NCBI GenBank assembly: GCA_036269995.1 | Contig: DATBDJ010000014.1 | Coordinates: 36,785 to 100,784 of the forward strand | Length of the DNA stretch: 64,000 nucleotides | Origin: Candidatus Udaeobacter sp. | GTDB lineage: Bacteria; Verrucomicrobiota; Verrucomicrobiia; Chthoniobacterales; UBA10450 | Reading direction: 5' to 3' | In this document: one piece after another, positions 1 through 64,000 of the stretch | How the letters are laid out: each line of letters starts with the position of its first letter | Numbering within the stretch: the stretch's first letter is position 1 | Translations under genes and position numbers: made by a program | Notes under the pieces: model-generated | Database searches by the model: none | Told to the model about the DNA's origin: nothing | The model's input: the letters and a program-made list of their open reading frames with translations, nothing else

Positions 1-128
1 AGTTCAAGGCCAGAAACAGGTTCATGATTCCTGTCGGCATCAATTCAGAAGACGCTTCATAGCAAAGACTGGCGCTTGAAATTCAATTCGCCTTTGCAGC
101 GCACAGCGCCTGCCGTTAGAACGGCCGT

Positions 129-659
129 GTGTCGCAGCGAATTGTCATTGCCTACTGGCTCATTCCTGCGGAGCCCAGGCGCAGTATCTTGCAAGCTTTA
201 ATCGCTGACCTCGCGCGACGACACGATGCGGCGGTGTTCGAGCCGCACTTGACGATCTTTGCTGGCGCGAATCATCCTGAGGCAGCGCAAAAAGTGCTCT
301 CACACGTCGGGCGACATTGCGCAGCGATCACGCTCGACGCACTCGAGATCCGTCAGTCCAACGAATTCATCAAAACATTGTTCGTGCAGTTCGCGCCGAG
401 CGCAGACTTGGAGCGAATCAAGGATGCGATTCGCAGCGCAGCACGAGATTCATCGGACTACGATCTTAACCCGCACCTGAGTCTGCTTTACAAGACGTTG
501 CACATCAGCGTGAGAAGCGAACTTGCGAACTCTATCAATCTGCCGTTTTTGAAAATTACTTTCAATGCGATAACGGCCGTACGCTGCATCTCGCCGACAC
601 AAACGACTGCGGATATTGCAGCGTGGCGGGTGATCGGTACGACGCCCCTCTCGACATAG
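129..659 (+). CDS. 2H phosphoesterase superfamily protein (LigT / cyclic phosphodiesterase-like)
   Basis: 176-aa ORF with a GTG start. It has two H-x-[TS]-x motifs (HLTI at aa 40-43, HLSL at aa 116-119) with the spacing typical of 2H enzymes. Confidence 0.7.
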   Translation: MSQRIVIAYWLIPAEPRRSILQALIADLARRHDAAVFEPHLTIFAGANHPEAAQKVLSHVGRHCAAITLDALEIRQSNEFIKTLFVQFAPSADLERIKDAIRSAARDSSDYDLNPHLSLLYKTLHISVRSELANSINLPFLKITFNAITAVRCISPTQTTADIAAWRVIGTTPLST

Positions 660-687
660 CCGGCGCATCGGCTCACATAGATCGCGG

Positions 688-1407
688 CTACAGCTCGACG
701 ATGCGATACGGTTTGCCGGCTTTGCGCAGCACTGGCGCTGATACGTTGTAAACAGGAATCCCAGTCGACGTTTTACCTTCAACAACGCCATTGTGCGCGT
801 GCCCGTGAAACACCGCATTCACGCGGAACCGATTGATCGGCTCTTCCAGACGGCTCGATCCCAGAAACGCATAAATTTCCGGGTCCTCTCCATGCAGTGT
901 CTCGCGAATTGGAGAATAGTGGAGCACAACAATCCGGCGTTGGGTTTGCAACTTTGCCAGCGCCTGCTCGAGACGCACAGCATGACTGATGGATTCTTGA
1001 ACGAACTGCTTGATAAGCGGTTCGCCCCAGGCGTTGAGCATTCTCCGGCCGAAACCGCCGCCGAAACCGCAGACTCCAGCAAAGGCAACTCCGGCAATCT
1101 CTATGGCTTCACCGTTGAGCATGTTTACACCTGCGTCATCGAGAACTTTGCAAACCATCTCCGACTGGCCTGATTCGAAATCATGATTACCGAGAACGCC
1201 AATGATCGGAATCCTTACCGCTGCTCGAATGTCGGCGACGAGTTCTTCGGCTTCCTCGGCAAGCCCGTAGTCGGTGAGGTCTCCGCAGAGTAGCAGCACA
1301 TCGGCAGCCCGTGAGATTTCGGCAAATGCTTCGTGCAACGCGCCGCGAGAATGTTTGGCATAGTGCAGATCCGCAGTAGCGGCAATTCGTAACCTTTGGT
1401 CAGCCAT
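688..1407 (-). CDS. metallophosphoesterase (calcineurin-like)
   Basis: 239 aa with the ordered motif series DLHY, GDLTD, GNHD, VLHYSP, GHAH. Confidence 0.85.
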   Translation of the reverse strand: MADQRLRIAATADLHYAKHSRGALHEAFAEISRAADVLLLCGDLTDYGLAEEAEELVADIRAAVRIPIIGVLGNHDFESGQSEMVCKVLDDAGVNMLNGEAIEIAGVAFAGVCGFGGGFGRRMLNAWGEPLIKQFVQESISHAVRLEQALAKLQTQRRIVVLHYSPIRETLHGEDPEIYAFLGSSRLEEPINRFRVNAVFHGHAHNGVVEGKTSTGIPVYNVSAPVLRKAGKPYRIVEL

Positions 1408-1508
1408 TTGATTATGTAACGGAATCGCTGCTGGCAGTGGACGTTTCCTCCGGAAACGTCTGCACCGCGGTCATGCACGCATAGTCTGGTCGACTTGCGT
1501 TATTGTGA

Positions 1509-2339
1509 GTGATGATTCCAAGGAGAGCAGCAGCCTCGAAAAGGAAGAGCAGGCTGAATGATTTTTACCTCAGATCAATGGCAATACTTCACGATGCCGA
1601 TGTGCCGTTTTTGATTGGCGGAGCATATGTGGTGGAAGCATATGCGGCTGTGTCGCGAAGAACGAAAGACTTCGATCTGTACATTCGGCCGCGCCACGTC
1701 GATGCAGCTCTCGATGCGCTAGCGTCCGCCGGGTTCAAGACTGAGGTGACATCGCCACATTGGCTGGCCAAAGCGAAGCACGGTCGGGACTACGTTGATC
1801 TGATTTTTCGCGCGGGCAATGGGTTGTGCGAAGTGGATGACTCCTGGTTTGACCGCGCAAAGGACCACGAACTTCTCGGGTTTCGTACCAAACTCTGCGC
1901 GCCCGAGGAGATGATTTGGATGAAGGCGTACATCATGGAGCGCGAACGATTCGACGGCGCCGACATCGCCCACATCCTTCTCAAGTGCGCCGACAAACTT
2001 GATTGGCCGCACGTGGTTCGGCGCTTCGGACCGGACTGGCGCGTCCTACTCAGCCACCTCGTGTTATTTGGGTACGTTTATCCTACTGAGTTGGGACGAA
2101 TTCCCACAACCGTGATGGATGAGTTAATCGAGCGGTTACAACAAGAAACGCCCGCTGCTGGCGACAAGCCCGTCTGCCGCGGAACGCTTCTCTCGCGCAA
2201 GCAATATTTGATCGACGTGGAAAACTGGGGATTTCAGGACGCGCGGATCGAGAAGCGTGTGCACATGTCTTCAACAGACATCGCACACTGGACGAAGGCT
2301 GGCGCAAAAGACGAGAACGCACCGGACAAGGCCGCATGA
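1509..2339 (+). CDS. nucleotidyltransferase-fold protein (pol-beta / MNT-like), function unknown
   Basis: 276 aa. GGAYVVEAYAAVSRRTKDFDLY fits the G[GS]-x(n)-D-x-D NTase signature. Divergent from the 688..1407 gene. Confidence 0.6.
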   Translation: MMIPRRAAASKRKSRLNDFYLRSMAILHDADVPFLIGGAYVVEAYAAVSRRTKDFDLYIRPRHVDAALDALASAGFKTEVTSPHWLAKAKHGRDYVDLIFRAGNGLCEVDDSWFDRAKDHELLGFRTKLCAPEEMIWMKAYIMERERFDGADIAHILLKCADKLDWPHVVRRFGPDWRVLLSHLVLFGYVYPTELGRIPTTVMDELIERLQQETPAAGDKPVCRGTLLSRKQYLIDVENWGFQDARIEKRVHMSSTDIAHWTKAGAKDENAPDKAA

Positions 2340-2400
2340 TTCCATTTTGCTCAGGCGACCGAATGAATTTTTCAGTGTAACAAGAGGCTGAGCGCCGGGT

Positions 2401-4326
2401 TTATTCAGCTTGCGCAGGAGAAATCGTCGGGGAAGGAACTGCTGACGCAGCCGCCAACCTGCTTTTTGCTTCCTCGAGAAGTTGTCGTTCTTCGGGATAA
2501 ATCTGTTCATCATCAGCGGCGGCAATGTAGTCCTTGGCTGCTTCACTCTCATCCGCCTCAGCAAATAACAGCGCAACGTAAACAGCCGCGTGCGCGTCCT
2601 TCAACTGGTCAGCCGGCAAGGCTTGTATAATCGCAAGCGCGTCGCCGTTTTTGCCAAGGCGCGATAAGGAAAACGCGTAAGTTACAGCGCAATTAACCTC
2701 CTTTGGAGCGCGCTCATACGCCTCCTTTGCAAGTTGGTGCCAACGCTCGACGTCTTGCCCAAGATTGATGCCGAGCCGAGCGAGATCCGCTGTGATCGGC
2801 GCCTCGTTCGGCGAACTCTCGTGCAGACGCTGGAGAACATCGTAAAGCCTGGCTGTTTCATTCTTCTCCCGATAGAACTTGCGAAGATTTTCAAGTGCTT
2901 CCCGACGAGTCGCAGGGACTTCGGACAGACGCCACCAAAGCTCCTTGGATTCCTTCTCGAGTTCCCATTTTGACGCGAGACGCGCCAAAACAAGTTTGTC
3001 TTCGGGCCGGTGCGTTGTGAGTTGCACCGCAGATTGCCAGAGGCTTTCAAAATCTTCACTGGCAGTCCCGCCCGTGCGTGGTCGTGATTTCTGCGTGGCA
3101 ATTGCATGATATGCGAAACGCAAATATTCGGATTCGCCCCACGTGCCAGCCTGTGTCCAACGTTTCAGCCGCGACCAAATTTTTGTCGCCGCATAAGCGT
3201 CCGCGATTGCGACGGCTGTTGGCGGCGAGCTCACGTGTGGCGGCGGCAATTTTTCGATCCACTTTACGACATCGCCAGCGAGGCCGTTTTGGTTCATCCA
3301 ATCGATCAATGACGCGAGTTCAGTCGGGTCGCGCGCAGCAAAGGGCTTTACCTTCTCGAGTAGCAGACGGAATTTTTTCTGGTCGAGCTTCCGATAAAAT
3401 TTCAGACAAAGCAGATAATCGCCGAATGTAATCTCGGGCGACATTTGGAGTTGCTGCGCAAAATTGTCGGCCGCGGCGAGGTCGTTGCTCGTGACCGCAT
3501 CATTAAGCAATGCACGCAGAGAGCCAATCCGATAATCGCCGACCGTGCTGAGCCGCTGGAGGGTCTCGAGTGCTTTCGCCCTCTTTTCCGCATCGTGTGA
3601 ATGAATTTGGAGTGCCGCGAGATTGAACTGATACACATCGTTCCTCGGCTCTTTTTCAACAGCGGCCGCGAACTGTTCCTCTTGCTCGGCAAAATTTCCC
3701 TCAGCGCGAGCCAGCCAGCCTGTGACAACGTGAAAAGCTGCCCGGTCCCGATCGTTCGGAGCAACACGGTCAAGTGCCTGGCGCGCGACGTCAAGTTTTC
3801 CGAAACGCAACGCGGCGGATGCCAGATTGAGCTGACTATCGTAATTGTTCGGTAATACTCGCGCTATCTGTTGTCTCCACGATACCGCTTCTTCCAGATT
3901 CTCTCTCTCTGCTGTTTCGGCCAAAACGTACAGCGCCGGCAGCGAATCAGGTTTTTGTGCCAGAAGTTCGTGCGCGGTTTTCGCTGCTTGGCTGAGTTTT
4001 CCTTCTTGTAGCAGTGCAGTTGCCCGTTGGGCCAACCGTGTCGCGTGCCAGTCGTGATACAATTTCAAGCTGTAGCTGAAGACAACAGTGGCGAGCAGCA
4101 AAATGATTATCGAGGTTGCGGCGGTGGCAAAGACACCCCCACACCACAGCCGCCGCCGCGATCGACCTTTCGGTTCGACAAAGAAACTACGAGCTCTTCG
4201 CGCGCCAACCTTTTCGGTTGCCGCTTCTTCTTCGTGTTCTACGCGCACAACGTCCCTTTGTTGCTCCCAGGAATGCTCATTGGCGTGGCTAAGGAGGAGT
4301 TGCCAGCTCGGCTTCTTGGACGGCAA
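2401..4326 (-). CDS. membrane-anchored TPR repeat protein
   Basis: 641 aa. One N-terminal TM segment (VFATAATSIIILLLATVVF) is followed by about 550 aa of A/L/Y-rich helical repeats. The ORF-track start is a TTG that overlaps the upstream gene by 38 nt. An in-frame GTG at 4248 is an alternative start. Confidence 0.8.
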   Translation of the reverse strand: MPSKKPSWQLLLSHANEHSWEQQRDVVRVEHEEEAATEKVGARRARSFFVEPKGRSRRRLWCGGVFATAATSIIILLLATVVFSYSLKLYHDWHATRLAQRATALLQEGKLSQAAKTAHELLAQKPDSLPALYVLAETAERENLEEAVSWRQQIARVLPNNYDSQLNLASAALRFGKLDVARQALDRVAPNDRDRAAFHVVTGWLARAEGNFAEQEEQFAAAVEKEPRNDVYQFNLAALQIHSHDAEKRAKALETLQRLSTVGDYRIGSLRALLNDAVTSNDLAAADNFAQQLQMSPEITFGDYLLCLKFYRKLDQKKFRLLLEKVKPFAARDPTELASLIDWMNQNGLAGDVVKWIEKLPPPHVSSPPTAVAIADAYAATKIWSRLKRWTQAGTWGESEYLRFAYHAIATQKSRPRTGGTASEDFESLWQSAVQLTTHRPEDKLVLARLASKWELEKESKELWWRLSEVPATRREALENLRKFYREKNETARLYDVLQRLHESSPNEAPITADLARLGINLGQDVERWHQLAKEAYERAPKEVNCAVTYAFSLSRLGKNGDALAIIQALPADQLKDAHAAVYVALLFAEADESEAAKDYIAAADDEQIYPEERQLLEEAKSRLAAASAVPSPTISPAQAE

Positions 4327-5656
4327 CGGCTGCTTCGGCCGACTCCAGTGTCTGTTCCCGCAAACGCAGACCCCAAACGTAGCGCGCCAGCAAAACCTTC
4401 ATTGTCGCCGTGAGCGGCACTGCGAGCAGCGGCCCGATCACTCCACCAATAATCAGACCCCAGACAAAGATCGACACGATGACCGTCATTGGGTGCAACC
4501 CGACGTAGTTGCCAACAATTCGCGGAGCGTAAAATATTCCCTCGAGATTTTGAATCAATATGAAAATCGCCGTCACGATCATCGGATGCGTCCAGTCGCC
4601 CCATTGAAACGCAGCGATGAGAACCGCAGGTACCCAGCAAATGATAATGCCGATATACGGAATCATTGTAAGCACGACCACTAGCGCGCCAATTATCGGG
4701 GCAAAGTTGAGACCAAAAATCGTCAACGCGGTTCCGATCAGAATCCCATCAACCAGACACACTAGTAATTGTCCCCGGAAATATGCGGTAACGTAACGAT
4801 TGATATCCGACAACAAGTCGGCGACCTCATCTTTGAGAGGCGACGCGCGCAGCGGCAGGTATTCGCGCCATCGCCTCTGGATGCGCGGCTTTTCGTTCAG
4901 CAGGAAAAATAGATAGATCGGCACGAGGATCAGACTGAGTAGAAAACCGGTGATGCCGAGAAACCCGCCGATGCTTTTTTTCAGAATATCCCAGAGCTTT
5001 TCCAACAGTGTCGGAAGCGCTTGCTCCAATTTTGGCATCTGCTTTTCCACGTAAGCTTGAATGCGCTGACGTTCAGCCGTGGTCAGCTTTGGCTGACTTG
5101 GAGCAATGACTTCGGTTGGAGGCGCGCTCGCTTCAGGAGAGGCGCTGGGACTCTCCGTGCTTTGTGCGCGAGCAGAAGGTGATGCTGCCGGGCCGATAAG
5201 CCAGTTCGTCAGGTTTTTGGATGCCGCTTTTCCATGGCCGCCCCCGAACAAGCCAAAACTGTGATCAAATCGATAGATCAAATCCACCATGTAATCCCGC
5301 GCTCGATCGGTGTACGCGGGAACCTGTCTGGCGAAATTCGCGCTTTGTACCGATATGCTTGGAATCAGCCACGCGCCCAATCCTGCGAGCGCAAAAAAAG
5401 CGATCGTAAAAACCAGAGCGACGGCCTTGGTACGGGTGAGCGTTCCGCGAGACATTCTCGTGACCAGCGGGTCGAGGAGGTACGTGAGGATCACTGCGAT
5501 GGCCACGGGGATGAGAATGGGCTGCAGGAAACTGATTACGCTGGCCGCTGCCCAAATCGCGGCGCCGATAACGATAACCAGAACGACCACGAAAAACGCA
5601 GTAAGCGCCGCCCACATCGTCTTGCGCTGCCAGGGCGTGGGATAATCAGTGATCAT
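4289..5656 (-). CDS. AI-2E family transporter (PerM / UPF0118)
   Basis: 455 aa, polytopic. The C-terminal half (YFRGQLLVCLVDGILIGTAL ... IPYIG ... NYVGLHPMTVIVSI) matches the AI-2E/PerM pattern. There is a long A/S/P-rich loop after TM3. Confidence 0.85.
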   Translation of the reverse strand: MITDYPTPWQRKTMWAALTAFFVVVLVIVIGAAIWAAASVISFLQPILIPVAIAVILTYLLDPLVTRMSRGTLTRTKAVALVFTIAFFALAGLGAWLIPSISVQSANFARQVPAYTDRARDYMVDLIYRFDHSFGLFGGGHGKAASKNLTNWLIGPAASPSARAQSTESPSASPEASAPPTEVIAPSQPKLTTAERQRIQAYVEKQMPKLEQALPTLLEKLWDILKKSIGGFLGITGFLLSLILVPIYLFFLLNEKPRIQRRWREYLPLRASPLKDEVADLLSDINRYVTAYFRGQLLVCLVDGILIGTALTIFGLNFAPIIGALVVVLTMIPYIGIIICWVPAVLIAAFQWGDWTHPMIVTAIFILIQNLEGIFYAPRIVGNYVGLHPMTVIVSIFVWGLIIGGVIGPLLAVPLTATMKVLLARYVWGLRLREQTLESAEAAVAVQEAELATPP

Positions 5657-5671
5657 TACGGCGACGCTCGC

Positions 5672-7555
5672 CTACGTCGGATTTATCTTAACAGGCAAAT
5701 CTTTGCTGAGTCTCTTCTTGGTCCCGTCGATCTTGTCTGCGAGATTTTTGTTCTGCGGATCGAGTGCCAGCGCTTTCTGCCATGCTTCCAATGCTTCCTG
5801 CATTCGGTTCAACTTTAAGTAAGTGTCGCCGACATGTTCGAACACGACCGGGTCCTCGTGCTCCGCCGCTTTAACTGCGCGAAGGAGATCGTTCAAGGCT
5901 CGATCGAATTTACCTTTTCGGAATTCTACCCAGCCCAGACTGTCCAGATACGACGCGTTGTTCGGTTCGCTCTCCACGGCGTGTCTAATCATCGCTTCGG
6001 CTTCGTCCAGATTCATATTGTGGTCCGCCCACATGTACCCGAGAAAATTGTACGCTTCTGCCGAATTGGAGGGATCGAGCGCAATGGCTTTGCGAACTAA
6101 CTCAGCCGCTTTGTCGTACAAACCGGCCTGTTCGGCAGCCGCCCCATAATTGAAGTAAAATTTCGCATTAATTACGTCGTCATCCTCATCGCGTTGAGCC
6201 TCGTGCAGCGCCTCTTCAAAAGTCGCGACGGCTTGCTGGCTTTGTTTTGCCTCGCGCTGAGCGATCGCAAGGTAATAGACGATCTCCGGCGCGCCTGGAA
6301 ACCGGCGGCGCGCGTCGGTCAGCAATTTCACGGCGCGATCAGCGTTCTTTAACGGCCCAAGAAGCAGCTCCGCCAAACGCAGATACGTGCTGGCGTGATT
6401 TGGATTGATCAAGAGACTTTGTTCGTAATTGGCGGCTACTTTGGCAAAGGCCGCTCTGGCTTCCTCCGGCCGATTTCCGCGCTGCAGCGATCGCGCTTCA
6501 TCATCCAGCACCTGCGCCAGTAAATCATACGGCTGATATTTATCGGGATGCTGCTTAATGATTTGCTCGAGCATCTCAACGGCTTTTCCGCGTTGGTTTG
6601 TCAGGATGAAACCAGTGGCTAGTTTCTCCCGCGCATTTGCGTCGTCTGGTTGCAACTCAAGGACGCGCAGGTAGAGCGGGATAGCTTCCTTCAACTGCTG
6701 CGATGCTGCGTAATAATCCGCGACCTCCTTGAGGATGGCCGGATCATCGCCCGCGTGTGCCGCTGCTTTGTCAAAAATCTCGTTCGTCCTTTTGAATTCG
6801 TCGCGTTTCGGCTGCGACTCGGACTTGAAAAGAAGTGCCACGTAAAGTTTTCCGAGCCGCGTCCAGAAACTGGGATCGCTGCTGTCAATCTTTGTGGCGC
6901 GGTCTAAAATCTCGAGCGCTTTCTTTTCCTGCCCCGCTGCAATCTCAATCTCCACCAGGCGCTGGTAACCTTCTACGTCTGCGGGATTCAGAGCGATGGC
7001 TCGGTTGGCATAATCGACGGCCTGGTCGGTTTTCTTGAGATATTTCGCGTAGATGAAAGCCAGCTGCTGATATGGCGCGGCATCCTTGGGGTTCGCTTTG
7101 ATCGCATCCTTCAGCACGTCGATGGCCTGCGGAAATTCCTCCTGCTGTATCAGCAAGCCCGCCACCCGCGAGGCCAGCTGCGACTGGCCGGGATCGACAT
7201 TGAGCACCTTACGGTAAGCCTCGAGCGCCCGGTCCATCTCGCCGTTTTCTTCGAACGCCATGCCCTCGACGAAACGCGCGAGCGCGCCGACTTTGCGTTC
7301 GCCGCCTGCACGCAGGGCCAGATCGGGAGCTGGTTTGGATCTAACTGAATCGTCCTGTCGTGCACTTTGTTTGACCTGGTGTTCACGCAAATTTTTTTGT
7401 GGCAAAGTTCGCGTCGTCGATTCGGCGAGTACGCTCCCGAGATTGACAAGGATAAGCGCAAAAACAATTCGCCAGCAGACGCTAACACCGCGCTTTGTGC
7501 GCTCCCTCATTTTAAGGAGTCTAACTTTTGGCATAGCCCTCCGCAAACAAGCCAA
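5672..7555 (-). CDS. secreted or membrane-anchored TPR repeat protein
   Basis: 627 aa with an N-terminal hydrophobic segment (WRIVFALILVNLGSVLA) followed by TPR-like repeats throughout. The ORF-track start is TTG. In-frame ATGs at 7534 and 7510 are plausible true starts. Confidence 0.85.
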   Translation of the reverse strand: MACLRRAMPKVRLLKMRERTKRGVSVCWRIVFALILVNLGSVLAESTTRTLPQKNLREHQVKQSARQDDSVRSKPAPDLALRAGGERKVGALARFVEGMAFEENGEMDRALEAYRKVLNVDPGQSQLASRVAGLLIQQEEFPQAIDVLKDAIKANPKDAAPYQQLAFIYAKYLKKTDQAVDYANRAIALNPADVEGYQRLVEIEIAAGQEKKALEILDRATKIDSSDPSFWTRLGKLYVALLFKSESQPKRDEFKRTNEIFDKAAAHAGDDPAILKEVADYYAASQQLKEAIPLYLRVLELQPDDANAREKLATGFILTNQRGKAVEMLEQIIKQHPDKYQPYDLLAQVLDDEARSLQRGNRPEEARAAFAKVAANYEQSLLINPNHASTYLRLAELLLGPLKNADRAVKLLTDARRRFPGAPEIVYYLAIAQREAKQSQQAVATFEEALHEAQRDEDDDVINAKFYFNYGAAAEQAGLYDKAAELVRKAIALDPSNSAEAYNFLGYMWADHNMNLDEAEAMIRHAVESEPNNASYLDSLGWVEFRKGKFDRALNDLLRAVKAAEHEDPVVFEHVGDTYLKLNRMQEALEAWQKALALDPQNKNLADKIDGTKKRLSKDLPVKINPT

Positions 7556-7642
7556 GCGTTTCCGCCGTCGGTCGCCAGGTGCCCAGCGACAGCCCTTGTA
7601 TCTGGGGCTTGAGTGCCTCCGCGCGAGAGAAGCGCCTGAGAT

Positions 7643-7747
7643 TTACAGCTTGTACCGCAGGCGCTTCTTGTGCCGATGCAGCTTCATGCGTTTACGCCGC
7701 TTGTGCTTGGCAATTTTTGCTTTGCGCCTTTTTTTAAGAGAGCCCAT
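7643..7747 (-). CDS. small basic protein, AURKAIP1/COX24-domain (ribosomal bS22-like)
   Basis: 34-codon ATG..TAA ORF that I translated by hand: MGSLKKRRKAKIAKHKRRKRMKLHRHKKRLRYKL. 22 of 34 residues are K/R/H. The N-terminal MGS.KKRRK pattern recalls actinobacterial bS22. It is too short for the ORF track. Confidence 0.65.
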   Translation of the reverse strand: MGSLKKRRKAKIAKHKRRKRMKLHRHKKRLRYKL

Positions 7748-7834
7748 TCAGATTTCGGAATTTGCAGCTCGCGAGTGAACCATTTAACAGGTTGAATTGC
7801 AACTCACTTTCACTAACTCCCAGCAAGAGTAACC

Positions 7835-8266
7835 TCAAGGCAAACCCGCAGCCAGAGCGGTTGAACTCTCAAAGACGCGAACAATACCGCGGCGCTTCTC
7901 GAAGCCATCTTCGATGCGCACGCGAGAATTAAACGCAAGTTCCGATGGCAATTCTTCCCTGGAGAAAAAGCCGACTTCCGAAATTCCCGGCGGACAAGCC
8001 CGCGGATTACCACCACTTAATGTCGCGGCAAATGAAAGGAGCAGATCGTCGCGGTACGGTCTGGCGTACACACCGATAAGATGCGAGATCCTGACGTCAC
8101 ACGCGATCTCCTCAATCGCTTCACGTTTCAGCGCCTGAAGCGGAGATTCACCAGGTTCGACGCGACCGCCCGGCGTGCTCCAACGGCGCGAACCGTATCC
8201 CTGGCGCACGAGTAAAATGCGGTTCGCCTCGTCGAAGATCGCCGCGAACACGCCGAAAGAAACCAT
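7835..8266 (-). CDS. NUDIX hydrolase
   Basis: 143 aa with the Nudix box GGRVEPGESPLQALKREAIEEIA. Confidence 0.9.
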   Translation of the reverse strand: MVSFGVFAAIFDEANRILLVRQGYGSRRWSTPGGRVEPGESPLQALKREAIEEIACDVRISHLIGVYARPYRDDLLLSFAATLSGGNPRACPPGISEVGFFSREELPSELAFNSRVRIEDGFEKRRGIVRVFESSTALAAGLP

Positions 8267-8305
8267 GTGCGCAGTTACTGAAGCATGAGTCGCTGGTGAT
8301 CACGG

Positions 8306-10465
8306 TCACCTGCGTTGGTGCGGCAGGCCAGCGGGAGCTTTCTTATTTTCTTGCGGCGCGATGCCGATCTTTTTTAGGAACGGCTGGACCGATTGTTTAC
8401 GGCCGAGGAATTTTTCGATCGAGACGGTGACGTCACGAGAGTCGCCGGGTTCATAGATTTCATGACGCAACTTTAAACCCGCTTGTTTGTCGAGGTAGCC
8501 GTCCTTCGCCTTTTCAAACACGGTTGCCATGTCCGCAGCGATCGCGTCCGCCCATGCGTAGCCGTAATAGCCGGCGTCGTAGCCGTTCAAGTGACCGAAA
8601 TAGGACACGAAAGTCGTGCTTGGATCGATTGGTAGAAAGACTTTTTCGAGAATCGGATTCGAAATGGCGATGCAATCATAAGGCATGTCTTCCGGGTGTG
8701 GATCGTGCAGGGCAAGATCGAGTGACGCGAAGGCGAATTGGCGACGATAATAAACGCCGGCATTAGCGAGCTTGGCGTCATTCATTTGTTTCACAATGTC
8801 GGCTGGGATCTTCTTTGATGGATCGTGGTAATCGGCTGCGAACGTGTCGAGCACTCTCTTGTCCCAGACCCAATTCTGCAGCATCTGAGACGGCGCTTCG
8901 ACGAAATCCCCCGGCACATGTGTCCCTGCGAAACGTCCGTACTTGGCACGAGTGACAATCGAATTCAGACAGTGACCGAACTCGTGGAACAGCGTTTCCA
9001 CGTCCTGGTGGGTCATCAACGACGGCGTGTCGCCGTTCGGCGGCGGAAAATTGCAAAGCAAAGCGACGGTCGGCCGCTGGTATTTGCCGTCTGGCAACAG
9101 TTTACCGCCGACAATTTCAAATTCCGCGAAGTGATTGAATTTTCCCTGGCGCGGGAACATATCGAGGTAAAACAATCCCAGCGGCTCACCCGTGTTGGAA
9201 TCAGTTACGGCGTGAAGCTGGAGATCGTCGATCCATTTATTAGCGGCGGCGATCTTCTCAAATTTCAGCCCGAAGATGTTCTGGTAGATGTTGAACATAC
9301 CATCCAACACTTTTTGAAACGGGAAGAACGCGCGCAATGCTTCCTTGTCGACAGAGTATTTCTGTTTGTCGCGCTTGTTGCTGTAGTAACGCCAGTCCCA
9401 CACCATGAGGCGCGCCGTGGGATCATTCGTCTCCTCGGCTTTTAATTTTTGTAATTCAGCCACTTCGCTGTCGAACTTCGGCTGGCTGCCGGTGACCAGA
9501 TCGTTGATGTATTTTTCCGCGTTCCCGCCGGTTTTGGCCATTTTGACTTCGGTCTGGTAGTCGTCCCACGATTTGTAGCCGAGCCGCAACGCAATCTTGT
9601 TACGTAACGTGAGCATCTGGTCGAGAACGGAAACGTTGGTGTCTTTGGCGAGTGTCTCGCGAATCACGTAAAGCTGTTTTCGTGTCGCTTCGGGCTTCGC
9701 ATTTTCCTCCACAGTGTTGAATTGCCAGGTCACGTTTGCCATCACGGTGTAAACGTCGTCTCCGGTCTTGATACCTGACGAGCCGAGAAAGCTCTCGGGA
9801 ACGCCATTCAAGTCAGCCTTTGTGAACATAACGGGCGCGATCGCCTTCATGATGTTGCTGTCGAAATCGGTGCCGAGCTTCGACAGTTCTTTACGTAATT
9901 CTTCGACTTCATTCCGTTGATCAGACGGCAACTCCAGACCGGCGCGTCGATAATCGCGCAACGTCTCCTTGAGCAGTTTTTCGTCTTCACCGGTGAGTTT
10001 CGGATGCGTATCGGCAAAAGCTTTGATCGCTTTATAAACGTCCTCGCGATAATCGACTCCGACCGCCCATTCCTGGTACGTCTTGACGGCATTTTCCGCG
10101 GCGGCGCGCATTGCCGGATTCGTGTTTGTTTCTTTGATAAGCGCGGCTCGGTTCGCAGCATTTGCAGCCTGATAGGTCAGGTCATCAAGTGCGACGACAG
10201 TGCTCGTAAACGTGACCTTGCCGAGGTCCTGCGAACCGATCTTCTCCAGGGCGGAATTGGCCTTTGCGATCGCAGCTTTCGTTGAAGCGTCGACTGCTTC
10301 CGGCGTCTGTTCCCAATCAGGAACTGTCAGTATCGCGTTTGCTTTCGCAGCAGCCGCGCGAAAATCATCAACCGTTTTTTCCTGGGCGTGTGAAATGAGT
10401 GGGCAAATCACTGCCGTCACGACCGAGATACTAAGCAACAAATCTTTCAGTGAGTTTTTGAACAT
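8306..10465 (-). CDS. M3 family zinc metallopeptidase (oligopeptidase A / Dcp-like), secreted
   Basis: HEFGH zinc motif (TLFHEFGHCLN). A signal-peptide-like N-terminus begins at the ATG at 10465 (MFKNSLKDLLLSISVVTAVICPLISHA). The ORF track extends 9 codons further, to 10492. Confidence 0.9.
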   Translation of the reverse strand: MFKNSLKDLLLSISVVTAVICPLISHAQEKTVDDFRAAAAKANAILTVPDWEQTPEAVDASTKAAIAKANSALEKIGSQDLGKVTFTSTVVALDDLTYQAANAANRAALIKETNTNPAMRAAAENAVKTYQEWAVGVDYREDVYKAIKAFADTHPKLTGEDEKLLKETLRDYRRAGLELPSDQRNEVEELRKELSKLGTDFDSNIMKAIAPVMFTKADLNGVPESFLGSSGIKTGDDVYTVMANVTWQFNTVEENAKPEATRKQLYVIRETLAKDTNVSVLDQMLTLRNKIALRLGYKSWDDYQTEVKMAKTGGNAEKYINDLVTGSQPKFDSEVAELQKLKAEETNDPTARLMVWDWRYYSNKRDKQKYSVDKEALRAFFPFQKVLDGMFNIYQNIFGLKFEKIAAANKWIDDLQLHAVTDSNTGEPLGLFYLDMFPRQGKFNHFAEFEIVGGKLLPDGKYQRPTVALLCNFPPPNGDTPSLMTHQDVETLFHEFGHCLNSIVTRAKYGRFAGTHVPGDFVEAPSQMLQNWVWDKRVLDTFAADYHDPSKKIPADIVKQMNDAKLANAGVYYRRQFAFASLDLALHDPHPEDMPYDCIAISNPILEKVFLPIDPSTTFVSYFGHLNGYDAGYYGYAWADAIAADMATVFEKAKDGYLDKQAGLKLRHEIYEPGDSRDVTVSIEKFLGRKQSVQPFLKKIGIAPQENKKAPAGLPHQRR

Positions 10466-10598
10466 AAGAGTGTGAGAGCTAAATCGGGCCAAAGATTTAC
10501 ACAGTTTTCGCCAGATGGCAGAAGGAATTTTGGTGAAACCCTCTCTTGTCTGTGTTCACCTGTGGCGAGACACGCTGTTTGCGTTGGATGCGCCCGCC

Positions 10599-11171
10599 AT
10601 GATCCACAAATTCTTTGTTGCTTTCATCCCGATTTTTGTCGCAATCGATGCAATCGGACTTGTGGCAATGTTTATGGGTCTCGCGGGGAACGCTTCGCGC
10701 GAAGAGAGGCACCGCCAGGGATTAATAGGAATTTTCACGGCGCTTTGTATTGCCGTGGGTTTTATGTTCCTCGGCAAAATAATTTTCGTCGCGCTGGGGA
10801 TAACCGTTGCGGACTTTCAAGTTGCAGGCGGTCTGATCCTGCTCGGGCTGGCAGGCCGCGAATTGCTCAACGTCGGGTCAGTCGACCGTGGGGCGAGTGA
10901 AGACTTTGGCGTTGTTCCACTCGGGATGCCGTTAATCGCCGGGCCGGCGCTGCTAACTGCATTGCTGATTCTCGTGGATACAGTCGGTTTAGTGTTCACG
11001 CTGATCTCACTTTTGATCAATCTTGCCTTGGTTGCGGTCGCATTTTGGAATGCCGATTACGTCGCGCATTGGATGGGCAGGCAAGGCTTGCGAGGCGTAT
11101 CGAAAATAGTCGCGCTCCTTCTAGCCGCGATTGCCGTCAGCCTTATTCGCCGCGGCTGGCATGGCGTTTAA
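10599..11171 (+). CDS. MarC family (UPF0056) integral membrane protein
   Basis: From the ATG at 10599 the protein starts MIHKFFVAFIPIFVAIDAIG, a typical MarC N-terminus, and has about 6 TM segments. The ORF-track start at 10515 adds 28 non-hydrophobic residues. Confidence 0.8.
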   Translation: MIHKFFVAFIPIFVAIDAIGLVAMFMGLAGNASREERHRQGLIGIFTALCIAVGFMFLGKIIFVALGITVADFQVAGGLILLGLAGRELLNVGSVDRGASEDFGVVPLGMPLIAGPALLTALLILVDTVGLVFTLISLLINLALVAVAFWNADYVAHWMGRQGLRGVSKIVALLLAAIAVSLIRRGWHGV

Positions 11172-11250
11172 CACACCCGAACGCCTCTGGGCGTCCAAAC
11201 TAATTGGCGCTCCGACATCTGTCGGCTGCACGACTTCGATCTGGCTAAAA

Positions 11251-11658
11251 CTAAAGCGTCTCGAAACGTGCGCCGCTGGCGATGTGTCGACGTGACGAGG
11301 GCCAGAACTCCTTTAACTCGGCGCTCTTGTCACCGCTTTGATAACGACGATTAAGCTCGGTTTCAATCGCCTTAATCTCATCCTGCTGAGGCAGTGGCAT
11401 CCCGTTGTAGATATACGCCGGCACCTCGTTGCGGTTCCGCGTGAAAGGCACTGTGGCGTACAAATCCAAGCGACGGTGCTGCAGTGCTGCAGTGGTCCAG
11501 TTTCTGTAAACCGGATTTACATAACCCCAAGCCTCCGGCGTTCTGGCGTAACGGTCGTACGGATAGCCGCCGGTCACTGCGGGACCCGGAGGTGGCGCAG
11601 GCTGTTCGGCGCAGCCGAAAACGCTGGCGGCTACTGCTGCTAAAAATAATTTCTTCAT
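11251..11658 (-). CDS. lipoprotein of unknown function
   Basis: 135 aa. MKKLFLAAVAASVFGC is a signal peptide with a lipobox cysteine. Confidence 0.7.
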   Translation of the reverse strand: MKKLFLAAVAASVFGCAEQPAPPPGPAVTGGYPYDRYARTPEAWGYVNPVYRNWTTAALQHRRLDLYATVPFTRNRNEVPAYIYNGMPLPQQDEIKAIETELNRRYQSGDKSAELKEFWPSSRRHIASGARFETL

Positions 11659-11833
11659 GTTGCTTTATAGCTCCCTTCTAGAGACAGACTTGCAGGCATT
11701 TAACCACACAAATCCCCTGCGGTCGCAGCTTTATTTGCTTTTCGACAACCGGCAGTGTCGTTTGCTCGATTAAAGTCCAAACGAGGGTCGGTGGTCGATT
11801 CAGATTAGCACACTGAGCAGTTGGCTCGGGGTG

Positions 11834-11861
11834 TTGACACACTGGAACGCCCTGTTACTAT
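11834..11861 (+). promoter_or_regulatory. candidate sigma70-type promoter for hpnH-shc (TTGACA-N16-TACTAT)
   Basis: TTGACA at 11834-11839 and TACTAT at 11856-11861. The hpnH ATG (11872) lies only 10 nt past the -10 box, which would give a leaderless or near-leaderless mRNA. Confidence 0.4.
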
Positions 11862-11871
11862 CCTCGCTCCT

Positions 11872-13173
11872 ATGAGGTTTCCGCTCCCACTTACAGCGAA
11901 AATCGCGGCATACGTGATCGGCCATAAACTCCGTGGCACTAAGAAATTCGCCACGGTGCTTCAGTTGGAGCCGTTGCACACGTGTAACCTGACGTGCACC
12001 GGTTGCGGGCGGATTCGCGAATACTCCACCTCGCTCAAGGATATGATGAGGTTGGAGGACTGCCTGGCCGCTGCGATGGAATGCAATGCCCCAATGGTCT
12101 CAATCTGCGGAGGGGAGCCGCTCATCTATCCGCATATTGAGGCGCTGGTAGATGGGTTGCTGGCTCAGAAGCGAATCGTTTACATCTGCACAAATGCCAT
12201 GTTCATGCGTAAAAAAATGCGCGAATGGCTGACGAAAGAATTGCGGAATGCCGACACGCGCAAGCGGAAGGATTTGCATGAGAAAATCGCGGCGTTGCAA
12301 TCGCAGGCCCTGCTTTCGGAGAAGGACGCATCAGCAATTCGCAATCCGCAAACCGCAGTCCGGGATCATGTGATCGCTCCAGGCAAATGGATGTATTGGA
12401 ACGTGCACGTCGATGGGCTCGAGCGAACGCACGACCTGATCGTAGAACGTGAGGGAGTTTTCAAGGAATGCATTCTCGCGATCAAAATGGCGAAGCTGCT
12501 GGGGTACCAGGTTGCGACTAACACGACAGTCTACAAGGAAACCGATGTGCGCGAGATCGAACAAATGTTCGACTACTTGTCCGATCTCGGCGTTGATGGG
12601 CACACAATTACACCCGGTTACGACTACGACGCCGCGAAGAAAGACATGGTCAAGCGGCTAAGTTTGCAGCCTGAAAACTTCTTTCTCACCCGTGCAATGA
12701 CAATTGAGAAGTTTCGGAAAGTCGAGGAGTGGATGAAGCGATACACATTCCTCGGCACACCGGTGTATTTTGAGTTTCTCGCAGGGAAACGTGATTTGAC
12801 CTGTTCAGCATGGGCGATTCCGACCCGGAACATCCGCGGGTGGAAAGGGCCATGTTATTTGATGACCGACGGACATTTCTCGACTTACGCGGAGCTGTTG
12901 GAAAAGACGGAATGGGACAGGTACGGCGTCGTTAACGGCGTGGCTCGTGACAGCCGCTGCGAAAATTGCATGGTGCACTGTGGCTATGAACCGACGGCCA
13001 CCCTGGGGTTGCAATCCCAACGCGGCGACACGTGGAAAACCATCAAATTTAACTTTGGTCCGAAACCGAAACGGAGTGGGCGCGGGAGTGAAGTTCTCGC
13101 CTTTAACGGGGTCAGTTCGGGAAATGGTCACGCCAGCGGCGAGCGCGCAGAAGCACGTGCGCAAGCTTCGTGA
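11872..13173 (+). CDS. hpnH: adenosyl-hopene transferase, radical SAM (HpnH)
   Basis: CNLTCTGCG radical-SAM cluster about 35 aa from the ATG at 11872. Family-typical blocks are present: VSICGGEPL, YICTNA, VHVDG, ITPGYDY, FLAG...C..W..PTRN..GW..PCYL, CMVHCGYEP. The stop overlaps the shc start (ATGA). Confidence 0.9.
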   Translation: MRFPLPLTAKIAAYVIGHKLRGTKKFATVLQLEPLHTCNLTCTGCGRIREYSTSLKDMMRLEDCLAAAMECNAPMVSICGGEPLIYPHIEALVDGLLAQKRIVYICTNAMFMRKKMREWLTKELRNADTRKRKDLHEKIAALQSQALLSEKDASAIRNPQTAVRDHVIAPGKWMYWNVHVDGLERTHDLIVEREGVFKECILAIKMAKLLGYQVATNTTVYKETDVREIEQMFDYLSDLGVDGHTITPGYDYDAAKKDMVKRLSLQPENFFLTRAMTIEKFRKVEEWMKRYTFLGTPVYFEFLAGKRDLTCSAWAIPTRNIRGWKGPCYLMTDGHFSTYAELLEKTEWDRYGVVNGVARDSRCENCMVHCGYEPTATLGLQSQRGDTWKTIKFNFGPKPKRSGRGSEVLAFNGVSSGNGHASGERAEARAQAS

Positions 13174-15191
13174 TGGCTGACGGCAGCCCAATCGGTAAGC
13201 GAATGCGCTCGGCCGACGTAATATCATTGGCAGCCACACGGCCAGATCTGACGGAGTCTTACTCCCCGAATGAGGAAGAGCTTTCGGTGGCGATCAAGCG
13301 CGCGCAGGACAATTTGCTACGCCAACAAAAATCTGACGGCCACTGGTGTGGCGAGCTCATCGTCGATAGCACACTTTGCTCGGATTACGTCTTGTTCATG
13401 CATTGGTGTGGCGAAGTAGACGCACAATTGCAGCGGCGCTGCGTCCAGCACATCCTCAAGCGCCAGCTGCCCGATGGCGGCTGGAATATTTACCACGGCG
13501 GCCCGAGCGAGATTAATGCATCGGTAAAGGCGTACTTTGCGCTGAAACTCGCCGGTTGTTCACTGGATGCGCCTTTCATGCGCGAGGCCCGGGCCAACAT
13601 CATGCGCCGCGGCGGCATTCCGCAGATGAATACGTTCAGCAAACTTTACCTGGCGTTACTCGGCCAATTTCCGTGGAAATATCTCCCTGCGATACCCGTC
13701 GAGATGGTGCTCTTGCCAAGCTGGGCGCCGTTTCACATCTATAAAATGTCATCGTGGAGCCGGGCCATGCTCGTTCCATTGGCAATCATCAATCATTTCA
13801 AGCCGACGCGGGTTTTGCCCGGCGAAAAGCAGTTGCATGAGCTGTACCCGCTTGGCACTGAGCAGAGCGATTTGCGATTGCCGCGCAGCGAAAAATTTTG
13901 GACGTGGCGCAATTTCTTTTTGCGCTTGGATGATTGTTTCAAATTCTTGTCACCGCTGCGGATGAGGCCGCTCAGACGAATGGCGCTGGAAGAAACGGAG
14001 CGCTGGATGTGTCAAAGGATTGGGGAAGGCAGCGGTGGGCTGGCCGCGGTTTATCCAGCGATGCTCAACTGCATGATTGCGCTGCGCGTGCTCGGTTACA
14101 CGAAAACAAATCCGGTTTACGTTAAGGCTGAAAAAGACTTCGCCGGACTCTTTGTCGATGATCAGGAGGACTTTCGCATTCAACCTTGTTTGTCTCCCGT
14201 CTGGGACACCGCCATCAGCGTCATTTCGCTCGCGGAATCCGGGCTTCCGGCTGAGCACCCTGCATTGCAGAAAGCGGGTGACTGGCTCATCGGCAAAGAA
14301 GTGCGGATTCGCGGCGATTGGGCAGTAAACAATCCGTATGCTCAAGCGAGCGGTTGGGCGTTCGAGTACAACAACGTTTATTACCCGGATACCGACGACA
14401 CTGCGATGGTGTTAATGGCATTGAGGCTTGTTCAACCGAAAGAGCGCCAGTCACTCAACGAGCTCTTTCGGCGGGCTTTGGGCTGGCAGTTGAGCTTCCA
14501 ATGTCGCGACGGCGGCTGGGCAGCCTTCGACAAGAACGTAACGACGCCTTGGCTTGAAGACATGCCGTTTGCCGACCACAACGCGATTCTCGATCCGACC
14601 TGTAGTGATTTAACTGCGCGAACGCTTGAGCTGCTCGGCTATATTGGCTTCGATCGTAACGCCAAATGCGTCCGTGATGCGATCAAGTACCTCATCGATA
14701 CTCAACATGATGACGGCTCGTGGTATGGGCGCTGGGGCGTCAATTACATCTACGGCACGTGGCAGGTGCTTCGCGGCCTGCGCGCTATCGGCGAGGACAT
14801 GACCCAGGACTGGGTTTTGCGCGGCCGTGACTGGCTCGAGAGTTGCCAAAACAACGACGGCGGCTGGGGTGAGACCTGCGGCACTTATGAAAATCCGTCG
14901 GGCAAAGGAATTGGCGATAGCACGGCATCGCAAACGGCATGGGCCGTTATGGGTATTTGTGCCTGCGGCGATGTCGACCGGCCAAGTATTCAGCGAGGAT
15001 TGGATTACCTGCTTCGCTCGCAAAAATCCGATGGTTCGTGGGACGAGGAGCAAATCACGGGGACCGGTTTTCCGCGCGTGTTTTATCTGAAATACGACAT
15101 GTATCGCCAGAACTTCCCGCTGCTCGCGCTCGCCACTTACGTCAATTGTCGCAATGGCGATCGGCCCAGTTTCTACCGCTGCGACAATTAA
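13170..15191 (+). CDS. shc: squalene-hopene cyclase
   Basis: 673 aa with the catalytic DxDD motif (YPDTDDTAMV) and multiple QW repeats (QKSDGHW, QLPDGGW, QCRDGGW, QHDDGSW, QNNDGGW, QKSDGSW). Confidence 0.95.
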   Translation: MMADGSPIGKRMRSADVISLAATRPDLTESYSPNEEELSVAIKRAQDNLLRQQKSDGHWCGELIVDSTLCSDYVLFMHWCGEVDAQLQRRCVQHILKRQLPDGGWNIYHGGPSEINASVKAYFALKLAGCSLDAPFMREARANIMRRGGIPQMNTFSKLYLALLGQFPWKYLPAIPVEMVLLPSWAPFHIYKMSSWSRAMLVPLAIINHFKPTRVLPGEKQLHELYPLGTEQSDLRLPRSEKFWTWRNFFLRLDDCFKFLSPLRMRPLRRMALEETERWMCQRIGEGSGGLAAVYPAMLNCMIALRVLGYTKTNPVYVKAEKDFAGLFVDDQEDFRIQPCLSPVWDTAISVISLAESGLPAEHPALQKAGDWLIGKEVRIRGDWAVNNPYAQASGWAFEYNNVYYPDTDDTAMVLMALRLVQPKERQSLNELFRRALGWQLSFQCRDGGWAAFDKNVTTPWLEDMPFADHNAILDPTCSDLTARTLELLGYIGFDRNAKCVRDAIKYLIDTQHDDGSWYGRWGVNYIYGTWQVLRGLRAIGEDMTQDWVLRGRDWLESCQNNDGGWGETCGTYENPSGKGIGDSTASQTAWAVMGICACGDVDRPSIQRGLDYLLRSQKSDGSWDEEQITGTGFPRVFYLKYDMYRQNFPLLALATYVNCRNGDRPSFYRCDN

Positions 15192-15193
15192 AC

Positions 15194-15341
15194 TTTCATT
15201 GACACCGCGCTTCAGCGCGGTGCGACACTGAAAGGATTGCCGCGACCGCTTCAGCGGTTTCCACCGTTTGAGCGACTGCTAAAGCAATTCGAAAGCCGGA
15301 GCACAGAGACGACGCCTCGCTGAAGCGCGGTGTTAATGAAA
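15194..15341. repeat. MITE/REP-like 148-bp element, copy A
   Basis: Terminal inverted repeats TTTCATTGACACCGCGC ... GCGCGGTGTTAATGAAA. Internal hairpins are CACCGCGC-TTCA-GCGCGGTG (15203-15222) and ACCGC-TTCA-GCGGT. A second copy lies at 52704..52853. Confidence 0.75.
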
Positions 15342-15383
15342 TAAGCTGTTGCGCTGGGGTAATTCGATCTGACTGTAAACATT

Positions 15384-15998
15384 ATGGCTTACGAATTACC
15401 AAAATTACCTTATCCGTACGATGCCTTGGAGCCGCACGTTGATGCGCGCACAATGGAAATCCATTACACAAAGCATCACCAAGCTTACGTCGATAATCTG
15501 AACAAGGCCGTCAAAGGCAAAGCCGATCTCGAAGGCAAACCGGTGGAAGATTTAATCAGGGACCTTAGTGCCGTACCGGAAGACATCCGCACAGCGGTGC
15601 GCAATAACGGCGGCGGCCATGCTAATCATTCGTTCTTTTGGAAAATTATGGGATCGAATGCCGGCGGTGAACCGACAGGCAAACTCGCCGATGACATGAA
15701 ATCGACATTCGGCAGCTTCGATGATTTTAAAGAAAAATTAGCCACCGCTGCAGCGGGCCGCTTTGGCAGCGGTTGGGCCTGGCTGGTCGTGAATAATGGG
15801 AAGCTGGCGATTTGTTCCACTGCCAATCAGGACAGTCCTCTCATGGGCAAAGCCGTTGCTGGATGCGAAGGCAAGCCGGTGCTGGGCATCGACGTGTGGG
15901 AGCACGCTTACTATCTGAAATACCAAAACCGCCGTCCTGATTACGTCAAAGCCTGGTGGAATGTGGTGAACTGGGACGCCGTCGCGAAGAATTATTGA
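15384..15998 (+). CDS. Fe/Mn superoxide dismutase
   Basis: 204 aa with [25 protein letters not shown] and [19 protein letters not shown], the family hallmarks. Confidence 0.95.
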
Positions 15999-16020
15999 TT
16001 CCGGATTAGGCGTTTTAAAT

Positions 16021-16043
16021 CGCGGCGGTCTGTGACCGCCGCG
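16021..16043 (+). terminator. stem-loop downstream of the SOD gene
   Basis: Perfect 10-bp GC-rich stem CGCGGCGGTC-TGT-GACCGCCGCG, 23 nt after the stop. It has no clean U-tract and a very short loop. Confidence 0.45.
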
Positions 16044-16087
16044 AAAGTTGTACGGCCTCAGCGGTTATACGCCTCGACTACAGCAAA

Positions 16088-17323
16088 ATGGCTTACTTGA
16101 ACGAAAACTATCTGAAGCTTCAGGCTGGATACCTGTTTCCCGAAGTCGCACGCCGCGTGCGCGAATTTTGCGAATCCAATCCAGAAGCTGCAAACAGACT
16201 AATTCGTTGTGGGATCGGTGATGTGACTGAGCCGCTACCACCGGTCGTGATTGAGGCGATGAAACACGCCGTCGATGAGCTCGGCCGCGACGAAACATTT
16301 CGCGGTTACGGTCCTGAACAGGGGTACGACTTCCTGCGATCGAAAATTGCGCAGCACGATTATCGCGATCGCAACATGGAGATTGCTGATGATGAAATTT
16401 TTGTCTCCGACGGATCGAAATGCGATTGCGGTCACATCCTCGACATTCTCGGCGACCAAAACAAAGTTGCGGTGCCCGATCCGGTTTATCCTGCGTACGT
16501 CGACACAAATGTGATGGCCGGTCACACCGGGCCAGCCAGAAAAGACGGGAGCTATGAAGCGCTGGTTTATTTGCCGTGTAATGCTGAAAACAATTTTGTG
16601 CCGGACCCGCCACGGGAGCACGTCGATCTCGTTTACCTTTGTTTTCCTAACAATCCGACCGGCGCGACCGCCTCGCGCACGCAACTGTCGCGTTGGGTCG
16701 ACTACGCGCGCGAGCATGAGGCGCTTCTGCTGTTTGATGCTGCTTATGAGGCCTACATTTCCGACGAGGAGATTCCGCATTCAATCTTCGAAGTGCCCGG
16801 CGCGCGCGAATGCGCCGTCGAGTTCCGCAGTTTTTCCAAGAACGGGGGTTTCACCGGTGTGCGCTGCGGGTTTACTGTAATGCCGAAATCAATCGTCGCG
16901 CGGACGGAGAACGGTCGCCGACTACCGCTTCATCCACTTTGGAACCGCCGTTGGAGCACCAAGTCCAACGGCGTCAGTTATCCGGTCCAACGCGGCGCCG
17001 AGGCGTTGTATTCACACGAAGGCCGCAAGCAGGTGCGCTTGCTCATCCGTCATTACATGGACAACGCAAAACTACTCCGCGACGCTGCAACAAGTGTTGG
17101 TTTGGACGTGTTCGGGGGGGTAAACGCCCCTTATCTGTGGGTGAAAACACTCCAAGGCCTTTCGAGCTGGGAAATGTTCGAGCGAATGTTGCGCGAATTG
17201 AATGTGGTCATAACTCCAGGCGTTGGTTTTGGAGCGCAGGGCGAAGGGTATTTTCGCATTTCCGCGTTTAACAGTCGCGCAAACGCAGAGGAGGTATCGC
17301 GTCGGTTGCGCGACCTGCAGTGA
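16088..17323 (+). CDS. dapL: LL-diaminopimelate aminotransferase
   Basis: 411 aa with N-terminus [20 protein letters not shown], plus [39 protein letters not shown] and [14 protein letters not shown] (PLP lysine context). Confidence 0.9.
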
Positions 17324-17398
17324 TGCCGCAGGAGTCGCTGTTCGCTGTGTCGGCGCATCGGTTGACCAACCCTTGTCGATCATCAGGACCCGCGTAGA

Positions 17399-17899
17399 GT
17401 GCGCAGAATTTTGGGCGTGCCGGATCGAAAACAAAATCTGCCGCAACTGTATCGTTTGTGTTTCCTGATGCTGGGGGATGCGGCCAAGGCGCAGGAAGTG
17501 TTTCACACCACCCTGCGCGAAGCCGCCGTACGCGCCGCGCACGGGGAATTGCCGAAGGAGAAGTTTTGGCTTTTCCGCGACGTGCGCTGGCGTTGTCTCG
17601 AGGCAACTAAAACCGATTTGCAGCCGGAGCCGCTGAAGCTCGAGGAGAAGGACCTCACTGCCCAGGCGGCATCGCAGGTGGAGCGACTCGATTCCGCACA
17701 ACTCGCAATTTGGATTTCCGCTGCGCCCGACCCCCAACGGAGCGCGCTGGCGCTTTTTTACCTCGACGAATTCGATTATGCCGAAATTCTCGACATCGCC
17801 GAGCTCAAGCTGGGCGAGCTGTCGCGCCTTCTAGCCCAGGGCCGCCGGCAGTTGCAGGCATGGCTGGACGCGAGGTTTGCTGAATCACGTAGCGTATGA
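17399..17899 (+). CDS. ECF-type sigma-70 family factor (divergent)
   Basis: 166 aa with a GTG start. Region-4-like segment RSALALFYLDEFDYAEILDIAELKLGELSRLLAQGRRQL and a degenerate region-2-like N-terminus. ATGA overlap with the next gene. Confidence 0.6.
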   Translation: MRRILGVPDRKQNLPQLYRLCFLMLGDAAKAQEVFHTTLREAAVRAAHGELPKEKFWLFRDVRWRCLEATKTDLQPEPLKLEEKDLTAQAASQVERLDSAQLAIWISAAPDPQRSALALFYLDEFDYAEILDIAELKLGELSRLLAQGRRQLQAWLDARFAESRSV

Positions 17900-18672
17900 A
17901 CGAAGTGCCGCGGCTGTCGCGCCGAAAGCGCGCTCTATTGAATTGTGCGCCAATCAGCCATGAGAATGTGACTGACCGCGCGATGCGTGCGGTACTAGCT
18001 CGGGTAGCGGACTCGAGCGAGTTTATTAATCAGCAAAATTTCGATCGCGCTGTCGCCGAACGGGTTCGCCTGATCCCAATTCCACCCGAAACGGCTGAAT
18101 GGTTTTCAGAAAAAGATTTGCCTGTTGCATCAAAGTGGACGTGGAGAAACATGATCCGGAATCCGGCGGTGCTTGCCATCAGCATCGCGGTCCTGGTCAT
18201 CGCGGGAGTTTTCGTGTGGCAGCTTTTTGCTCGTCTAAACGAGTTTCCAGGCTCGGCGACGGCCCAGAAATTATTGACGGTGGCCAGTTCCACGCGACCG
18301 GTCATGCTTGACCCTATAAGCACTGAAGCGGGTACGTTGAGCGACTTGTTTTTTATGAAACACGGGCTGGAACACTATGATGTTCCCGATGAATTTGCTG
18401 ATTTCCGCACCATTGGTTGTCGTGTGTTCGAGGATGAAAGCTCGCGTCGGATCGCCCAAATCTGGCTCGCTGAAAAGCGGATGCAGTTATTTCTGTTTCC
18501 CGCCGAACGGGACACGAAAACAGGCGCGGTGCTGAAGTTCCCCGGATGGCGCTACGTTCATCAAGAAGGGTGGGTTGGCGCCGTAAAGGAACAGAGCGAC
18601 GTGTGCTTCATGGCTGCGGTCCGAGGCAATGACAAGGACTTACAGCCGTACGTCGGGAAGCCAAAAGAGTAG
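17896..18672 (+). CDS. putative anti-sigma factor, single-pass membrane protein
   Basis: 258 aa, translationally coupled to the sigma gene. One TM segment (AVLAISIAVLVIAGVFVWQLF) separates an ~95-aa cytoplasmic part from an ~140-aa external domain that I do not recognise. Confidence 0.5.
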   Translation: MNEVPRLSRRKRALLNCAPISHENVTDRAMRAVLARVADSSEFINQQNFDRAVAERVRLIPIPPETAEWFSEKDLPVASKWTWRNMIRNPAVLAISIAVLVIAGVFVWQLFARLNEFPGSATAQKLLTVASSTRPVMLDPISTEAGTLSDLFFMKHGLEHYDVPDEFADFRTIGCRVFEDESSRRIAQIWLAEKRMQLFLFPAERDTKTGAVLKFPGWRYVHQEGWVGAVKEQSDVCFMAAVRGNDKDLQPYVGKPKE

Positions 18673-18830
18673 AAGATATTCTCTCTCCTCTTCCGCTTCT
18701 TCTCCGTACTCTCGCAATCTTAGGGCAACGAAACCGTGAGACTAAGAGGAAGAGGAATGCGAGGACGGCCGCGGTGCTTGTCGCGTTGACAGCCGATATC
18801 ACGCGATTGACCTTTGTCGCCGCCGATTTC

Positions 18831-18902
18831 GCCAGGGTAGCTCAGTGGTAGAGCAGGGGACTCATAAGCCCTTGGTCGGGAGTTCGAATCTCCCCCCTGG
18901 CA
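18831..18902 (+). tRNA. tRNA with CAT anticodon (elongator Met, or Ile2 if lysidinylated)
   Basis: 72-nt cloverleaf: acceptor GCCAGGG/CCCTGGC, D-stem GCTC/GAGC, anticodon loop CTCATAA, T-arm GGGAG-TTCGAAT-CTCCC. G1:C72 are paired, so it is not an initiator. No encoded CCA. Confidence 0.9.
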
Positions 18903-18941
18903 ATTAATTGGGCGTTGGAGGTTGGACGTTTACAGTTCGAC

Positions 18942-20465
18942 GTGGGCAAGGCGATCCTGGAAAAGCTTTATGCCGCCGGAAATTCCTACTGGCTGACGCG
19001 CTTTGTCATTCTGCGATTGCTCGGTTTCGTATACGCCGTTGCTTTTCTTGTTGCCGCACAGCAACTCGTCCCATTGATAGGCGAGCACGGCCTGACGCCG
19101 GCGCGTCAGTTTTTGGCGAGCATCGAAACGCAACTCGGCTCGCGAACTGCCGGAGTGTTGCGGGAACCCACTCTGTTTTGGCTTGGCGTTTCCGATCAGG
19201 GTCTATCAACGTTCGCGTGGATCGGACTGGCCCTCTCGCTTGTCGTGGTAGCCGGTTACGCGAACGCCATTATTCTCGGCGTTCTTTGGGCGATGTACAT
19301 GTCCATCGTTCACATCGGACAAATCTGGTACGGCTACGGTTGGGAGATTCAGCTGCTTGAAACCGGTTTCCTGGCGATCTTTCTCTGCCCACTGCTCGAT
19401 GGCCGGCCATTTCCAAAGTGCAGACCGCCGATTCTGGTCATATGGCTGCTTCGCTGGCTTGGCTTCCGCATCATGATCGGAGCAGGCCTGATCAAGTTGC
19501 GCGGCGACCCATGCTGGCGCGATCTCACGTGCCTTTACTATCACTATGAAACGCAGCCGATCCCCAGCCCGGTGAGCCGTTATCTGCATTTTGCGCCGCA
19601 CTGGGCCCACAAATTCGGGACTGCATGGAACCACTTCGTCGAACTCATAGTGCCATGGTTTTCATTCGGACCACGGCACGCGCGGCACGTCGCGGGTGTC
19701 GTGCTGGTAACATTCCAAATTTTTCTGATCATCAGCGGCAATCTTTCGTTCCTCAATTATCTCACCATCATTCCGTTCCTGGCCTGCTTCGACGACACCT
19801 TCCTGTGCCGCCTTTTACCGAGAGCTTTGGTCAGCCGCGCTAAACACGCAGCGCAGGAATCAGAACCGTCACGCATCAACAACAGTGTCGCAGTCGCGTT
19901 ATCCGTTGTGGTGATCTACCTCAGTGTCGCGCCGGTGCTCAACCTCATTTCCGGCCGACAAGTCATGAATACATCGTTCAACAGATTTGATCTGGTGAAC
20001 ACTTACGGCGCGTTCGGCTCTGTCGGGCGACAACGGGACGAAATAATTTTCGAAGGCACCCAGGATTCGATCATCACCGGCGACAGCAAATGGCAGGAGT
20101 ACCAATTCATAGCCAAACCGGGGAATCCCGATCGCAGGCCGCCGTTTGTCGCCCCGTACCAGCCGCGGATCGACTGGCAAATCTGGTTCGCCGCGATGGC
20201 TTCACCCGCCGATTATCCGTGGACACTGCATTTCGTCTGGAAACTTCTGCACAACGATCCGGGCACTCTCTCGCTTTTGGCGAACAATCCATTTCCCGAC
20301 GCACCGCCCCGTTACATTCGCGCGCGACTGTATCGGTATCAATTCGCGCCCCTTGGCGAGAAGGCGTGGTGGAAGCGCGAGGTGGTCGGCGAATGGCTGC
20401 CTGCGCTTTCCACAGAAAATGCCGAGTTCCGTGAGCTGCTCCGCGCGATGGAATGGATGGACTGA
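18942..20465 (+). CDS. lipase maturation factor (LMF1-like) family membrane protein
   Basis: Polytopic. SYWLTRFVILRLLGFVYAVAFL and ISGNLSFLNYLTIIPFLACFDD resemble LMF-family blocks as I recall them. There is no ATG near the 5' end. The ORF-track TTG at 18915 lies inside a repeat 13 nt after the tRNA, so I prefer the in-frame GTG at 18942, but the start is uncertain. Confidence 0.7.
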   Translation: MGKAILEKLYAAGNSYWLTRFVILRLLGFVYAVAFLVAAQQLVPLIGEHGLTPARQFLASIETQLGSRTAGVLREPTLFWLGVSDQGLSTFAWIGLALSLVVVAGYANAIILGVLWAMYMSIVHIGQIWYGYGWEIQLLETGFLAIFLCPLLDGRPFPKCRPPILVIWLLRWLGFRIMIGAGLIKLRGDPCWRDLTCLYYHYETQPIPSPVSRYLHFAPHWAHKFGTAWNHFVELIVPWFSFGPRHARHVAGVVLVTFQIFLIISGNLSFLNYLTIIPFLACFDDTFLCRLLPRALVSRAKHAAQESEPSRINNSVAVALSVVVIYLSVAPVLNLISGRQVMNTSFNRFDLVNTYGAFGSVGRQRDEIIFEGTQDSIITGDSKWQEYQFIAKPGNPDRRPPFVAPYQPRIDWQIWFAAMASPADYPWTLHFVWKLLHNDPGTLSLLANNPFPDAPPRYIRARLYRYQFAPLGEKAWWKREVVGEWLPALSTENAEFRELLRAMEWMD

Positions 20466-20654
20466 CTAAAAAACATTCAAAGCAAGCTGTCCGTGAAAAT
20501 ACCGCCGCTTGTCAGGAAAACTTTTCTCGAGCGAATTGCGGACGCGAAATTCAATTTTCTCGTGGCGAGATCACGCAGTCAATTGCAGCAACGGATCGTA
20601 ATCATTCGCGTCGCCGGTGAGCGGCTGTGCATCTCGCGAGCAATTCGGTATCTG

Positions 20655-21332
20655 TCATTGTTGATCCGTTGCCTTCGCTGGGAAGATCTGTTGCGCAGCG
20701 GTTGCCAGCAACTCGCGTACATCTTCATCACTGGTCTGCGAGAAATCTTCGTAATACTGACCGACCGCCTGAAAGAATACAGGCATGGTTAGACAGATCG
20801 TCTCGTCCACCAGCTGTTCAAGTTCCTGGCAAGTGTCCGTCGGACCGACTGGAACGGCGACGACGATTCCTGCCACGCCGCGCTCTCGCAGTGCCTTGAC
20901 CGCGGCTCGCATGGTTGCACCAGTGGCCAGCCCGTCATCCACCAGGATTACGGTCCGGTCGCGCAGCTCCGGAGGCGGGCGACCTTCACGATAGATCTGT
21001 TCGCGCCGTTCCAATTCCGCTGTCTCCCGAGCCGTCACCGCTTCGATTGCCTCTTCTGCATGCGGTAAGACGCGAACGACTTCGTCGTTCAGCACGCGCA
21101 CTCCGCCCGATGCGATCGCGCCGGCAGCCAGTTCTTCAAAACCGGGCACACCAAGTTTTCGCACGATGAAAACATCGAGTGGTACACGCAGACGTTTCGC
21201 CACTTCATATGCAACAGGCACGCCGCCGCGCGGCAATCCGAGGACGATTACATCGTCGCGCCCTGCATATTTTTCGAGCTTCTCCGCCAGTTGTCGGCCG
21301 GCTTCAGCTCGATTTGTAAAAGGTCGCGCCAT
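20655..21332 (-). CDS. phosphoribosyltransferase family protein
   Basis: PRPP-binding loop [14 protein letters not shown]. The N-terminus from the ATG at 21332 ([16 protein letters not shown]) is typical of the family. The ORF track starts 11 codons upstream, at 21365. Confidence 0.85.
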
Positions 21333-21506
21333 GCGGCCAGATTCCCCCTGCTGAAATGCGGGCAATCGGTTCTCCTAGATTTCGCTTCTCGAGGGCGCCT
21401 CGCGTGTTTTCAAGTTAAGCGGCGCCATCACGTTCGCAGCGCGCGCGCGACGCGGCTAGGCGAATTGGACCGGCCACAGGCCGGCTACAGCATGGTTGAA
21501 ATTGTT

Positions 21507-24500
21507 CTACGTTCCGCCAGCGGGATTGCGGTTTGGCCACGGCGGAGGCGAAGGCAGATCGTAGCGTTTTGTTTTTAGTTCGTCCTGTATTTCCTGAATG
21601 GCCCGATCGAGTTGCTGATCTTCCCCTTTAAATTCCTTACCAGGGTCATTATCGACCACGATGTCGGGATCGACGCCGTGACCTTCGACGATCCACTGTT
21701 TGCCGTCTTTTGAATAGATCGCAAACTCCGGTTTGAAAAACTGCCCGCCATCAACAAGCGGCAGCGACTGACGAATGCCAACGACGCCGCCCCAGGTGCG
21801 TTTGCCAATCAGCTTGCCGAGGCCAAGCGCCTTGAATCGATACGGAAAAATGTCGCCGTCGGACGCCGAGAATTCGTTGATTAACGTTACCATTGGGCCG
21901 GTGAACGCTTGCGGTGGGTCGGTTTGCGGCATGCCATTGCGAGCAATGCCGACCATCATAAATGCGCGCCGCAATCGCTCGATCACCAGTGGCGAAACAA
22001 AACCGCCGCCGTTGCCACGAACGTCAACGATGAGCGCGTGTTTTCTGATTTGTGGAAAGTAAAGTTTCGTAAACTCGTCCAGACCGGGCCGGCCCATGTC
22101 GGGAATGTGCAGATAGCCAACTTCGCCGCCGGTTTTTTTGTTCACGTAATCCATATTTTTTTGCACCCAATCGAGGTAGTAAAGCGGCGCTTCGTCCTGG
22201 GTTGGGACGACTGTCACGTCGCGTGCGCCGTCGTCCGCGGGTTTTGAATTGACGCGAAGGACCACTTGTTTGCCGGCGGTACCGATCAACGCGTCGTAAA
22301 GATTCGGCAGGCCCGAGACTGGCGTGTTGTTGATCGCGAGAATGTAATCGCCCGGTTTGACGTTCACGCCGATTTCCGTGAGTGGCGAACGGGTCTGTTT
22401 AGTCCAATTTTCGCCGGGTAAAATCCTCTCGATGCGATAGGCGCGCGTAGCGGCATCGCGCGAAAACTCCGCCCCTAGCAGGCCGAGCTTGATACGCGGC
22501 GTGTCTGGCCGTTCGCCGCTACCGACGTAGGCGTGGCCGTTGTTCAATTCGCCGATTAGCTCCCCCAGCAGATAAGTCAGATCATTCCGATGATTCACGA
22601 AAGGCAGGAGCGCCGCGTATTTGTCACGCATTGCCTTCCAATCCACGCTGTTCATGGTTGGCGAAAAGAAGAAGTCGCGCATTTGTCGCCAACACTCGAA
22701 GTAGATTTGGTGCCACTCGGCGTGGCGATCTAACTGCATGTCAAGACCTTCGATTTTGTGTTCGTGATCTTTCGTCTCCAGCTTATCTTTGGGCACGTCG
22801 ACGATGGCGTAATCTTTTTTGATCTTCACCAGCATCTTTTTGCCGTCGAAAGTGATCTGATAATTATTGGCGTCGCCGAGCACCGTTTCCTTGCGCTCGT
22901 CGAGGTTGTAAGAGCAGAGATGCGATTTTCTGTCCCTGTCAGAGAATAAATCCTCTTCGTCTGCGCCGACCTCATCGGCAGCAGTGCGACGCAGGTAAAA
23001 GATGCGCCCGTCATCGAGCATACGGAGATTGCGATAATTGCCGGGCGTGATTTCCAAGCCAACAATCCGGTTCTGAATTCCATCAGCGTCGACTTTCACC
23101 GCGACTGCTTTCTTTGGTTTTTCTTCGCCTTTAGTCGCGCTCGGACTCGGTTCCGATTTTTTCGGCTCAGCTTCTTTTGCTTTTTCTTTCTTGCGTTTTT
23201 CCTCCGCTTTGCCAACCTCGTCGCTCTTCGGTGCGAGCGGATTCGGCGTGTCCTTCGCCAGCGTCACGAGATACACGCGCTCCATGTCGCGGTAAACGTT
23301 TGCGAATTCCTGGTCGCCGAAACTCGGCTTGAAATCGCGAGCGGAGGTGAGAAGCAAATATTTTCCGTCGTCGCTGAAGGCCGCTTCGCCGGATCCGTAC
23401 CAGTTATCCGTCACGGCGCTCTGCTGTTTATTTCCGAGCGAGTAAATATAAACGCGCGGCATCCCGTTCTCCTCGGGCCGCACCCAGGTGATCCACTGGC
23501 TGTCGGGCGACCAGTTGTAGTCTTGGATCTCGCCGTATTTGTCCTGGTCGACTTGGGTTACACTCTTCGTGGTAACATCCACATAGCGCAATCGCTGCAA
23601 TCGGTCGCTCCATAGCAGTTTCTTGGAATCAGGCGACCACTTCGGCGTGTAATAATAAGTGTCGGCGCCGTTGGTAATTTGCTGCGGGTCGCCTCTGCCG
23701 TCTTGCGGCCGCACATACAATTCGTTCTCGCCGGTCGCGTCCGAGTTGTAGGCAATCCATTTGCCGTCCGGCGACCAAATAGCGTCACGTTCGTGCGCGC
23801 CTGAAGTCTTGGTCAAGTTGCGCGGCGTGCCGTTCTTCGCCGGCACAGAAAAAAGATCGCCGCGCGCGACTACGATCGTGCGCTCGCCGTCCGGCGCGAG
23901 GTTTACAGATTCGAGATGCTTCGATCCGTCGACCAATCCACCACGACCGCTATCGAAATCTTCCTTGATCTCGATTGGCACAGGCGCGGCCTGTGCCGTA
24001 GCGAGATCGTAACGCCAGATCGAGCCCGCCTGCTCGAACACAATCGAGTCTTTGCCGATCGACGGGAATTTGATGTCAAAATCGGTGAAATGCGTCAGCT
24101 GCTTTGTCTCCTTCGTCGCTGGATCGATCACGAACAGGTTCATCCGATTATCGCGATCTGAGATGAAGTAAATTTTGTTGTCCGATGCCCACATCGGGCA
24201 GATGTCCTGCGCGGGGTCGTTCGTCAGGTTTTCGGTGGCGCCAGTTTTGAAATCATAGATCCAGATGTCATCCGCCATGCCGCCGCGATAATGTTTCCAA
24301 GTCCGGAATTCCCGAAACACACGGTTGTAAGCCATCTTTGAGTCGTCGGGAGAGAAAGAAACGAATCCGCCGCGCGGCACCGGCAATTGCTGTGGCAATT
24401 CTGCATCGAGACTAACCGCTAACAGCGAGCCGATGAAATCGTTGAACGAAGTCATGCGCGAGCGAAAAACGACCAGCGGTTTCGTGTTTTCCCACGTCAT

Positions 24501-24923
24501 CACGATGTTATTTGGTCCCATTCGGTCCGAAATGTCGTCGCGTCCAAGTGTGGCCGAAGTCGTAAGGCGCTTCGGCGTGCCGCCATCCGCAGGCATCACG
24601 TACACTTCACGATTGCCGTCGTACTCCGAAGTGAAAGCGATCTGCGTTCCATCCGGTGAAAAGCGCGCAAATGAGGTGTAACCCGGCCCACTCGTTAGAC
24701 GCCGGGCGGTACCGCCGCTTTTGTCAACGGCATACAACTGGCCGGCATAGCAAAAGACGATCTGCGCGCCATTCGTAGTCGGAAAACGCAGCAGCCGCGC
24801 CGTGTTGGGCGCGCCACCCTGATTTGCCGTTGCCGACGGACTTTGCGCCGAGATCGATGGAACGAAGGGTGCAGCTTGCGCCAACAAAAAAAGAACCACG
24901 AAAGACCGGAAAAATATGTTCAT
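21507..24923 (-). CDS. tricorn protease homologue (beta-propellers + PDZ + S41 peptidase), secreted
   Basis: 1138 aa with a signal peptide. N-terminus LLRFPTTNGAQIVFCYAGQLYAV..GG.ARRLTS...FSPDG..IAF matches tricorn-type PD40 repeats, and the C-terminus has a PDZ and an S41 domain. There is an internal K/E-rich segment. Confidence 0.85.
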   Translation of the reverse strand: MNIFFRSFVVLFLLAQAAPFVPSISAQSPSATANQGGAPNTARLLRFPTTNGAQIVFCYAGQLYAVDKSGGTARRLTSGPGYTSFARFSPDGTQIAFTSEYDGNREVYVMPADGGTPKRLTTSATLGRDDISDRMGPNNIVMTWENTKPLVVFRSRMTSFNDFIGSLLAVSLDAELPQQLPVPRGGFVSFSPDDSKMAYNRVFREFRTWKHYRGGMADDIWIYDFKTGATENLTNDPAQDICPMWASDNKIYFISDRDNRMNLFVIDPATKETKQLTHFTDFDIKFPSIGKDSIVFEQAGSIWRYDLATAQAAPVPIEIKEDFDSGRGGLVDGSKHLESVNLAPDGERTIVVARGDLFSVPAKNGTPRNLTKTSGAHERDAIWSPDGKWIAYNSDATGENELYVRPQDGRGDPQQITNGADTYYYTPKWSPDSKKLLWSDRLQRLRYVDVTTKSVTQVDQDKYGEIQDYNWSPDSQWITWVRPEENGMPRVYIYSLGNKQQSAVTDNWYGSGEAAFSDDGKYLLLTSARDFKPSFGDQEFANVYRDMERVYLVTLAKDTPNPLAPKSDEVGKAEEKRKKEKAKEAEPKKSEPSPSATKGEEKPKKAVAVKVDADGIQNRIVGLEITPGNYRNLRMLDDGRIFYLRRTAADEVGADEEDLFSDRDRKSHLCSYNLDERKETVLGDANNYQITFDGKKMLVKIKKDYAIVDVPKDKLETKDHEHKIEGLDMQLDRHAEWHQIYFECWRQMRDFFFSPTMNSVDWKAMRDKYAALLPFVNHRNDLTYLLGELIGELNNGHAYVGSGERPDTPRIKLGLLGAEFSRDAATRAYRIERILPGENWTKQTRSPLTEIGVNVKPGDYILAINNTPVSGLPNLYDALIGTAGKQVVLRVNSKPADDGARDVTVVPTQDEAPLYYLDWVQKNMDYVNKKTGGEVGYLHIPDMGRPGLDEFTKLYFPQIRKHALIVDVRGNGGGFVSPLVIERLRRAFMMVGIARNGMPQTDPPQAFTGPMVTLINEFSASDGDIFPYRFKALGLGKLIGKRTWGGVVGIRQSLPLVDGGQFFKPEFAIYSKDGKQWIVEGHGVDPDIVVDNDPGKEFKGEDQQLDRAIQEIQDELKTKRYDLPSPPPWPNRNPAGGT

Positions 24924-25192
24924 GAAAAAAAGGTGAAGTCAGCAAAGTGCCGTTGAACACGTGGCATGCAACCCACGAGTTGAACTAACAGGTATAATTT
25001 ATCATCGCTTTGAACATCGGATGCGCCGCGGCATTCAATCAGATTCAAACAAAATTGAATTGAGTTAGGTTCTCGTCATAGCGCGCAAGTTGGCGACACA
25101 CACCAATTTGTCTGCGTCAGGCTACTCGACCCGAGTTGCCATTCGGCGTTGGATGTTGGACGTTGGGCGTTCGGCGTTTCTTCTGCTTTTGA

Positions 25193-25282
25193 GGAAGGGT
25201 GGCTGAGTCCGGTTTAAGGCACTCGACTCGAAATCGAGCGTGGGGAAACCCACCGTGGGTTCGAATCCCACCCCTTCCGCCA
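25193..25282 (+). tRNA. tRNA-Ser (CGA)
   Basis: 90 nt: acceptor GGAAGGG/CCCTTCC, anticodon stem-loop CTCGA-CTCGAAA-TCGAG, long variable arm GTGGG-GAAA-CCCAC, T-arm GTGGG-TTCGAAT-CCCAC. CCA is encoded. Confidence 0.95.
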
Positions 25283-25476
25283 TCCATTGTCTGCGTCACT
25301 TCCGTGCAAAAAATGTTACAATTTTTATCTTGCCACCTGCGATCGGCGGGCTGCATATTGTATGTCCACTGGGCAGCCACGCTATTAGTAGTTGTTGACT
25401 GGTATTCACAGCTTGTTGGCGCCGCTGTTCACCGTTATTCGCACACTATTTGGAACCTCAACCCTCCTTCGCCGCC

Positions 25477-28400
25477 ATGATTCAATTAAAACCAGGAATT
25501 CAGCCCGCATCGCTCACTTCGTCACTTCGCTCTGCAACGCGCCAAAAAACTGCCACTGAGAAAAAGAAAAATGCCGGACTGCGCTTTGACCGCGTGTTCA
25601 GCGATGCTGCGGTTGCGCCTTTTGATCAAATCCAATGGGAGGAGCGTACGGCCGAAATCACCGACGACGGTGGCAAGGTTATTTTTAAGCAGGAAAATAT
25701 CGAGGTGCCGAAGAGTTGGATCGAATTGGCGACAAAAATTGCCGTCTCAAAATATTTCTACGGCGATATCGCGAATGGCACCGATCCCTACACCGGCGGA
25801 CGAGAAACGTCAGTGCGGCAATTGATCCACCGCGTAACTCGAACGATCACCGACTGGGGAATCGCCGACAACTACTTCGCGGATGCCCAGGCTGCTGAAA
25901 ATTTCTACGACGAGCTGACGTGGCTGTGTTTGAACCAGCACGGCGCATTTAATTCGCCGGTTTGGTTCAACGTTGGCTTGTTTCACCAATACGGCGTCGG
26001 CAAAGGCGGCGGCGCAGGGAACTACTTTTACAACCGCGAAACTGGCAAAGCCGAACGTGCGCCATCGCAATATGAGTATCCGCAGGGCAGCGCCTGCTTC
26101 ATCCAGAGCGTAGGCGACACGATGGAAGACATCATGCGCCTGGCCATGAGTGAGGCGATGCTTTTCAAGTACGGCAGCGGCACGGGAACAGATCTTTCGT
26201 CGTTGCGGTCAACGAGAGAAAAATTGAGCGGCGGCGGCAAGCCCAGCGGGCCGCTCTCGTTCCTGAAAGTTTACGACCAGATTGCCAATGTCGTGAAAAG
26301 CGGCGGCAAAACCCGGCGCGCTGCCAAGATGAACACGCTGAAGGACTGGCATCCCGACATTGAAGAGTTCATCGAGGCCAAGCAAAAGGAGGAAAAGAAA
26401 GCGTGGGCCCTGATCGAGCATGGTTACGACGGCAGTTACAATGGCGAAGCGTACGGCTCCGTGATGTATCAGAATGAAAACGTCAGCGTGCGCGTGAGCG
26501 ACGATTTTATGGACGCGGCGCTGGCAGACCGTGAATGGTGGACGCGTCGCGTGACAGACGGTCAGCCGTGCGAGAAAAAAGAGGCGCGCAGTTTGCTGCG
26601 CAAAATCGCTGAGGGCACATGGATCTGTGGCGATCCTGGAATGCAATTCGATACCACAATTCATAAGTGGCACACCTGCAAAGGAACGGATCGACAAAAT
26701 TCCACGAATCCGTGCAGTGAGTATCTGTTCCTGGACAACACTGCGTGCAACCTTGCTTCGCTAAACCTGATGAAGTTCAAAACCGCGGATGGCGATTTCG
26801 ATGTCGAACGGTTCAAGGCTGCGGTGCGAATTTTCATCACTGCACAGGAACTCATCGTTGATAATGCCAGCTATCCGATCAAAGAGATCGCCGAAAACTC
26901 ACATGTATTTCGAACCCTCGGACTGGGTTACGCCAATCTGGGTTCGTTGATCATGAGCTACGGACACAGTTACGACAGCGAGGAAGGCCGGGCGCTTTGC
27001 GGCGCGATCACCGGCATCATGACCGGAGAAGCATACGAACAAAGCGCGCGCATCGCACAGGCGATCGGGCCGTTTCCTGGTTATTATGACGCACGCGCCA
27101 GCGGCGTATCGAAGCCAGTGGCCAAGGACAACGTCGAATCAACGCTCGACGTGATTAAACTGCATCGGCAGGCAGTGCGCGACATTTCCGACGCGACACA
27201 ATTTGCCCATCTCAAGAACGAAGCTGCAAAAGTCTGGGATAGCGCGGCGGACCTCGGCAAATGCTACGGCTACCGGAATGCGCAAGTGACCGTACTGGCG
27301 CCGACCGGCACGATTAGTTTCCTGATGGATTGCGACACAACGGGAATTGAACCCGACATCGCGCTGGTCAAATACAAGCTGCTCGCCGGCGGCGGCATGC
27401 TCAAGATCGTCAACCAAACGGTCAAACTCGCTCTGGACAAGCTCGGTTACAATTCCGAGGAGATCGAGCGAATCATCGCGCACATCGATGCATTCGACAC
27501 AATCGAGGACGTCACTGACACCGACGGCTCAAAAATTTCATCCGGCCTGAAGCCTGAACATCTGCCGGTGTTCGATTGTGCATTCAAGCCATTCAAAGGC
27601 GAGCGCTCGCTGAATTACATGGCGCATCTGAAAATGATGTCGGCAGCCCAGCCATTCCTCAGTGGCGCGATCTCCAAGACTGTGAACATGCCGGAATCAG
27701 CAACGGTGGACGACATCATGAACACCTACGTCGAAGGTTGGCGGCTCGGTTTGAAATCGATTGCCATCTATCGCGAAGGCTCAAAACGCTCCGCGCCTCT
27801 GAACACTCGAAAGACAAAAGACATGGGCGCTGTAGCCGCTGGCGATGACAGCGGCCTTTCCGTCGAAGCAGTCGCGGACGCTCTGCAAAACCGTATTCTG
27901 GAACTTGAACACGAACTCGCGAGCTTGCGCACTCGCGCTGACCAACCGGTACGTCATCGGATGCCGGATACGCGGAATTCCATGACACATCGCTTCGAGA
28001 TCGCTGGCCACGAAGGCTACATCACGGTGGGTTTGTACGAAGACGGCCAACCGGGCGAACTGTTCATCACAATGTCCAAGGAAGGCAGCACGATCGGCGG
28101 TTTGATGGATACAGTCGGAACACTCACGTCGATCGCATTGCAATACGGTGTTCCGCTGGAGAGTCTCGTGAAAAAGTTCGCGTACCAGCGATTTGAGCCG
28201 AGCGGCTTCACAAAAAGTCCGCACATTCGTCACGCAACTAGCATTACCGATTATGTTTTCCGCTGGTTAGCCTGCGAATTCATCGAAGGCTATAAGGAAG
28301 CGACTTCGCCGAACCGCACCCAGCCCGATCTGCCGCTCAAGGAGATTTCTGACATTGAGAAGAAAGCTATGAACCGCCCCGTTACCGATCTGGCGCATAC

Positions 28401-28626
28401 CGCTGACAAAGCGGTCATCGACGTAATCACGAGCAACGCGTCCAGCAAGGCGGCCACACACGCGGGGCAAAGCGGAAACGGCAACGGGCACGCCGAGCGC
28501 GTGAGAGTGGCGCTGGGGAGCATCTTCATGGGTATCACCTGCTCCGTGTGCGGCAGCGACAAAGTCATCCGCGCTGGCGCCTGCGGCGTCTGCACCGAAT
28601 GCGGGACGAGCCAAGGCTGTAGCTAA
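25477..28626 (+). CDS. nrdJ: adenosylcobalamin-dependent (class II) ribonucleotide reductase
   Basis: About 1050 aa. Active-site region [23 protein letters not shown], a RNR barrel pattern throughout, and a Cys-rich C-terminal tail ([27 protein letters not shown]). The ATG at 25477 is preferred over the ORF-track TTG at 25450. Confidence 0.9.
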   Translation: [1049 protein letters not shown]

Positions 28627-28731
28627 GGCGCGATACTTCATTCAACGAGGCGACGCTCGCCGTTATTGGACAGGCGCTCACGCAGAGCTACAGTGCGTGC
28701 CGCTCGCTTCTTCGGCGACGCATTCACTTAA

Positions 28732-30513
28732 ATGAACAAACTCGACGCGGAGAGACAGAAAGAGATTCAACAGGCTGAGGAACTGCTCTTTGCAGGACCG
28801 CAGGCGATGGGTTTCGCCAAGGGACTTTTTCAGGGACATTTCGTTTCTGATTGGGTGATGCCGTATCCCCGGGTTCCCGCGGCGCAACAGAGCGAACTGG
28901 AGCAAACGCTCGCTGAGCTGCGCGAATTTCTCGATCGCGGTCTCGATGCGGCGGAGATCGACAGGCAGGCGAACATTCCGCGAAGCGTGATTGACGGGCT
29001 CGGCCGGATCGGCGTGCTGGGAATGACCGCGCCCAAGGAATATGGCGGGCGCGGGTTCTCGCAGATCGCGAACTGCAAGGTGCTCGAAGAAATCGGGCGG
29101 CGTTGCGCGTCTACATCAGTTTTCGTGAACGCCCATCATTCGATCGGGATTCGCGCCTTGCTGCTGTTTGGCACCCATGAGCAAAACCAGAAGTGGCTTC
29201 CGAAATTAGTTACTGGCGAACAGTTGGGCTCCTTCGCGCTCACTGAAAGAGAAGCGGGATCGGATGCGGCAAACGTGCAGATGCAGGCGCGTCCCAGCGA
29301 GGACGGCTCCCATTTCATTTTGAACGGCGAGAAACGCTATATCACGAACGCGGCGATCGCGCACGAACTCACGGTGATGGCGCGCACGCCAGTGCCCGGG
29401 TCGGACAAAACTGCGATTACAGCCTTTCTCGTCACACCCGACATGCCGGGATTCGAGATGCTCGAGGAGCGAATGCCAAAGATGGGAATCCGCGGCACAG
29501 CGACTGGCCGTTTCGCATTGCGGGACGTTAAAGTTCCAAAGGAAAATATTCTTGGACCCTTTGGCAAAGGTCTCAAAGTCGCGCTCACGGTGCTCGATTT
29601 CGGTCGCACAACTTTCGGCGCGTGCTGCACAGGCGCGGCGAAGACATGTCTCGAGCTGGCAGTGCAGCACGCGAACACCAGGAAGCAATTCAATAAGACG
29701 CTCGGTAATTTTCATTTGGTGAAAAAGAAAATCGCTCGGATCGCTGCGGATGCCTATGCGATGGAATCCATGACGACCGTCACAGCGTCGTTCATCGATC
29801 GCGGTCTGGAAGATTACATGCTGGAGACTGCAATGTTGAAGGTGTTCACAACCGAGCGGCTGTGGGAGTGCATTAACGATGTTTTCCAGATTTATGGCGG
29901 CTCCGCGTACTTTCTAGATCTTCCGCTGGAGCGAATGATGCGTGACGCGCGGATCAACCAGATCGGCGAAGGTGCAAACGAAGTGCTCACTTCGTTTATC
30001 GCGCTGGTGGGAATGCGCGGACCGGGCATGGAGTTCAAGGAAATTTACGACACGATGATGAAACCATCGCGTGATCGGATGAGCAAAGCGTGGGCCGCGG
30101 GAAAGAGCCGGTTCGGTGCGACGATTCGCGTGCCTGATGTGCCGGTGCAGAGCGATCAGCTTCGTGGCCATGCGCGACAGCTGGGCCGATTGATCCGGCG
30201 TTTCAATTTCGCTGTGAACCGGGCGCTCATCACCTATCGCGAGCCGATTCTCGATATGCAGCTCGTCCAGGAGCGCATTGCGAATGCGGCGATGGATCTC
30301 TTCGCCTCAACTTGTGTCGTCAGCCGTCAGGACAGCGAAATTCAGTTCGCGCGGCGAAACGGAGATGCGGCTGCGCCGGATCAAGCCGCCGCCGATCTGT
30401 TCTTGCGTCAATCGTTTCGTCGAATTCGCAGTTTCCTTGCAGGACTGACGGACAATGACGACAAATCGGTGCTTGCGACAGCGAACTTAATTCTCGATAG
30501 GCCAGGCAGCTAG
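28732..30513 (+). CDS. acyl-CoA dehydrogenase family protein (long form with C-terminal extension)
   Basis: 593 aa. LTEREAGSDAANVQ, ITNAAIA and QIYGGSAYF...ERMMRDARINQIGEGANEV are ACAD hallmarks. Confidence 0.9.
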   Translation: MNKLDAERQKEIQQAEELLFAGPQAMGFAKGLFQGHFVSDWVMPYPRVPAAQQSELEQTLAELREFLDRGLDAAEIDRQANIPRSVIDGLGRIGVLGMTAPKEYGGRGFSQIANCKVLEEIGRRCASTSVFVNAHHSIGIRALLLFGTHEQNQKWLPKLVTGEQLGSFALTEREAGSDAANVQMQARPSEDGSHFILNGEKRYITNAAIAHELTVMARTPVPGSDKTAITAFLVTPDMPGFEMLEERMPKMGIRGTATGRFALRDVKVPKENILGPFGKGLKVALTVLDFGRTTFGACCTGAAKTCLELAVQHANTRKQFNKTLGNFHLVKKKIARIAADAYAMESMTTVTASFIDRGLEDYMLETAMLKVFTTERLWECINDVFQIYGGSAYFLDLPLERMMRDARINQIGEGANEVLTSFIALVGMRGPGMEFKEIYDTMMKPSRDRMSKAWAAGKSRFGATIRVPDVPVQSDQLRGHARQLGRLIRRFNFAVNRALITYREPILDMQLVQERIANAAMDLFASTCVVSRQDSEIQFARRNGDAAAPDQAAADLFLRQSFRRIRSFLAGLTDNDDKSVLATANLILDRPGS

Positions 30514-30736
30514 CTCCGAAAGCATTTGCGACTAAAAATTTCTGGTCGCGTTAAAGCGACAAAGACGCCGATTTCCGTTGGCTGAAGGAGAAACATGCGC
30601 AGCGTTAGGTTCGCCCGCACAACGTCGAGCACGCGCTCGAATCTCAGGGACAGCGGCTTGGCGCGCAAAAATATAAACCACGTCCGCGCTGCCGTCGGCA
30701 GCACGCTATTACCGGCGAAATCGTCGGAGGTTTTGG

Positions 30737-31006
30737 TTATGGGCCGTTACGGTGGCCCAAAATATCCAATGCGCCATGAGTGGTCGGAATTGCAGAGAGC
30801 CGATCGCAAGGTTGCGGAATGCGGGAGCCCGCGGCCACAGTGTAGCATATCTTTTTCGAGGTCTTGACGACCCCTTGTGGTTGTGGCCGCAGCACGACGT
30901 TCTTGCTCGGATCATTAGCAAATGCCGATGCGCAAAATGCCAGTGCCAGCACGGTACATGCGCATCGGACCGACCAGCCGCAGCTGCGACTGAGTCTTGT
31001 TTTCAT
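30737..31006 (-). CDS. possible small secreted protein
   Basis: 89-aa ORF with a convincing signal peptide (TVLALAFCASAFA/ND) and two Cys in the ~59-aa mature part. It is co-directional with and downstream of the TPR/uvrA genes. I recognise no family, and a competing opposite-strand ORF overlaps it. Confidence 0.35.
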   Translation of the reverse strand: MKTRLSRSCGWSVRCACTVLALAFCASAFANDPSKNVVLRPQPQGVVKTSKKICYTVAAGSRIPQPCDRLSAIPTTHGALDILGHRNGP

Positions 31007-31119
31007 TGTAGTGTGGATTCTGGTCTCGCCCCGAATTTTTGCAAGCTTATTCGACTGTCATCTGGGACAGAGATCCGGCATTGCGGGCCAGCCGCATTAA
31101 AATGCTGCGCCAATCAAGT

Positions 31120-33567
31120 TCAATCCGTCCAAAGAAAGTGCTCCAGGCGAAGATTGTTCAGGCGCGCTTTTGCTTCTTCGCTGCGACTTCCACCGCTGGC
31201 AACGAGCCTGTCGTAGATCGCAGCGGCGGATTCCCATTTCGAATCCTCCTCCAATAATCGCGCAGCATTAAATCCAGCTTTGTAAAACCAAAACAGTTCA
31301 CGCTGTTGATCGGGCCGCGCTTCGCCGTCCAATATTGTGTAAAAAGTCGCAAGAGCGCCGGCCCGATCGCTTTGCTTTTCGAGGCAAAGTCCCTTTTTGA
31401 ACAGGGCCTGGTTGCGCCAGTGAATGGGAGCGTCGTTGTCGGAGGCAAGTTGATCATAAATTTCGATGGCACGCTGATAATTCGCCGAATCGCTTGCGCT
31501 CATCTCGAGAAAAATGTCGCCTTTGCCGCAAAGCGCCTCACGTTTTTCAGCTGAGCCGGCGTTGCTCTTCAGCACCTCATCGTATAGGGCGAGAGCATCA
31601 TTGGGTTTTCCGAGCTTGCGCTCGATCACCGCTTGTTCATTGCGCGCGGGCCAGCGCAGCTCGCCATTTCTCTGCACGACCTGATCAAACAGAACAATTG
31701 CTCGATCCAATGCGTGGTCCCCCATGCTCGACATGGCAGATTCGGCGGCGAAAAACAGTGCTCGTTCCGCCAGAGAACCCTCAGGATGCTGTTGCGCGAT
31801 AATTTCAAATTGCGTCTGTGCGTTGGCGAAGTCCTGACGGCGATAATAAAGTTCTGCCAGTTTCATTCGGACTTCAGCAGCAAATGCTGCATCCGCATGC
31901 TGCTCCAGAAATCTTTTAGCAAGCTCGATTACTTGGGGTTCGTTTCCGCCCGACGCTTCTTCTATCCATATGCGCAGGTAATCTGCACGCTCCGCGGCCG
32001 CGGCCGTCGGATTGGTCTCGGCAGCGTGATCCAGACTTCTGCGTGCCTCCTCGAGCCGAGGCGGTGACGAGTGAAATGCCAGCTCGGCCAACCCGACCCA
32101 TGCTTCCGACACGCGCGGATTTTTTGGGAAATCATGAATGAACTGCTGAAACGATCGGGCTGCCGTCTTGTCGCCTTTTTCCGCCTGGGTCAACGCTTCC
32201 TGTAACTGCAAACCAGCGCGCGCGTCTTCGTCGCCGCCTTGCTTGTCCAGCTCCTTATAATCCATGAGGAAGCGAGCGTGATTACCGAGCTGCAGCCAGC
32301 CGATCGAGGCGTTGAACACTGCAGCTTTGCTCCATGGCGAATCCGTATGCGCGATTTGTTCAAAAGCCGCTGTCGCCGTGTCGAATTGCTTCGACAGATA
32401 GCGCGATTGCGCAGACAGAAAACCGATGCGTGCCAGCACGGAGGGCTCCGGATGAAGCAGGCGCGCGTCGTCGAAAATTGCGATCGCCTCGTCGAAGTGG
32501 TGCTCATCCATTTCAAAGCGCGCGAAGTCGACGTAAGCCGGCGCGAGCGCCGAGGATTTGATAACAGCGCGTCGCAAATCGGAGAATAACTGGCTGGCTC
32601 GCTCTCTACGGCCAGCGCGAATTTCGAGCCGGGCGAGATACCACCGTGCAAATGTCCGGCGTGGTTGTTCGGGGCGGCGTACCCACTTCTCCAGTTCGTT
32701 TCGTGACGGTTTGTGCTCGGATCGATACAGTTCATCCAATTTGGCGAAAAGGACCGGCAGGTCTGGATCGGCAGGATGACGGTCAATAAATTGCTCGAGG
32801 ACATCATCGCCGGCTTCGGGCGTTTTGAGTTGCAGATGTGCTACGGCTATGCCGACCAATGCGGCAATTAGCGTGGGATGAGCAGTTCCCTCCGGCCTTT
32901 TCAATAGCGCCTGGAACATTCCCACTGCTCGCTCTGGTCTGTGTAAGATCAGCTCCAGGCGACCACGCAGTACGCGCCGTTCTCTTCGATCCCCCACTGC
33001 GGCCGGCTTCATTTCCGCTAGTAAACGCTGCGCATCAGGAGCGTTGTTCATGTCGATGAATAACTCCGCTCCGCCCAATTGCGCTCGCGTGCTCCATTCA
33101 CGGTCGCGGAAAAGAAGTTTGAATTGTGCGAGAGCTTGCTCACGTCTGCCTAGCGCGCGCAGCATCTCAGCTGTGCAAAAGATCGCTGCGTTGTGAAGAG
33201 GCGATCGCTCATCGCTCGCTAACTCCTCGTAGAACGGCAGCGCGTCGGCCCATCGATGAAGACAAGCCAGTGCTTGGGCACGCCAAAACTTTGCCCATGG
33301 CAATTCACGGACGCGAGCGTCTGCCACCAAAACCAGAGTAGCCTCCGGCTCTTTCGCAGCGACCTGAGCTTGTGCCAGTTTCTCCGCGACAGCGCGCCAA
33401 TCTGCCTCCGGCAAATCTTTGTTCAGCAACGCCTGCAACCGCACCACCGCGACCTCTGGCACGCCCTCATTCATCGAAGCGCTCGCGTGGGCGACATCGG
33501 TGGCAACGTCCGCCTGCACGAAGTGCGCAGTGAAACAAATTATTGCTAGCCGACCAATTTGTCTCAT
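31120..33567 (-). CDS. large secreted TPR repeat protein
   Basis: 815 aa with a signal-like N-terminus ([19 protein letters not shown]) followed by TPR-like helical repeats along its full length. The start overlaps the uvrA stop (ATGA). Confidence 0.85.
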   Translation of the reverse strand: MRQIGRLAIICFTAHFVQADVATDVAHASASMNEGVPEVAVVRLQALLNKDLPEADWRAVAEKLAQAQVAAKEPEATLVLVADARVRELPWAKFWRAQALACLHRWADALPFYEELASDERSPLHNAAIFCTAEMLRALGRREQALAQFKLLFRDREWSTRAQLGGAELFIDMNNAPDAQRLLAEMKPAAVGDRRERRVLRGRLELILHRPERAVGMFQALLKRPEGTAHPTLIAALVGIAVAHLQLKTPEAGDDVLEQFIDRHPADPDLPVLFAKLDELYRSEHKPSRNELEKWVRRPEQPRRTFARWYLARLEIRAGRRERASQLFSDLRRAVIKSSALAPAYVDFARFEMDEHHFDEAIAIFDDARLLHPEPSVLARIGFLSAQSRYLSKQFDTATAAFEQIAHTDSPWSKAAVFNASIGWLQLGNHARFLMDYKELDKQGGDEDARAGLQLQEALTQAEKGDKTAARSFQQFIHDFPKNPRVSEAWVGLAELAFHSSPPRLEEARRSLDHAAETNPTAAAAERADYLRIWIEEASGGNEPQVIELAKRFLEQHADAAFAAEVRMKLAELYYRRQDFANAQTQFEIIAQQHPEGSLAERALFFAAESAMSSMGDHALDRAIVLFDQVVQRNGELRWPARNEQAVIERKLGKPNDALALYDEVLKSNAGSAEKREALCGKGDIFLEMSASDSANYQRAIEIYDQLASDNDAPIHWRNQALFKKGLCLEKQSDRAGALATFYTILDGEARPDQQRELFWFYKAGFNAARLLEEDSKWESAAAIYDRLVASGGSRSEEAKARLNNLRLEHFLWTD

Positions 33568-36467
33568 TTCCTCTCCAACAACGACTGCAGGGACCTGCCA
33601 GTGTAACTGGTTCGCAACGCAATGATTTTTTCCGGTGGCCCGGCACCGACCAGGTCACCGCCCGCTTCGCCGCCTTCTGGTCCCAGATCGATGATCCAGT
33701 CTGCGCACTTGATCATTTCCAGATTGTGTTCAATCACGATCACGGTGTTGCCGGCCTTGCGCAGCTTCATTAGCACTTCAAGCAGCTTCTCAATATCGGC
33801 GAAGTGCAAGCCGGTAGTCGGCTCATCAAGAATGTACACGGTGCGGCCGGTGGCTTTTTTCGCAAGCTCCGTAGCCAGTTTCACGCGCTGGGCTTCTCCG
33901 CCCGAGAGAGTTGTTCCGGCCTGGCCGAGCCGCAGATAACCGAGACCCACATCCAGCAGCGACTCGAGTTTTTCTGAAACGCTCGGCACGTTGCGGAAAA
34001 ATCGTGCTGCCTCATCTACGGTCAGCTCGAGAACGTCGGCGATGTTTTTGCCTTTATAAGTGATCTCAAGTGTTTCGCGGTTGTAGCGCTTTCCATGACA
34101 CACTTCGCATTCCACATAGACGTCCGGCAAAAAATGCATTTCAATTTTGATCAGTCCGCCACCTTCGCAATTCTCGCAGCGGCCACCTTTGACGTTAAAA
34201 CTGAAGCGGCCGGCGTCGTAACCGCGCACCCGTGCAGCAGGCAATTGGCTGAACAGTTCGCGGATTGGCGTAAATGCGCCCGTGTACGTAACTGGATTTG
34301 ATCGTGGTGTCCGCCCAATCGCGCTCTGGTCAATCACGATTGCCTTGTCGATTTGCTCCAGTCCATGAATCGCCCGGTGCGCGCCCGGCTTGTCTTTGGC
34401 ATTGTAAAACCGGCGAAATAGCGCGCGGCGAAGAATGTCGTCCACCAGAGTAGATTTGCCGCTGCCCGACACGCCCGTGACGCATGTGAAACAGCCAAGC
34501 GGGAATGAGACGTCGATTTTCTTCAGGTTGTTCTCGCTTGCGCTCAGCACCGTAAGCCATCCATCGGGTCGCGGCTGCACACGTTGTTTCGGTACTGCGA
34601 TGCGTGCACGTCCGGAAAGATAATCAGCTGTGAGGGAATTCTTAGCCGATAGGATTTCGGCGAGCGTCCCTTGGGCGACGATTTCGCCGCCGCGCGGGCC
34701 GGCCCCCGGACCAAGATCAAGAACGTAATCGGCGGCGCGGATCGTTTCTTCATCATGCTCAACAACAATGACGGAATTGCCAAGGTCACGCAGACGTCGC
34801 AGGGTGCCGAGGAGCCGTGAGTTGTCCCGCTGGTGCAGTCCGATGCTGGGTTCATCCAAGATGTAAAGAACTCCGGCAAGGCCTGAGCCGATCTGCGTGG
34901 CCAGTCGGATGCGCTGCGCTTCGCCACCGGAAAGCGTCCCGCTCTGACGATTCAATGTTAGATAATTGAGCCCAACTTCGACAAGGAAATGCAAGCGCGA
35001 CTGAATTTCACGTGCGACATCCAGTACTACGATTCGCTGCTGCTCGCTCAGCTCAAGCTCTGAGATAAACCGGGCCGCTGCTTCGATCGTGAGCTCGCTA
35101 AACTGATGAATGTTGAGCTCACATGCGCTCCAATTCTTGATCGTAACGCCAAGGATTTCCGGTTTAAGCCTCGCGCCATCGCATCCTTTGCACGTTTCGC
35201 GCGCCATAAATGCGCGAATACGATTGCGCGTGAATTCGCTCTGCGTCTGTTCATAAAGCCGCTGCATTTGCGGAACGAGGCCCTCGAACGGTTTTGCAAT
35301 CTGCTCTTCGCCATTGTCGCCGAAATTCATCTCGATAGGCGTCCCATTCGTGCCGAAGTAAAGCGCTTGCTTGAATTGTTCCGGCAGATCGCTAAACGGC
35401 ACGGTCTCGTTGATGTGAAAATGTTGCGCCAATGCCTTTTGCAGGTGCCGATAATATGCCTGCATGCGTTTTGTGCCGCGGCGCCACGGTGTGACTACCC
35501 CTTCGGCCAGCGTTTTCGTCGGATCAGCAATCATCAGGTCCGGATCGCACACCAACTGTGTGCCGAGTCCGTGGCAGACCGGACATGCACCGAGATGGCT
35601 GTTAAAGGAAAAGTGTTTCGGAGTCAGCTCGCCTAATGTAAAGCCGGTGTCCGCGTTGCCATATTCAGTGGAATACCGCTGTTCTTGCCATCGTTCAGGT
35701 TCAATGTTGGACGTCGGATGCTGGGAGTTCGGCGTTGCTTCTGCTGCTTGCAACACCAGTACCTTGTTTCCGCTTAATTTTAGCGCGGTCTCGATTGAAT
35801 CGGTAAGCCTTGCGCGAATTCCCTCGCGAACCATCAATCGATCGACAACCGCCTCAATCGTATGCCGCTTGTTCTTGTCGAGCCGGATTGGCTGAGCCCG
35901 ATCCAACTCCACCAGCTGCCCATCAATGCGCGCGCGAACAAATCCTTCTCGCCGGAGCTTTTCGATAACATCGCGAAACTGGCCGGATTGATTTTCGACC
36001 AGCGGCGCCAGCACAATGATTTTGCATCCGGATTCATAAGCGGTGATTTGGTCAACGATCTGCTGAGGCGTCTGCCGACTTAGCGGTCGTCCCGTAAACG
36101 GATCGTGCGGCTGGCCGACAGCTGAGAACAAGACCCGCAGGTAATCGTAAATTTCCGTGGTCGTGGCGATAGTCGACCGCGGATTGGCGCCGGCGCTGCG
36201 TTGTTCGATTGCAATCGCGGGGGAAAGTCCCTGGATGAAGTCGACGTTGGGCTTTTCCATCTGATCGAGGAATTGCCGCGCATAAGCAGAGAGACTCTCA
36301 ACGTATCGCCGTTGTCCTTCGGCATAAAGAGTATCGAAAGCGAGCGAGGATTTTCCCGAGCCACTCAGGCCGGTAACAACCACTAACTTCTCCCGTGGAA
36401 TCTCTAGGTGCAGATTCTTCAGATTGTGCTGGCGGGCACCACTAATTTTGATAACTTGAGCAGGCAT
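33564..36467 (-). CDS. uvrA: excinuclease ABC subunit A
   Basis: 967 aa. N-terminus [10 protein letters not shown], two ABC ATPase modules ([18 protein letters not shown], two LSGGE signatures) and zinc-finger cysteines. Confidence 0.97.
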
Positions 36468-36587
36468 TCTGACGAGGAATGTCGAACCTATCAGTCAAGC
36501 ACAGCCGTTCCTTTTCTCCAGCGAAATCGCGTCATCGACAGTACGCCAGAGTGCCTTCCCGGGTGGAGTTGCGCTTCGGGTCCAAAG

Positions 36588-37286
36588 ATGAAAGTCTCAA
36601 TCGTAATCCCTTGTTACAATGAAAAAGATACGATCGAAAAAATCGTTCAAGCCGTTCGCAACGCCCCCGTTGAAAGCAAAGAGATCATTGTGGTGGACGA
36701 CTCTTCAGACGACGGGACGCAGGCAGTGCTGCAGGACCGGGTTTCGAATGTAGTCGATCGCATCATTTATCATCGGGTAAATCAAGGGAAGGGAGCGGCC
36801 TTACGAAGCGGATTTGCCGCAGCGACTGGTGAATTGATTCTCGTGCAAGATGCAGACCTCGAATACAGCCCCGAAGATTATCCGCTGCTTCTTGAGCCGC
36901 TCATCTCAGGCAAAGCCGACGCGGTTGTTGGCTCCCGTTTTATGGGCGGACGACCGCACAGGGTGCTTTTCTTCTGGCACATGGTTGGTAACAAATTTTT
37001 GACGCTGCTTTCGAACATGTTCACCAACATTAATCTGACCGACGTGGAGACAGGCTACAAAGCTTTCAGAGCCCCGCTAATTAAGTCGATTCGGATAGAG
37101 GAAGATCGCTTTGGAGTCGAACCGGAGATTATCGCCAAGCTCGCCCGCACCGGATGCAGAATTTACGAGGTAGGGATCTCGTACAGCGGACGCACTTACG
37201 CGGAGGGCAAGAAGATCAATTGGACAGATGGCTTTAGGGCGGTTTATGCCATCTTCAAATACAACCTGGAACGTTCGAAAAGATGA
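36588..37286 (+). CDS. family 2 glycosyltransferase, DPM1/ArnC/GtrB-like (putative polyprenyl-phosphate sugar synthase), soluble
   Basis: 232 aa from the ATG at 36588. VSIVIPCYNEKDTIEKIV, VVDDSSDDGT, VQDADLEYSPEDYP and TDVETGYKAF form the GT-A DxD pattern of the polyprenyl-P-sugar synthase subgroup. No TM segment. The ORF-track start at 36408 would overlap uvrA. Confidence 0.8.
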   Translation: MKVSIVIPCYNEKDTIEKIVQAVRNAPVESKEIIVVDDSSDDGTQAVLQDRVSNVVDRIIYHRVNQGKGAALRSGFAAATGELILVQDADLEYSPEDYPLLLEPLISGKADAVVGSRFMGGRPHRVLFFWHMVGNKFLTLLSNMFTNINLTDVETGYKAFRAPLIKSIRIEEDRFGVEPEIIAKLARTGCRIYEVGISYSGRTYAEGKKINWTDGFRAVYAIFKYNLERSKR

Positions 37287-38851
37287 AAGAGGCCTTGGTT
37301 CAAAACGCGACGGCGCCTTTGGCTGAAGATAGTTGCGCGTCGAACGCAATCGCCGGCCAAGCTTTGCTTGCAACCAGGTCGGATGTAAGGGCTGAGACTT
37401 GGGGTCCGGCGGCGCTTGAGCAAAGACGCGAACGCACCCGTGATCATTTGGCTAGGATTGCTACTCGCCGAGAAATCTGGATCAGTCGTAACAAGTACTA
37501 CTACGAACTGCTGAGCCGGCTATTTCGTTTTTTGGTCGAGCCACAGAAAAGCGTTCTCTCGGTTCGCTGCGGCATCGGGAATCTTTTGGACGTGGTGCGG
37601 CCAGCTAGAGCCAAAGGTGTCGATATCTGCGCTGAGATTGTGGAAATTGCGCAGCAACGAAATCAGACGTTCGAATTTGCGGTGGCGTTTCCAGACAAGG
37701 AAGAATTCCGGCACTGTTTCACCTCGGATGAAAAATTCGATTACATCCTGTTTAATGACATCGGCGACACCGTGGATGTACTCCAAGCCTTGCGCAATCT
37801 GGCGCCCCTTTGCCAGAGACACACCCGCGTCTTGATAACAACTTACAATCATCTGTGGGAACCCTTTGTTACTTTCGCCGAATGGCTGGGAATGAAGGTG
37901 CCGCGCATGGAGCAGAACTGGCTTTCCACGGCTGATATTCGAAATCTGCTGAAGCTCGCCGGGTTTGAGGCGCTTGAGACGCATCGAATTGTCCTTTTGC
38001 CGAAATACTTGCCCTTGTTGTCTGGCTTTCTTAATCGTTTTTGTGCGCGCCTGCCGTTTTTAAGCAAGCTCTGCATGACTCAGGTGGTCGTCGCGCGATT
38101 GTTGCCACGGCCGGTGCCGTCGGCACAGTTTTCCGTGTCCGTTGTCATTCCATGCAAGAATGAGAAAGGGAATGTCGAGGATGCTATCCGGCGCATTCCC
38201 GCGCTGGCGAGCCGGACAGAAATAATTTTCTGTGACGATCGCTCCACCGATGGAACGGCTGAAGAAGTCTTGCGGGTACAGTCAGTATACCCGCAGAAGA
38301 ACATTCGTCTTGAGCATGGGCCTGGTGTTTGTAAGTCGCGAAACGTATGGACCGGTTTCAATGCTGCCACAGGCGATGTTTTGATGATTCTCGATGCTGA
38401 CCTAACCACAATTCCCGAGGAACTGCCTTACTTCATCGATGTTATAGCTTCTGGACAGGCTGAGTTTGTGAATGGATCGCGCCTTATTTATCCAGTTCCA
38501 CAAGGGGCAATGAACGGAGCAAACATGCTGGGTAACAAATTCTTCAGCGTCGCGTTTACCTATCTGCTCGGGCAGAGGGTGAAAGACACTCTGTGCGGCA
38601 CAAAAGTTCTTTGGCGAAGCGACTGGGAGAGAATTAAACCAATGCTCGGGAGCTGGGGAACCGAAGATCGCTGGGGAGACTATGAACTGTTGTTTGGGGC
38701 TGCAAAATTGAACCTTAAGATTCTCGACTTACCTGTGCACTACCAGGAACGGATCTATGGTTCGACAAAGATGACCAAGATCTTTCGAAACGGAATTGTT
38801 ATGCTTAAGATGTGCTGGCATGGCTTTTTGAAGTTGAAACTCGGATACTAA
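37283..38851 (+). CDS. bifunctional class I methyltransferase-like domain + family 2 glycosyltransferase fusion
   Basis: 522 aa. The N-terminal ~260 aa have a Rossmann MT motif I-like segment, VLSVRCGIGNLLD. The C-terminal ~250 aa carry VSVVIPCKNEKGNV, FCDDRSTDGT, ILDADLTTIPEELP and DTLCGTKV (GT2). ATGA overlap with the upstream GT2. Confidence 0.8.
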   Translation: MKEALVQNATAPLAEDSCASNAIAGQALLATRSDVRAETWGPAALEQRRERTRDHLARIATRREIWISRNKYYYELLSRLFRFLVEPQKSVLSVRCGIGNLLDVVRPARAKGVDICAEIVEIAQQRNQTFEFAVAFPDKEEFRHCFTSDEKFDYILFNDIGDTVDVLQALRNLAPLCQRHTRVLITTYNHLWEPFVTFAEWLGMKVPRMEQNWLSTADIRNLLKLAGFEALETHRIVLLPKYLPLLSGFLNRFCARLPFLSKLCMTQVVVARLLPRPVPSAQFSVSVVIPCKNEKGNVEDAIRRIPALASRTEIIFCDDRSTDGTAEEVLRVQSVYPQKNIRLEHGPGVCKSRNVWTGFNAATGDVLMILDADLTTIPEELPYFIDVIASGQAEFVNGSRLIYPVPQGAMNGANMLGNKFFSVAFTYLLGQRVKDTLCGTKVLWRSDWERIKPMLGSWGTEDRWGDYELLFGAAKLNLKILDLPVHYQERIYGSTKMTKIFRNGIVMLKMCWHGFLKLKLGY

Positions 38852-38936
38852 CTCTTGTCAGCTCCTGGATGTTCAAACTGCGGACGCGGGCTGCCGGTTT
38901 CAATTCACAGTCAGTCCACTGGGTGAGAGTGTTCTA

Positions 38937-39659
38937 GTGCAAGACCGCATTGCCAAAGAAATTCAACACGGCAGGTTTCTGGCCAAACACGGGGCAGGGA
39001 AGATTTGGAATTGGGAAAGTCCAGCCGGCAAACTGCGCTGGGCGAGGCGCGTAAAGATGCTAAGCGAGCATCTCGGACCGGGAATGAGTGTTCTCGAATT
39101 GGGCTGCGGCACAGGGTATTTTACTCGTGAACTGGCTCGCTCTGGAGCGGAAATTGTCGCGATTGACGTCTCACCAGAGCTCCTGGAAACCGCGAGGGTG
39201 AGTTCTTCTGCGCCGAATGTTCGTTACGAAATCCAGAACGCCTATGATCTAAGCTATACTGATGCCGCTTTTGATTCCGTTGTCGGCAGCTCGGTCTTAC
39301 ATCATCTAGAAATCCAGCAGGCCTTACGCGAAATTTTCCGGGTTTTGAAGCCCGGCGGCAGAATTTCATTTACAGAACCGAACATGCTGAACCCGCAGAT
39401 CGCGCTGCAGAAGAATGTACCTTGGATTAAACGAAAACTTGGCGACTCACCGGATGAGACTGCTTTTTTTCGATGGTCGCTCCGGCGCCTTCTTGAGATA
39501 ACGGGCTATCGTGAGGTTCGAATTACCCCGTTCGATTTCCTGCATCCCAAAACGCCTAATCAGCTAGTTGATCGGTTGAACTCCGTCGGGCGATTCCTCG
39601 AAAGCGTGCCGGTAATGGCTGAGTTCGCCGGCTCCCTTTACGTTCGCGCCGTAAAATGA
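38937..39659 (+). CDS. class I SAM-dependent methyltransferase
   Basis: 240 aa with a GTG start. Motif I VLELGCGTGYFTRELA, and a post-I acidic residue in VAIDVS. Confidence 0.85.
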   Translation: MQDRIAKEIQHGRFLAKHGAGKIWNWESPAGKLRWARRVKMLSEHLGPGMSVLELGCGTGYFTRELARSGAEIVAIDVSPELLETARVSSSAPNVRYEIQNAYDLSYTDAAFDSVVGSSVLHHLEIQQALREIFRVLKPGGRISFTEPNMLNPQIALQKNVPWIKRKLGDSPDETAFFRWSLRRLLEITGYREVRITPFDFLHPKTPNQLVDRLNSVGRFLESVPVMAEFAGSLYVRAVK

Positions 39660-40435
39660 GCACGATCACTATGCATAACGAGGAAGCGAAAGATCGCGCG
39701 GCAACGTTGCGTAATCGGGCACACCTCGGCGCGAATCAGAATCTTCTTTTTTGGTATCGCGAACTTTACTGCGATCAATTCAAGGATTTTCCAAACCCGT
39801 CGGCGCTGTCGATCTTAGAAATAGGAAGCGGCACTTCGCCCCTTAAACAATTTCTCTCAAACGTAGTAACCAGTGACGTGCTTAATCTGGGGTACCTCGA
39901 TCTTGTGTTTGACTGCCATGAAATCGACAAGTTGGACGCGATAGAGGACAACACTCTTGACGTTATCACACTCACGAATGTGTTGCATCACCTGAAGAGT
40001 CCGATTTTGTTTCTAAGTCGCGCGGCCAGTAAGTTGAAATCCGGCGGCAAAGTTATTGCGACCGAGCCTTTTTTTTCCGACGTATCAACTCTCATATTTA
40101 AGTATCTGCATCACGAACCGGTCGATTTCAGAATTTCCCACCCCGAACTTAGCCATATGCAGGGACCACTGTCATCAGCCAACATTGCATTGCCGTGGCT
40201 AATTTTCTGCCGGACACCCGAATGGCTCCAGCCGCTGAATGATTACTTCGATCTCACGAGAATTTCCACGAGACCGTTCAGTGCCGTCTCGTACATGGTT
40301 ACTGGTGGAATATCGCACAGGTTGCCAGTTCCCGCTTTTCTCTATCGCATGTTATTTCGCGTGGACCTCGCCCTTAGTCGTTGGTGTCCGAGTGTCTGCG
40401 CGAGTTTCTTTACCGTAACTCTGACACGACGCTGA
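39656..40435 (+). CDS. class I SAM-dependent methyltransferase (divergent)
   Basis: 259 aa. ILEIGSGTSPL is motif I, and VITLTNVLHHL follows. ATGA overlap with the previous gene. Confidence 0.7.
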   Translation: MSTITMHNEEAKDRAATLRNRAHLGANQNLLFWYRELYCDQFKDFPNPSALSILEIGSGTSPLKQFLSNVVTSDVLNLGYLDLVFDCHEIDKLDAIEDNTLDVITLTNVLHHLKSPILFLSRAASKLKSGGKVIATEPFFSDVSTLIFKYLHHEPVDFRISHPELSHMQGPLSSANIALPWLIFCRTPEWLQPLNDYFDLTRISTRPFSAVSYMVTGGISHRLPVPAFLYRMLFRVDLALSRWCPSVCASFFTVTLTRR

Positions 40436-41172
40436 TGTTCGCGATGTCCCTTCTTCGCGGAGTCGGGAATAAGGCTTACCAATATACCTTTCCTGTCTAC
40501 CGCCTTTGTTATCGCGCTTTCAAAGCTTACACTGATCGTGCGGAGCGGCTACTGCTGAGGAGCATTTTGTCGGAGGGAGCGGTCGTGGTGGACGCGGGTG
40601 CGAACATTGGGGTGTATTCGCAGTTTCTTTCCCGCTGTGTTGGTCCGACCGGCGTTGTTCATTCCTTTGAACCTTCGCCCGAAAATTTTAAGCGCCTGCA
40701 GTCTGCTACCCGCAACCTTGCAAACGTCCGCCTGTCTCAAGCTGCGGTTGGAGAATGCAGCGGAAGGTCCAACCTGTACGTTTCGGATCAACTAAATGTG
40801 GATCACCGCACCTACGCGACCCGCGGCGATTCGCGCCCCACTCTCCAAATCGATATCATAGCGCTCGATGATTATTTTGAGCCGGGCGAGCGCATTGATC
40901 TGATCAAAATGGATATTCAAGGATACGAGCTTTACGGCTTGCGAGGCACTAACCGTGTTTTGGCTGACAACCCCGCAGCAAAGTTGCTCCTGGAATTTTG
41001 GCCTTACGGCCTCAAACAGGCTGGAGCGAACTGGCGTGAATTGATTGATTTGCTGCGAACTAAAAACAGGTCGGTTTTCCAGATAACAAATTATGGGCTC
41101 GTCCCGTTCCGCTCCGATTCAGTTAGGGTCAGCCCGGAGTGGTACGTGAATCTTTTCGCCTTGTCGAAATAA
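40435..41172 (+). CDS. FkbM family methyltransferase
   Basis: 245 aa from the ATG at 40435, which shares one nt with the preceding TGA. VVDAGANIGVYS...VHSFEPSPENFKRL matches the FkbM signature. Confidence 0.8.
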   Translation: MFAMSLLRGVGNKAYQYTFPVYRLCYRAFKAYTDRAERLLLRSILSEGAVVVDAGANIGVYSQFLSRCVGPTGVVHSFEPSPENFKRLQSATRNLANVRLSQAAVGECSGRSNLYVSDQLNVDHRTYATRGDSRPTLQIDIIALDDYFEPGERIDLIKMDIQGYELYGLRGTNRVLADNPAAKLLLEFWPYGLKQAGANWRELIDLLRTKNRSVFQITNYGLVPFRSDSVRVSPEWYVNLFALSK

Positions 41173-41230
41173 CATCTGTCACCCTGTGACTGGCATTCGC
41201 CGCAATCGAGGTTTCGGACGCGTCGATGGT

Positions 41231-43123
41231 TCACTGCCTGCCTGGTAAGAGCAAAACCAGCCCGCCAGCTTCGAGAACGCGATGCCAGCCGGGATCAATC
41301 GATTGAAGCGTCGCCAAGACTCGCTGGCTTTGAGATTCTGGAACTGCAACGGCGTTTGCGCGATTGGTTTCGATGACCTGACGAAATTGCGGTTCGAACA
41401 GTTGAAGCCGTTTAAAACGGTCGGCATTGTCGCCCTCGATAAAAACCTGCGCCTGGCGGCGGAGTTTGCCTTCCGCCGGATTGCCTGCGTTGGTAAAATA
41501 GTGAGTGACAAGGCGGGGCGCCACGACTTTCATTGTGGGAAATAGTAGCGGTAACTCGCAACCAGCCGTCCACGTTGGCACGAGTAGTTTACTCTGATCG
41601 ATATACTTGCCGGCGGCCAGACCGAAATCCGTGTTCTCTTTAACTAACTGATATTCGAGAGGCGTTTTCCATGCAGCCTGTCGGCTAATTGGCGTGATCG
41701 AGAGTGCACGATAGGTGCAAAAGAAAGTAACTACGATAGCCAGTAGCGCCGCCACAAGTAGGGGCCGCCGTCCCACAGGAGTAACCGCCGTCTTTCCGAA
41801 CAACCGCGGACCTGCTGTGGGCAACATGGCGCAAAGCAATGGTAGCGGCACCAAATAATTCAACCGAAAGTAACACAAGGCCATGATGTGTCTCATCCAC
41901 CAAGGCGCAAGCAGGGGGTTCAAGCAAAAAAGCCACACCGCGCAAGCATAAAAGAAGAGAAAAAGACCGATCTTCCCGCGGACGACGATGAGCGGCACAG
42001 CAGTCATCAGCAGAATATTTCGGACGTACCCTGCTGGTCCGCCCACGAAAAACGTCATGGCTTGGCCCCATGGCATGTATGTTGACCCGTACATGCTTAT
42101 ATCGATTGGCTTCGGAATTATGTTAACAAGCAGCAAAACTAATATTCCGACCGGATAGACGAGTGGTATTATCAGGAGCAGCCCGCGAGCGATGTGTTTC
42201 CGCAAGTATTCGGCTCCCCCATTTTCAAATAGCTGAGTCGTAAAAAAGGCCAGCCAGGAGCACCCAATTACCGCTGGGATCAAATAAAGAGCCGTATTAG
42301 CTACACCAACACTAGCGATGCTCAAAAGAGTTAGCCACACGAGATCACTTCGGTTGCCGCGACTCAAAAATCGATAGCTGATGGCAAGACCGAGCGGCAA
42401 TAACAAAATGAACACGATCGATCGCCCTTCCCAGAGATAGCCGGCAGCCATCCCAAAAGACCAGTAGCGGGAAACAGTTCCAATCACCGCCGGTCCAGGA
42501 TTGTCCAATAGCAAAAACGCCACGGCGAGTAACGTACCGACGGCGGCTGGCCAGCGAGACAATCCGAATTGTCGGACGCACCAGTAAAAGACAAAGGGGA
42601 TCAAAAATGCGCTCAGCGCATGGCCGATGATTTGATAAAAGTATAAAGGATCGATACCAAGGTAGTGACTGAGGATCCCCAAGAGCATCTCGTAGCTGGT
42701 CGCCAGATGAACCGGAGAGAATGCAGCGGCGTCGAGATCGACGCTCGTTTCGCGCAGGTAGATGGGCTGCTTAAGATCCAGCAACTGGGACAGAACTCTA
42801 TGGAAATAGACGACATCATCTTGATTCGGCCGCCGCACGAAAAGGACTGTAGTTGCACATGCAACGCCCACGACCACAAGAAGGATGTGAGGCAAATGGA
42901 ACCGATAGTATTTGCCAGGCATCGCGTTTGTCTTTTTCCACAAACGCGCAAGCAAAAAGAAACCGCCGATGACCAAAGCTAGAAAGCACCATGTAATCGT
43001 TGCCGCCGGCCATCTTACGACAAGCACAAACTGGTAGGCGAGGGTCCAAAATGCGAATAGCGCGACTGGCAGAAGCACGATGTCAGCGGCTCGAGATTCG
43101 GCAGGCTTTTCGGAAATCAGCAT
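41231..43123 (-). CDS. polytopic membrane protein, GT-C-like glycosyltransferase candidate (1 of 4)
   Basis: 630 aa. The first ~470 aa contain about 12 hydrophobic segments, with an acidic pair in the loop RRPNQDDVVYFH (aa 102-103). The last ~150 aa form a soluble C-terminal domain. The family was not recognised by eye. Confidence 0.55.
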   Translation of the reverse strand: MLISEKPAESRAADIVLLPVALFAFWTLAYQFVLVVRWPAATITWCFLALVIGGFFLLARLWKKTNAMPGKYYRFHLPHILLVVVGVACATTVLFVRRPNQDDVVYFHRVLSQLLDLKQPIYLRETSVDLDAAAFSPVHLATSYEMLLGILSHYLGIDPLYFYQIIGHALSAFLIPFVFYWCVRQFGLSRWPAAVGTLLAVAFLLLDNPGPAVIGTVSRYWSFGMAAGYLWEGRSIVFILLLPLGLAISYRFLSRGNRSDLVWLTLLSIASVGVANTALYLIPAVIGCSWLAFFTTQLFENGGAEYLRKHIARGLLLIIPLVYPVGILVLLLVNIIPKPIDISMYGSTYMPWGQAMTFFVGGPAGYVRNILLMTAVPLIVVRGKIGLFLFFYACAVWLFCLNPLLAPWWMRHIMALCYFRLNYLVPLPLLCAMLPTAGPRLFGKTAVTPVGRRPLLVAALLAIVVTFFCTYRALSITPISRQAAWKTPLEYQLVKENTDFGLAAGKYIDQSKLLVPTWTAGCELPLLFPTMKVVAPRLVTHYFTNAGNPAEGKLRRQAQVFIEGDNADRFKRLQLFEPQFRQVIETNRANAVAVPESQSQRVLATLQSIDPGWHRVLEAGGLVLLLPGRQ

Positions 43124-43187
43124 TGTCGGATCACACTTTGAGTTTTATTAGCTTGATGTGATAACCGACGTTCCAACGAGCTGGTGG

Positions 43188-44870
43188 TCAACTGGGAATT
43201 CTTGCCCGAAAAAGCAGAATAGTTGGGAACGGGTACGTCATATCTTGAGGAAAACGCATCAGCCCGAACTCGTGTCCCCAAATCCGTACTGGCACGCGAT
43301 AGCTTTTTGCATATTGAAATTTTCCCTGTGCCTCCACCTGCCGAATAGATGCGTTCATCTGCTCAGGGCTAATTTCAGTGGGGAATCCTACCAACAAGAA
43401 GTCAGCATTTTCTTCAGCGTTCTGAAACTGGACGGCTACTGTCTCGCTCTCTAATGGCTTGGCTCCCGGCATTGCGGTATAAAAGGACGGTCCGAATTGC
43501 AAAACGCCGATTTTCGCCGGACCCGCACCAATCAATGTTTGAAGATCCTCCCGAACAATTTCGCGAGCGTCCTTGCGCTGCATGGCCCCAATGTATGCAA
43601 GGTCGAAAATAAAGGATGGCACAAAGATCAGCAGGAGCGCGACGCCCAAAACAATGGTTGTCGTCCGTTTGTTTTGCACCGCCAGTTGTATGTCGCCGCA
43701 GACAATTCCAACAAGTACACAGAACCCAGGAAACAGAATCAGGGTTATTCGCGCGAAATAAGGACCCAGGTACCCCTTGCCCATCAGGTAAAGATACAGG
43801 ACTGAAAAAATCAGTATTGGAGCGGAAAGGCCGTAAAGGTTGCGCCTAAAGAGAAGATACAATATTGCGCAGTAGGGGGCCAACCAAAGCACGGGATACG
43901 TCGCTAACGGAATCACGTACGTAATATACCTCCAAATAACCGATAGATTTAGCACCTGACTCCTGCTGAACTCATGCAACGACGCATATTTTAGGGTTTC
44001 ATTGGTAATTGCCTTTATAACGCTCGCTGAATCTAAGAAGAGCATCGGATGACCGACGAACAGGCCAATTCCAAAGCCGAAACCAATGAACCAAACCTGG
44101 GTGGCGACAAAACTTCTTGCCCGCTCTGCAAATCGCGCGGCAGTGCCTGGTGACTCGTTACTGCCGTCAAATAGCAAATGCAGGCAGGGAATCACGACAA
44201 TGATTCCAACAGGATACCGTGTCGCTGCTCCTAAACCAGAAATTAGACCGACAAGAACAAGCAGGTGCCACGATTGAGATTTCCGAAGCTTGAATGACAA
44301 CCAAATGACTAAAATGCACAATAGATTGCTGAGGATGTGAGTCCTCATAAAATGAGCATAGATCACCTGCATTGGCAGAACTGCGTAACAAAGCGCCCCG
44401 ACTAGGGATGGGTAGAACCACTGGGTCGCTTCTCGAATCGCGAGGAACACAACCACGACTGTGCAGAGGTCGAACAGGACAGACATCCATCGACAGATGT
44501 ACAAAAGCACAGACTGGTCCCGTGTATTCCCTGGCTCGCCCCCATAACGGGCTTTGTTGCCAAAAAGCTTCAATATCGCTTGTGGCATAGCCCACACATA
44601 ATAATTGAACGTCCCCTCAAAGTATGCTCCTGGGGCTTTAATATGACCTGTTAGTAAATCCAGTTGGCGGACGCCTCTAAGGCTTACAAACTCGTCAGGC
44701 TGAAAATTCAGGTCGTGTCCGTACCCGCTGTTGAGACCCCACGCCAAGCCGGCTACTCGGAAAAAGGCTGCCAACAAGAGCACTCCTGCGAATAACGCGG
44801 GTCGAAGTGCTTTTGCCGTAAATCGACGTCGCGCCGTAGCATCTCCGGAAAAAGCTGTCGATCGCATCAC
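43188..44870 (-). CDS. GT-C glycosyltransferase, ArnT/PMT_2-like (2 of 4)
   Basis: 560 aa. TM1 is followed by NFQPDEFVSL (D59-E60) in the classic first-loop position, then more than 10 TM segments and a ~130-aa C-terminal soluble domain. The ORF starts GTG-ATG, and the ATG at 44867 is equally possible. Confidence 0.7.
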   Translation of the reverse strand: MMRSTAFSGDATARRRFTAKALRPALFAGVLLLAAFFRVAGLAWGLNSGYGHDLNFQPDEFVSLRGVRQLDLLTGHIKAPGAYFEGTFNYYVWAMPQAILKLFGNKARYGGEPGNTRDQSVLLYICRWMSVLFDLCTVVVVFLAIREATQWFYPSLVGALCYAVLPMQVIYAHFMRTHILSNLLCILVIWLSFKLRKSQSWHLLVLVGLISGLGAATRYPVGIIVVIPCLHLLFDGSNESPGTAARFAERARSFVATQVWFIGFGFGIGLFVGHPMLFLDSASVIKAITNETLKYASLHEFSRSQVLNLSVIWRYITYVIPLATYPVLWLAPYCAILYLLFRRNLYGLSAPILIFSVLYLYLMGKGYLGPYFARITLILFPGFCVLVGIVCGDIQLAVQNKRTTTIVLGVALLLIFVPSFIFDLAYIGAMQRKDAREIVREDLQTLIGAGPAKIGVLQFGPSFYTAMPGAKPLESETVAVQFQNAEENADFLLVGFPTEISPEQMNASIRQVEAQGKFQYAKSYRVPVRIWGHEFGLMRFPQDMTYPFPTILLFRARIPS

Positions 44871-46525
44871 TCGGACGCCGTTGATGCCTGATCAGAAGCG
44901 ACGGCAGTAAGCGTTAGGATTGCCCCACTATCTTGAGCGCTGTTTAGAGTGTGCCACTCCCACCCGACAACCTTTGGCAGGCGGAATTGGTTGGTGGCGG
45001 CTTCGTCTTGGGATGTAAATAGCGCGTAAACCGGGAGCGACTGCTGCAAGCCATGTTCGACAAGGGCCATCGCCTGTGGCCGATGATAATGCCAGGTGTC
45101 GCTCCACTTGTAATGATGCTTCCCATCGATCGGAGCTGCCACGAATGAAGGTCCCAAGAGCGCGTTCAAGTAGACGGGATCAATGTCACTAAGCACGATG
45201 CCAGGTTGCCGGCTTACAGCTTTGGCGAAGTTTCGTTGGGCGACAAACTGGATAGACTGACGAGGTGGAGTCGTAAAATGAAGAGCGTCCCACGCTTGAA
45301 ATCGGCCGATTCCATGCGCGTTATAGCCGGAGCGCGATGGGTAGCCGAGACAGGCTGCGGCGAATAGAAGGAAAGGAGCCAGACTTGCAATGAGTCGTTT
45401 GCCAGCAAAGACGTTATTTGCAGCCCACATAATGGGCAGAACAGCGATCGCTACAACAAGAATTAAAAGTGGCAGATACAAACGTCCATCTGCGCCAAAG
45501 AGATAGCACACTGTCGCCCCAAAAGAACTCAATCCAGATAAGAAGGCACAGCAAACGAACCAACTGAGCCGGATCAAAAGGAGACCGGCGCAAATCAAAA
45601 GGACGAAGGCCGGCACAAAAGACGTGCCCGTCCCGAAAATATTGGCAGCATCATATCCGTGTGGCTGCAGTGTAAATTGCTGCCACAACATGCCGACATT
45701 GTTGATGACATAAAAAACTGAAAACAAAAGGTGTTGCGTACTAAGATACGACGCCCAGAAGTCGTAACCGGTTTTGAATGGTGAACGGAACTGGATCGTG
45801 TTTAACACGAGCACAGGGCTGGCGGCCAAAACAAACACAACGCATACCGCAGCGCAACGGAGCAACAGACGCCAGCGACGCCCTTGTACTGGAACCACGG
45901 CTATCGCCAGCAACAATGGAGCGAAAAAAAGCGACTGGAGCCGCACGTTTACTGAAAGCCCTACAAAAAGCGCCGCTAAACAGATGTTACACCAGCGTCC
46001 TTGCCTAACACCCAGATAGGAAAACATAAATGCCAAAACGATAAGCAGTGAGGCACTTACCTCGCTAAGTGACGAACGACAAAACGTAAAGAAACCGGGC
46101 AGCGTAGCCAATAACAACGTCGCAACCCCCCCTGCCAACGGCATCGCTAGATACGCGTAAAAAACAAACACTGCCAAAAGCAACAGAAGTCCCATCGTTT
46201 GGCTCGTACGAAGCGGCGCCAGCACGGCATCCGCCGCCGGCAGAATCTTCAGCCACGGAAGCATCAACACAGGGTACCCAAAAGGGTATCTTGATGGCAA
46301 TTTCTCATAGGCGATTTGTATGAAAGGCCAGCCATGTCGTTCCAGAGCTGCTGCCTGCGCGAAATATTCCGTGGCATCCGGATGTGGAGCAAGATTGAGC
46401 AGGGTTGTCTTGCTGTAATCAATCCTAAGCACCGCGAAATAATAAAACGTCAAGGCGCAAACAAAGAGTAGTGTGCCAATTAAGAACGGCGGAACAATAA
46501 GCTTCGCCTTGAGGCCTTCTCTCAT
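44867..46525 (-). CDS. GT-C glycosyltransferase, ArnT/PMT_2-like (3 of 4)
   Basis: 552 aa. TM1 is followed by APHPDATEYFAQAAAL (D50, E53; a D-x-x-E-Y loop motif), then more than 10 TM segments and a ~170-aa C-terminal soluble domain. The stop overlaps the start of the next gene. Confidence 0.7.
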   Translation of the reverse strand: MREGLKAKLIVPPFLIGTLLFVCALTFYYFAVLRIDYSKTTLLNLAPHPDATEYFAQAAALERHGWPFIQIAYEKLPSRYPFGYPVLMLPWLKILPAADAVLAPLRTSQTMGLLLLLAVFVFYAYLAMPLAGGVATLLLATLPGFFTFCRSSLSEVSASLLIVLAFMFSYLGVRQGRWCNICLAALFVGLSVNVRLQSLFFAPLLLAIAVVPVQGRRWRLLLRCAAVCVVFVLAASPVLVLNTIQFRSPFKTGYDFWASYLSTQHLLFSVFYVINNVGMLWQQFTLQPHGYDAANIFGTGTSFVPAFVLLICAGLLLIRLSWFVCCAFLSGLSSFGATVCYLFGADGRLYLPLLILVVAIAVLPIMWAANNVFAGKRLIASLAPFLLFAAACLGYPSRSGYNAHGIGRFQAWDALHFTTPPRQSIQFVAQRNFAKAVSRQPGIVLSDIDPVYLNALLGPSFVAAPIDGKHHYKWSDTWHYHRPQAMALVEHGLQQSLPVYALFTSQDEAATNQFRLPKVVGWEWHTLNSAQDSGAILTLTAVASDQASTASE

Positions 46526-46560
46526 AAGTACGGAACGGACGAAGATTGATCGAGCAGCAC

Positions 46561-48582
46561 CTACTCCAGGACGCGCTCGAGCCGCCGGCCAGGTTTAGTA
46601 TCGTTTCTTAAAAAGATAACGCTATTCGCTTCGCCGCAGCGGTACTCCTTGTAGCCGCATTGTCTCAGGCGTGTCCCAAATTTCTGATAGAACCAGTCCC
46701 ACCGATTCTGCTCCTGGTATGGTGGAATAATGACGGCTGAGATATCCAACCGAGTAAGATACGGAGGACAGTTGTCGCTATCGTTAAGCTCGTGAAACAG
46801 ATCTTGATATCGCGCTGGCCCAAAATAGTCCCCTACACTGACGATGTTTGCTATTTTTCGAAAGTAAAAATGTAGCCGCTCAGTTCTCAAAACAAGAACG
46901 TGTGTCTGCTTCTTGTGTTCGGATGCAAGCGTCTCAATCACAGCCTCGCTGGCGGGATAACCAGAGAGATTCTTCTCCAGATAACGTTCTGGGTCCCCGC
47001 CAAGGCGGAACAAATCAAATGTGCTCGCATAATAATCACGGTAAAATCCTAGCCACCCATGCTTTGAGTTGGGTACTAGGAGAGTTGGACTGGGAATGAT
47101 CAGCGCCCCACAGAATGCGATCGTAGCCGCACCAAGCGTCAATGTTGCCAGCGGCGAACGCCAAACTGCGTTTGCGCGGGCGTAGACATATGAAACAGCG
47201 ACGCCTATCCAAGCCGCGAGCACGGGGTACCAGTGAAGCGAATATCTCCCCAAGGAGCTGAAAAACCACGGAATTGCCAGGTATGTAGCTGCAGCAGATA
47301 AATAAGTGAACTGGCGCGGCCACTGCCATCGCTCCCGCAAAAATGGCTGCGCGGCGACAAACAAAACTGGCCCATACAGCAGTATTATCATTGCGCTTAT
47401 ACCCCATTCTCTGAAGTCTTTTGACGCGGGATCCGCGAAGAATTGGAATGGCAAGAATAGTAGATGCCATGGCTTTTGCTGAGTAATCGTATCACCGGTG
47501 TAAAGCTGCGCGTCCGCTTTCGTAAAGACCGGGTCAGGGCGGTTGAAATACAAATTGAAAAGAGGTGGGGCGGGGTCATGGGCTTCAAGTAGGTTTCGCG
47601 CATACCAAGGGAGGCTAAGTGCGACCAAAAATACACAGAGCAGCGCGATGTATCGTGGTCGCAGGCGCCGCATGGACGCGACACACAGCGAGACAATAAA
47701 AAACGGCAGGTGACCGATGAGTGTAAGCTTCATCCCTGCGCAAAAACCGGCGATCACGACAAGCTCGCGTTGGAATCCGTGATGTGATGACGTTCTATAG
47801 ACGCAGAGAACAGAGAGAAGAAGAAAAAGTCCAATAGGCACATCCACGTAAGCAGTGTTCAAATAGCGAAGGAAGACCGGAGACAGGGCTACGGCTAGAG
47901 GGATTAAAAATTGCTGGGGATAAAAACGGCTCCCAACATGGATATTGGCAGCAAAATCAGCTTTAACCGGACCGAAGAAGGCCACAATTCCCAAGCAGGT
48001 AAGTAACCCACAGAGCCAGGTCAGAAAATGACAATAGTCTCCTAAACTCAGAATAAATAAGGCACTGTATAGAAGTAGAAAGTTATTTGCGTAATACGGA
48101 AAACGCAGAAAGGGATCAACATAGATGTGGCCCGCATTGGCCCAATCGACGGCATATGCCAAATGATAGGCCACTGAATCGAAAAGGGTTGGGGGAAGAA
48201 CCGCCGGTATTCCCAATACCAGAAACACTACGTAAATGAAAAATGCCGAGCTCGTCCAAGCCTTGAGGAAGCGGCTAGACGTCGTTCGCCAGAACGACGA
48301 TGACAGCCAGCTATCGCCTTTCAGCTGCCAAAATAGAATTCCTTCAGCTAATATTGTTCCCAACAATCCGAATCCATTAAGTAAGTGTGCGAACCCCAGG
48401 AATAACAATGCGAATCCAAATAACGCCATTCCCGCCACGGATGTAATGACAAGGTCGGAAAGCGAAATGCCATCCGCTTTATCGGAAGTCTTTGGCCTAA
48501 ACAACTGGCCGGTCGTAAAGAAGTAAAACCATGCAAAATGAGCTGCTGCCAGGCCGACGAAATAGCTTTGAAGAATTTGCAT
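46561..48582 (-). CDS. polytopic membrane protein, GT-C-like glycosyltransferase candidate (4 of 4)
   Basis: 673 aa with about 14 hydrophobic segments. Loop motif PPTLFDSVAYHLAYAVDW (D135) and a ~190-aa C-terminal soluble domain. Confidence 0.55.
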   Translation of the reverse strand: MQILQSYFVGLAAAHFAWFYFFTTGQLFRPKTSDKADGISLSDLVITSVAGMALFGFALLFLGFAHLLNGFGLLGTILAEGILFWQLKGDSWLSSSFWRTTSSRFLKAWTSSAFFIYVVFLVLGIPAVLPPTLFDSVAYHLAYAVDWANAGHIYVDPFLRFPYYANNFLLLYSALFILSLGDYCHFLTWLCGLLTCLGIVAFFGPVKADFAANIHVGSRFYPQQFLIPLAVALSPVFLRYLNTAYVDVPIGLFLLLSVLCVYRTSSHHGFQRELVVIAGFCAGMKLTLIGHLPFFIVSLCVASMRRLRPRYIALLCVFLVALSLPWYARNLLEAHDPAPPLFNLYFNRPDPVFTKADAQLYTGDTITQQKPWHLLFLPFQFFADPASKDFREWGISAMIILLYGPVLFVAAQPFLRERWQWPRQFTYLSAAATYLAIPWFFSSLGRYSLHWYPVLAAWIGVAVSYVYARANAVWRSPLATLTLGAATIAFCGALIIPSPTLLVPNSKHGWLGFYRDYYASTFDLFRLGGDPERYLEKNLSGYPASEAVIETLASEHKKQTHVLVLRTERLHFYFRKIANIVSVGDYFGPARYQDLFHELNDSDNCPPYLTRLDISAVIIPPYQEQNRWDWFYQKFGTRLRQCGYKEYRCGEANSVIFLRNDTKPGRRLERVLE

Positions 48583-48750
48583 CTACCGGCGCGTAATCGG
48601 TCTTACCTATGTGGCTAGCAAGGTATCAATCAGGTGAAGAGGCTTTTGCTGAGGAAGAAACTCGACATTATGCGCAATCAGCAAGCGACTCATCGGTCGA
48701 ACAGCGAAGCACTGGCGGGAGCGATTCCAGTGGAATAGACTGTCATCAAC

Positions 48751-49815
48751 CTAGTCGAGATAATTCTGCAGGAATAACTGCATGATGTGCTGCGCTCCGG
48801 CGCCTCTGACGTGTCTCAGATCATCCTCCCACACAGCGCCGCGATCAGAGTTTTGCACGATTTCGTAACTTGGAAAGTAATCCACGTTGGGATGTGCGCT
48901 GGCCCACTCCTGAGCCACTGCTCGCAAAAGCGATTTGGCCCAAGTGTTGGCCACCACAATATCCATGCTTGAAAAGGTGTTCATCAAAGGAACGGGAGAA
49001 ACCGTGACTACAATGTGAAAGTCGGAATGTCCATGGAGAGACAACAACATGTATATGGCTTCCAGATTAGCGAGGTTGTGAGCAAAATTAGTTAGATGAA
49101 ATTCGTACCGCCCTGGTTCAGTCTTGAACAAAGATGGAATAGGAGTGCAATTTAGAAATACGTCTGCCTGAACGTCGCGCCAAATTTCTGCAAGCCCGAG
49201 CGTGACGATCACTGCGCGACAGCTCTGGATGCGCTTTGTTACCAGTTGCATCAGCGCGCGACGCTCCAAGGTCTCCTCCAACCCCACGAAGTTTAAGGTG
49301 GGGGTCGTATGTGGGTCATACCACGTTATGTTTGTTAATGGCACAATGGACTCCCGAGGGAATTCTGCGTCTGGATCAAGCGCCCACCGAAGTTCGTTCA
49401 GTATTGAATACGTGTTGTACTTATTGGTGAATCCGAGACCGGACCTTTCTCTGTTAGCCGACTGAAGCTTCGCAAATTCGGGCGCTGCGCTTTCAACAGC
49501 TAGTTTGCGTCCTGCGAGTGCGTTTTCGAGCCCGCGCGCAAAACACGACCCGATCGCATAGAATTTATCGTCTCGGCGAAGTTTGAACTTTGGATTGATT
49601 TGAGGTGTAAACCAGGTGTCACGCAATCGCTGGAAAGCGTATTTACGAGGCTGATCAGTGAGCCCAACACCGTCCTTGTACCAAGTTCTTGCGGCGTTGG
49701 TCGCATAATTCTTCATCGCCTCAGCGGCGGCCATGACATATGGGGATTTGGTCAAGGCCGAACGATTGCCTGGTGGAGCGACAACCGTCCTTTCGTTAAA
49801 AAATGCCCCAGACAT
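48751..49815 (-). CDS. GSCFA family protein
   Basis: 354 aa. It contains the eponymous motif in FYAIGSCFARGLENAL at the position expected for a GDSL/SGNH-like nucleophile block. Confidence 0.75.
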   Translation of the reverse strand: MSGAFFNERTVVAPPGNRSALTKSPYVMAAAEAMKNYATNAARTWYKDGVGLTDQPRKYAFQRLRDTWFTPQINPKFKLRRDDKFYAIGSCFARGLENALAGRKLAVESAAPEFAKLQSANRERSGLGFTNKYNTYSILNELRWALDPDAEFPRESIVPLTNITWYDPHTTPTLNFVGLEETLERRALMQLVTKRIQSCRAVIVTLGLAEIWRDVQADVFLNCTPIPSLFKTEPGRYEFHLTNFAHNLANLEAIYMLLSLHGHSDFHIVVTVSPVPLMNTFSSMDIVVANTWAKSLLRAVAQEWASAHPNVDYFPSYEIVQNSDRGAVWEDDLRHVRGAGAQHIMQLFLQNYLD

Positions 49816-49835
49816 GCCTACAGATTCTCACCAAT

Positions 49836-50252
49836 TTATCGCTGCGCGAGCAGATAAATCGCTATCAATGTGAGCAGAAAGTAGGGAACAAGGACCGCTG
49901 CTCCAGCGTACTCTTTTGCCATTCGCTGGCCGAAGAAAAGCGAAATAACCGCCACCGCAGAAATGACTGCACCATAGTATGCGACGGTTGAATCGTGCAA
50001 GAACATCACCGCCAGGCAGCCAATAGCACTCAGCGCGCCTGCTGCGAGTTCGAGAATCGTGATTACCGTCACCAACGCCGGTACAAATCCGGCTAATGGA
50101 CTTTTGGCAAAATGTCCCTTTAGCCATTCAAGGTTTCCACCGCGGTCGATGATCTTATCAATTCCCGATTGAAGAAAAAGAATCGCCAGAAAGGCGGATG
50201 CGAGAATCTGCATCAGATAAATTGCTTGGCTGAACGTGTGCGAAGCGGGCAT
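49836..50252 (-). CDS. DoxX family membrane protein
   Basis: 138 aa with 4 hydrophobic segments. FLAILFLQSGIDKI is the DoxX-like first-helix pattern. Confidence 0.6.
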   Translation of the reverse strand: MPASHTFSQAIYLMQILASAFLAILFLQSGIDKIIDRGGNLEWLKGHFAKSPLAGFVPALVTVITILELAAGALSAIGCLAVMFLHDSTVAYYGAVISAVAVISLFFGQRMAKEYAGAAVLVPYFLLTLIAIYLLAQR

Positions 50253-50296
50253 ACCACACGGACGTTAGCCGGAAACCCTCGAGTTTGTCCACCTGC

Positions 50297-51649
50297 TCAA
50301 TCGTCTTGGGCGGCGGCGTCCGCGAATGCGACCTGCCGCTTTCTTATGTCCAGGTCGACTTCGGCAGGCGTCCCAAATATCCGCGCGCGGGAATCCTCGA
50401 ATTCGCCTTCCCATCGAGCGACCACCACTGTGGCCAGGCAATTGCCGATCACGTTCACGCACGTTCGCCCCATGTCCATCAGTTCATCGACGCCGAAAAT
50501 GATTGCCACGCCGATTGGTCCGAGGCCTGACGGCACAAAGGAGTTCAGCGCCCCCAACAAAATGACTAGCGATGAGCGTGGAACGCCGGCTACGCCTTTC
50601 GACGTTAGCATTAACGTCAACATCATGGTGACTTGTTGGGCTATCGGCATGTGCCAACCCATGGTGGTCTCGGCCGCTTGCGCCACGAACACCGAAGCCA
50701 TCGCGAGATATAACGTCGATCCTGTCAGGTTAAACGAATAGCCGGTCGGCATGACGAACCCCACAATGTGCGGTGGGACACCGAAGCGCTCCATCGATTC
50801 CATCGCTTTCGGCAGCGCTGACTCGCTACTTGTTGTCGCAAAAGCAAGAGCCGCGGGTTCGCGCACGGCCCTGATGAACTGCCGCACCGGAATCCGCGCA
50901 GTCCAAATCACGAGGCCAAAGATCAACGTCACGAAAATCACGAGAGCGAGGTACAGGGAGCCAATCAATTTCCCGAGATTTACCAGCACGCCTGCACCCT
51001 GCGTACCGATCGTATGTGCCATTGCTGCTCCCACTCCAATTGGCGCAAACAGCATCACGTAATTTGTAAATTTGAACATGATTTGAGAGAGACTCTCCAT
51101 CGCACGGATGATGGGTTTGCCTTTTTCGCCAACGGCGGACACGGCCAGCGCGAAGAGCACGCTGAATGCGACGATCTGCAAAACGTCGCCGCGTGCCATC
51201 GCGTCAACAAGGCTGGAAGGAAATGCATGTACGATTGTTTCGACAAAAGTTCTTGGATGCGTTTGCTCAATCGTCTTGATGACATCCGTATTCGTTGCGA
51301 CAAGAGTCACACCGACGCCGGGTTTAATGAAATTCACAACGGCCAATCCGATGAACAGCGCAGCAGTCGTTACGATCTCGAAGTAAATTAGCGCCTTGAT
51401 TCCCATGCGCCCCACTTTGCGAAGCGCACCGGCGCCTGCGATGCCAACGACAATCGTTGAGAAAACGAGGGGCGCGATGATCGATTTGATCAGGTTAATG
51501 AAAATGTCGCGCAAAAAATAAACCGCATTTCCCCAATCGGGGCGCAGCCAGCCGATCACACCGCCGACGACCAAACCGATGAAGATTTGCACCGTCAAAG
51601 ATGGCCGGTACCATGGGCGGCGAACCGGTCGAGAAGTGGTAGCGGTCAT
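50297..51649 (-). CDS. dicarboxylate/amino acid:cation symporter (DAACS, GltP/DctA-like)
   Basis: About 450 aa from the ATG at 51649. The blocks FATTSSESALP, GYSFNLTGSTLY and GVAGVP...L match DAACS hairpin regions. The ORF-track start at 51718 adds 23 residues. Confidence 0.9.
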   Translation of the reverse strand: MTATTSRPVRRPWYRPSLTVQIFIGLVVGGVIGWLRPDWGNAVYFLRDIFINLIKSIIAPLVFSTIVVGIAGAGALRKVGRMGIKALIYFEIVTTAALFIGLAVVNFIKPGVGVTLVATNTDVIKTIEQTHPRTFVETIVHAFPSSLVDAMARGDVLQIVAFSVLFALAVSAVGEKGKPIIRAMESLSQIMFKFTNYVMLFAPIGVGAAMAHTIGTQGAGVLVNLGKLIGSLYLALVIFVTLIFGLVIWTARIPVRQFIRAVREPAALAFATTSSESALPKAMESMERFGVPPHIVGFVMPTGYSFNLTGSTLYLAMASVFVAQAAETTMGWHMPIAQQVTMMLTLMLTSKGVAGVPRSSLVILLGALNSFVPSGLGPIGVAIIFGVDELMDMGRTCVNVIGNCLATVVVARWEGEFEDSRARIFGTPAEVDLDIRKRQVAFADAAAQDD

Positions 51650-51692
51650 CGCCTCGTCATTAACACAAACGCGAAATTCGAAACAGGCTGCA

Positions 51693-51816
51693 AAGCTCCA
51701 AAAGCCGAGCTCCAACATTCAGAGAAGCTCCAACTTTCAACATTCAATCAGGCCGCCGTTGGATCTTGGCGATTGAAAATTCTCTGGAGCTTGGATATTG
51801 GGATTGGAGCTTTTAA
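51693..51816. repeat. long imperfect inverted repeat built from AGCTCCAA / TTGGAGCT words
   Basis: The left arm (AAGCTCCAAAAGCCGAGCTCCAACATTCAGAGAAGCTCCAACTTTCAACATTCAATC) pairs with the right arm (GATTGAAAATTCTCTGGAGCTTGGATATTGGGATTGGAGCTTTTAATC). It fills the gap between two co-directional minus-strand genes. Confidence 0.6.
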
Positions 51817-52697
51817 TCGATCATCCGCCGATCGAGTCCGCTGTAGGCATCAATTCTGCGATCGCGCAAAAACGGCCAGTGAGTTCGCTGTTCGTTGACG
51901 CGCGCCCAATCAATTTCCGCGGTTACAATTTCCTCCTGGGCCACCGAAGCTTTGGCAATGATTTCGCCGTCCGGTCCGCAAACAAAGCTTTGCCCCCAAA
52001 ACTCGATGCCTTCGCCACCGGCGGGCGCTTCATGCCCAACACGGTTCGCAGCCGCAACGTAACAACCGTTCGCAATCGCATGTCCGCGCTGGATCGTCTC
52101 CCATGCTGAGTGCTGCGCCTTACCAAACTGCTTCTTTTCGCTCGGATGCCAGCCAATCGCCGTTGGGTAAAAAAGAATCTCCGCTCCGCTTAGCGCCGTG
52201 AGGCGCGCCGCTTCCGGGTACCATTGATCCCAGCAAACGCAGACGCCGATTTTGCCGCGTTGCGTGTCCCACGCGCGAAAGCCGAGATCGCCCGGCGCAA
52301 AATAAAATTTTTCGTGATACAGCGGATCATCTGGGATATGCATTTTGCGATATTTGCCCAGGAAGGTGCCGTCTGCGTCGATGATCGCGGCAGTGTTGTG
52401 ATAAAGCCCGGCACTGCGTTTCTCAAAAAGTGACGCAATGATCACCAACCCTTGCTCCTTGGCGACGGCTGCCAATGCTGCGGTTGTCTTCCCTGGCACT
52501 TCCTCTGCCAACTCGAAATTCTTGTGATCTTCACTCTGGCAAAAATATTGCGACCGAAACAGCTCCGGCAGGCAGACGATCTGCGCGCGTTGGTTGGCCG
52601 CGTCGCCAATGAATTCAATCGCGCGCTCTAGGTTCTTCTCAGGCTCGGTGCCGCAGCGCATCTGTATCAGGGCGATTTTCGTTTTGTTAAAACTCAT
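51813..52697 (-). CDS. carbon-nitrogen hydrolase, N-carbamoylputrescine amidase-like
   Basis: 294 aa with the nitrilase-superfamily E-K-C triad context (CLPELF, YRKMHIP, VCVCWDQWYPE) and overall similarity to AguB-type sequences as I remember them. Confidence 0.75.
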   Translation of the reverse strand: MSFNKTKIALIQMRCGTEPEKNLERAIEFIGDAANQRAQIVCLPELFRSQYFCQSEDHKNFELAEEVPGKTTAALAAVAKEQGLVIIASLFEKRSAGLYHNTAAIIDADGTFLGKYRKMHIPDDPLYHEKFYFAPGDLGFRAWDTQRGKIGVCVCWDQWYPEAARLTALSGAEILFYPTAIGWHPSEKKQFGKAQHSAWETIQRGHAIANGCYVAAANRVGHEAPAGGEGIEFWGQSFVCGPDGEIIAKASVAQEEIVTAEIDWARVNEQRTHWPFLRDRRIDAYSGLDRRMID

Positions 52698-52703
52698 TTC
52701 GGA

Positions 52704-52853
52704 TTCTCATTAACACCGGGCTTTAGCTCGTTGACTGCGACCGCGCAAGCGCCTGTGAGCCGTTTCAACGGCTTATGTCCGCAGGGAAAGCCGTTAAAAC
52801 GGCTGGTGATGATTCATGCATTAACACCTGGCTGAAGCCAGGTGTTAATGAAG
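52704..52853. repeat. MITE/REP-like ~150-bp element, copy B
   Basis: Termini TTCTCATTAACACCGGGC ... GCCAGGTGTTAATGAAG. Internal hairpins are GCCGTT-TCAA-CGGC, AGCCGTT-AAA-ACGGCT and CATTAACACCTGGC-TGAA-GCCAGGTGTTAATG. Same orientation and architecture as copy A. Confidence 0.75.
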
Positions 52854-52864
52854 ATTTTGCACCA

Positions 52865-53470
52865 TTATTTCACCGAATCTGCCGGCACGATCTTGATGCT
52901 GTTGATGACTACGCGCTTTGTCGGCTTGCTCGATTCGCCTTGTGCATTTCGATCGACGGGTGTGTTGCCGATTTTCTCCAACACATCGTCACCTTTAATT
53001 ACCTTACCGAACGTCGTGTATTGATGATCGAGCCGGCGCACAGGCGCGAGGCAGATAAAGAACTGCGAGCCCGCTGAATCGGGATCGGCCGAGCGCGCCA
53101 TGGAGATCACACCACGATCGTGCGGATGGTCATTAAATTCGGCGTTGACTTTGTAACCTGGTCCACCCAGCCCGTAGCTGTTTTCCTTTGCAGGATCTTT
53201 CGAATTCGGGTCGCCGCCCTGAATCATAAATCCTTTGACGATCCGGTGGAAAATGGTGCCATCATAGAAACCCTGACGTGCCAATTTCTTGAAGTTCTCG
53301 ACGGTATTTGGCGCGGCATCAGCCCAAAACTGCACCACCATATCGCCTTCGCTGGTTTTAATCACTGCAACTTCGTTTGATGAATTCATGGGAGTCTTCT
53401 CCTCCTTCTTGTCCTCGGCCGCAAATACAGCCGAGCTCAAGAACAGAGCCACAACAATCAAAGATTTCAT
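52865..53470 (-). CDS. cyclophilin-type peptidyl-prolyl cis-trans isomerase, secreted
   Basis: 201 aa from the ATG at 53470, with signal peptide MKSLIVVALFLSSAVFA. FHRIVKGFMIQGGDP and SAGSQFFI are cyclophilin hallmarks. The 37 extra N-terminal residues in the ORF track are read-through of a repeat element. Confidence 0.9.
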   Translation of the reverse strand: MKSLIVVALFLSSAVFAAEDKKEEKTPMNSSNEVAVIKTSEGDMVVQFWADAAPNTVENFKKLARQGFYDGTIFHRIVKGFMIQGGDPNSKDPAKENSYGLGGPGYKVNAEFNDHPHDRGVISMARSADPDSAGSQFFICLAPVRRLDHQYTTFGKVIKGDDVLEKIGNTPVDRNAQGESSKPTKRVVINSIKIVPADSVK

Positions 53471-53494
53471 GCAGACAAGTGGCACCAACATGAC

Positions 53495-53560
53495 GTCATG
53501 TCGAGCGAAGTCGAGACCTCTGCCATGAATTAGAGATTCCTCGACTGCGCTCGGAATGAC
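53495..53560. repeat. inverted-repeat element of the GTCATNNCGAGCGNAG...CTC family
   Basis: Left arm GTCATGTCGAGCGAAGTCGAGACCTC and right arm GAGATTCCTCGACTGCGCTCGGAATGAC, separated by a 12-nt loop. Related copies lie at 61753..61847 and, as a half copy, at 58605..58633. Confidence 0.7.
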
Positions 53561-53620
53561 AGAAAATGCTTCGTTAAACATTGGACGTTAAGCGTTGAGC
53601 ATTCGCCATTTTGGATTTGA

Positions 53621-53649
53621 TTCGTCATTCGTCATTCGAATTTCGTCAT

Positions 53650-53651
<2 letters not shown>
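53621..53651. repeat. tandem TCGTCATTC word repeat
   Basis: TTCGTCATTCGTCATTCGAATTTCGTCATTC contains three copies of TCGTCATTC and runs into the carB stop codon. Confidence 0.6.
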
Positions 53652-56877
<3,226 letters not shown>

Positions 56878-56936
56878 CTGCGCCAGCGCGGACAGTAAAC
56901 GAAATCACACGAACGTCACGCAGGAAGATATGCACC

Positions 56937-57047
56937 GGAGGTCAACGATGCTGGTTGACTCCGCCGTCGGGCTTCTAGCCCGGCGTTTCGTTCACGTGAC
57001 ACGATAAGCTGGAAGCTTATCTGCCGAGTTCGGCTGGAAGCCGAACT
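56937..57047. repeat. cluster of four consecutive hairpins between sufE and carB
   Basis: GGAGGTCAA..TTGACTCC (56937-56962), CGGGC-TTCTA-GCCCG (~56968-56983), GATAAGCT-GGA-AGCTTATC (57003-57021) and AGTTCGGCT-GGA-AGCCGAACT (57027-57047). The last two share a GCTGGAAGC core. Confidence 0.6.
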
Positions 57048-57056
57048 TCCTCGCCG

Positions 57057-57512
57057 TTACGCCACCTGCGCCATGCGCTGGCGGTCGAGCCAAACTTTGC
57101 AAATACTTTTGATGCGCGTGAGAACATAATAAACCGTCTGGCTACGGATGCGCAGCAATTCCGTGCCGACGATGCGTGTCACGAAATCGCTGGGCAGATC
57201 GAGAATCTCCTGCGGAGTTGAACCCTCGAGACCTTTGCTAAGGATCGATGCCATCGAGCGCGTCAGCGTTTGCACTTCGGGTCCGAGCGTCATTCGAATA
57301 TGTGCCTTTCCATTTTCATCCACGTGCAGATAAACGCCCACGGTGTCCGCGCATTCCTCGTCTTTTCGTACATCAACCAGCTCGAACTTCTCGCTCTGAC
57401 GCGGCTCCTGGTTCTTCGCAGTGTCCGCATAGGAGACGAGCGTCTCGCGTCGCTCATCCTCTGGCAGCGACTCGAACAGATTGATGATCCTGTTCAGTTT
57501 GGGCGGATACAT
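57057..57512 (-). CDS. sufE: SufE-like sulfur acceptor protein
   Basis: 151 aa. N-terminus L..II..F..L.D..ER, a candidate persulfide cysteine in DEECADTVGVYL, and C-terminal RIRSQTVYYVLTRIK resemble SufE/CsdE. Confidence 0.7.
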   Translation of the reverse strand: MYPPKLNRIINLFESLPEDERRETLVSYADTAKNQEPRQSEKFELVDVRKDEECADTVGVYLHVDENGKAHIRMTLGPEVQTLTRSMASILSKGLEGSTPQEILDLPSDFVTRIVGTELLRIRSQTVYYVLTRIKSICKVWLDRQRMAQVA

Positions 57513-57608
57513 TGATGATCAAAATTTACCGCTGATTTCCTTTCTGTCACTGCCAGCGAAGCGGAGGAATCTCTTGCTCTCAACGAGGTGTTCATGGCTA
57601 ATTGCGCC

Positions 57609-58595
57609 ATGAAAACTCCGATTAAAGTCGCAGTGACTGGCGCCGCCGGGCAGATCGGTTACGCACTTCTCTTTCGAATAGCCTCGGGACAGATGTTTGG
57701 GACCGATCAGCCGCTCCGCCTGCATCTGATCGAGATTCCTAATGTGCTCAATGCCCTCGAAGGCGTGGTGATGGAACTGAACGATTGCGCATTCCCGCTG
57801 GTCGAGGCGGTGATACCGACCGCCGATCTCAATCAAGGTTTTCGCGATGTTAATTGGGCGTTGCTCGTCGGAAGTGTGCCGCGCAAAGCCGGCATGGAAC
57901 GGAAGGATTTGCTCGGGATCAACGGCAAAATTTTTATCGGCCAGGGACAGGCGATCCAGGGGAACGCAGCGGCCGATGTGCGCATCCTCGTCGTCGGCAA
58001 TCCATGCAACACGAATTGTTTGATCGCGATGAACAACGCCAAGGAAATTCCGCCCGACCGCTGGTTTGCAATGACGCGACTAGACGAAAACCGCGCCCGC
58101 GCCCAACTCGCGCATAAGGCGGGTGTAAGAATCACCTCCGTAACAAACATGACGATCTGGGGCAATCACTCCTCGACTCAATATCCAGATTTCTACAATG
58201 CCAGGATCGACGGCCGTCCTGCGAACGAAGTGATCGGTGACGAAAAATGGCTGAAGGAAGATTTCATTGCCACTGTTCAGCAGCGCGGTGCCGCAGTGAT
58301 CAAGGCTCGCGGCCTTTCCTCCGCGGGCTCAGCCGCGAACGCCGTTATCGACACCGTCGTTTCGCTAACACACGACACGCCGGCCAACGATTGGCACAGC
58401 GTCGCCGTTTGTTCAGAGGGAAGCTACGACGTGGAGAAGGAATTGATCGCTTCCTTCCCGGTCCGGGTGCGCGCCGGAAAATGGGAAATTGTGCAGGGAG
58501 TGCCGATCAATGATTTCAGTCGCGCGAAAATCGATGCGTCTGTTGCGGAGTTAAAAGAGGAGAAGTCGCTCGTGGCAGAGTTGCTCGGCAATTAA
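57609..58595 (+). CDS. mdh: malate dehydrogenase
   Basis: From the ATG at 57609 the protein starts [31 protein letters not shown], followed by VGNPCNTN and [11 protein letters not shown] (LDH/MDH family, cytosolic-type MDH). Confidence 0.95.
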
Positions 58596-58668
58596 TCATA
58601 CCGGCTGTCATCCCGAATGAAGTGAGGGACCGCACCTACGAAGGCTGTGGCACACGACGCCTTCGTCA

Positions 58669-59415
58669 TTACCGGTGACCAACCACAGTAAACAGCGTGT
58701 ACGGCTTCCCGCGGTGAGGCTGTTGGTGCTGCGATACATCACAGGAGTTGAATCCCATTACAGCTAAAAATTGCGTGAAGTATCGCGTGCTGAAATGCCA
58801 CCACGTGTCCCAGAGAAAATTCTGCGGGCTCGGAGCCAGACGGCAGACCGGAGCTCCTTCCAATTCCGGATAGAACATGTCGGTGATAACGAGCAGCTTC
58901 GCCATCCTTGCGCATTGCTGAACGATTCGGAGCGGGTCGCGGCAGTGCAGCAGCACTGCACCCATGAGTGCAACGTCGAACTGTCCGAGCGCATCAGGCA
59001 AATTGTAAACGTCGCCGTAATACACCTTCGCCTTGGAACCATGAGCGGCGTGACTGAACCAGTACGAGTTCTTCAATTGTTCTATCACGGTTCGACGCGG
59101 CGCGAATACTTCCTGTAATTTTTTAGCAGGGTAAGGCACAAAATCCCAGCCGTGTTCCGCTGTGACTTCAACCGAAACAACGTTTGCGCCGCGCTTCTCC
59201 ATCTCAAACGTGAGAAACCCACTCGCGGGACCAATTTCCAAAACGCGTTGGCCGGTGAAATCGACTTGGCCCAGGTATTCATCCACTCCGGCACGCAAAT
59301 CCCAGTCGCACCCCTCAATGATTCCGTGGCCGGGGACCTCCATTGTGTGATAGAAGTAACAATCGGCCACATCTTTCACTTTCTGTGGCGCTGCAAAGAT
59401 CTGCTTCTCGGTCAC
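58669..59415 (-). CDS. class I SAM-dependent methyltransferase (CmoB C-terminal-like)
   Basis: 248 aa with a GTG start. FYHTMEVPGHGIIEG is followed by motif I VLEIGPASGFLTFEMEKRGA.VVSVE. GTGA overlap with the upstream gene. Confidence 0.75.
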   Translation of the reverse strand: MTEKQIFAAPQKVKDVADCYFYHTMEVPGHGIIEGCDWDLRAGVDEYLGQVDFTGQRVLEIGPASGFLTFEMEKRGANVVSVEVTAEHGWDFVPYPAKKLQEVFAPRRTVIEQLKNSYWFSHAAHGSKAKVYYGDVYNLPDALGQFDVALMGAVLLHCRDPLRIVQQCARMAKLLVITDMFYPELEGAPVCRLAPSPQNFLWDTWWHFSTRYFTQFLAVMGFNSCDVSQHQQPHRGKPYTLFTVVGHR

Positions 59416-60152
59416 GGATGTTGTATCGGCCGACGTTTTTGCGTTAGCGCCCTCTCGAGTGCTGTGTTCCAGGTAAGCGGCTGAGTCTTAAGCCAACTCG
59501 AATCGAAGTTTGGCGCAGCGAAGAGAGCCCATGTCTGCCGCGGATGTTTCCAATCGAGAATTTCGAAGCGCAAATTCACATCTGCGGCCGCGCGCTCGAG
59601 CGTTGACGGCCGGTAATTGACACATTGGGGATATGCCCAGCCGGTCCCGTTGTAGTCTTTGTCGGCAGGCAAAAAAGTTGCAACCAACGCTCCGTCTTGC
59701 GCCAGCGAACGCGAAATCGCCGACAACCATCCTTTGATCAAATCGAGTCCGCAATGGCTGAAGATCGATTGAGCTACGGCGAAATCGAACGATCTGTTCG
59801 CCTCAACAATAGCGGTAGGCGAATCGGTAAAGAAAAACGTTGGCCGCTTCGTTTGAACCACCGCTTTGCCGAGTTCGTGCTCGATTCCCTCCGCAACGAG
59901 CCAGTCGGCAGGCTCGATGCCGAAGTATTTTCCGCGGTTCAAGTACGGAATTAAAAGCCGTCCAATCCGGAGCGAACCGCAACCGATGTCAATCAGCGTG
60001 TGATGCTGCCGCAGACCGAGAGTCGTCAGAAGATTGAAAGTCATTGCCGCGATCAAATCGTAATCCTCAGGCGGCCCGACATACGCGCGATAATGCGGAT
60101 CGCCCGGCTTTAAGCCGAGACCTAGATCTGGCCCTTCAGAACTGTTCTCCAT
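59412..60152 (-). CDS. class I SAM-dependent methyltransferase
   Basis: 246 aa. Motif I is LIDIGCGSLRIG. The start codon directly abuts the sulfatase stop (TAAATG). Confidence 0.7.
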   Translation of the reverse strand: MENSSEGPDLGLGLKPGDPHYRAYVGPPEDYDLIAAMTFNLLTTLGLRQHHTLIDIGCGSLRIGRLLIPYLNRGKYFGIEPADWLVAEGIEHELGKAVVQTKRPTFFFTDSPTAIVEANRSFDFAVAQSIFSHCGLDLIKGWLSAISRSLAQDGALVATFLPADKDYNGTGWAYPQCVNYRPSTLERAAADVNLRFEILDWKHPRQTWALFAAPNFDSSWLKTQPLTWNTALERALTQKRRPIQHP

Positions 60153-61694
60153 TTACTTCACTCGTTTCAAAGTGGTGGGATCAAAATCTTTCAACGCGTC
60201 ATTCGGCTTGTCGGGAAATCCGGTGACGCCGCGGGATCGATCGAATTGGTAGATGCGAGTTCGTGGACGTTGGCGGAAAGGAAATACGCGAAGTTTATCA
60301 CCGTCGAGCGCCTCCATCGCACCCGGAACGCGGCATACTTTTACAGCCAAAGCGTAAAGCTCGTCTTTGGTTGCCGAAGACGAACTGACGCAGTTCGACA
60401 GCTCATTGGGATCGTGCTTGAGATTGAACAGCTGTTCGCGACCGCCGTTGGCCATAAAAATATATTTCCACTCGTTGGTTACGACCATCACCTTGAAGTC
60501 GTGCGAGCCGGGAACTTCTACCATGCCGACGAGGTATTGGCGTGGCGCGGATTCATCTCGCAGCATCTTTAGAACATCGATTCCTTCTCGCAATTCGCAT
60601 GCGCCCGCAGCTCCAGTCGCGATGCCGAAAAGGTCTGCCAGGCTGATCAATTCATTTCGCACACTGTTGGCCGGCAGCATTGCAGGCCAGCTCAGCAGCA
60701 GGGGAAAGCGGCACGCCGCCTCGAAAAAGTTTTGTTTTTGCCACCCATGATGATCGCCCAGTAGATCGCCGTGGTCGGAAAAAAAACAGATTAGAACATT
60801 CTCGGAATTCGACCGTGCTTCGACTGCGTCCAGGATTCTGCCGAGGCAATGATCGAGGTAGGTAATCTCGCCGTAATAACGGGCCTTCACGATTTTCGTC
60901 AGCGCCGGGTTAATGGCATCGGCCCAGATCGCATAACGCATGAAAGGGATTTCTTCGTCGAGGTGATCTTGCTCGACGTCGCCGAAGACCGGCTCTGCCA
61001 TCCGGTCCGGATCATACATTCGGTTGAACGGAATCGGAGGAGCCAGTGGCGGATGCGGCCCGACAAACGAGACGAACCCGAAAAACGGTCGCGAGTCATC
61101 TGTTTTGCCAATCTCCTCAATCGCACGAGCGGCTGCCCAGCACTCGGCGCCTAATTCTGCGGGCAACGGACTGCGTTGAGGCAAATAATACATCTCGGTC
61201 CGTTCACCGAGCGGTTGCTCTAAAAAATTGAATTCCGGGTGCTTGCGCGCCAGCCACGCGGCATAATCATCGCCTTCGCGTGTGAGCGGCCGATAATTTT
61301 CTTCATTCCGCCATACCGTTTCGTAGCCGACGTCTTCGTTCCAAGGCTGCGTGTGGAATTTTCCAATCGCGAAGGTGCGGTAGCCAAGGGCCGCCATGGT
61401 TCGCCCCAGATACGGGCCGCAACGTGTTTCCATTTCCTTCTCTTGCGCGGCGACCGGTGCCGCTTTGGCGTTGCTGAACACGCGCGTCGTTATCGGTTCG
61501 CAGCCTGTCCGAATTGTGTATCGCGCAGCCACGCACACCGGGCATGTGGCGTAAGCGTTTGAAAAACTGATTCCCCGTCGCACCAGCCGATCCATGTTCG
61601 GCGTGTAAATATGCGAATTGCCGAGGCCAGCAATGGTGTCGAACCGCTGCTGGTCGGTCATGATAAACAAAATGTCAGGCCGGTTCAGAGGCAT
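60153..61694 (-). CDS. sulfatase family protein (formylglycine-type)
   Basis: 513 aa. N-terminus PDILFIMTDQQRFD, and CVAAR within ATCPVCVAARYTIRTG fits [CS]-x-[PA]-x-R. Later metal-site blocks include FFSDHGD. Confidence 0.85.
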   Translation of the reverse strand: MPLNRPDILFIMTDQQRFDTIAGLGNSHIYTPNMDRLVRRGISFSNAYATCPVCVAARYTIRTGCEPITTRVFSNAKAAPVAAQEKEMETRCGPYLGRTMAALGYRTFAIGKFHTQPWNEDVGYETVWRNEENYRPLTREGDDYAAWLARKHPEFNFLEQPLGERTEMYYLPQRSPLPAELGAECWAAARAIEEIGKTDDSRPFFGFVSFVGPHPPLAPPIPFNRMYDPDRMAEPVFGDVEQDHLDEEIPFMRYAIWADAINPALTKIVKARYYGEITYLDHCLGRILDAVEARSNSENVLICFFSDHGDLLGDHHGWQKQNFFEAACRFPLLLSWPAMLPANSVRNELISLADLFGIATGAAGACELREGIDVLKMLRDESAPRQYLVGMVEVPGSHDFKVMVVTNEWKYIFMANGGREQLFNLKHDPNELSNCVSSSSATKDELYALAVKVCRVPGAMEALDGDKLRVFPFRQRPRTRIYQFDRSRGVTGFPDKPNDALKDFDPTTLKRVK

Positions 61695-61752
61695 TTCTTG
61701 TATGCCTGCACACGACTGGAAGGCCGGTGAATCAGTCTAAGGCATTTCATAA

Positions 61753-61847
61753 CTGTCATTCTGAGCGAAGCGAAGAATCTCTGATATTCATAGAGCGGTC
61801 ATCACCGCATAAAACAGAGATGTTTCGCTCCGCTCAACATGACACAG
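61753..61847. repeat. inverted-repeat element of the GTCATTCTGAGCGAAGCGAAGAATCTC family
   Basis: Left arm CTGTCATTCTGAGCGAAGCGAAGAATCTCTG and right arm CAGAGATGTTTCGCTCCGCTCAACATGACACAG, separated by a 31-nt spacer. It lies between the purC stop and the sulfatase start. Confidence 0.75.
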
Positions 61848-61864
61848 TTATGTACGCGATTGGC

Positions 61865-62761
61865 TCAGGCGCTCGCGAGCTCGCTCCCTGTTAGCCGGCG
61901 AAATGCTTCGAGGTACTTCGCGGAGCTTTTTCCAATCACATCCTTCGGCAGCCGCGGCGCGGGTGGCGTCTTGTCCCAGTCGAGTGTCTCGAGGTAATCG
62001 CGCACAAATTGCTTATCAAAACTCGGCGGGCTTTGTCCAATGGCGTACTCGTCCTCCGGCCAGAAACGTGAGGAGTCCGGCGTGAGACATTCGTCAATCA
62101 AGAGCAGGTCTCCGTCGACCGTGCCGAATTCAAATTTCGTATCGGCGACGATGATTCCGCGATCAGCAGCGTAATCGCGGCCGCGCGAATAAATATCCAG
62201 GCTCAGGGCTTTAACACGCTCGGCGAGTTCTTCACCGAGAATTTGAAGGCAACGGTGCATGTCAATGTTTTCGTCATGGCCTGTCTCGGCTTTCGTTGCC
62301 GGCGTGAAGATTGGCTCCGGCAATTGCGACGCCTGCTTCAGATTTGGCGGAAGATTAATCCCGCACACGCTCTGCGATTGTTGATACTCTTTCCAACCAG
62401 AACCCGCGAGATAACCGCGCACGACGCACTCCACCGGCAGCGGCTTGGTCTTCTTCACGATCATAGAGCGACCTGCTACCTGCTCACGGAACTTCCGCAG
62501 CTCTTTCGGGAATTCGTCGAAATTAGCTGTGACGAGATGGTTTGCAATGTCGTGGAAACGCTTGAACCAGAATGCGGAAATTTGGTTCAGGACAGCACCC
62601 TTGTACGGAATGGGGTCGGGCAGGATGACGTCAAACGCCGACATGCGATCCGTCACCACGAACAGCAGGGTATCGCCAAGGTCGAAGACTTCGCGCACTT
62701 TGCCGCTGCGCAGTTTTTTTATTCCGGGAAGCTCGATTGCGGATTGAACGTCAGTTTGCAT
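61865..62761 (-). CDS. purC: phosphoribosylaminoimidazole-succinocarboxamide synthase
   Basis: 298 aa (long-form SAICAR synthetase) with SGKVREVFD, TDRMSAFD, IVADTKFEFG and LIDECLTPDSSRFW. Confidence 0.95.
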   Translation of the reverse strand: MQTDVQSAIELPGIKKLRSGKVREVFDLGDTLLFVVTDRMSAFDVILPDPIPYKGAVLNQISAFWFKRFHDIANHLVTANFDEFPKELRKFREQVAGRSMIVKKTKPLPVECVVRGYLAGSGWKEYQQSQSVCGINLPPNLKQASQLPEPIFTPATKAETGHDENIDMHRCLQILGEELAERVKALSLDIYSRGRDYAADRGIIVADTKFEFGTVDGDLLLIDECLTPDSSRFWPEDEYAIGQSPPSFDKQFVRDYLETLDWDKTPPAPRLPKDVIGKSSAKYLEAFRRLTGSELASA

Positions 62762-62774
62762 AACAGCTGTGATT

Positions 62775-62837
62775 AGTGAGAAGTGAGACCTGAAAGATAA
62801 ATTTACTTCTCACTATTCACTTCTCACCTCTCACTTC
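62775..62837. repeat. AGTGAGAAGT / ACTTCTCACT word inverted repeat in the purC-rlmI divergent region
   Basis: AGTGAGAAGT (62775-62784) pairs perfectly with ACTTCTCACT (62805-62814). The overlapping GTGAGAAGTG (62776-62785) pairs alternatively with CACTTCTCAC (62818-62827). A further TCTCACTTC word follows. Confidence 0.65.
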
Positions 62838-62842
62838 AACTC

Positions 62843-64000
62843 ATGGCTGGAATCGTTGTCAAACCGCGCGCACGAATTTTGCACGGACACGACTGGGTGT
62901 TTTCAAGTGAAGTGCTTAAGACTTTTGGGAACCCGGCCGACGGCGACATTATTTCACTCAAGGACGGCAAAGACCGCTTGATTGGCAGTGCGATCTACAA
63001 CTCGAAATCGCAAATCGTTGCGCGCCGTTTCTCACGGCGCAGGCAGGACCTCGATATTGACTTGTTTGAGCGCCGCCTTGCGCAAGCGTCCGAATATCGC
63101 GACCGGCGAGCTATCGATGCAAAATTGCGCCGCGTTGCCTGGAGCGAGAGCGATGGCCTTCCGGGGGTAATCGTCGATCGTTATGGAGATCATTTCGTTT
63201 TGCAGACGCTGACGAAGGCGATGGACATGCGAAAAGACTTGATCACCTCCGCGATCGTTGACCTGTTTGGCGAAGTTACAATCATCGAACGAAATGATGC
63301 GCCGGTCCGCACAGCGGAAGGCTTGGAATTGCGCAAAGGGATTCTACGCGGAACTTCTTCGCAATTTGCAATCGAAATCGAGGGCGTGAAGCACGACGCC
63401 GATCTTTTGCATGGGCAGAAGACCGGCTTCTATCTCGACCAAAGACACAACTATGCGATCGTCGCGGCGTACGCCCGCGACCGGCGTGTGCTGGATTGCT
63501 TCACTAACCAGGGAGCATTCGCGCTGGCATGCGCGCGAGTCGGCGCTGCGGAGGTGACTGCCGTTGAAGAGAATTGCAAGAACATTGCCGCCGCGAAACG
63601 AAATGCGGCGCGCAACAATTTAAACGTGACATGGATCGAGCAGGATGTATTTCAATTCCTGCGTTCCAGTGAAAAGGCACGCGCACAGTACGATCTAATT
63701 ATCCTCGATCCACCTTCATTCACGAAAGCGAGGAGCCGACTCGGCGATGCCTTGCGCGGTTATCGCGAACTGCACACGCGCGCGTTCAAGCTGTTGGCGA
63801 AAGACGGTTTGCTGGCGACGTTTTCCTGCTCACATCACGTGAACGATGACGCATTCTTGCAAACAGTCACCGATGCACTTGTCGATGCGCGACGTTCAGC
63901 GCGGCGCATCGGCCGTTTCGAGCAGGCGCCTGACCATCCCGTTCTGCCTACGATCCCTGAAACGGAATATTTCCGGGGCTTTTTGTTGGAGATGATGCCG
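62843..64000 (+). CDS. PUA-domain class I SAM-dependent rRNA (cytosine-C5) methyltransferase, RlmI-like (3' end outside the window)
   Basis: Absent from the ORF track because no stop codon lies within the window. My hand translation from the ATG at 62843 is open to 64000 (386 codons): MAGIVVKPRARILHGHDWVF...VIVDRYGDHFVLQT...QKTGFYLDQR...VLDCFTNQGAFAL...IILDPPSF...FSCSHH. Confidence 0.8.
   Translation, partial: MAGIVVKPRARILHGHDWVFSSEVLKTFGNPADGDIISLKDGKDRLIGSAIYNSKSQIVARRFSRRRQDLDIDLFERRLAQASEYRDRRAIDAKLRRVAWSESDGLPGVIVDRYGDHFVLQTLTKAMDMRKDLITSAIVDLFGEVTIIERNDAPVRTAEGLELRKGILRGTSSQFAIEIEGVKHDADLLHGQKTGFYLDQRHNYAIVAAYARDRRVLDCFTNQGAFALACARVGAAEVTAVEENCKNIAAAKRNAARNNLNVTWIEQDVFQFLRSSEKARAQYDLIILDPPSFTKARSRLGDALRGYRELHTRAFKLLAKDGLLATFSCSHHVNDDAFLQTVTDALVDARRSARRIGRFEQAPDHPVLPTIPETEYFRGFLLEMMP

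Follow-up and report, generated by a model that had tools for sequence, protein, structure and literature searches.

A probable hypervariable periplasmic glycosylation island in Candidatus Udaeobacter, with polyprenyl-phosphate sugar synthase-like GT2s, methyltransferases and GT-C-like membrane proteins

Two convergent gene arms were found in the window, the 64,000-nt stretch of DNA analyzed here from Candidatus Udaeobacter, an uncultured soil bacterium. Their ends lie 58 nt apart, and rechecking of coordinates and spacings returned the same 11 ORFs, overlaps and gaps that the earlier note had given. The plus arm runs from GT2a through MT-GT2, MT1 and MT2 to a gene for an FkbM-family protein, with ATGA overlaps at the GT2a/MT-GT2 and MT1/MT2 junctions, a TGATG overlap between MT2 and FkbM, and 85 nt separating MT-GT2 from MT1. 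The minus arm starts with a gene for a 138-aa membrane protein and continues with a GSCFA-family gene and four genes for large membrane proteins, M4 to M1, the successive gaps being 20, 168, 35, -4 and 64 nt. The GT2a start at ATG 36588 gives a protein of 232 aa, the same length found in relatives, and the true start of FkbM is the ATG at 40435 (the ORF tool gives a TTG at 40381). The 11 ORFs are real genes rather than chance ones, since searches of the protein database with M1, M4 and the 138-aa protein returned homologues in the hundreds to thousands, and the remaining eight genes have tblastn matches in related loci. The G+C content of the island (0.49-0.53) is lower than that of its flanks (0.54-0.58).

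GT2a (36588..37286, plus strand) is predicted from its sequence to be a polyprenyl-phosphate sugar synthase, a soluble GT2 of the DPM1/AglJ/ArnC type (Glycos_transf_2, 113.9 bits in Pfam). Its top NCBIfam matches are AglJ, Dol-P-hexose transferase and PpgS, and it aligns with the Dol-P-Man synthase (DPMS) of P. furiosus (5mlz) over the full length of the catalytic domain (E 1.2e-22), followed by ArnC (E 1e-15), with the DAD motif kept. MT-GT2 (37283..38851, plus strand) fuses a class I SAM methyltransferase to a DPM1-like GT2 at about residues 283-508 (Glycos_transf_2, 73 bits), for which AglJ is again the best NCBIfam match and both 5mlz (2e-14) and ArnC are also found. The AglJ scores of the two GT2 domains, 132 and 72 bits, lie far under the equivalog cut-off of 325 bits. 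GpgS-type enzymes match the GT2s more weakly (E 1e-8), being outscored by DPMS and ArnC by 7-14 orders of magnitude. With DPMS, ArnC and AglJ as top matches, the GT2s resemble polyprenyl-phosphate sugar synthases and not processive synthases, as had been proposed. A hydropathy scan found no TM segment in GT2a, and the TM/interface segments of GtrB, ArnC and archaeal DPMS are absent from both GT2s, a point against the interpretation preferred below, as are the low AglJ scores.

The methyltransferase half of MT-GT2, at about residues 70-235, matches Methyltransf_23 with 42.4 bits in Pfam. MT1 (38937..39659, plus strand) is a class I SAM methyltransferase (Methyltransf_11/25, 89.6 bits) with a GxGxG motif and a median identity of 82% across related loci, and MT2 (39656..40435, plus strand) is a divergent member of the same class (Methyltransf_23, 37.8 bits); the two form one fused protein in the related loci L043 and L008. 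The last gene of the arm (40435..41172, plus strand) encodes an FkbM-family methyltransferase (Methyltransf_21, 59.3 bits; TIGR01444, 87.3 bits). Pfam and NCBIfam thus agree with the earlier assignment of a methyltransferase-GT2 fusion, two class I methyltransferases and an FkbM protein. The hydropathy scan detected no TM segment in the four methyltransferase domains, which points to a cytoplasmic location.

M1 to M4 are each predicted by hydropathy scan to have 9-14 TM segments, and in all of them an invariant acidic motif lies directly past a TM helix of the N-terminal region. M2 (43188..44870, minus strand, 560 aa) is a PMT_2-family (ArnT/PMT-like) GT-C, its Pfam score of 34.9 bits exceeding the gathering cut-off of 26.1, and its motif P58-D59-E60-F61 past TM1 is invariant. 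M4 (46561..48582, minus strand, 673 aa) was placed by its AlphaFold model (pLDDT 77.6, pTM 0.84), whose ten best Foldseek PDB matches are all GT-C enzymes with probability 1.0 (AftA, ALG9, ArnT, PglB, DPY19, ALG12 and STT3), while transporters score below 0.25; the acidic residues of its motif are D135/D146/D156, and its relatives carry PF27383 (SF2091). The evidence is weaker for the other two. M3 (44867..46525, minus strand, 552 aa) is a probable GT-C distantly related to PMT_2, matched at E 0.012, under the Pfam threshold, although 15 of 20 members of its family match PMT_2 (best E 6.9e-5); it also matches NCBIfam LA_3751/2 (E 7e-6), and D50 of its motif PDATEY is invariant. M1 (41231..43123, minus strand, 630 aa) is a polytopic DUF6077 protein with a GT-C-like fold, PF19554 being matched by 33 of 39 relatives. 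AftA, STT3A, EmbB and Pmt1/2 are the best Foldseek matches of its model (pLDDT 68, pTM 0.74), at modest values (E 0.045, TM-score about 0.4) that weigh against the preferred interpretation, as does the sub-threshold PMT_2 score of M3. In its DD motif, D102 is invariant and D103 at least 90% conserved among relatives at 19-29% identity.

The claim that all four are GT-C-like therefore holds well for M2 and M4 and more tentatively for M1 and M3. The PMT_2 matches (M2 and the M3 family) and the GT-C Foldseek matches (M4 and M1) speak against transporters or ligases, and no ligase or polymerase appears among the best 50 Foldseek matches of the M4 and M1 models, where the above-chance matches are GT-C enzymes. 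Searches of Pfam and PDB sequences revealed no STT3/PglB signature in any M protein. We detected no sequence relationship of M1-M4 to one another or to any solved structure, which also counts against the preferred interpretation. Most likely, they are four mutually unrelated GT-C-fold enzymes, with a chemistry that we infer from fold and family.

The GSCFA-family protein (48751..49815, minus strand) belongs to the SGNH hydrolase superfamily, and the family call made earlier was borne out by PF08885 (145 bits). It has no TM segment, residues G89-S90-C91-F92-A93 and N131 are invariant, and about 28 of the related loci carry the gene. A function is not known for any member of the family (PMC9487903); the protein is probably an acyl-esterase or acyl-transferase whose substrate would be the glycan or its precursor. 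The 138-aa protein (49836..50252, minus strand; 4-5 predicted TM segments) had been labeled DoxX, a name that we could not confirm, as no Pfam or NCBIfam match, to DoxX or otherwise, was obtained. Among its more than 8000 database homologues, some are named "DoxX family protein" in NCBI records and others "diacylglycerol kinase" in JGI. Its median identity across related loci is 77%, and in L036 it remains beside the SDF flank with M1 located elsewhere. The gene is probably a conserved flank and not a cassette gene; a flippase role for its product is conceivable.

We compared 44 related Verrucomicrobia/Udaeobacter loci, 32 of them informative (with 5 kb or more of sequence downstream of M1). 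The island occupies one fixed chromosomal site in Candidatus Udaeobacter and its soil-dwelling relatives among the Verrucomicrobiota, with an SDF-CarB flank (138-aa/SDF/CN-hydrolase/PPIase/carB) on one side and UvrA on the other. The two arms co-occur: among the 32 informative loci, 24 have FkbM converging on M1, 23 contain a class I methyltransferase, 21 the MT-GT2 fusion and only 12 GT2a, and in 8 loci M1 occurs with no FkbM/MT arm. No other membrane component of the island is retained as widely as M1. M4 is an accessory cassette. Just 5 loci carry it, a count that takes in the window itself and one contig twice over (L001/L029); M4 is paired with GSCFA in L001, L002 and L029. Among variant loci, GT-C families are added or swapped (PMT, PMT_2, YfhO, DUF2079, DUF6541/Agl23-like), and extra GT2s and methyltransferases come and go along with the GT-C repertoire, among them a full-length GtrB/PgfS/ArnC-like GT2 (cluster c35, 216 bits), an AglJ-like GT2 (202 bits) and further methyltransferases. 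Flanking genes have a median identity of 80-89%, against 62-70% for the GT-Cs; in the nearest relative, L043, which lacks M4, the flanks reach 93-94% and GSCFA, M3 and M2 65-71%. The distribution of GT2a (12/32) and M4 (5 loci, one duplicate) shows that the possible two sugar donors and up to four transfer steps of the earlier note do not form a fixed pathway, and the locus is better regarded as a single allele of an island that is itself hypervariable.

We consider it probable that this is a hypervariable periplasmic glycosylation island in which polyprenyl-phosphate sugar synthases work with GT-Cs and O-methylation takes place in the cytoplasm. Judging from their families, GT2a and the corresponding domain of MT-GT2 would move sugars from nucleotide sugars onto polyprenyl phosphate at the inner membrane, on its cytoplasmic side. 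The four methyltransferase domains may O-methylate the sugar while it is linked to the nucleotide or, with greater probability, once it is on the lipid, and the fused architecture of MT-GT2 suggests a coupling of loading and methylation; we know of no direct bacterial precedent for methylation of a lipid-linked monosaccharide donor, which weakens this step. The lipid-linked sugar would then be flipped to the periplasmic face. The earlier note had listed Wzx and a GtrA/ArnEF-type flippase as absent, and Pfam/NCBIfam searches detected no GtrA, SMR/ArnEF, MATE or Wzx flippase among the locus proteins, a further point against this interpretation, nor an initiating phosphoglycosyltransferase, Wzz or ABC exporter. 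M1-M4 would transfer the sugars to one or more periplasmic acceptors (LPS, another envelope glycan or protein are candidates), and the GSCFA enzyme might add or remove an acyl group. Since the locus has no acceptor, initiating enzyme or nucleotide-sugar synthesis gene, the last two absences also agreeing with the earlier note, the product cannot be named.

Separate functions for the two arms are unlikely. The product of the plus arm would be methylated and cytoplasmic, either a glycoconjugate or a small molecule, in parallel with the mycobacterial polymethylated polysaccharides begun by a GpgS-type glycosyltransferase, and the minus arm would glycosylate the envelope with donors from elsewhere. 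The solubility of the GT2s and their GpgS-type matches, the confinement of methyltransferase action to the cytoplasm and the 8 loci with M1 but no FkbM/MT arm are consistent with it. However, the arms are adjacent in the other 24 loci, variant loci again combine GT-C, GT2 and methyltransferase genes, from different families, and GpgS falls far behind DPMS and ArnC. Still less likely is a haloarchaeal Agl-like route, in which GT2a, acting like AglJ, loads the first sugar onto polyprenyl phosphate, MT-GT2 and the other methyltransferases lengthen it in the cytoplasm to a short, methylated, monophosphate-linked oligosaccharide, and at least one GT-C, in the manner of an oligosaccharyltransferase, passes the whole unit on to protein or lipid, the other GT-Cs adding single sugars later. 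The Agl pathway brings together AglJ, a methyltransferase (AglP), a GT-C using Dol-P-Man (AglS) and an oligosaccharyltransferase, AglB (PMC3871713); both GT2 domains have AglJ as best NCBIfam match, and Foldseek lists STT3 and PglB among its matches to the M4 and M1 models. Against it are the scores well under the AglJ cut-off, the DPMS-like rather than elongating GT2 domain of MT-GT2 and the missing STT3/PglB signature. Conventional cytoplasmic assembly, with GT2s elongating an Und-PP-linked chain, the MT-GT fusion terminating it like WsaE or WbdD and the M proteins acting as Wzy/WaaL-like polymerase or ligase, is very improbable: chain-terminating enzymes do include MT-GT2 fusions, and the lower G+C and variable content resemble O-antigen loci, but the initiating enzyme, Wzx, Wzz and ABC exporter are missing, the structural matches are to GT-Cs, and the GT2s are nearest to DPMS, ArnC and AglJ.

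The preferred interpretation, a synthase plus GT-C island, places the locus as an unusual form of an already known type of system. The earlier proposal of a candidate undescribed periplasmic methyl-glycan system is thus supported in its interpretation but not in its novelty. A polyprenyl-phosphate sugar synthase working with a flippase and a GT-C is already established as the three-component route of periplasmic glycosylation (PMC11127046). Like GtrA/GtrB/Gtr* of Shigella and Salmonella and the Citrobacter pentofuranose system (GT136), the island would pair such a synthase with a GT-C modifying an envelope glycan outside the cytoplasm, and one accessory GT2 of related loci is of the full-length GtrB/PgfS/ArnC type. 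Unlike them, it has no GtrA, SMR or MATE flippase, carries GT-Cs of four unrelated families instead of one, has GT2s with no TM anchors and four methyltransferase domains (one GT2-fused) with no counterpart, and is chromosomal at a fixed site rather than prophage-borne.

Actinobacterial Ppm1/PpgS-type synthases serve several GT-Cs (PimE, MptA-C, Emb/Aft, Rv3630-type). There too, a soluble or TM-less DPM1-like domain feeds several GT-Cs building or decorating a periplasmic glycan, and the best structural matches of M4/M1 include AftA and EmbB, while PpgS is one of the top NCBIfam matches of GT2a; but the island belongs to another phylum with a probably Gram-negative envelope, no similarity in sequence could be detected between its GT-Cs and the mycobacterial ones, and its genes, methyltransferases included, are clustered at one variable site, whereas the actinobacterial genes are dispersed. 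The Gram-negative Rhizobium Rgt system has one ArnC-like GT2, the bactoprenyl-P-GalA synthase RgtE, supplying several GT-Cs (RgtA-D/F) that decorate LPS core/lipid A in the periplasm (PMC7663294). The likeness is one of design rather than of demonstrated homology to the Rgt proteins, and methylation belongs to the locus only in the island. In Haloferax volcanii N-glycosylation (AglJ, AglD, AglP, AglS, AglB), AglJ-like GT2s load a monophosphate polyprenol, a SAM methyltransferase works on the lipid-linked sugar and GT-C enzymes perform the external transfers (PMC3871713); the island differs in being bacterial, in lacking an AglB/STT3 signature and in scoring under equivalog cut-offs. Streptococcal Pgf combines the GT2 PgfS with two large polytopic GT-C-like glycosyltransferases, PgfM1 and PgfM2. 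The c35 GT2 of related loci matches PgfS at full length, while a YfhO-like protein (cluster c32) adds no support because its PgfM2 match is at chance level (13.3 bits, E 0.017, cut-off 1500). The GT2s of the window itself are AglJ/DPMS-like, not PgfS-like, and Pgf, found in Gram-positive bacteria, has no methyltransferases.

In three-component systems, it is the GT-C component that varies and diversifies the surface (PMC11127046). We suggest that GT-C cassettes of the island, together with GT2 and methyltransferase genes, are exchanged between genomes, which would diversify the surface structure of these bacteria.

The convergent locus at 36588-50252 of the window (hereafter the island) encodes 11 proteins in two arms, whose termini are separated by 58 nt. 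On the plus strand, GT2a (36588-37286) encodes a GT2 protein and is followed by MT-GT2 (37283-38851), a fusion of a methyltransferase and a GT2, by two class I methyltransferases, MT1 (38937-39659) and MT2 (39656-40435), and by an FkbM methyltransferase (40435-41172); neighbouring genes overlap through ATGA, ATGA, and TGATG sequences, apart from a single gap of 85 nt. The minus strand runs from a TM protein of 138 aa (49836-50252) through a GSCFA protein (48751-49815) to four large polytopic membrane proteins, M4 (46561-48582), M3 (44867-46525), M2 (43188-44870), and M1 (41231-43123), with successive spacings of 20, 168, 35, -4, and 64 nt. This ORF map agrees exactly with the coordinates, overlaps, gaps, and junction in an earlier note on this DNA, and Pfam and NCBIfam returned the same plus-arm domains that the note had named.

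Housekeeping genes border the island: uvrA and the gene for a TPR protein on one side, and on the other carB together with genes for an SDF-family symporter, a CN-hydrolase, and a cyclophilin. The G+C content of the island (0.49-0.53) is lower than that of its surroundings (0.54-0.58). A scan for sigma-70 promoters and terminators was uninformative: shuffled sequence contained more promoter-like sites than the real one. Elsewhere in the window, about 20 kb from the island, a hopanoid biosynthesis pair is formed by an HpnH-like gene for a radical-SAM + DUF3463 protein (11821-13173, plus strand) and a squalene-hopene cyclase gene (13170-15191, plus strand), which overlap by 4 nt. At 18831-20465 (plus strand), immediately downstream of a tRNA-Met, lies the gene for a bacterial homologue of LMF1, the lipase maturation factor of eukaryotes, with its two Pfam domains scoring 218 and 160 bits. 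Rfam detected two tRNAs in the window and nothing else.

Both GT2 domains fall in the DPM1/GtrB/ArnC/AglJ clade by similarity of the DXD-bearing GT-A domain. Residues 1-226 of GT2a align with residues 23-250 of Pyrococcus Dol-P-Man synthase (5mlz), its catalytic domain, at E = 1.2e-22, and the DAD motifs of the two coincide. ArnC ranks second (1e-15), while GpgS, chondroitin synthase, and other GT2s were matched at 1e-8 or worse. The GT2 half of MT-GT2 gives the same ranking: residues 283-402 match 5mlz (2e-14), and residues 285-508 match the NCBIfam AglJ model. The top NCBIfam models for the two domains are AglJ, a haloarchaeal Dol-P-hexose transferase, and PpgS. None of the cut-offs of the characterised equivalogs AglJ, ArnC, PpgS, and PgfS was reached, the best score being 132 bits against the 325 required for AglJ, and all other models scored below this. 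Since 5mlz, ArnC, and AglJ lead the rankings, the earlier proposal that these are polyprenyl-phosphate sugar synthases holds as a prediction at the family level only. The usual membrane anchor is missing: the hydropathy scan predicted no C-terminal TM or interface helices in GT2a or MT-GT2, whose C-termini have merely a short amphipathic stretch each. Such an anchor is not universal, as human DPM1 and the catalytic domain of mycobacterial Ppm1 also lack TM helices.

The glycine-rich SAM motif is kept in all four methyltransferase domains, and no TM segment was detected by hydropathy in any plus-arm protein. Because these methyltransferases are SAM-dependent and soluble, methylation must take place in the cytoplasm. 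The MT-GT2 fusion suggests that it acts on the newly made lipid-linked sugar, a timing that we infer. In two related loci, L043 and L008, the counterparts of MT1 and MT2 form one fused ORF of 512-514 aa, which suggests that both enzymes work together.

The earlier note had described M1-M4 as four GT-C-like enzymes. Each has 9-14 hydrophobic segments, compared with the minimum of 8 TM helices for a GT-C enzyme. They are not paralogues, since no similarity among them was detectable by BLASTP or by profile-profile comparison with hhalign. Sequence and profile searches against PDB chains, including one with a deep M1 alignment, returned no match for any of them. M2 matches PMT_2 with 34.9 bits, above the gathering cut-off of 26.1, and has an invariant PDEF motif following TM1, with the acidic pair D59-E60. 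The PMT_2 score of M3 (16.3 bits) is under the threshold; 15 of 20 members of its family match PMT_2 (top E = 6.9e-5), M3 itself weakly matches the model of the Leptospira putative glycosyltransferase LA_3751/2, and its D50, directly past an N-terminal TM helix, is invariant.

M4 has no match in the Pfam copy used, and its relatives carry PF27383 ("SF2091"). A structural model built from 44 homologues (pLDDT 77.6, pTM 0.84) is a helical bundle. When it was compared with the PDB by Foldseek, the first ten places all went to GT-C enzymes, namely AftA, ALG9, ArnT, PglB, DPY19, ALG12, and STT3 (E from 1e-4 to 8e-3, probability 1.0, TM-score 0.38-0.51); transporters scored below 0.25. As modelled, the likeness of M4 to solved GT-C enzymes is clear, and three invariant residues (D135, D146, and D156) follow an N-terminal TM helix. 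The M1 model, also a helical bundle, is weaker (pLDDT 68, pTM 0.74), and its top matches, AftA (E = 0.045, probability 1.0, TM-score ~0.4) followed by STT3A, EmbB, and Pmt1/2, are only suggestive of the same likeness. As the Foldseek rankings of M4 and M1 favour GT-C enzymes, we dropped the possibility that the membrane proteins are O-antigen ligases, polymerases, or transporters.

A scan of all 1.84 billion representatives gave 679 matches to M1 at E up to 1e-3, which makes its family a small one. Of 39 aligned M1 relatives, 33 match DUF6077, a family that Pfam does not annotate as glycosyltransferases; the M1 of the window is below its threshold, and membership was established via these relatives. 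D102 is shared by all relatives with just 19-29% identity, and D103 is at least 90% conserved in them. The two residues lie immediately past a TM helix and may represent the type of acidic first-loop motif expected in GT-C enzymes. Charge distribution and helix order would place the acidic loops of M1-M4 on the periplasmic side. The proposal of four GT-C enzymes stands for M2, by its family score, and for M4, by its model, with M1 suggestive and M3 below the PMT_2 threshold. To our knowledge, glycosyltransferase activity has not been described for DUF6077 or "SF2091" proteins, and literature searches on DUF6077, SF2091, GT-C with DUF2079, and Udaeobacter glycans or glycosyltransferases found nothing relevant.

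The GSCFA protein, recognised as such in the earlier note, matches PF08885 with 145 bits (cut-off 25), and its serine motif (G89-S90-C91-F92-A93) is invariant across 24 relatives. GSCFA is a family of the SGNH superfamily with no characterised member (PMC9487903). Its role in the island is one that we infer, as is the acceptor. The 138-aa protein had been labelled DoxX. This name, supported only by its use in some NCBI records, was rejected together with the other database name, diacylglycerol kinase, as no DoxX, GtrA, DAGK, or other match was found in Pfam (E up to 10) or NCBIfam (E up to 0.1). The protein is 100% identical to VH227_02380 from a Candidatus Udaeobacter sp. MAG. Its gene is conserved to the level of the flanks and remains beside the SDF gene in L036, a related locus where M1 sits elsewhere; it is therefore regarded as a flank gene and not as part of the cassette. 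It is possible that its product acts as a flippase.

The M1 profile, run once against the representative genomes of GTDB, picked out 44 loci, which were then compared by tblastn and ORF clustering. The majority come from Verrucomicrobia or Udaeobacter soil MAGs, and the chromosomal site of the island is identical across these related genomes. Co-occurrence was counted in the 32 loci that extend at least 5 kb downstream from M1. The convergent FkbM gene is present in 24 of them, a class I methyltransferase in 23, the MT-GT2 fusion in 21, and GT2a in 12. The two arms are thus found together in related genomes, and a reading in which they are functionally separate is less well supported. About 20 loci have the M3-M2 pair, and about 28 have GSCFA. 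M4 was found in just 5, window included, with L001 and L029 being the same contig fetched twice. In other loci the membrane-protein slots are occupied by DUF2079, PMT+PMT_2, YfhO-like, DUF6541/Agl23-like, or unassigned polytopic proteins. Variant loci also have extra GT2s, one of full-length PgfS/ArnC type (216 bits) and one of AglJ type (202 bits) among them, as well as further methyltransferases and an epimerase. What recurs across these variable loci is a set of GT-C, polyprenyl-P-type GT2, and methyltransferase.

Compared with the window, the flanks have a median identity of 80-89%; the figures are 76-88% for GT2a, MT-GT2, MT1, and MT2, 69% for FkbM, and, among the GT-Cs, 62-70%. In the nearest relative, also from Ca. 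Udaeobacter (L043, DATBDI010000108.1), the flanks are 93-94% identical and GSCFA, M3, and M2 65-71%; M4 is missing, and a different polytopic protein (cluster c15) is placed between MT-GT2 and GT2a. Compared with 43188-49815 of the window, this is a mosaic cassette replacement within the island. Three other loci (L017, L019, and L033) carry together a polytopic protein of ~600 aa with no family match (c20), a methyltransferase (c34), and a full-length PgfS/ArnC-type GT2 (c35). This group, placed between M1 and FkbM, resembles an inserted, self-contained cassette of GT-C, methyltransferase, and GT2.

Other arrangements were also observed. In L002 (contig_2974 of ERZ25039552, 1617-11995), an M4 homologue (58% identity) is divergent from a longer GSCFA protein of 444 aa. 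Their neighbours are a GT2/GT4 protein of 1079 aa, three proteins with sulfotransferase domains, and a Methyltransf_24 protein, so that M4 and GSCFA are paired in a sulfation-type glycan locus too. A second locus type (L007, L010, L024, L036, and L041) has an M1 homologue across carB, beside a malate/lactate dehydrogenase. After it, in place of the FkbM/methyltransferase arm, come two different methyltransferases along with a sulfatase and one more polytopic protein. In 15 related loci (e.g. L034, 5797-8079), the SDF and 138-aa genes are separated by an inserted gene for a PA-domain subtilase of the S8 family (~760 aa), which is absent from the window. Four short contigs (L013, L020, L025, and L028) bear the Verrucomicrobia-type locus of the island at 60-79% identity, filed under MAGs of Limnocylindria, Alphaproteobacteria, Pyrinomonadaceae, and Scandinavium, which is likely the result of mis-binning.

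We conclude that the island, whose gene set, folds and families, arm linkage, and cassette variability are shown by the analysis, probably encodes periplasmic glycosylation from donors that would be linked to lipid monophosphate. The GT2s would make polyprenyl-P-sugars, methylation would follow in the cytoplasm, coupled through the MT-GT2 fusion to the freshly loaded lipid-linked sugar, and the GT-C enzymes would then transfer the sugars outside the cytoplasm. The route through polyprenyl-P-sugar synthase, flippase, and GT-C is established (PMC11127046). In its working, the island would resemble Gtr-type and Rgt-type periplasmic decoration (PMC7663294 for Rgt), mycobacterial Ppm1 with its multiple GT-Cs, and, in part, the haloarchaeal Agl pathway (PMC3871713). 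It differs in four respects: it has four unrelated candidate GT-Cs, its synthases are without TM segments, methyltransferases form part of the locus, including one within a GT2 fusion, and a flippase gene is lacking. An Agl-like short lipid-linked oligosaccharide, a reading close to the AglJ matches of the GT2s, is less well supported.

No GtrA, SMR/ArnEF, or MATE flippase family was found among the locus proteins with Pfam and NCBIfam, and no initiating phosphoglycosyltransferase, Wzx/Wzy/Wzz, ABC exporter, or nucleotide-sugar synthesis gene among the 11 proteins and immediate flanks, in line with the absences listed in the earlier note. Conventional Und-PP assembly, with the methyltransferases capping the product, is likewise less well supported. 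A Wzx/Wzy or ABC-type O-antigen or capsule locus is dismissed, as its hallmark genes were not found among these proteins and flanks.

Periplasmic glycosylation from lipid-monophosphate-linked donors extends the known three-component scheme; this interpretation is sound at the family level and is usefully supplemented by the cassette variability. A bolder version, a GT-C-only periplasmic line that would build or decorate an envelope glycan and be fed by pre-methylated polyprenyl-P monosaccharides that MT-GT2 would load and methylate, with swappable cassettes of GT-C, GT2, and methyltransferase generating serotype-like surface diversity, seems to us unlikely. We know of no description of methylated lipid-linked monosaccharide donors.

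Candidatus Udaeobacter (Verrucomicrobiota, Chthoniobacterales) is dominant in soil and among its most abundant uncultured bacteria. If the proposal holds, the island would give a first functional context to the uncharacterised DUF6077 and PF27383 ("SF2091") families, as GT-C glycosyltransferases, and to GSCFA, a branch of the SGNH hydrolases without a known function. The recurring set of GT-C, GT2, and methyltransferase predicts O-methylated sugars supplied via lipid-linked donors. The island also suggests that the surface glycan of Candidatus Udaeobacter varies between strains, and such a glycan is a plausible target of selection by phages and predators.

Follow-up and report, generated by a model that had tools for sequence, protein, structure and literature searches.

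Four families of probable GT-C-fold glycosyltransferases, unrelated in sequence, in a strain-variable surface-sugar gene island of Candidatus Udaeobacter

GT-C enzymes are a known class of membrane sugar transferases, and the general logic of their pathways, in which a polyprenyl-phosphate-sugar synthase, a flippase and a GT-C transferase act together, has been established (PMC11127046, PMC8035078). The original prediction for the DNA described here held that four different GT-C enzymes in a single operon are unusual outside the mycobacterial arabinan/mannan machinery. This was overstated, since glycosylation systems with several components including GT-C enzymes are widespread (PMC11127046, PMC8035078) and related loci hold one to six such genes. 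A system of this kind is interesting, not fundamentally new.

The window, the whole 64,000-nucleotide stretch that was analysed, comes from the uncultured soil bacterium Candidatus Udaeobacter and carries a low-GC island of surface-sugar genes at 36.4-50.25 kb. The GC content of each island gene is 0.49-0.53, against 0.55 in the flanks, which consist of housekeeping genes, with UvrA bordering the island on one side and SDF/CN-hydrolase/CarB on the other. Besides the four large membrane proteins P1-P4, two soluble GT2 enzymes, four methyltransferase domains and one GSCFA protein are encoded (Table 1). We consider it rather probable that P1-P4 represent four lipid-phosphate-sugar-dependent GT-C families supplying the transferases of an island that is self-contained, varies between strains and specifies an envelope glycan. 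Its most likely function would be to use lipid-linked sugars in the periplasm for building or decorating this glycan, which would differ between strains and probably carry methyl groups.

Table 1. Genes and features of the island, in positions of the window.
Feature	Position	Strand	Description and basis
GT2a	36588..37286	+	Soluble family-2 glycosyltransferase; Pfam Glycos_transf_2, 9e-33
MT-GT2	37283..38851	+	SAM methyltransferase fused N-terminally to a second GT2; Pfam Methyltransf_23 (residues 71-232), Glycos_transf_2 (286-414)
MT1	38937..39659	+	Class I SAM-dependent methyltransferase; Pfam Methyltransf_11, 2e-25
MT2	39656..40435	+	Class I SAM-dependent methyltransferase; Pfam Methyltransf_23, 2e-9
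FkbM-family methyltransferase	40381..41172	+	Pfam Methyltransf_21, 7e-16; NCBIfam fkbM_fam, 1e-24, passes cut-off
P1	41231..43123	-	630 aa, ATG; predicted 13-TM GT-C-fold protein, divergent DUF6077 member
P1 motif NQDDVVYF (D102/D103)	42803-42826		Behind TM3
P2	43188..44870	-	560 aa, GTG; 11-TM PMT_2-family GT-C enzyme
P2 motif FQPDEF (D59/E60)	44688-44705		First loop, after TM1
P3	44867..46525	-	552 aa, ATG; probable GT-C enzyme, weakly PMT_2-like
P3 motif HPDATEY (D50/E53)	46364-46384		First loop
P4	46561..48582	-	673 aa, ATG; predicted GT-C-fold protein of about 13 TM, related to DUF1420
P4 motif LFDSVAYHL (D135)	48160-48186		Loop after TM4
P4 D156	48115-48117		Same loop after TM4
P4 insertion cassette	46458..48751	.	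2.3 kb; blastn against L043, L003, L004
GSCFA-family protein	48751..49815	-	Pfam GSCFA, 3.6e-42
sm138	49836..50252	-	138 aa, 4 TM; four hydrophobic peaks, GC 0.506

The four minus-strand ORFs, of 630, 560, 552 and 673 aa, were found exactly at the coordinates originally given, and the gaps between them (35, -4 and 64 bp) are compatible with co-transcription. At least 10 hydrophobic segments and a tail of 130-190 aa had been described in each; 10-13 segments and tails of 137-168 aa were measured. By family-averaged hydropathy, 13 TM segments precede a soluble C-terminal tail of 159 aa in P1, 11 precede one of 137 aa in P2, 10-11 precede one of 157 aa in P3, and 13 precede an alpha/beta tail of 168 aa in P4. 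The acidic motifs translate at the predicted residues, in the first loop of P2 and P3 and after a later TM segment in P1 and P4, and they are more than chance occurrences, each being fully or almost fully conserved in its family. Among P1 family members of only 20-30% overall identity, D102 is Asp in 60/60 and D103 in 59/60, and E145, R420 and R555 are invariant as well. D59/E60 of P2 and D50/E53 of P3 are invariant in 18/18 and 25/25 relatives, respectively; among the 37 relatives of P4, 36 have Asp at D135 and all have D156. The proposal that the motifs face outward was borne out for P1 and P2, in which positive-inside analysis placed the N-terminus inside and both the motif loop (loop 1 in P2) and the C-terminal tail outside, where they are predicted to be periplasmic. 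Local evidence also puts the motif loop of P4 outside, with a global TM parity that is inconsistent by the same analysis, and P3 was ambiguous by this crude method.

The family links of the four proteins differ: DUF6077-like for P1, PMT_2 for P2, weakly PMT_2-like for P3 and DUF1420-like for P4. P2 passes the Pfam PMT_2 model (2.2e-8, 34.9 bits versus a cut-off of 26.1). P3 stays under the cut-offs of both PMT_2 (E 0.012) and the NCBIfam LA_3751/LA_3752 putative glycosyltransferase family (7e-6). PMT_2 is matched by 7 of its 25 relatives, and HMM searches in both directions weakly connect its family with a PMT_2 family of the same locus; P3 itself is identical to a Candidatus Udaeobacter sp. 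MAG protein in NCBI. P1 and P4 have no direct Pfam match and fall below the DUF6077 and DUF1420 models, which are matched by 53 of 60 distant P1 relatives and by 16 of 37 P4 relatives (some over the cut-off). A literature search on DUF6077 found no papers. Sequence and profile searches connected none of the four families with a solved GT-C structure, and P1 and P4 were assigned to GT-C from structure prediction together with gene context.

For this assignment, AF2 models of P1 (pLDDT 60, pTM 0.65) and P4 (pLDDT 70.8, pTM 0.72) were compared with the PDB by Foldseek. In agreement with the original GT-C reading, GT-C enzymes alone reached a probability of at least 0.4. Those for the two models were DPY19, STT3, ArnT, PMTs, ALG9, ALG3, Emb, AftA/B/D, AglB and PglB, with DPY19, STT3A, ArnT, Pmt1/2, ALG9 and EmbA/B matching P1, and AftA, ALG9, AglB, AftD, PglB and AftB matching P4. 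Unrelated membrane proteins reached at most 0.25, and all transporters at most 0.12. In absolute terms the similarity is low (TM-scores 0.3-0.45, best E about 1e-3), and P1 and/or P4 might be some other polytopic membrane protein, such as a transporter, polymerase/ligase or scaffold, with a superficial GT-C likeness. The low TM-scores and marginal E-values, the poor P1 model with its mean pLDDT of 60, the lack of Pfam and PDB sequence matches, and the experimentally uncharacterised state of DUF6077 and DUF1420 would all fit this. We nevertheless find it quite unlikely, as the high-probability matches are all GT-C enzymes and spread over many GT-C families, an invariant acidic pair lies in an outward loop, there are invariant Arg residues, and the neighbours are lipid-sugar-synthase-like GT2s and other recognisable GT-C genes. 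Gene context independently favours the GT-C reading of the P1 family, one distant member standing in an Arn-like set and another being fused to TPR repeats in the manner of TMTC. All of P1-P4 are best explained as GT-C-fold glycosyltransferases.

The four proteins had also been called paralogues with one shared architecture, in spite of showing no obvious mutual similarity. The lack of similarity was confirmed: the best BLASTP E value was 0.033, hhalign of the family profiles gave probabilities below 1% for all pairs, and HMM cross-searches among the families linked no pair. The four soluble tails matched neither each other in any test nor Pfam. The common architecture holds as far as a multi-TM core plus a C-terminal domain, which is simply the generic GT-C plan, and the term paralogues was not supported; judged by sequence, P1-P4 are four separate families and not detectable paralogues. 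Ancient paralogues of one ancestral gene, diverged in place past recognition, could still share their GT-C fold class, orientation and tight spacing, and the best hhalign segment of P1 and P4 pairs D103 with D135 and H108 with H140 (probability 0.28%, not significant). Such an origin appears very unlikely, however. No method gives significant similarity, each protein links to a different Pfam family, and the 682 clusters formed by P1 relatives already indicate closer relatives outside the locus. P4 is, moreover, a discrete insertion, a clean presence/absence cassette marking an indel between the window and its nearest relatives, in which P3 directly follows GSCFA; no repeats flank its ends. 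The four-gene set was therefore assembled by gene shuffling and not by tandem duplication. Many other unrelated GT-C families occupy the same site in relatives in different orders, which points to horizontal exchange rather than local duplication.

A comparison of about 50 related loci shows a conserved frame and a shuffled set of membrane transferases, with 1-6 genes per locus. The large membrane proteins that fill the locus in 46 relatives fall into at least 12 families unrelated by BLAST, DUF2079, YfhO, PMT/PMT_2 and DUF6541 being recognisable among them. The gene order P4-P3-P2-P1 was found again in one locus (L052), and in a sister locus an epimerase accompanies a GtrB-type GT2 that has a membrane anchor, in keeping with lipid-linked sugar donors. 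Nucleotide identity to near relatives falls to 69% over P2-P3, against 86-92% in the flanks (blastn). All loci of the genome scan were chosen through P1, so its seeming ubiquity is a selection effect.

Among the remaining genes, the two GT2s bear on the supply of donor sugars. As listed, the GT2a ORF opens at 36408 (GTG); M61 was preferred as the likely start because it gives 232 aa, the length in relatives. GT2a is without a TM helix and in NCBIfam comes closest to AglJ, dolichyl-P-hexose transferase, PpgS and ArnC; MT-GT2 comes closest to AglJ and Dol-P-hexose transferase. GT2a is a candidate polyprenyl-phosphate-sugar synthase, which the glycosyltransferase half of MT-GT2 resembles, and with all scores far under the curated cut-offs, polyprenyl phosphate is a putative acceptor for both. 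MT-GT2 is kept in most related loci, as is MT2 in related loci, and MT1 shows 66-88% identity across them. The GSCFA protein, of a family we take to be SGNH-hydrolase-like, has neither signal peptide nor TM helix in its sequence and belongs to the variable block, its place and identity (52-82%) differing among loci. The small protein sm138, 20 bp upstream of GSCFA, has no Pfam or NCBIfam match, with GtrA, SMR and MATE models all negative, and is a lipid-sugar flippase candidate purely by size and topology. In two loci with an inverted block (L010, L036) it moves together with SDF/CN-hydrolase, which argues against functional coupling.

The ArnC match of GT2a and the ArnT match of P1 could also indicate an ArnT/EptA-style modification of lipid A or LPS core, in which a polyprenyl-P-(amino)sugar made by the GT2 enzymes is added by the GT-C enzymes to phosphates of lipid A or core and surface charge is changed. 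Among DegT, formyltransferase, epimerase/dehydratase and GT2-DegT genes, an Arn-like set, one distant DUF6077 protein indeed takes the place expected for ArnT. We give this little credence, since Pfam found no Arn-pathway aminotransferase, formyltransferase, dehydrogenase or deformylase in the island of the window, four transferases and four methyltransferase domains exceed the needs of one decoration, and Arn loci are mostly conserved and not cassette-shuffled.

In the envelope-glycan mechanism we propose, GT2a and MT-GT2 would take monosaccharides from nucleotide sugars and attach them to polyprenyl phosphate at the cytoplasmic face, and the four SAM-methyltransferase domains and the esterase-like GSCFA protein would modify sugars or carriers. 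The lipid-linked sugars would cross the membrane by a putative flippase. In the periplasm each GT-C enzyme would transfer its sugar to an acceptor, perhaps selected by its own unique C-terminal domain, via the invariant acidic loop residue(s): D102/D103 in P1, D59/E60 in P2, D50/E53 in P3, and D135 and/or D156 in P4. Given that P1-P4 are unrelated in sequence, they probably serve different linkages or different acceptors, and strain-to-strain gain, loss and replacement of GT-C genes would alter the glycan produced.

Some or all of P1-P4 might instead be PMT/TMTC-type protein O-mannosyltransferases acting on periplasmic or surface proteins, a reading that departs from the best explanation in the acceptor alone. 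The acidic loop-1 signature of PMTs is the DE motif; P2 belongs to PMT_2 and has a similar loop-1 D-E pair, and P3 is weakly PMT_2-like. As in TMTC, another P1-family member ends in TPR repeats, which bind proteins, and streptococcal three-component systems glycosylate Ser/Thr-rich regions (PMC12041528). PMT_2 is, however, a broad family that takes in ArnT-like lipid and glycan transferases too, TPR repeats are absent from P1-P4 of the window, polysaccharide loci are the more typical setting for four methyltransferase domains and for cassettes that vary at strain level, and no target protein is encoded within the island. We therefore regard protein acceptors as unlikely.

Seen as an envelope-glycan locus, the island is like three-component Gtr-type systems (PMC11127046, PMC8035078) in that a synthase-type GT2 adjoins a GT-C enzyme with an outward acidic-motif loop, and in that the GT-C components are little alike in sequence and strain- or serotype-specific. 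It differs from them in having not one GT-C enzyme but four that are mutually unrelated, with up to six in other loci, and in its two synthase candidates, which are not anchored in the membrane as GtrB is. Pfam and NCBIfam revealed no recognisable flippase of the GtrA, SMR or MATE type in it, the four methyltransferase domains and the GSCFA protein form an integral part of it, and no backbone-polymer gene cluster that could be the target of decoration is evident nearby. With mycobacterial arabinan/mannan assembly (EmbA/B/C, AftA-D, PimE-type) it shares several, partly tandem, GT-C enzymes, and it could likewise form a periplasmic polymer from polyprenyl-P-monosaccharides, the mycobacterial donors being decaprenyl-P-sugars. 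The Foldseek matches of P4 and P1 include AftA, AftB, AftD and EmbA/B, and the D-D pair after TM3 of P1 presumably resembles the Emb DDX motif. In contrast, P1-P4 match no Pfam arabinosyltransferase family, the island genes scanned against Pfam gave no match to a UbiA-type phosphoribosyltransferase or DprE1/2 epimerase, the host is a Gram-negative-type Verrucomicrobium, and the Emb/Aft set is conserved whereas the island locus is shuffled between strains. The loop-1 D-E pair after TM1 and the periplasmic C-terminal domain of P2 are those of PMT_2/GT39-GT83-type enzymes (ArnT, PMT/TMTC), and P3 has the same layout with weaker scores, but no similarity was detected between the island proteins and ArnT or PMT sequences of solved structure, and the C-terminal domains of the island proteins match no known family and contain no MIR or TPR. 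Unlike in O-antigen and capsule loci, export genes of the Wzx/Wzy or ABC-transporter type are missing from the island as well as from its flanks, the flanks also lack an initiating transferase, and the variable genes of the island encode GT-C membrane transferases and not cytoplasmic Leloir GT-A/GT-B enzymes. It is nonetheless like these hypervariable loci in its fixed site between conserved genes, its GC content below that of the genome, its mosaic sequence, and the presence or absence of genes between close relatives.

The four adjacent minus-strand membrane-protein genes P1 to P4 lie exactly where the original prediction had placed them and have the lengths it gave, with intergenic gaps of 35, -4 and 64 bp along the run P4-P3-P2-P1, and translation confirmed all four acidic motifs at the residues it had named. 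Each protein has a polytopic core, by family-averaged hydropathy, within the range of the GT-C superfamily, whose members have some 8-13 TM helices in the membrane core (PMC8035078). A further mark of the superfamily is a loop with a conserved acidic motif, of DxD or modified type. In the family alignments, D59/E60 of P2 and D50/E53 of P3 were invariant (18/18 and 25/25 members), and among 37 relatives of P4 the residue at position 135 was Asp in 36 and that at position 156 in all. The P1 family was aligned over 60 proteins at 20-30% overall identity, in which D102 was kept in 60/60 and position 103 was Asp in 59/60; E145, G224, R420 and R555 were also invariant. Judged from sequence, the acidic residues of P1-P4 are no chance features.

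Positions of the features discussed; TM counts and soluble-tail lengths of P1-P4 are from family-averaged hydropathy
Feature	Position	Strand	Description
P1	41231-43123	-	630 aa, 13 TM segments, 159-aa soluble tail
P2	43188-44870	-	560 aa, 11 TM segments, 137-aa soluble tail
P3	44867-46525	-	552 aa, 10-11 TM segments, 157-aa soluble tail
P4	46561-48582	-	673 aa, 13 TM segments, 168-aa soluble tail
sm138	49836-50252	-	conserved, 138 aa, 4 TM, GC 0.506, 20 bp upstream of the GSCFA-family gene
Lipase maturation factor homologue	18915-20465	+	bacterial homologue of the eukaryotic factor; Pfam LMF1 7e-65 and LMF1_C 4e-47; among housekeeping genes
Tricorn-like protease	21507-24923	-	1138 aa; PD40 beta-propeller repeats, Tricorn C1, PDZ, Peptidase_S41

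The original prediction described the four proteins as highly diverged paralogues of one architecture. That they lack similarity to one another was borne out: no BLASTP match among them was better than E 0.033, and the hhalign probability was below 1% for every pair. All six pairs of family profiles, and the deep P1 profile against P4, were non-significant in hhalign, with profiles shallow enough (Neff ~2) to leave room for very remote homology, and HMM cross-searches among the four families gave no meaningful match. A cross-search of 17 membrane-protein families of related loci linked only a YfhO-like pair and, weakly, some PMT_2-type families. Neither a paralogous relationship of P1-P4 nor one special shared architecture is supported; they are four separate families with the generic GT-C plan, brought together by gene exchange. 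The best P1/P4 hhalign segment (P1 residues 94-111 and P4 residues 126-143; window 42803-42826 and 48160-48186), non-significant at a probability of 0.28%, pairs the motif regions PNQDDVVYFH and PPTLFDSVAYH, with D103 opposite D135 and H108 opposite H140; in both proteins the motif region follows a TM helix which itself follows a K/R-rich loop. The C-terminal domains of P1-P4, searched singly against Pfam, matched no family. By eye, a short aromatic/hydrophobic strand-turn-strand pattern can be seen in the last ~25 aa of all four proteins (GGLVLLLP, PTILLFRA, GAILTLTA and NSVIFLRN), and terminal beta-hairpins are present in the AlphaFold2 models of P1 and P4.

P2 matched Pfam PMT_2 (PF13231) with 34.9 bits (E 2.2e-8), above the gathering threshold of 26.1 bits. 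P3 stayed under that threshold (16.3 bits, E 0.012) and had a sub-threshold match to the NCBIfam putative glycosyltransferase family LA_3751/LA_3752 (7e-6); PMT_2 was matched by 7 of its 25 relatives at E 4e-4 or weaker, and a weak reciprocal HMM link was found to a bona fide PMT_2 family occupying the same locus in other genomes. The P3 protein is identical to one from an NCBI MAG labelled 'Candidatus Udaeobacter sp.'. Direct searches with P1 and P4 gave no family match, DUF6077 (PF19554) for P1 and DUF1420 (PF07220) for P4 included. In a deep HMM search with the P1 profile, its family proved to be of considerable size (682 clusters at 50% identity), and since 53 of 60 full-length distant relatives found in this way matched DUF6077 (best E 8e-23), membership of P1 in DUF6077 would be by transitive homology. 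DUF1420 was matched by 16/37 relatives of P4 (55-70% identity), some with 23.9 bits (cut-off 19), over only ~100 residues.

AlphaFold2, run on alignments of homologues, gave models of moderate quality for both P1 (pLDDT 60, pTM 0.65) and P4 (pLDDT 70.8, pTM 0.72), with helices that agreed with the hydropathy TM counts. In Foldseek searches of the PDB, the matches with a probability of at least 0.4 were DPY19 (a C-mannosyltransferase, E 7e-4), STT3A, ArnT, Pmt1/Pmt2, ALG9, EmbA/B and ALG3 for P1, and AftA (E 1e-3), ALG9 (TM-score 0.45), AglB, AftD, PglB, AftB and Pmt4 for P4, with transporters, receptors and other non-GT-C proteins all at 0.25 or below. GT-C enzymes were returned for the two members that the original prediction had left unrecognised, and for which it had named a lack of such matches as its refutation; because the TM-scores were only 0.31-0.45, these matches assign a fold class and not a precise homology. 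The profiles of the four families and the deep P1 profile gave no match to PDB sequences in hmmsearch, so that catalytic residues are not mappable by alignment. The GT-C call and the acidic-motif logic behind it were judged good, and it is very probable that all four proteins are GT-C enzymes.

The topology of P1-P4 was assessed by the positive-inside rule on family-averaged profiles; a single-sequence TM predictor gave unreliable parity. P1, with 13 TM segments and K+R of 17.5 vs 10.3, is predicted to have its N-terminus inside, and the D102/D103 loop after TM3 and the tail outside. The same arrangement was predicted for P2, with 11 TM segments and 4-5 K/R ahead of TM1: the N-terminus inside, loop 1 with D59/E60 and the tail outside. 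In P4, a K/R-rich loop (89-111) stands before TM4, and D135/D156, across this helix from it, are placed outside by this local evidence; global parity was inconsistent, and the charge pattern flips in the middle of the protein, which indicates a TM miscount. For P3 the call differs according to whether residues 85-103, a weakly hydrophobic stretch, are counted as a TM helix.

Independent support for a GT-C role comes from the gene context of distant DUF6077 members at loci L051 (Logan SRR24224856), L049/L050 and L047. One is encoded with a DegT aminotransferase, a formyltransferase, an NAD-epimerase/dehydratase and a GT2-DegT fusion, and occupies the place of ArnT in an Arn-pathway-like set. 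Another, of 906 aa, carries TPR repeats at its C-terminus in the manner of TMTC-type enzymes, and the neighbours of a third are a 232-aa GT2, an epimerase, a sulfotransferase and additional unannotated multi-TM proteins. A literature search found no paper mentioning DUF6077 or DUF2079.

Forty-six related loci were compared, 44 of them from a genome scan seeded with P1. Conserved in these were the frame (CN-hydrolase, SDF and sm138 on one side, uvrA on the other) and the methyltransferase/GT2 arm, and the large membrane proteins between the frame genes fell into at least 12 families unrelated by BLASTP. The P1 family was present in 42 loci, sometimes in two copies, a frequency that is a selection effect of the P1-seeded scan; P3 was found in 22 loci and P2 in 19, and the triplet P3-P2-P1 was common. 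A DUF2079 family occurred in 12 loci and two unannotated families in 10 and 6, the further families being two YfhO-like, three PMT/PMT_2 and one DUF6541. The order P4-P3-P2-P1 recurs in a metagenome contig (L052; 81, 70, 66 and 75% identity) with a fifth GT-C of DUF2079 type, and in a further variant, L053/L054, the large membrane proteins number five or six and are accompanied by an epimerase and by a GtrB-type GT2 with a membrane anchor. Udaeobacter-type synteny with a P1 60-79% identical was also seen at L013, L020, L025 and L028, in MAGs labelled Limnocylindria, Alphaproteobacteria, Pyrinomonadaceae and Scandinavium sp.; these odd labels are probably due to binning contamination and not to horizontal transfer.

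Nucleotide identity between the window and its nearest relative, L043, was 92% over uvrA-GT2a, 86% from MT-GT2 to P1 and 85-91% beyond the P4 gap, but only 69% over P2-P3 (window 43207-46457 against L043 6625-9877), a mosaic divergence which suggests allelic replacement by recombination. Window 46458-48751, exactly P4 with its spacers, has zero nucleotide identity in L043. There, as in loci L003 and L004, P3 comes next after GSCFA, and P4 was found in only three contigs besides the window. P4 and its spacers are a clean presence/absence cassette. A mobile element as the source of this cassette was rejected, no notable direct or inverted repeats being found at its flanks. An additional protein of 514 aa and 8 TM segments is encoded in L043 between MT-GT2 and GT2a.

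P1-P4 are the tail of a minus-strand block with the order sm138, GSCFA, P4, P3, P2, P1. Convergent with it is a plus-strand block of GT2a (a soluble GT2), MT-GT2 (a methyltransferase-GT2 fusion) and the methyltransferases MT1, MT2 and FkbM; the four GT-C-type genes and this arm lie within 12 kb, and their linkage is kept in ~50 loci. GT2a and MT-GT2 had their best NCBIfam matches among synthases of polyprenyl- or dolichyl-phosphate sugars (AglJ, Dol-P-hexose transferase, PpgS, ArnC), with scores well short of the equivalog cut-offs (e.g. 132 vs 325 bits), and a search for a TM helix or anchor in the two proteins found none. The GT2a ORF as listed begins with GTG at 36408 and overlaps uvrA by 60 bp; its start is most likely M61 (ATG at 36588), past window 36408-36587, giving 232 aa as in relatives. 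The listed TTG start of FkbM overlaps MT2 by 55 bp (40381-40435) and is probably too far upstream. The genes between 36.4 and 50.25 kb all have a GC of 0.49-0.53, against 0.55 in the genes on either side (uvrA, SDF symporter, CN-hydrolase, carB), and the rest of the annotated window holds housekeeping genes. No Wzx/Wzy, ABC exporter or initiating phosphoglycosyltransferase was found in the annotated part of the window, and Pfam and NCBIfam detected no GtrA-type, SMR or MATE flippase in the island. The sm138 protein travels with the SDF/CN-hydrolase block where this is inverted (L010, L036); as a GtrA-type flippase it is a candidate by size and topology only, with no support from Pfam or NCBIfam. 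In a promoter/terminator scan, promoter-like sites were less frequent than in shuffled sequence, and none of the intergenic terminators was convincing.

The three-component route begins with a cytoplasmic GT2 that attaches a sugar to polyprenyl phosphate; the product is exported by a flippase, and a GT-C enzyme then passes the sugar to an acceptor outside (PMC11127046, PMC8035078). The best-supported reading of the island is a multi-transferase version of this route, a full mechanistic picture that we favour with moderate confidence. GT2a and MT-GT2 would be two candidate synthases for polyprenyl-P-sugar, and P1-P4, adjoining these synthase-like GT2s, would be putative users of the lipid-linked donor. 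The two synthase candidates, four methyltransferase domains and the esterase-like GSCFA protein together suggest modified, probably O-methylated sugars. Acceptor and linkage are presumably chosen by the unique, putatively periplasmic tail of each of these four unrelated enzymes. The analysis itself shows which genes are present, their fold and family assignments, how the motifs are conserved, the outward orientation called for P1 and P2, and the variability of the cassettes; we infer the chemistry of the donor, what is methylated, the flippase and the nature of the acceptor (glycan, lipid or protein).

Candidatus Udaeobacter is uncultured and among the most abundant soil bacteria. We know of nothing reported on its envelope glycans, and a literature search found no paper on Udaeobacter glycosyltransferases or on GT-C enzymes in Verrucomicrobia. 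Multi-GT-C arrangements, which the original prediction had thought unusual outside the mycobacterial arabinan/mannan machinery, are in themselves not rare; what is notable is that GT-C genes, two DUF families without an assigned function among them, are the units swapped at one fixed site of the chromosome. A chromosomal hot spot is identified at which GT-C genes, and not the usual cytoplasmic glycosyltransferases, are exchanged, and the DUF6077-like and DUF1420-like families gain a testable putative function as GT-C lipid-sugar transferases with named candidate catalytic residues. If confirmed, the locus would be a possible strain-typing marker, would offer new specificities of periplasmic glycosyltransferases and would exemplify how surface glycans diversify via the lipid-linked monosaccharide route. 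A bolder version, which we regard as rather unlikely, is that of a serotype-like hot spot, where a Udaeobacter surface glycan would be built wholly outside the cytoplasm from methylated polyprenyl-P-monosaccharides by GT-C cassettes that can replace one another (from at least 12 families, among them two DUFs that had no function), without Leloir chain-building enzymes or Wzx/Wzy/ABC export. It would be a Gram-negative counterpart of arabinan assembly in mycobacteria, with phages or predators driving its divergence from strain to strain.

Among known systems, the island resembles the Gtr type in that GT-C enzymes are encoded with synthase candidates, whereas a Gtr-type system has a dedicated flippase and none was recognised here. 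For the mycobacterial Emb/Aft system, no arabinosyltransferase Pfam match was found in P1-P4, nor any UbiA-type PRTase or DprE-type family, as in the decaprenyl-P-arabinose pathway, among the Pfam matches of the island, and the comparison is one of analogy, not of membership. The analogy is apt in that several GT-C enzymes would use lipid-linked monosaccharides, and the resemblance of P1 and P4 to the mycobacterial enzymes lies only at the level of the fold.
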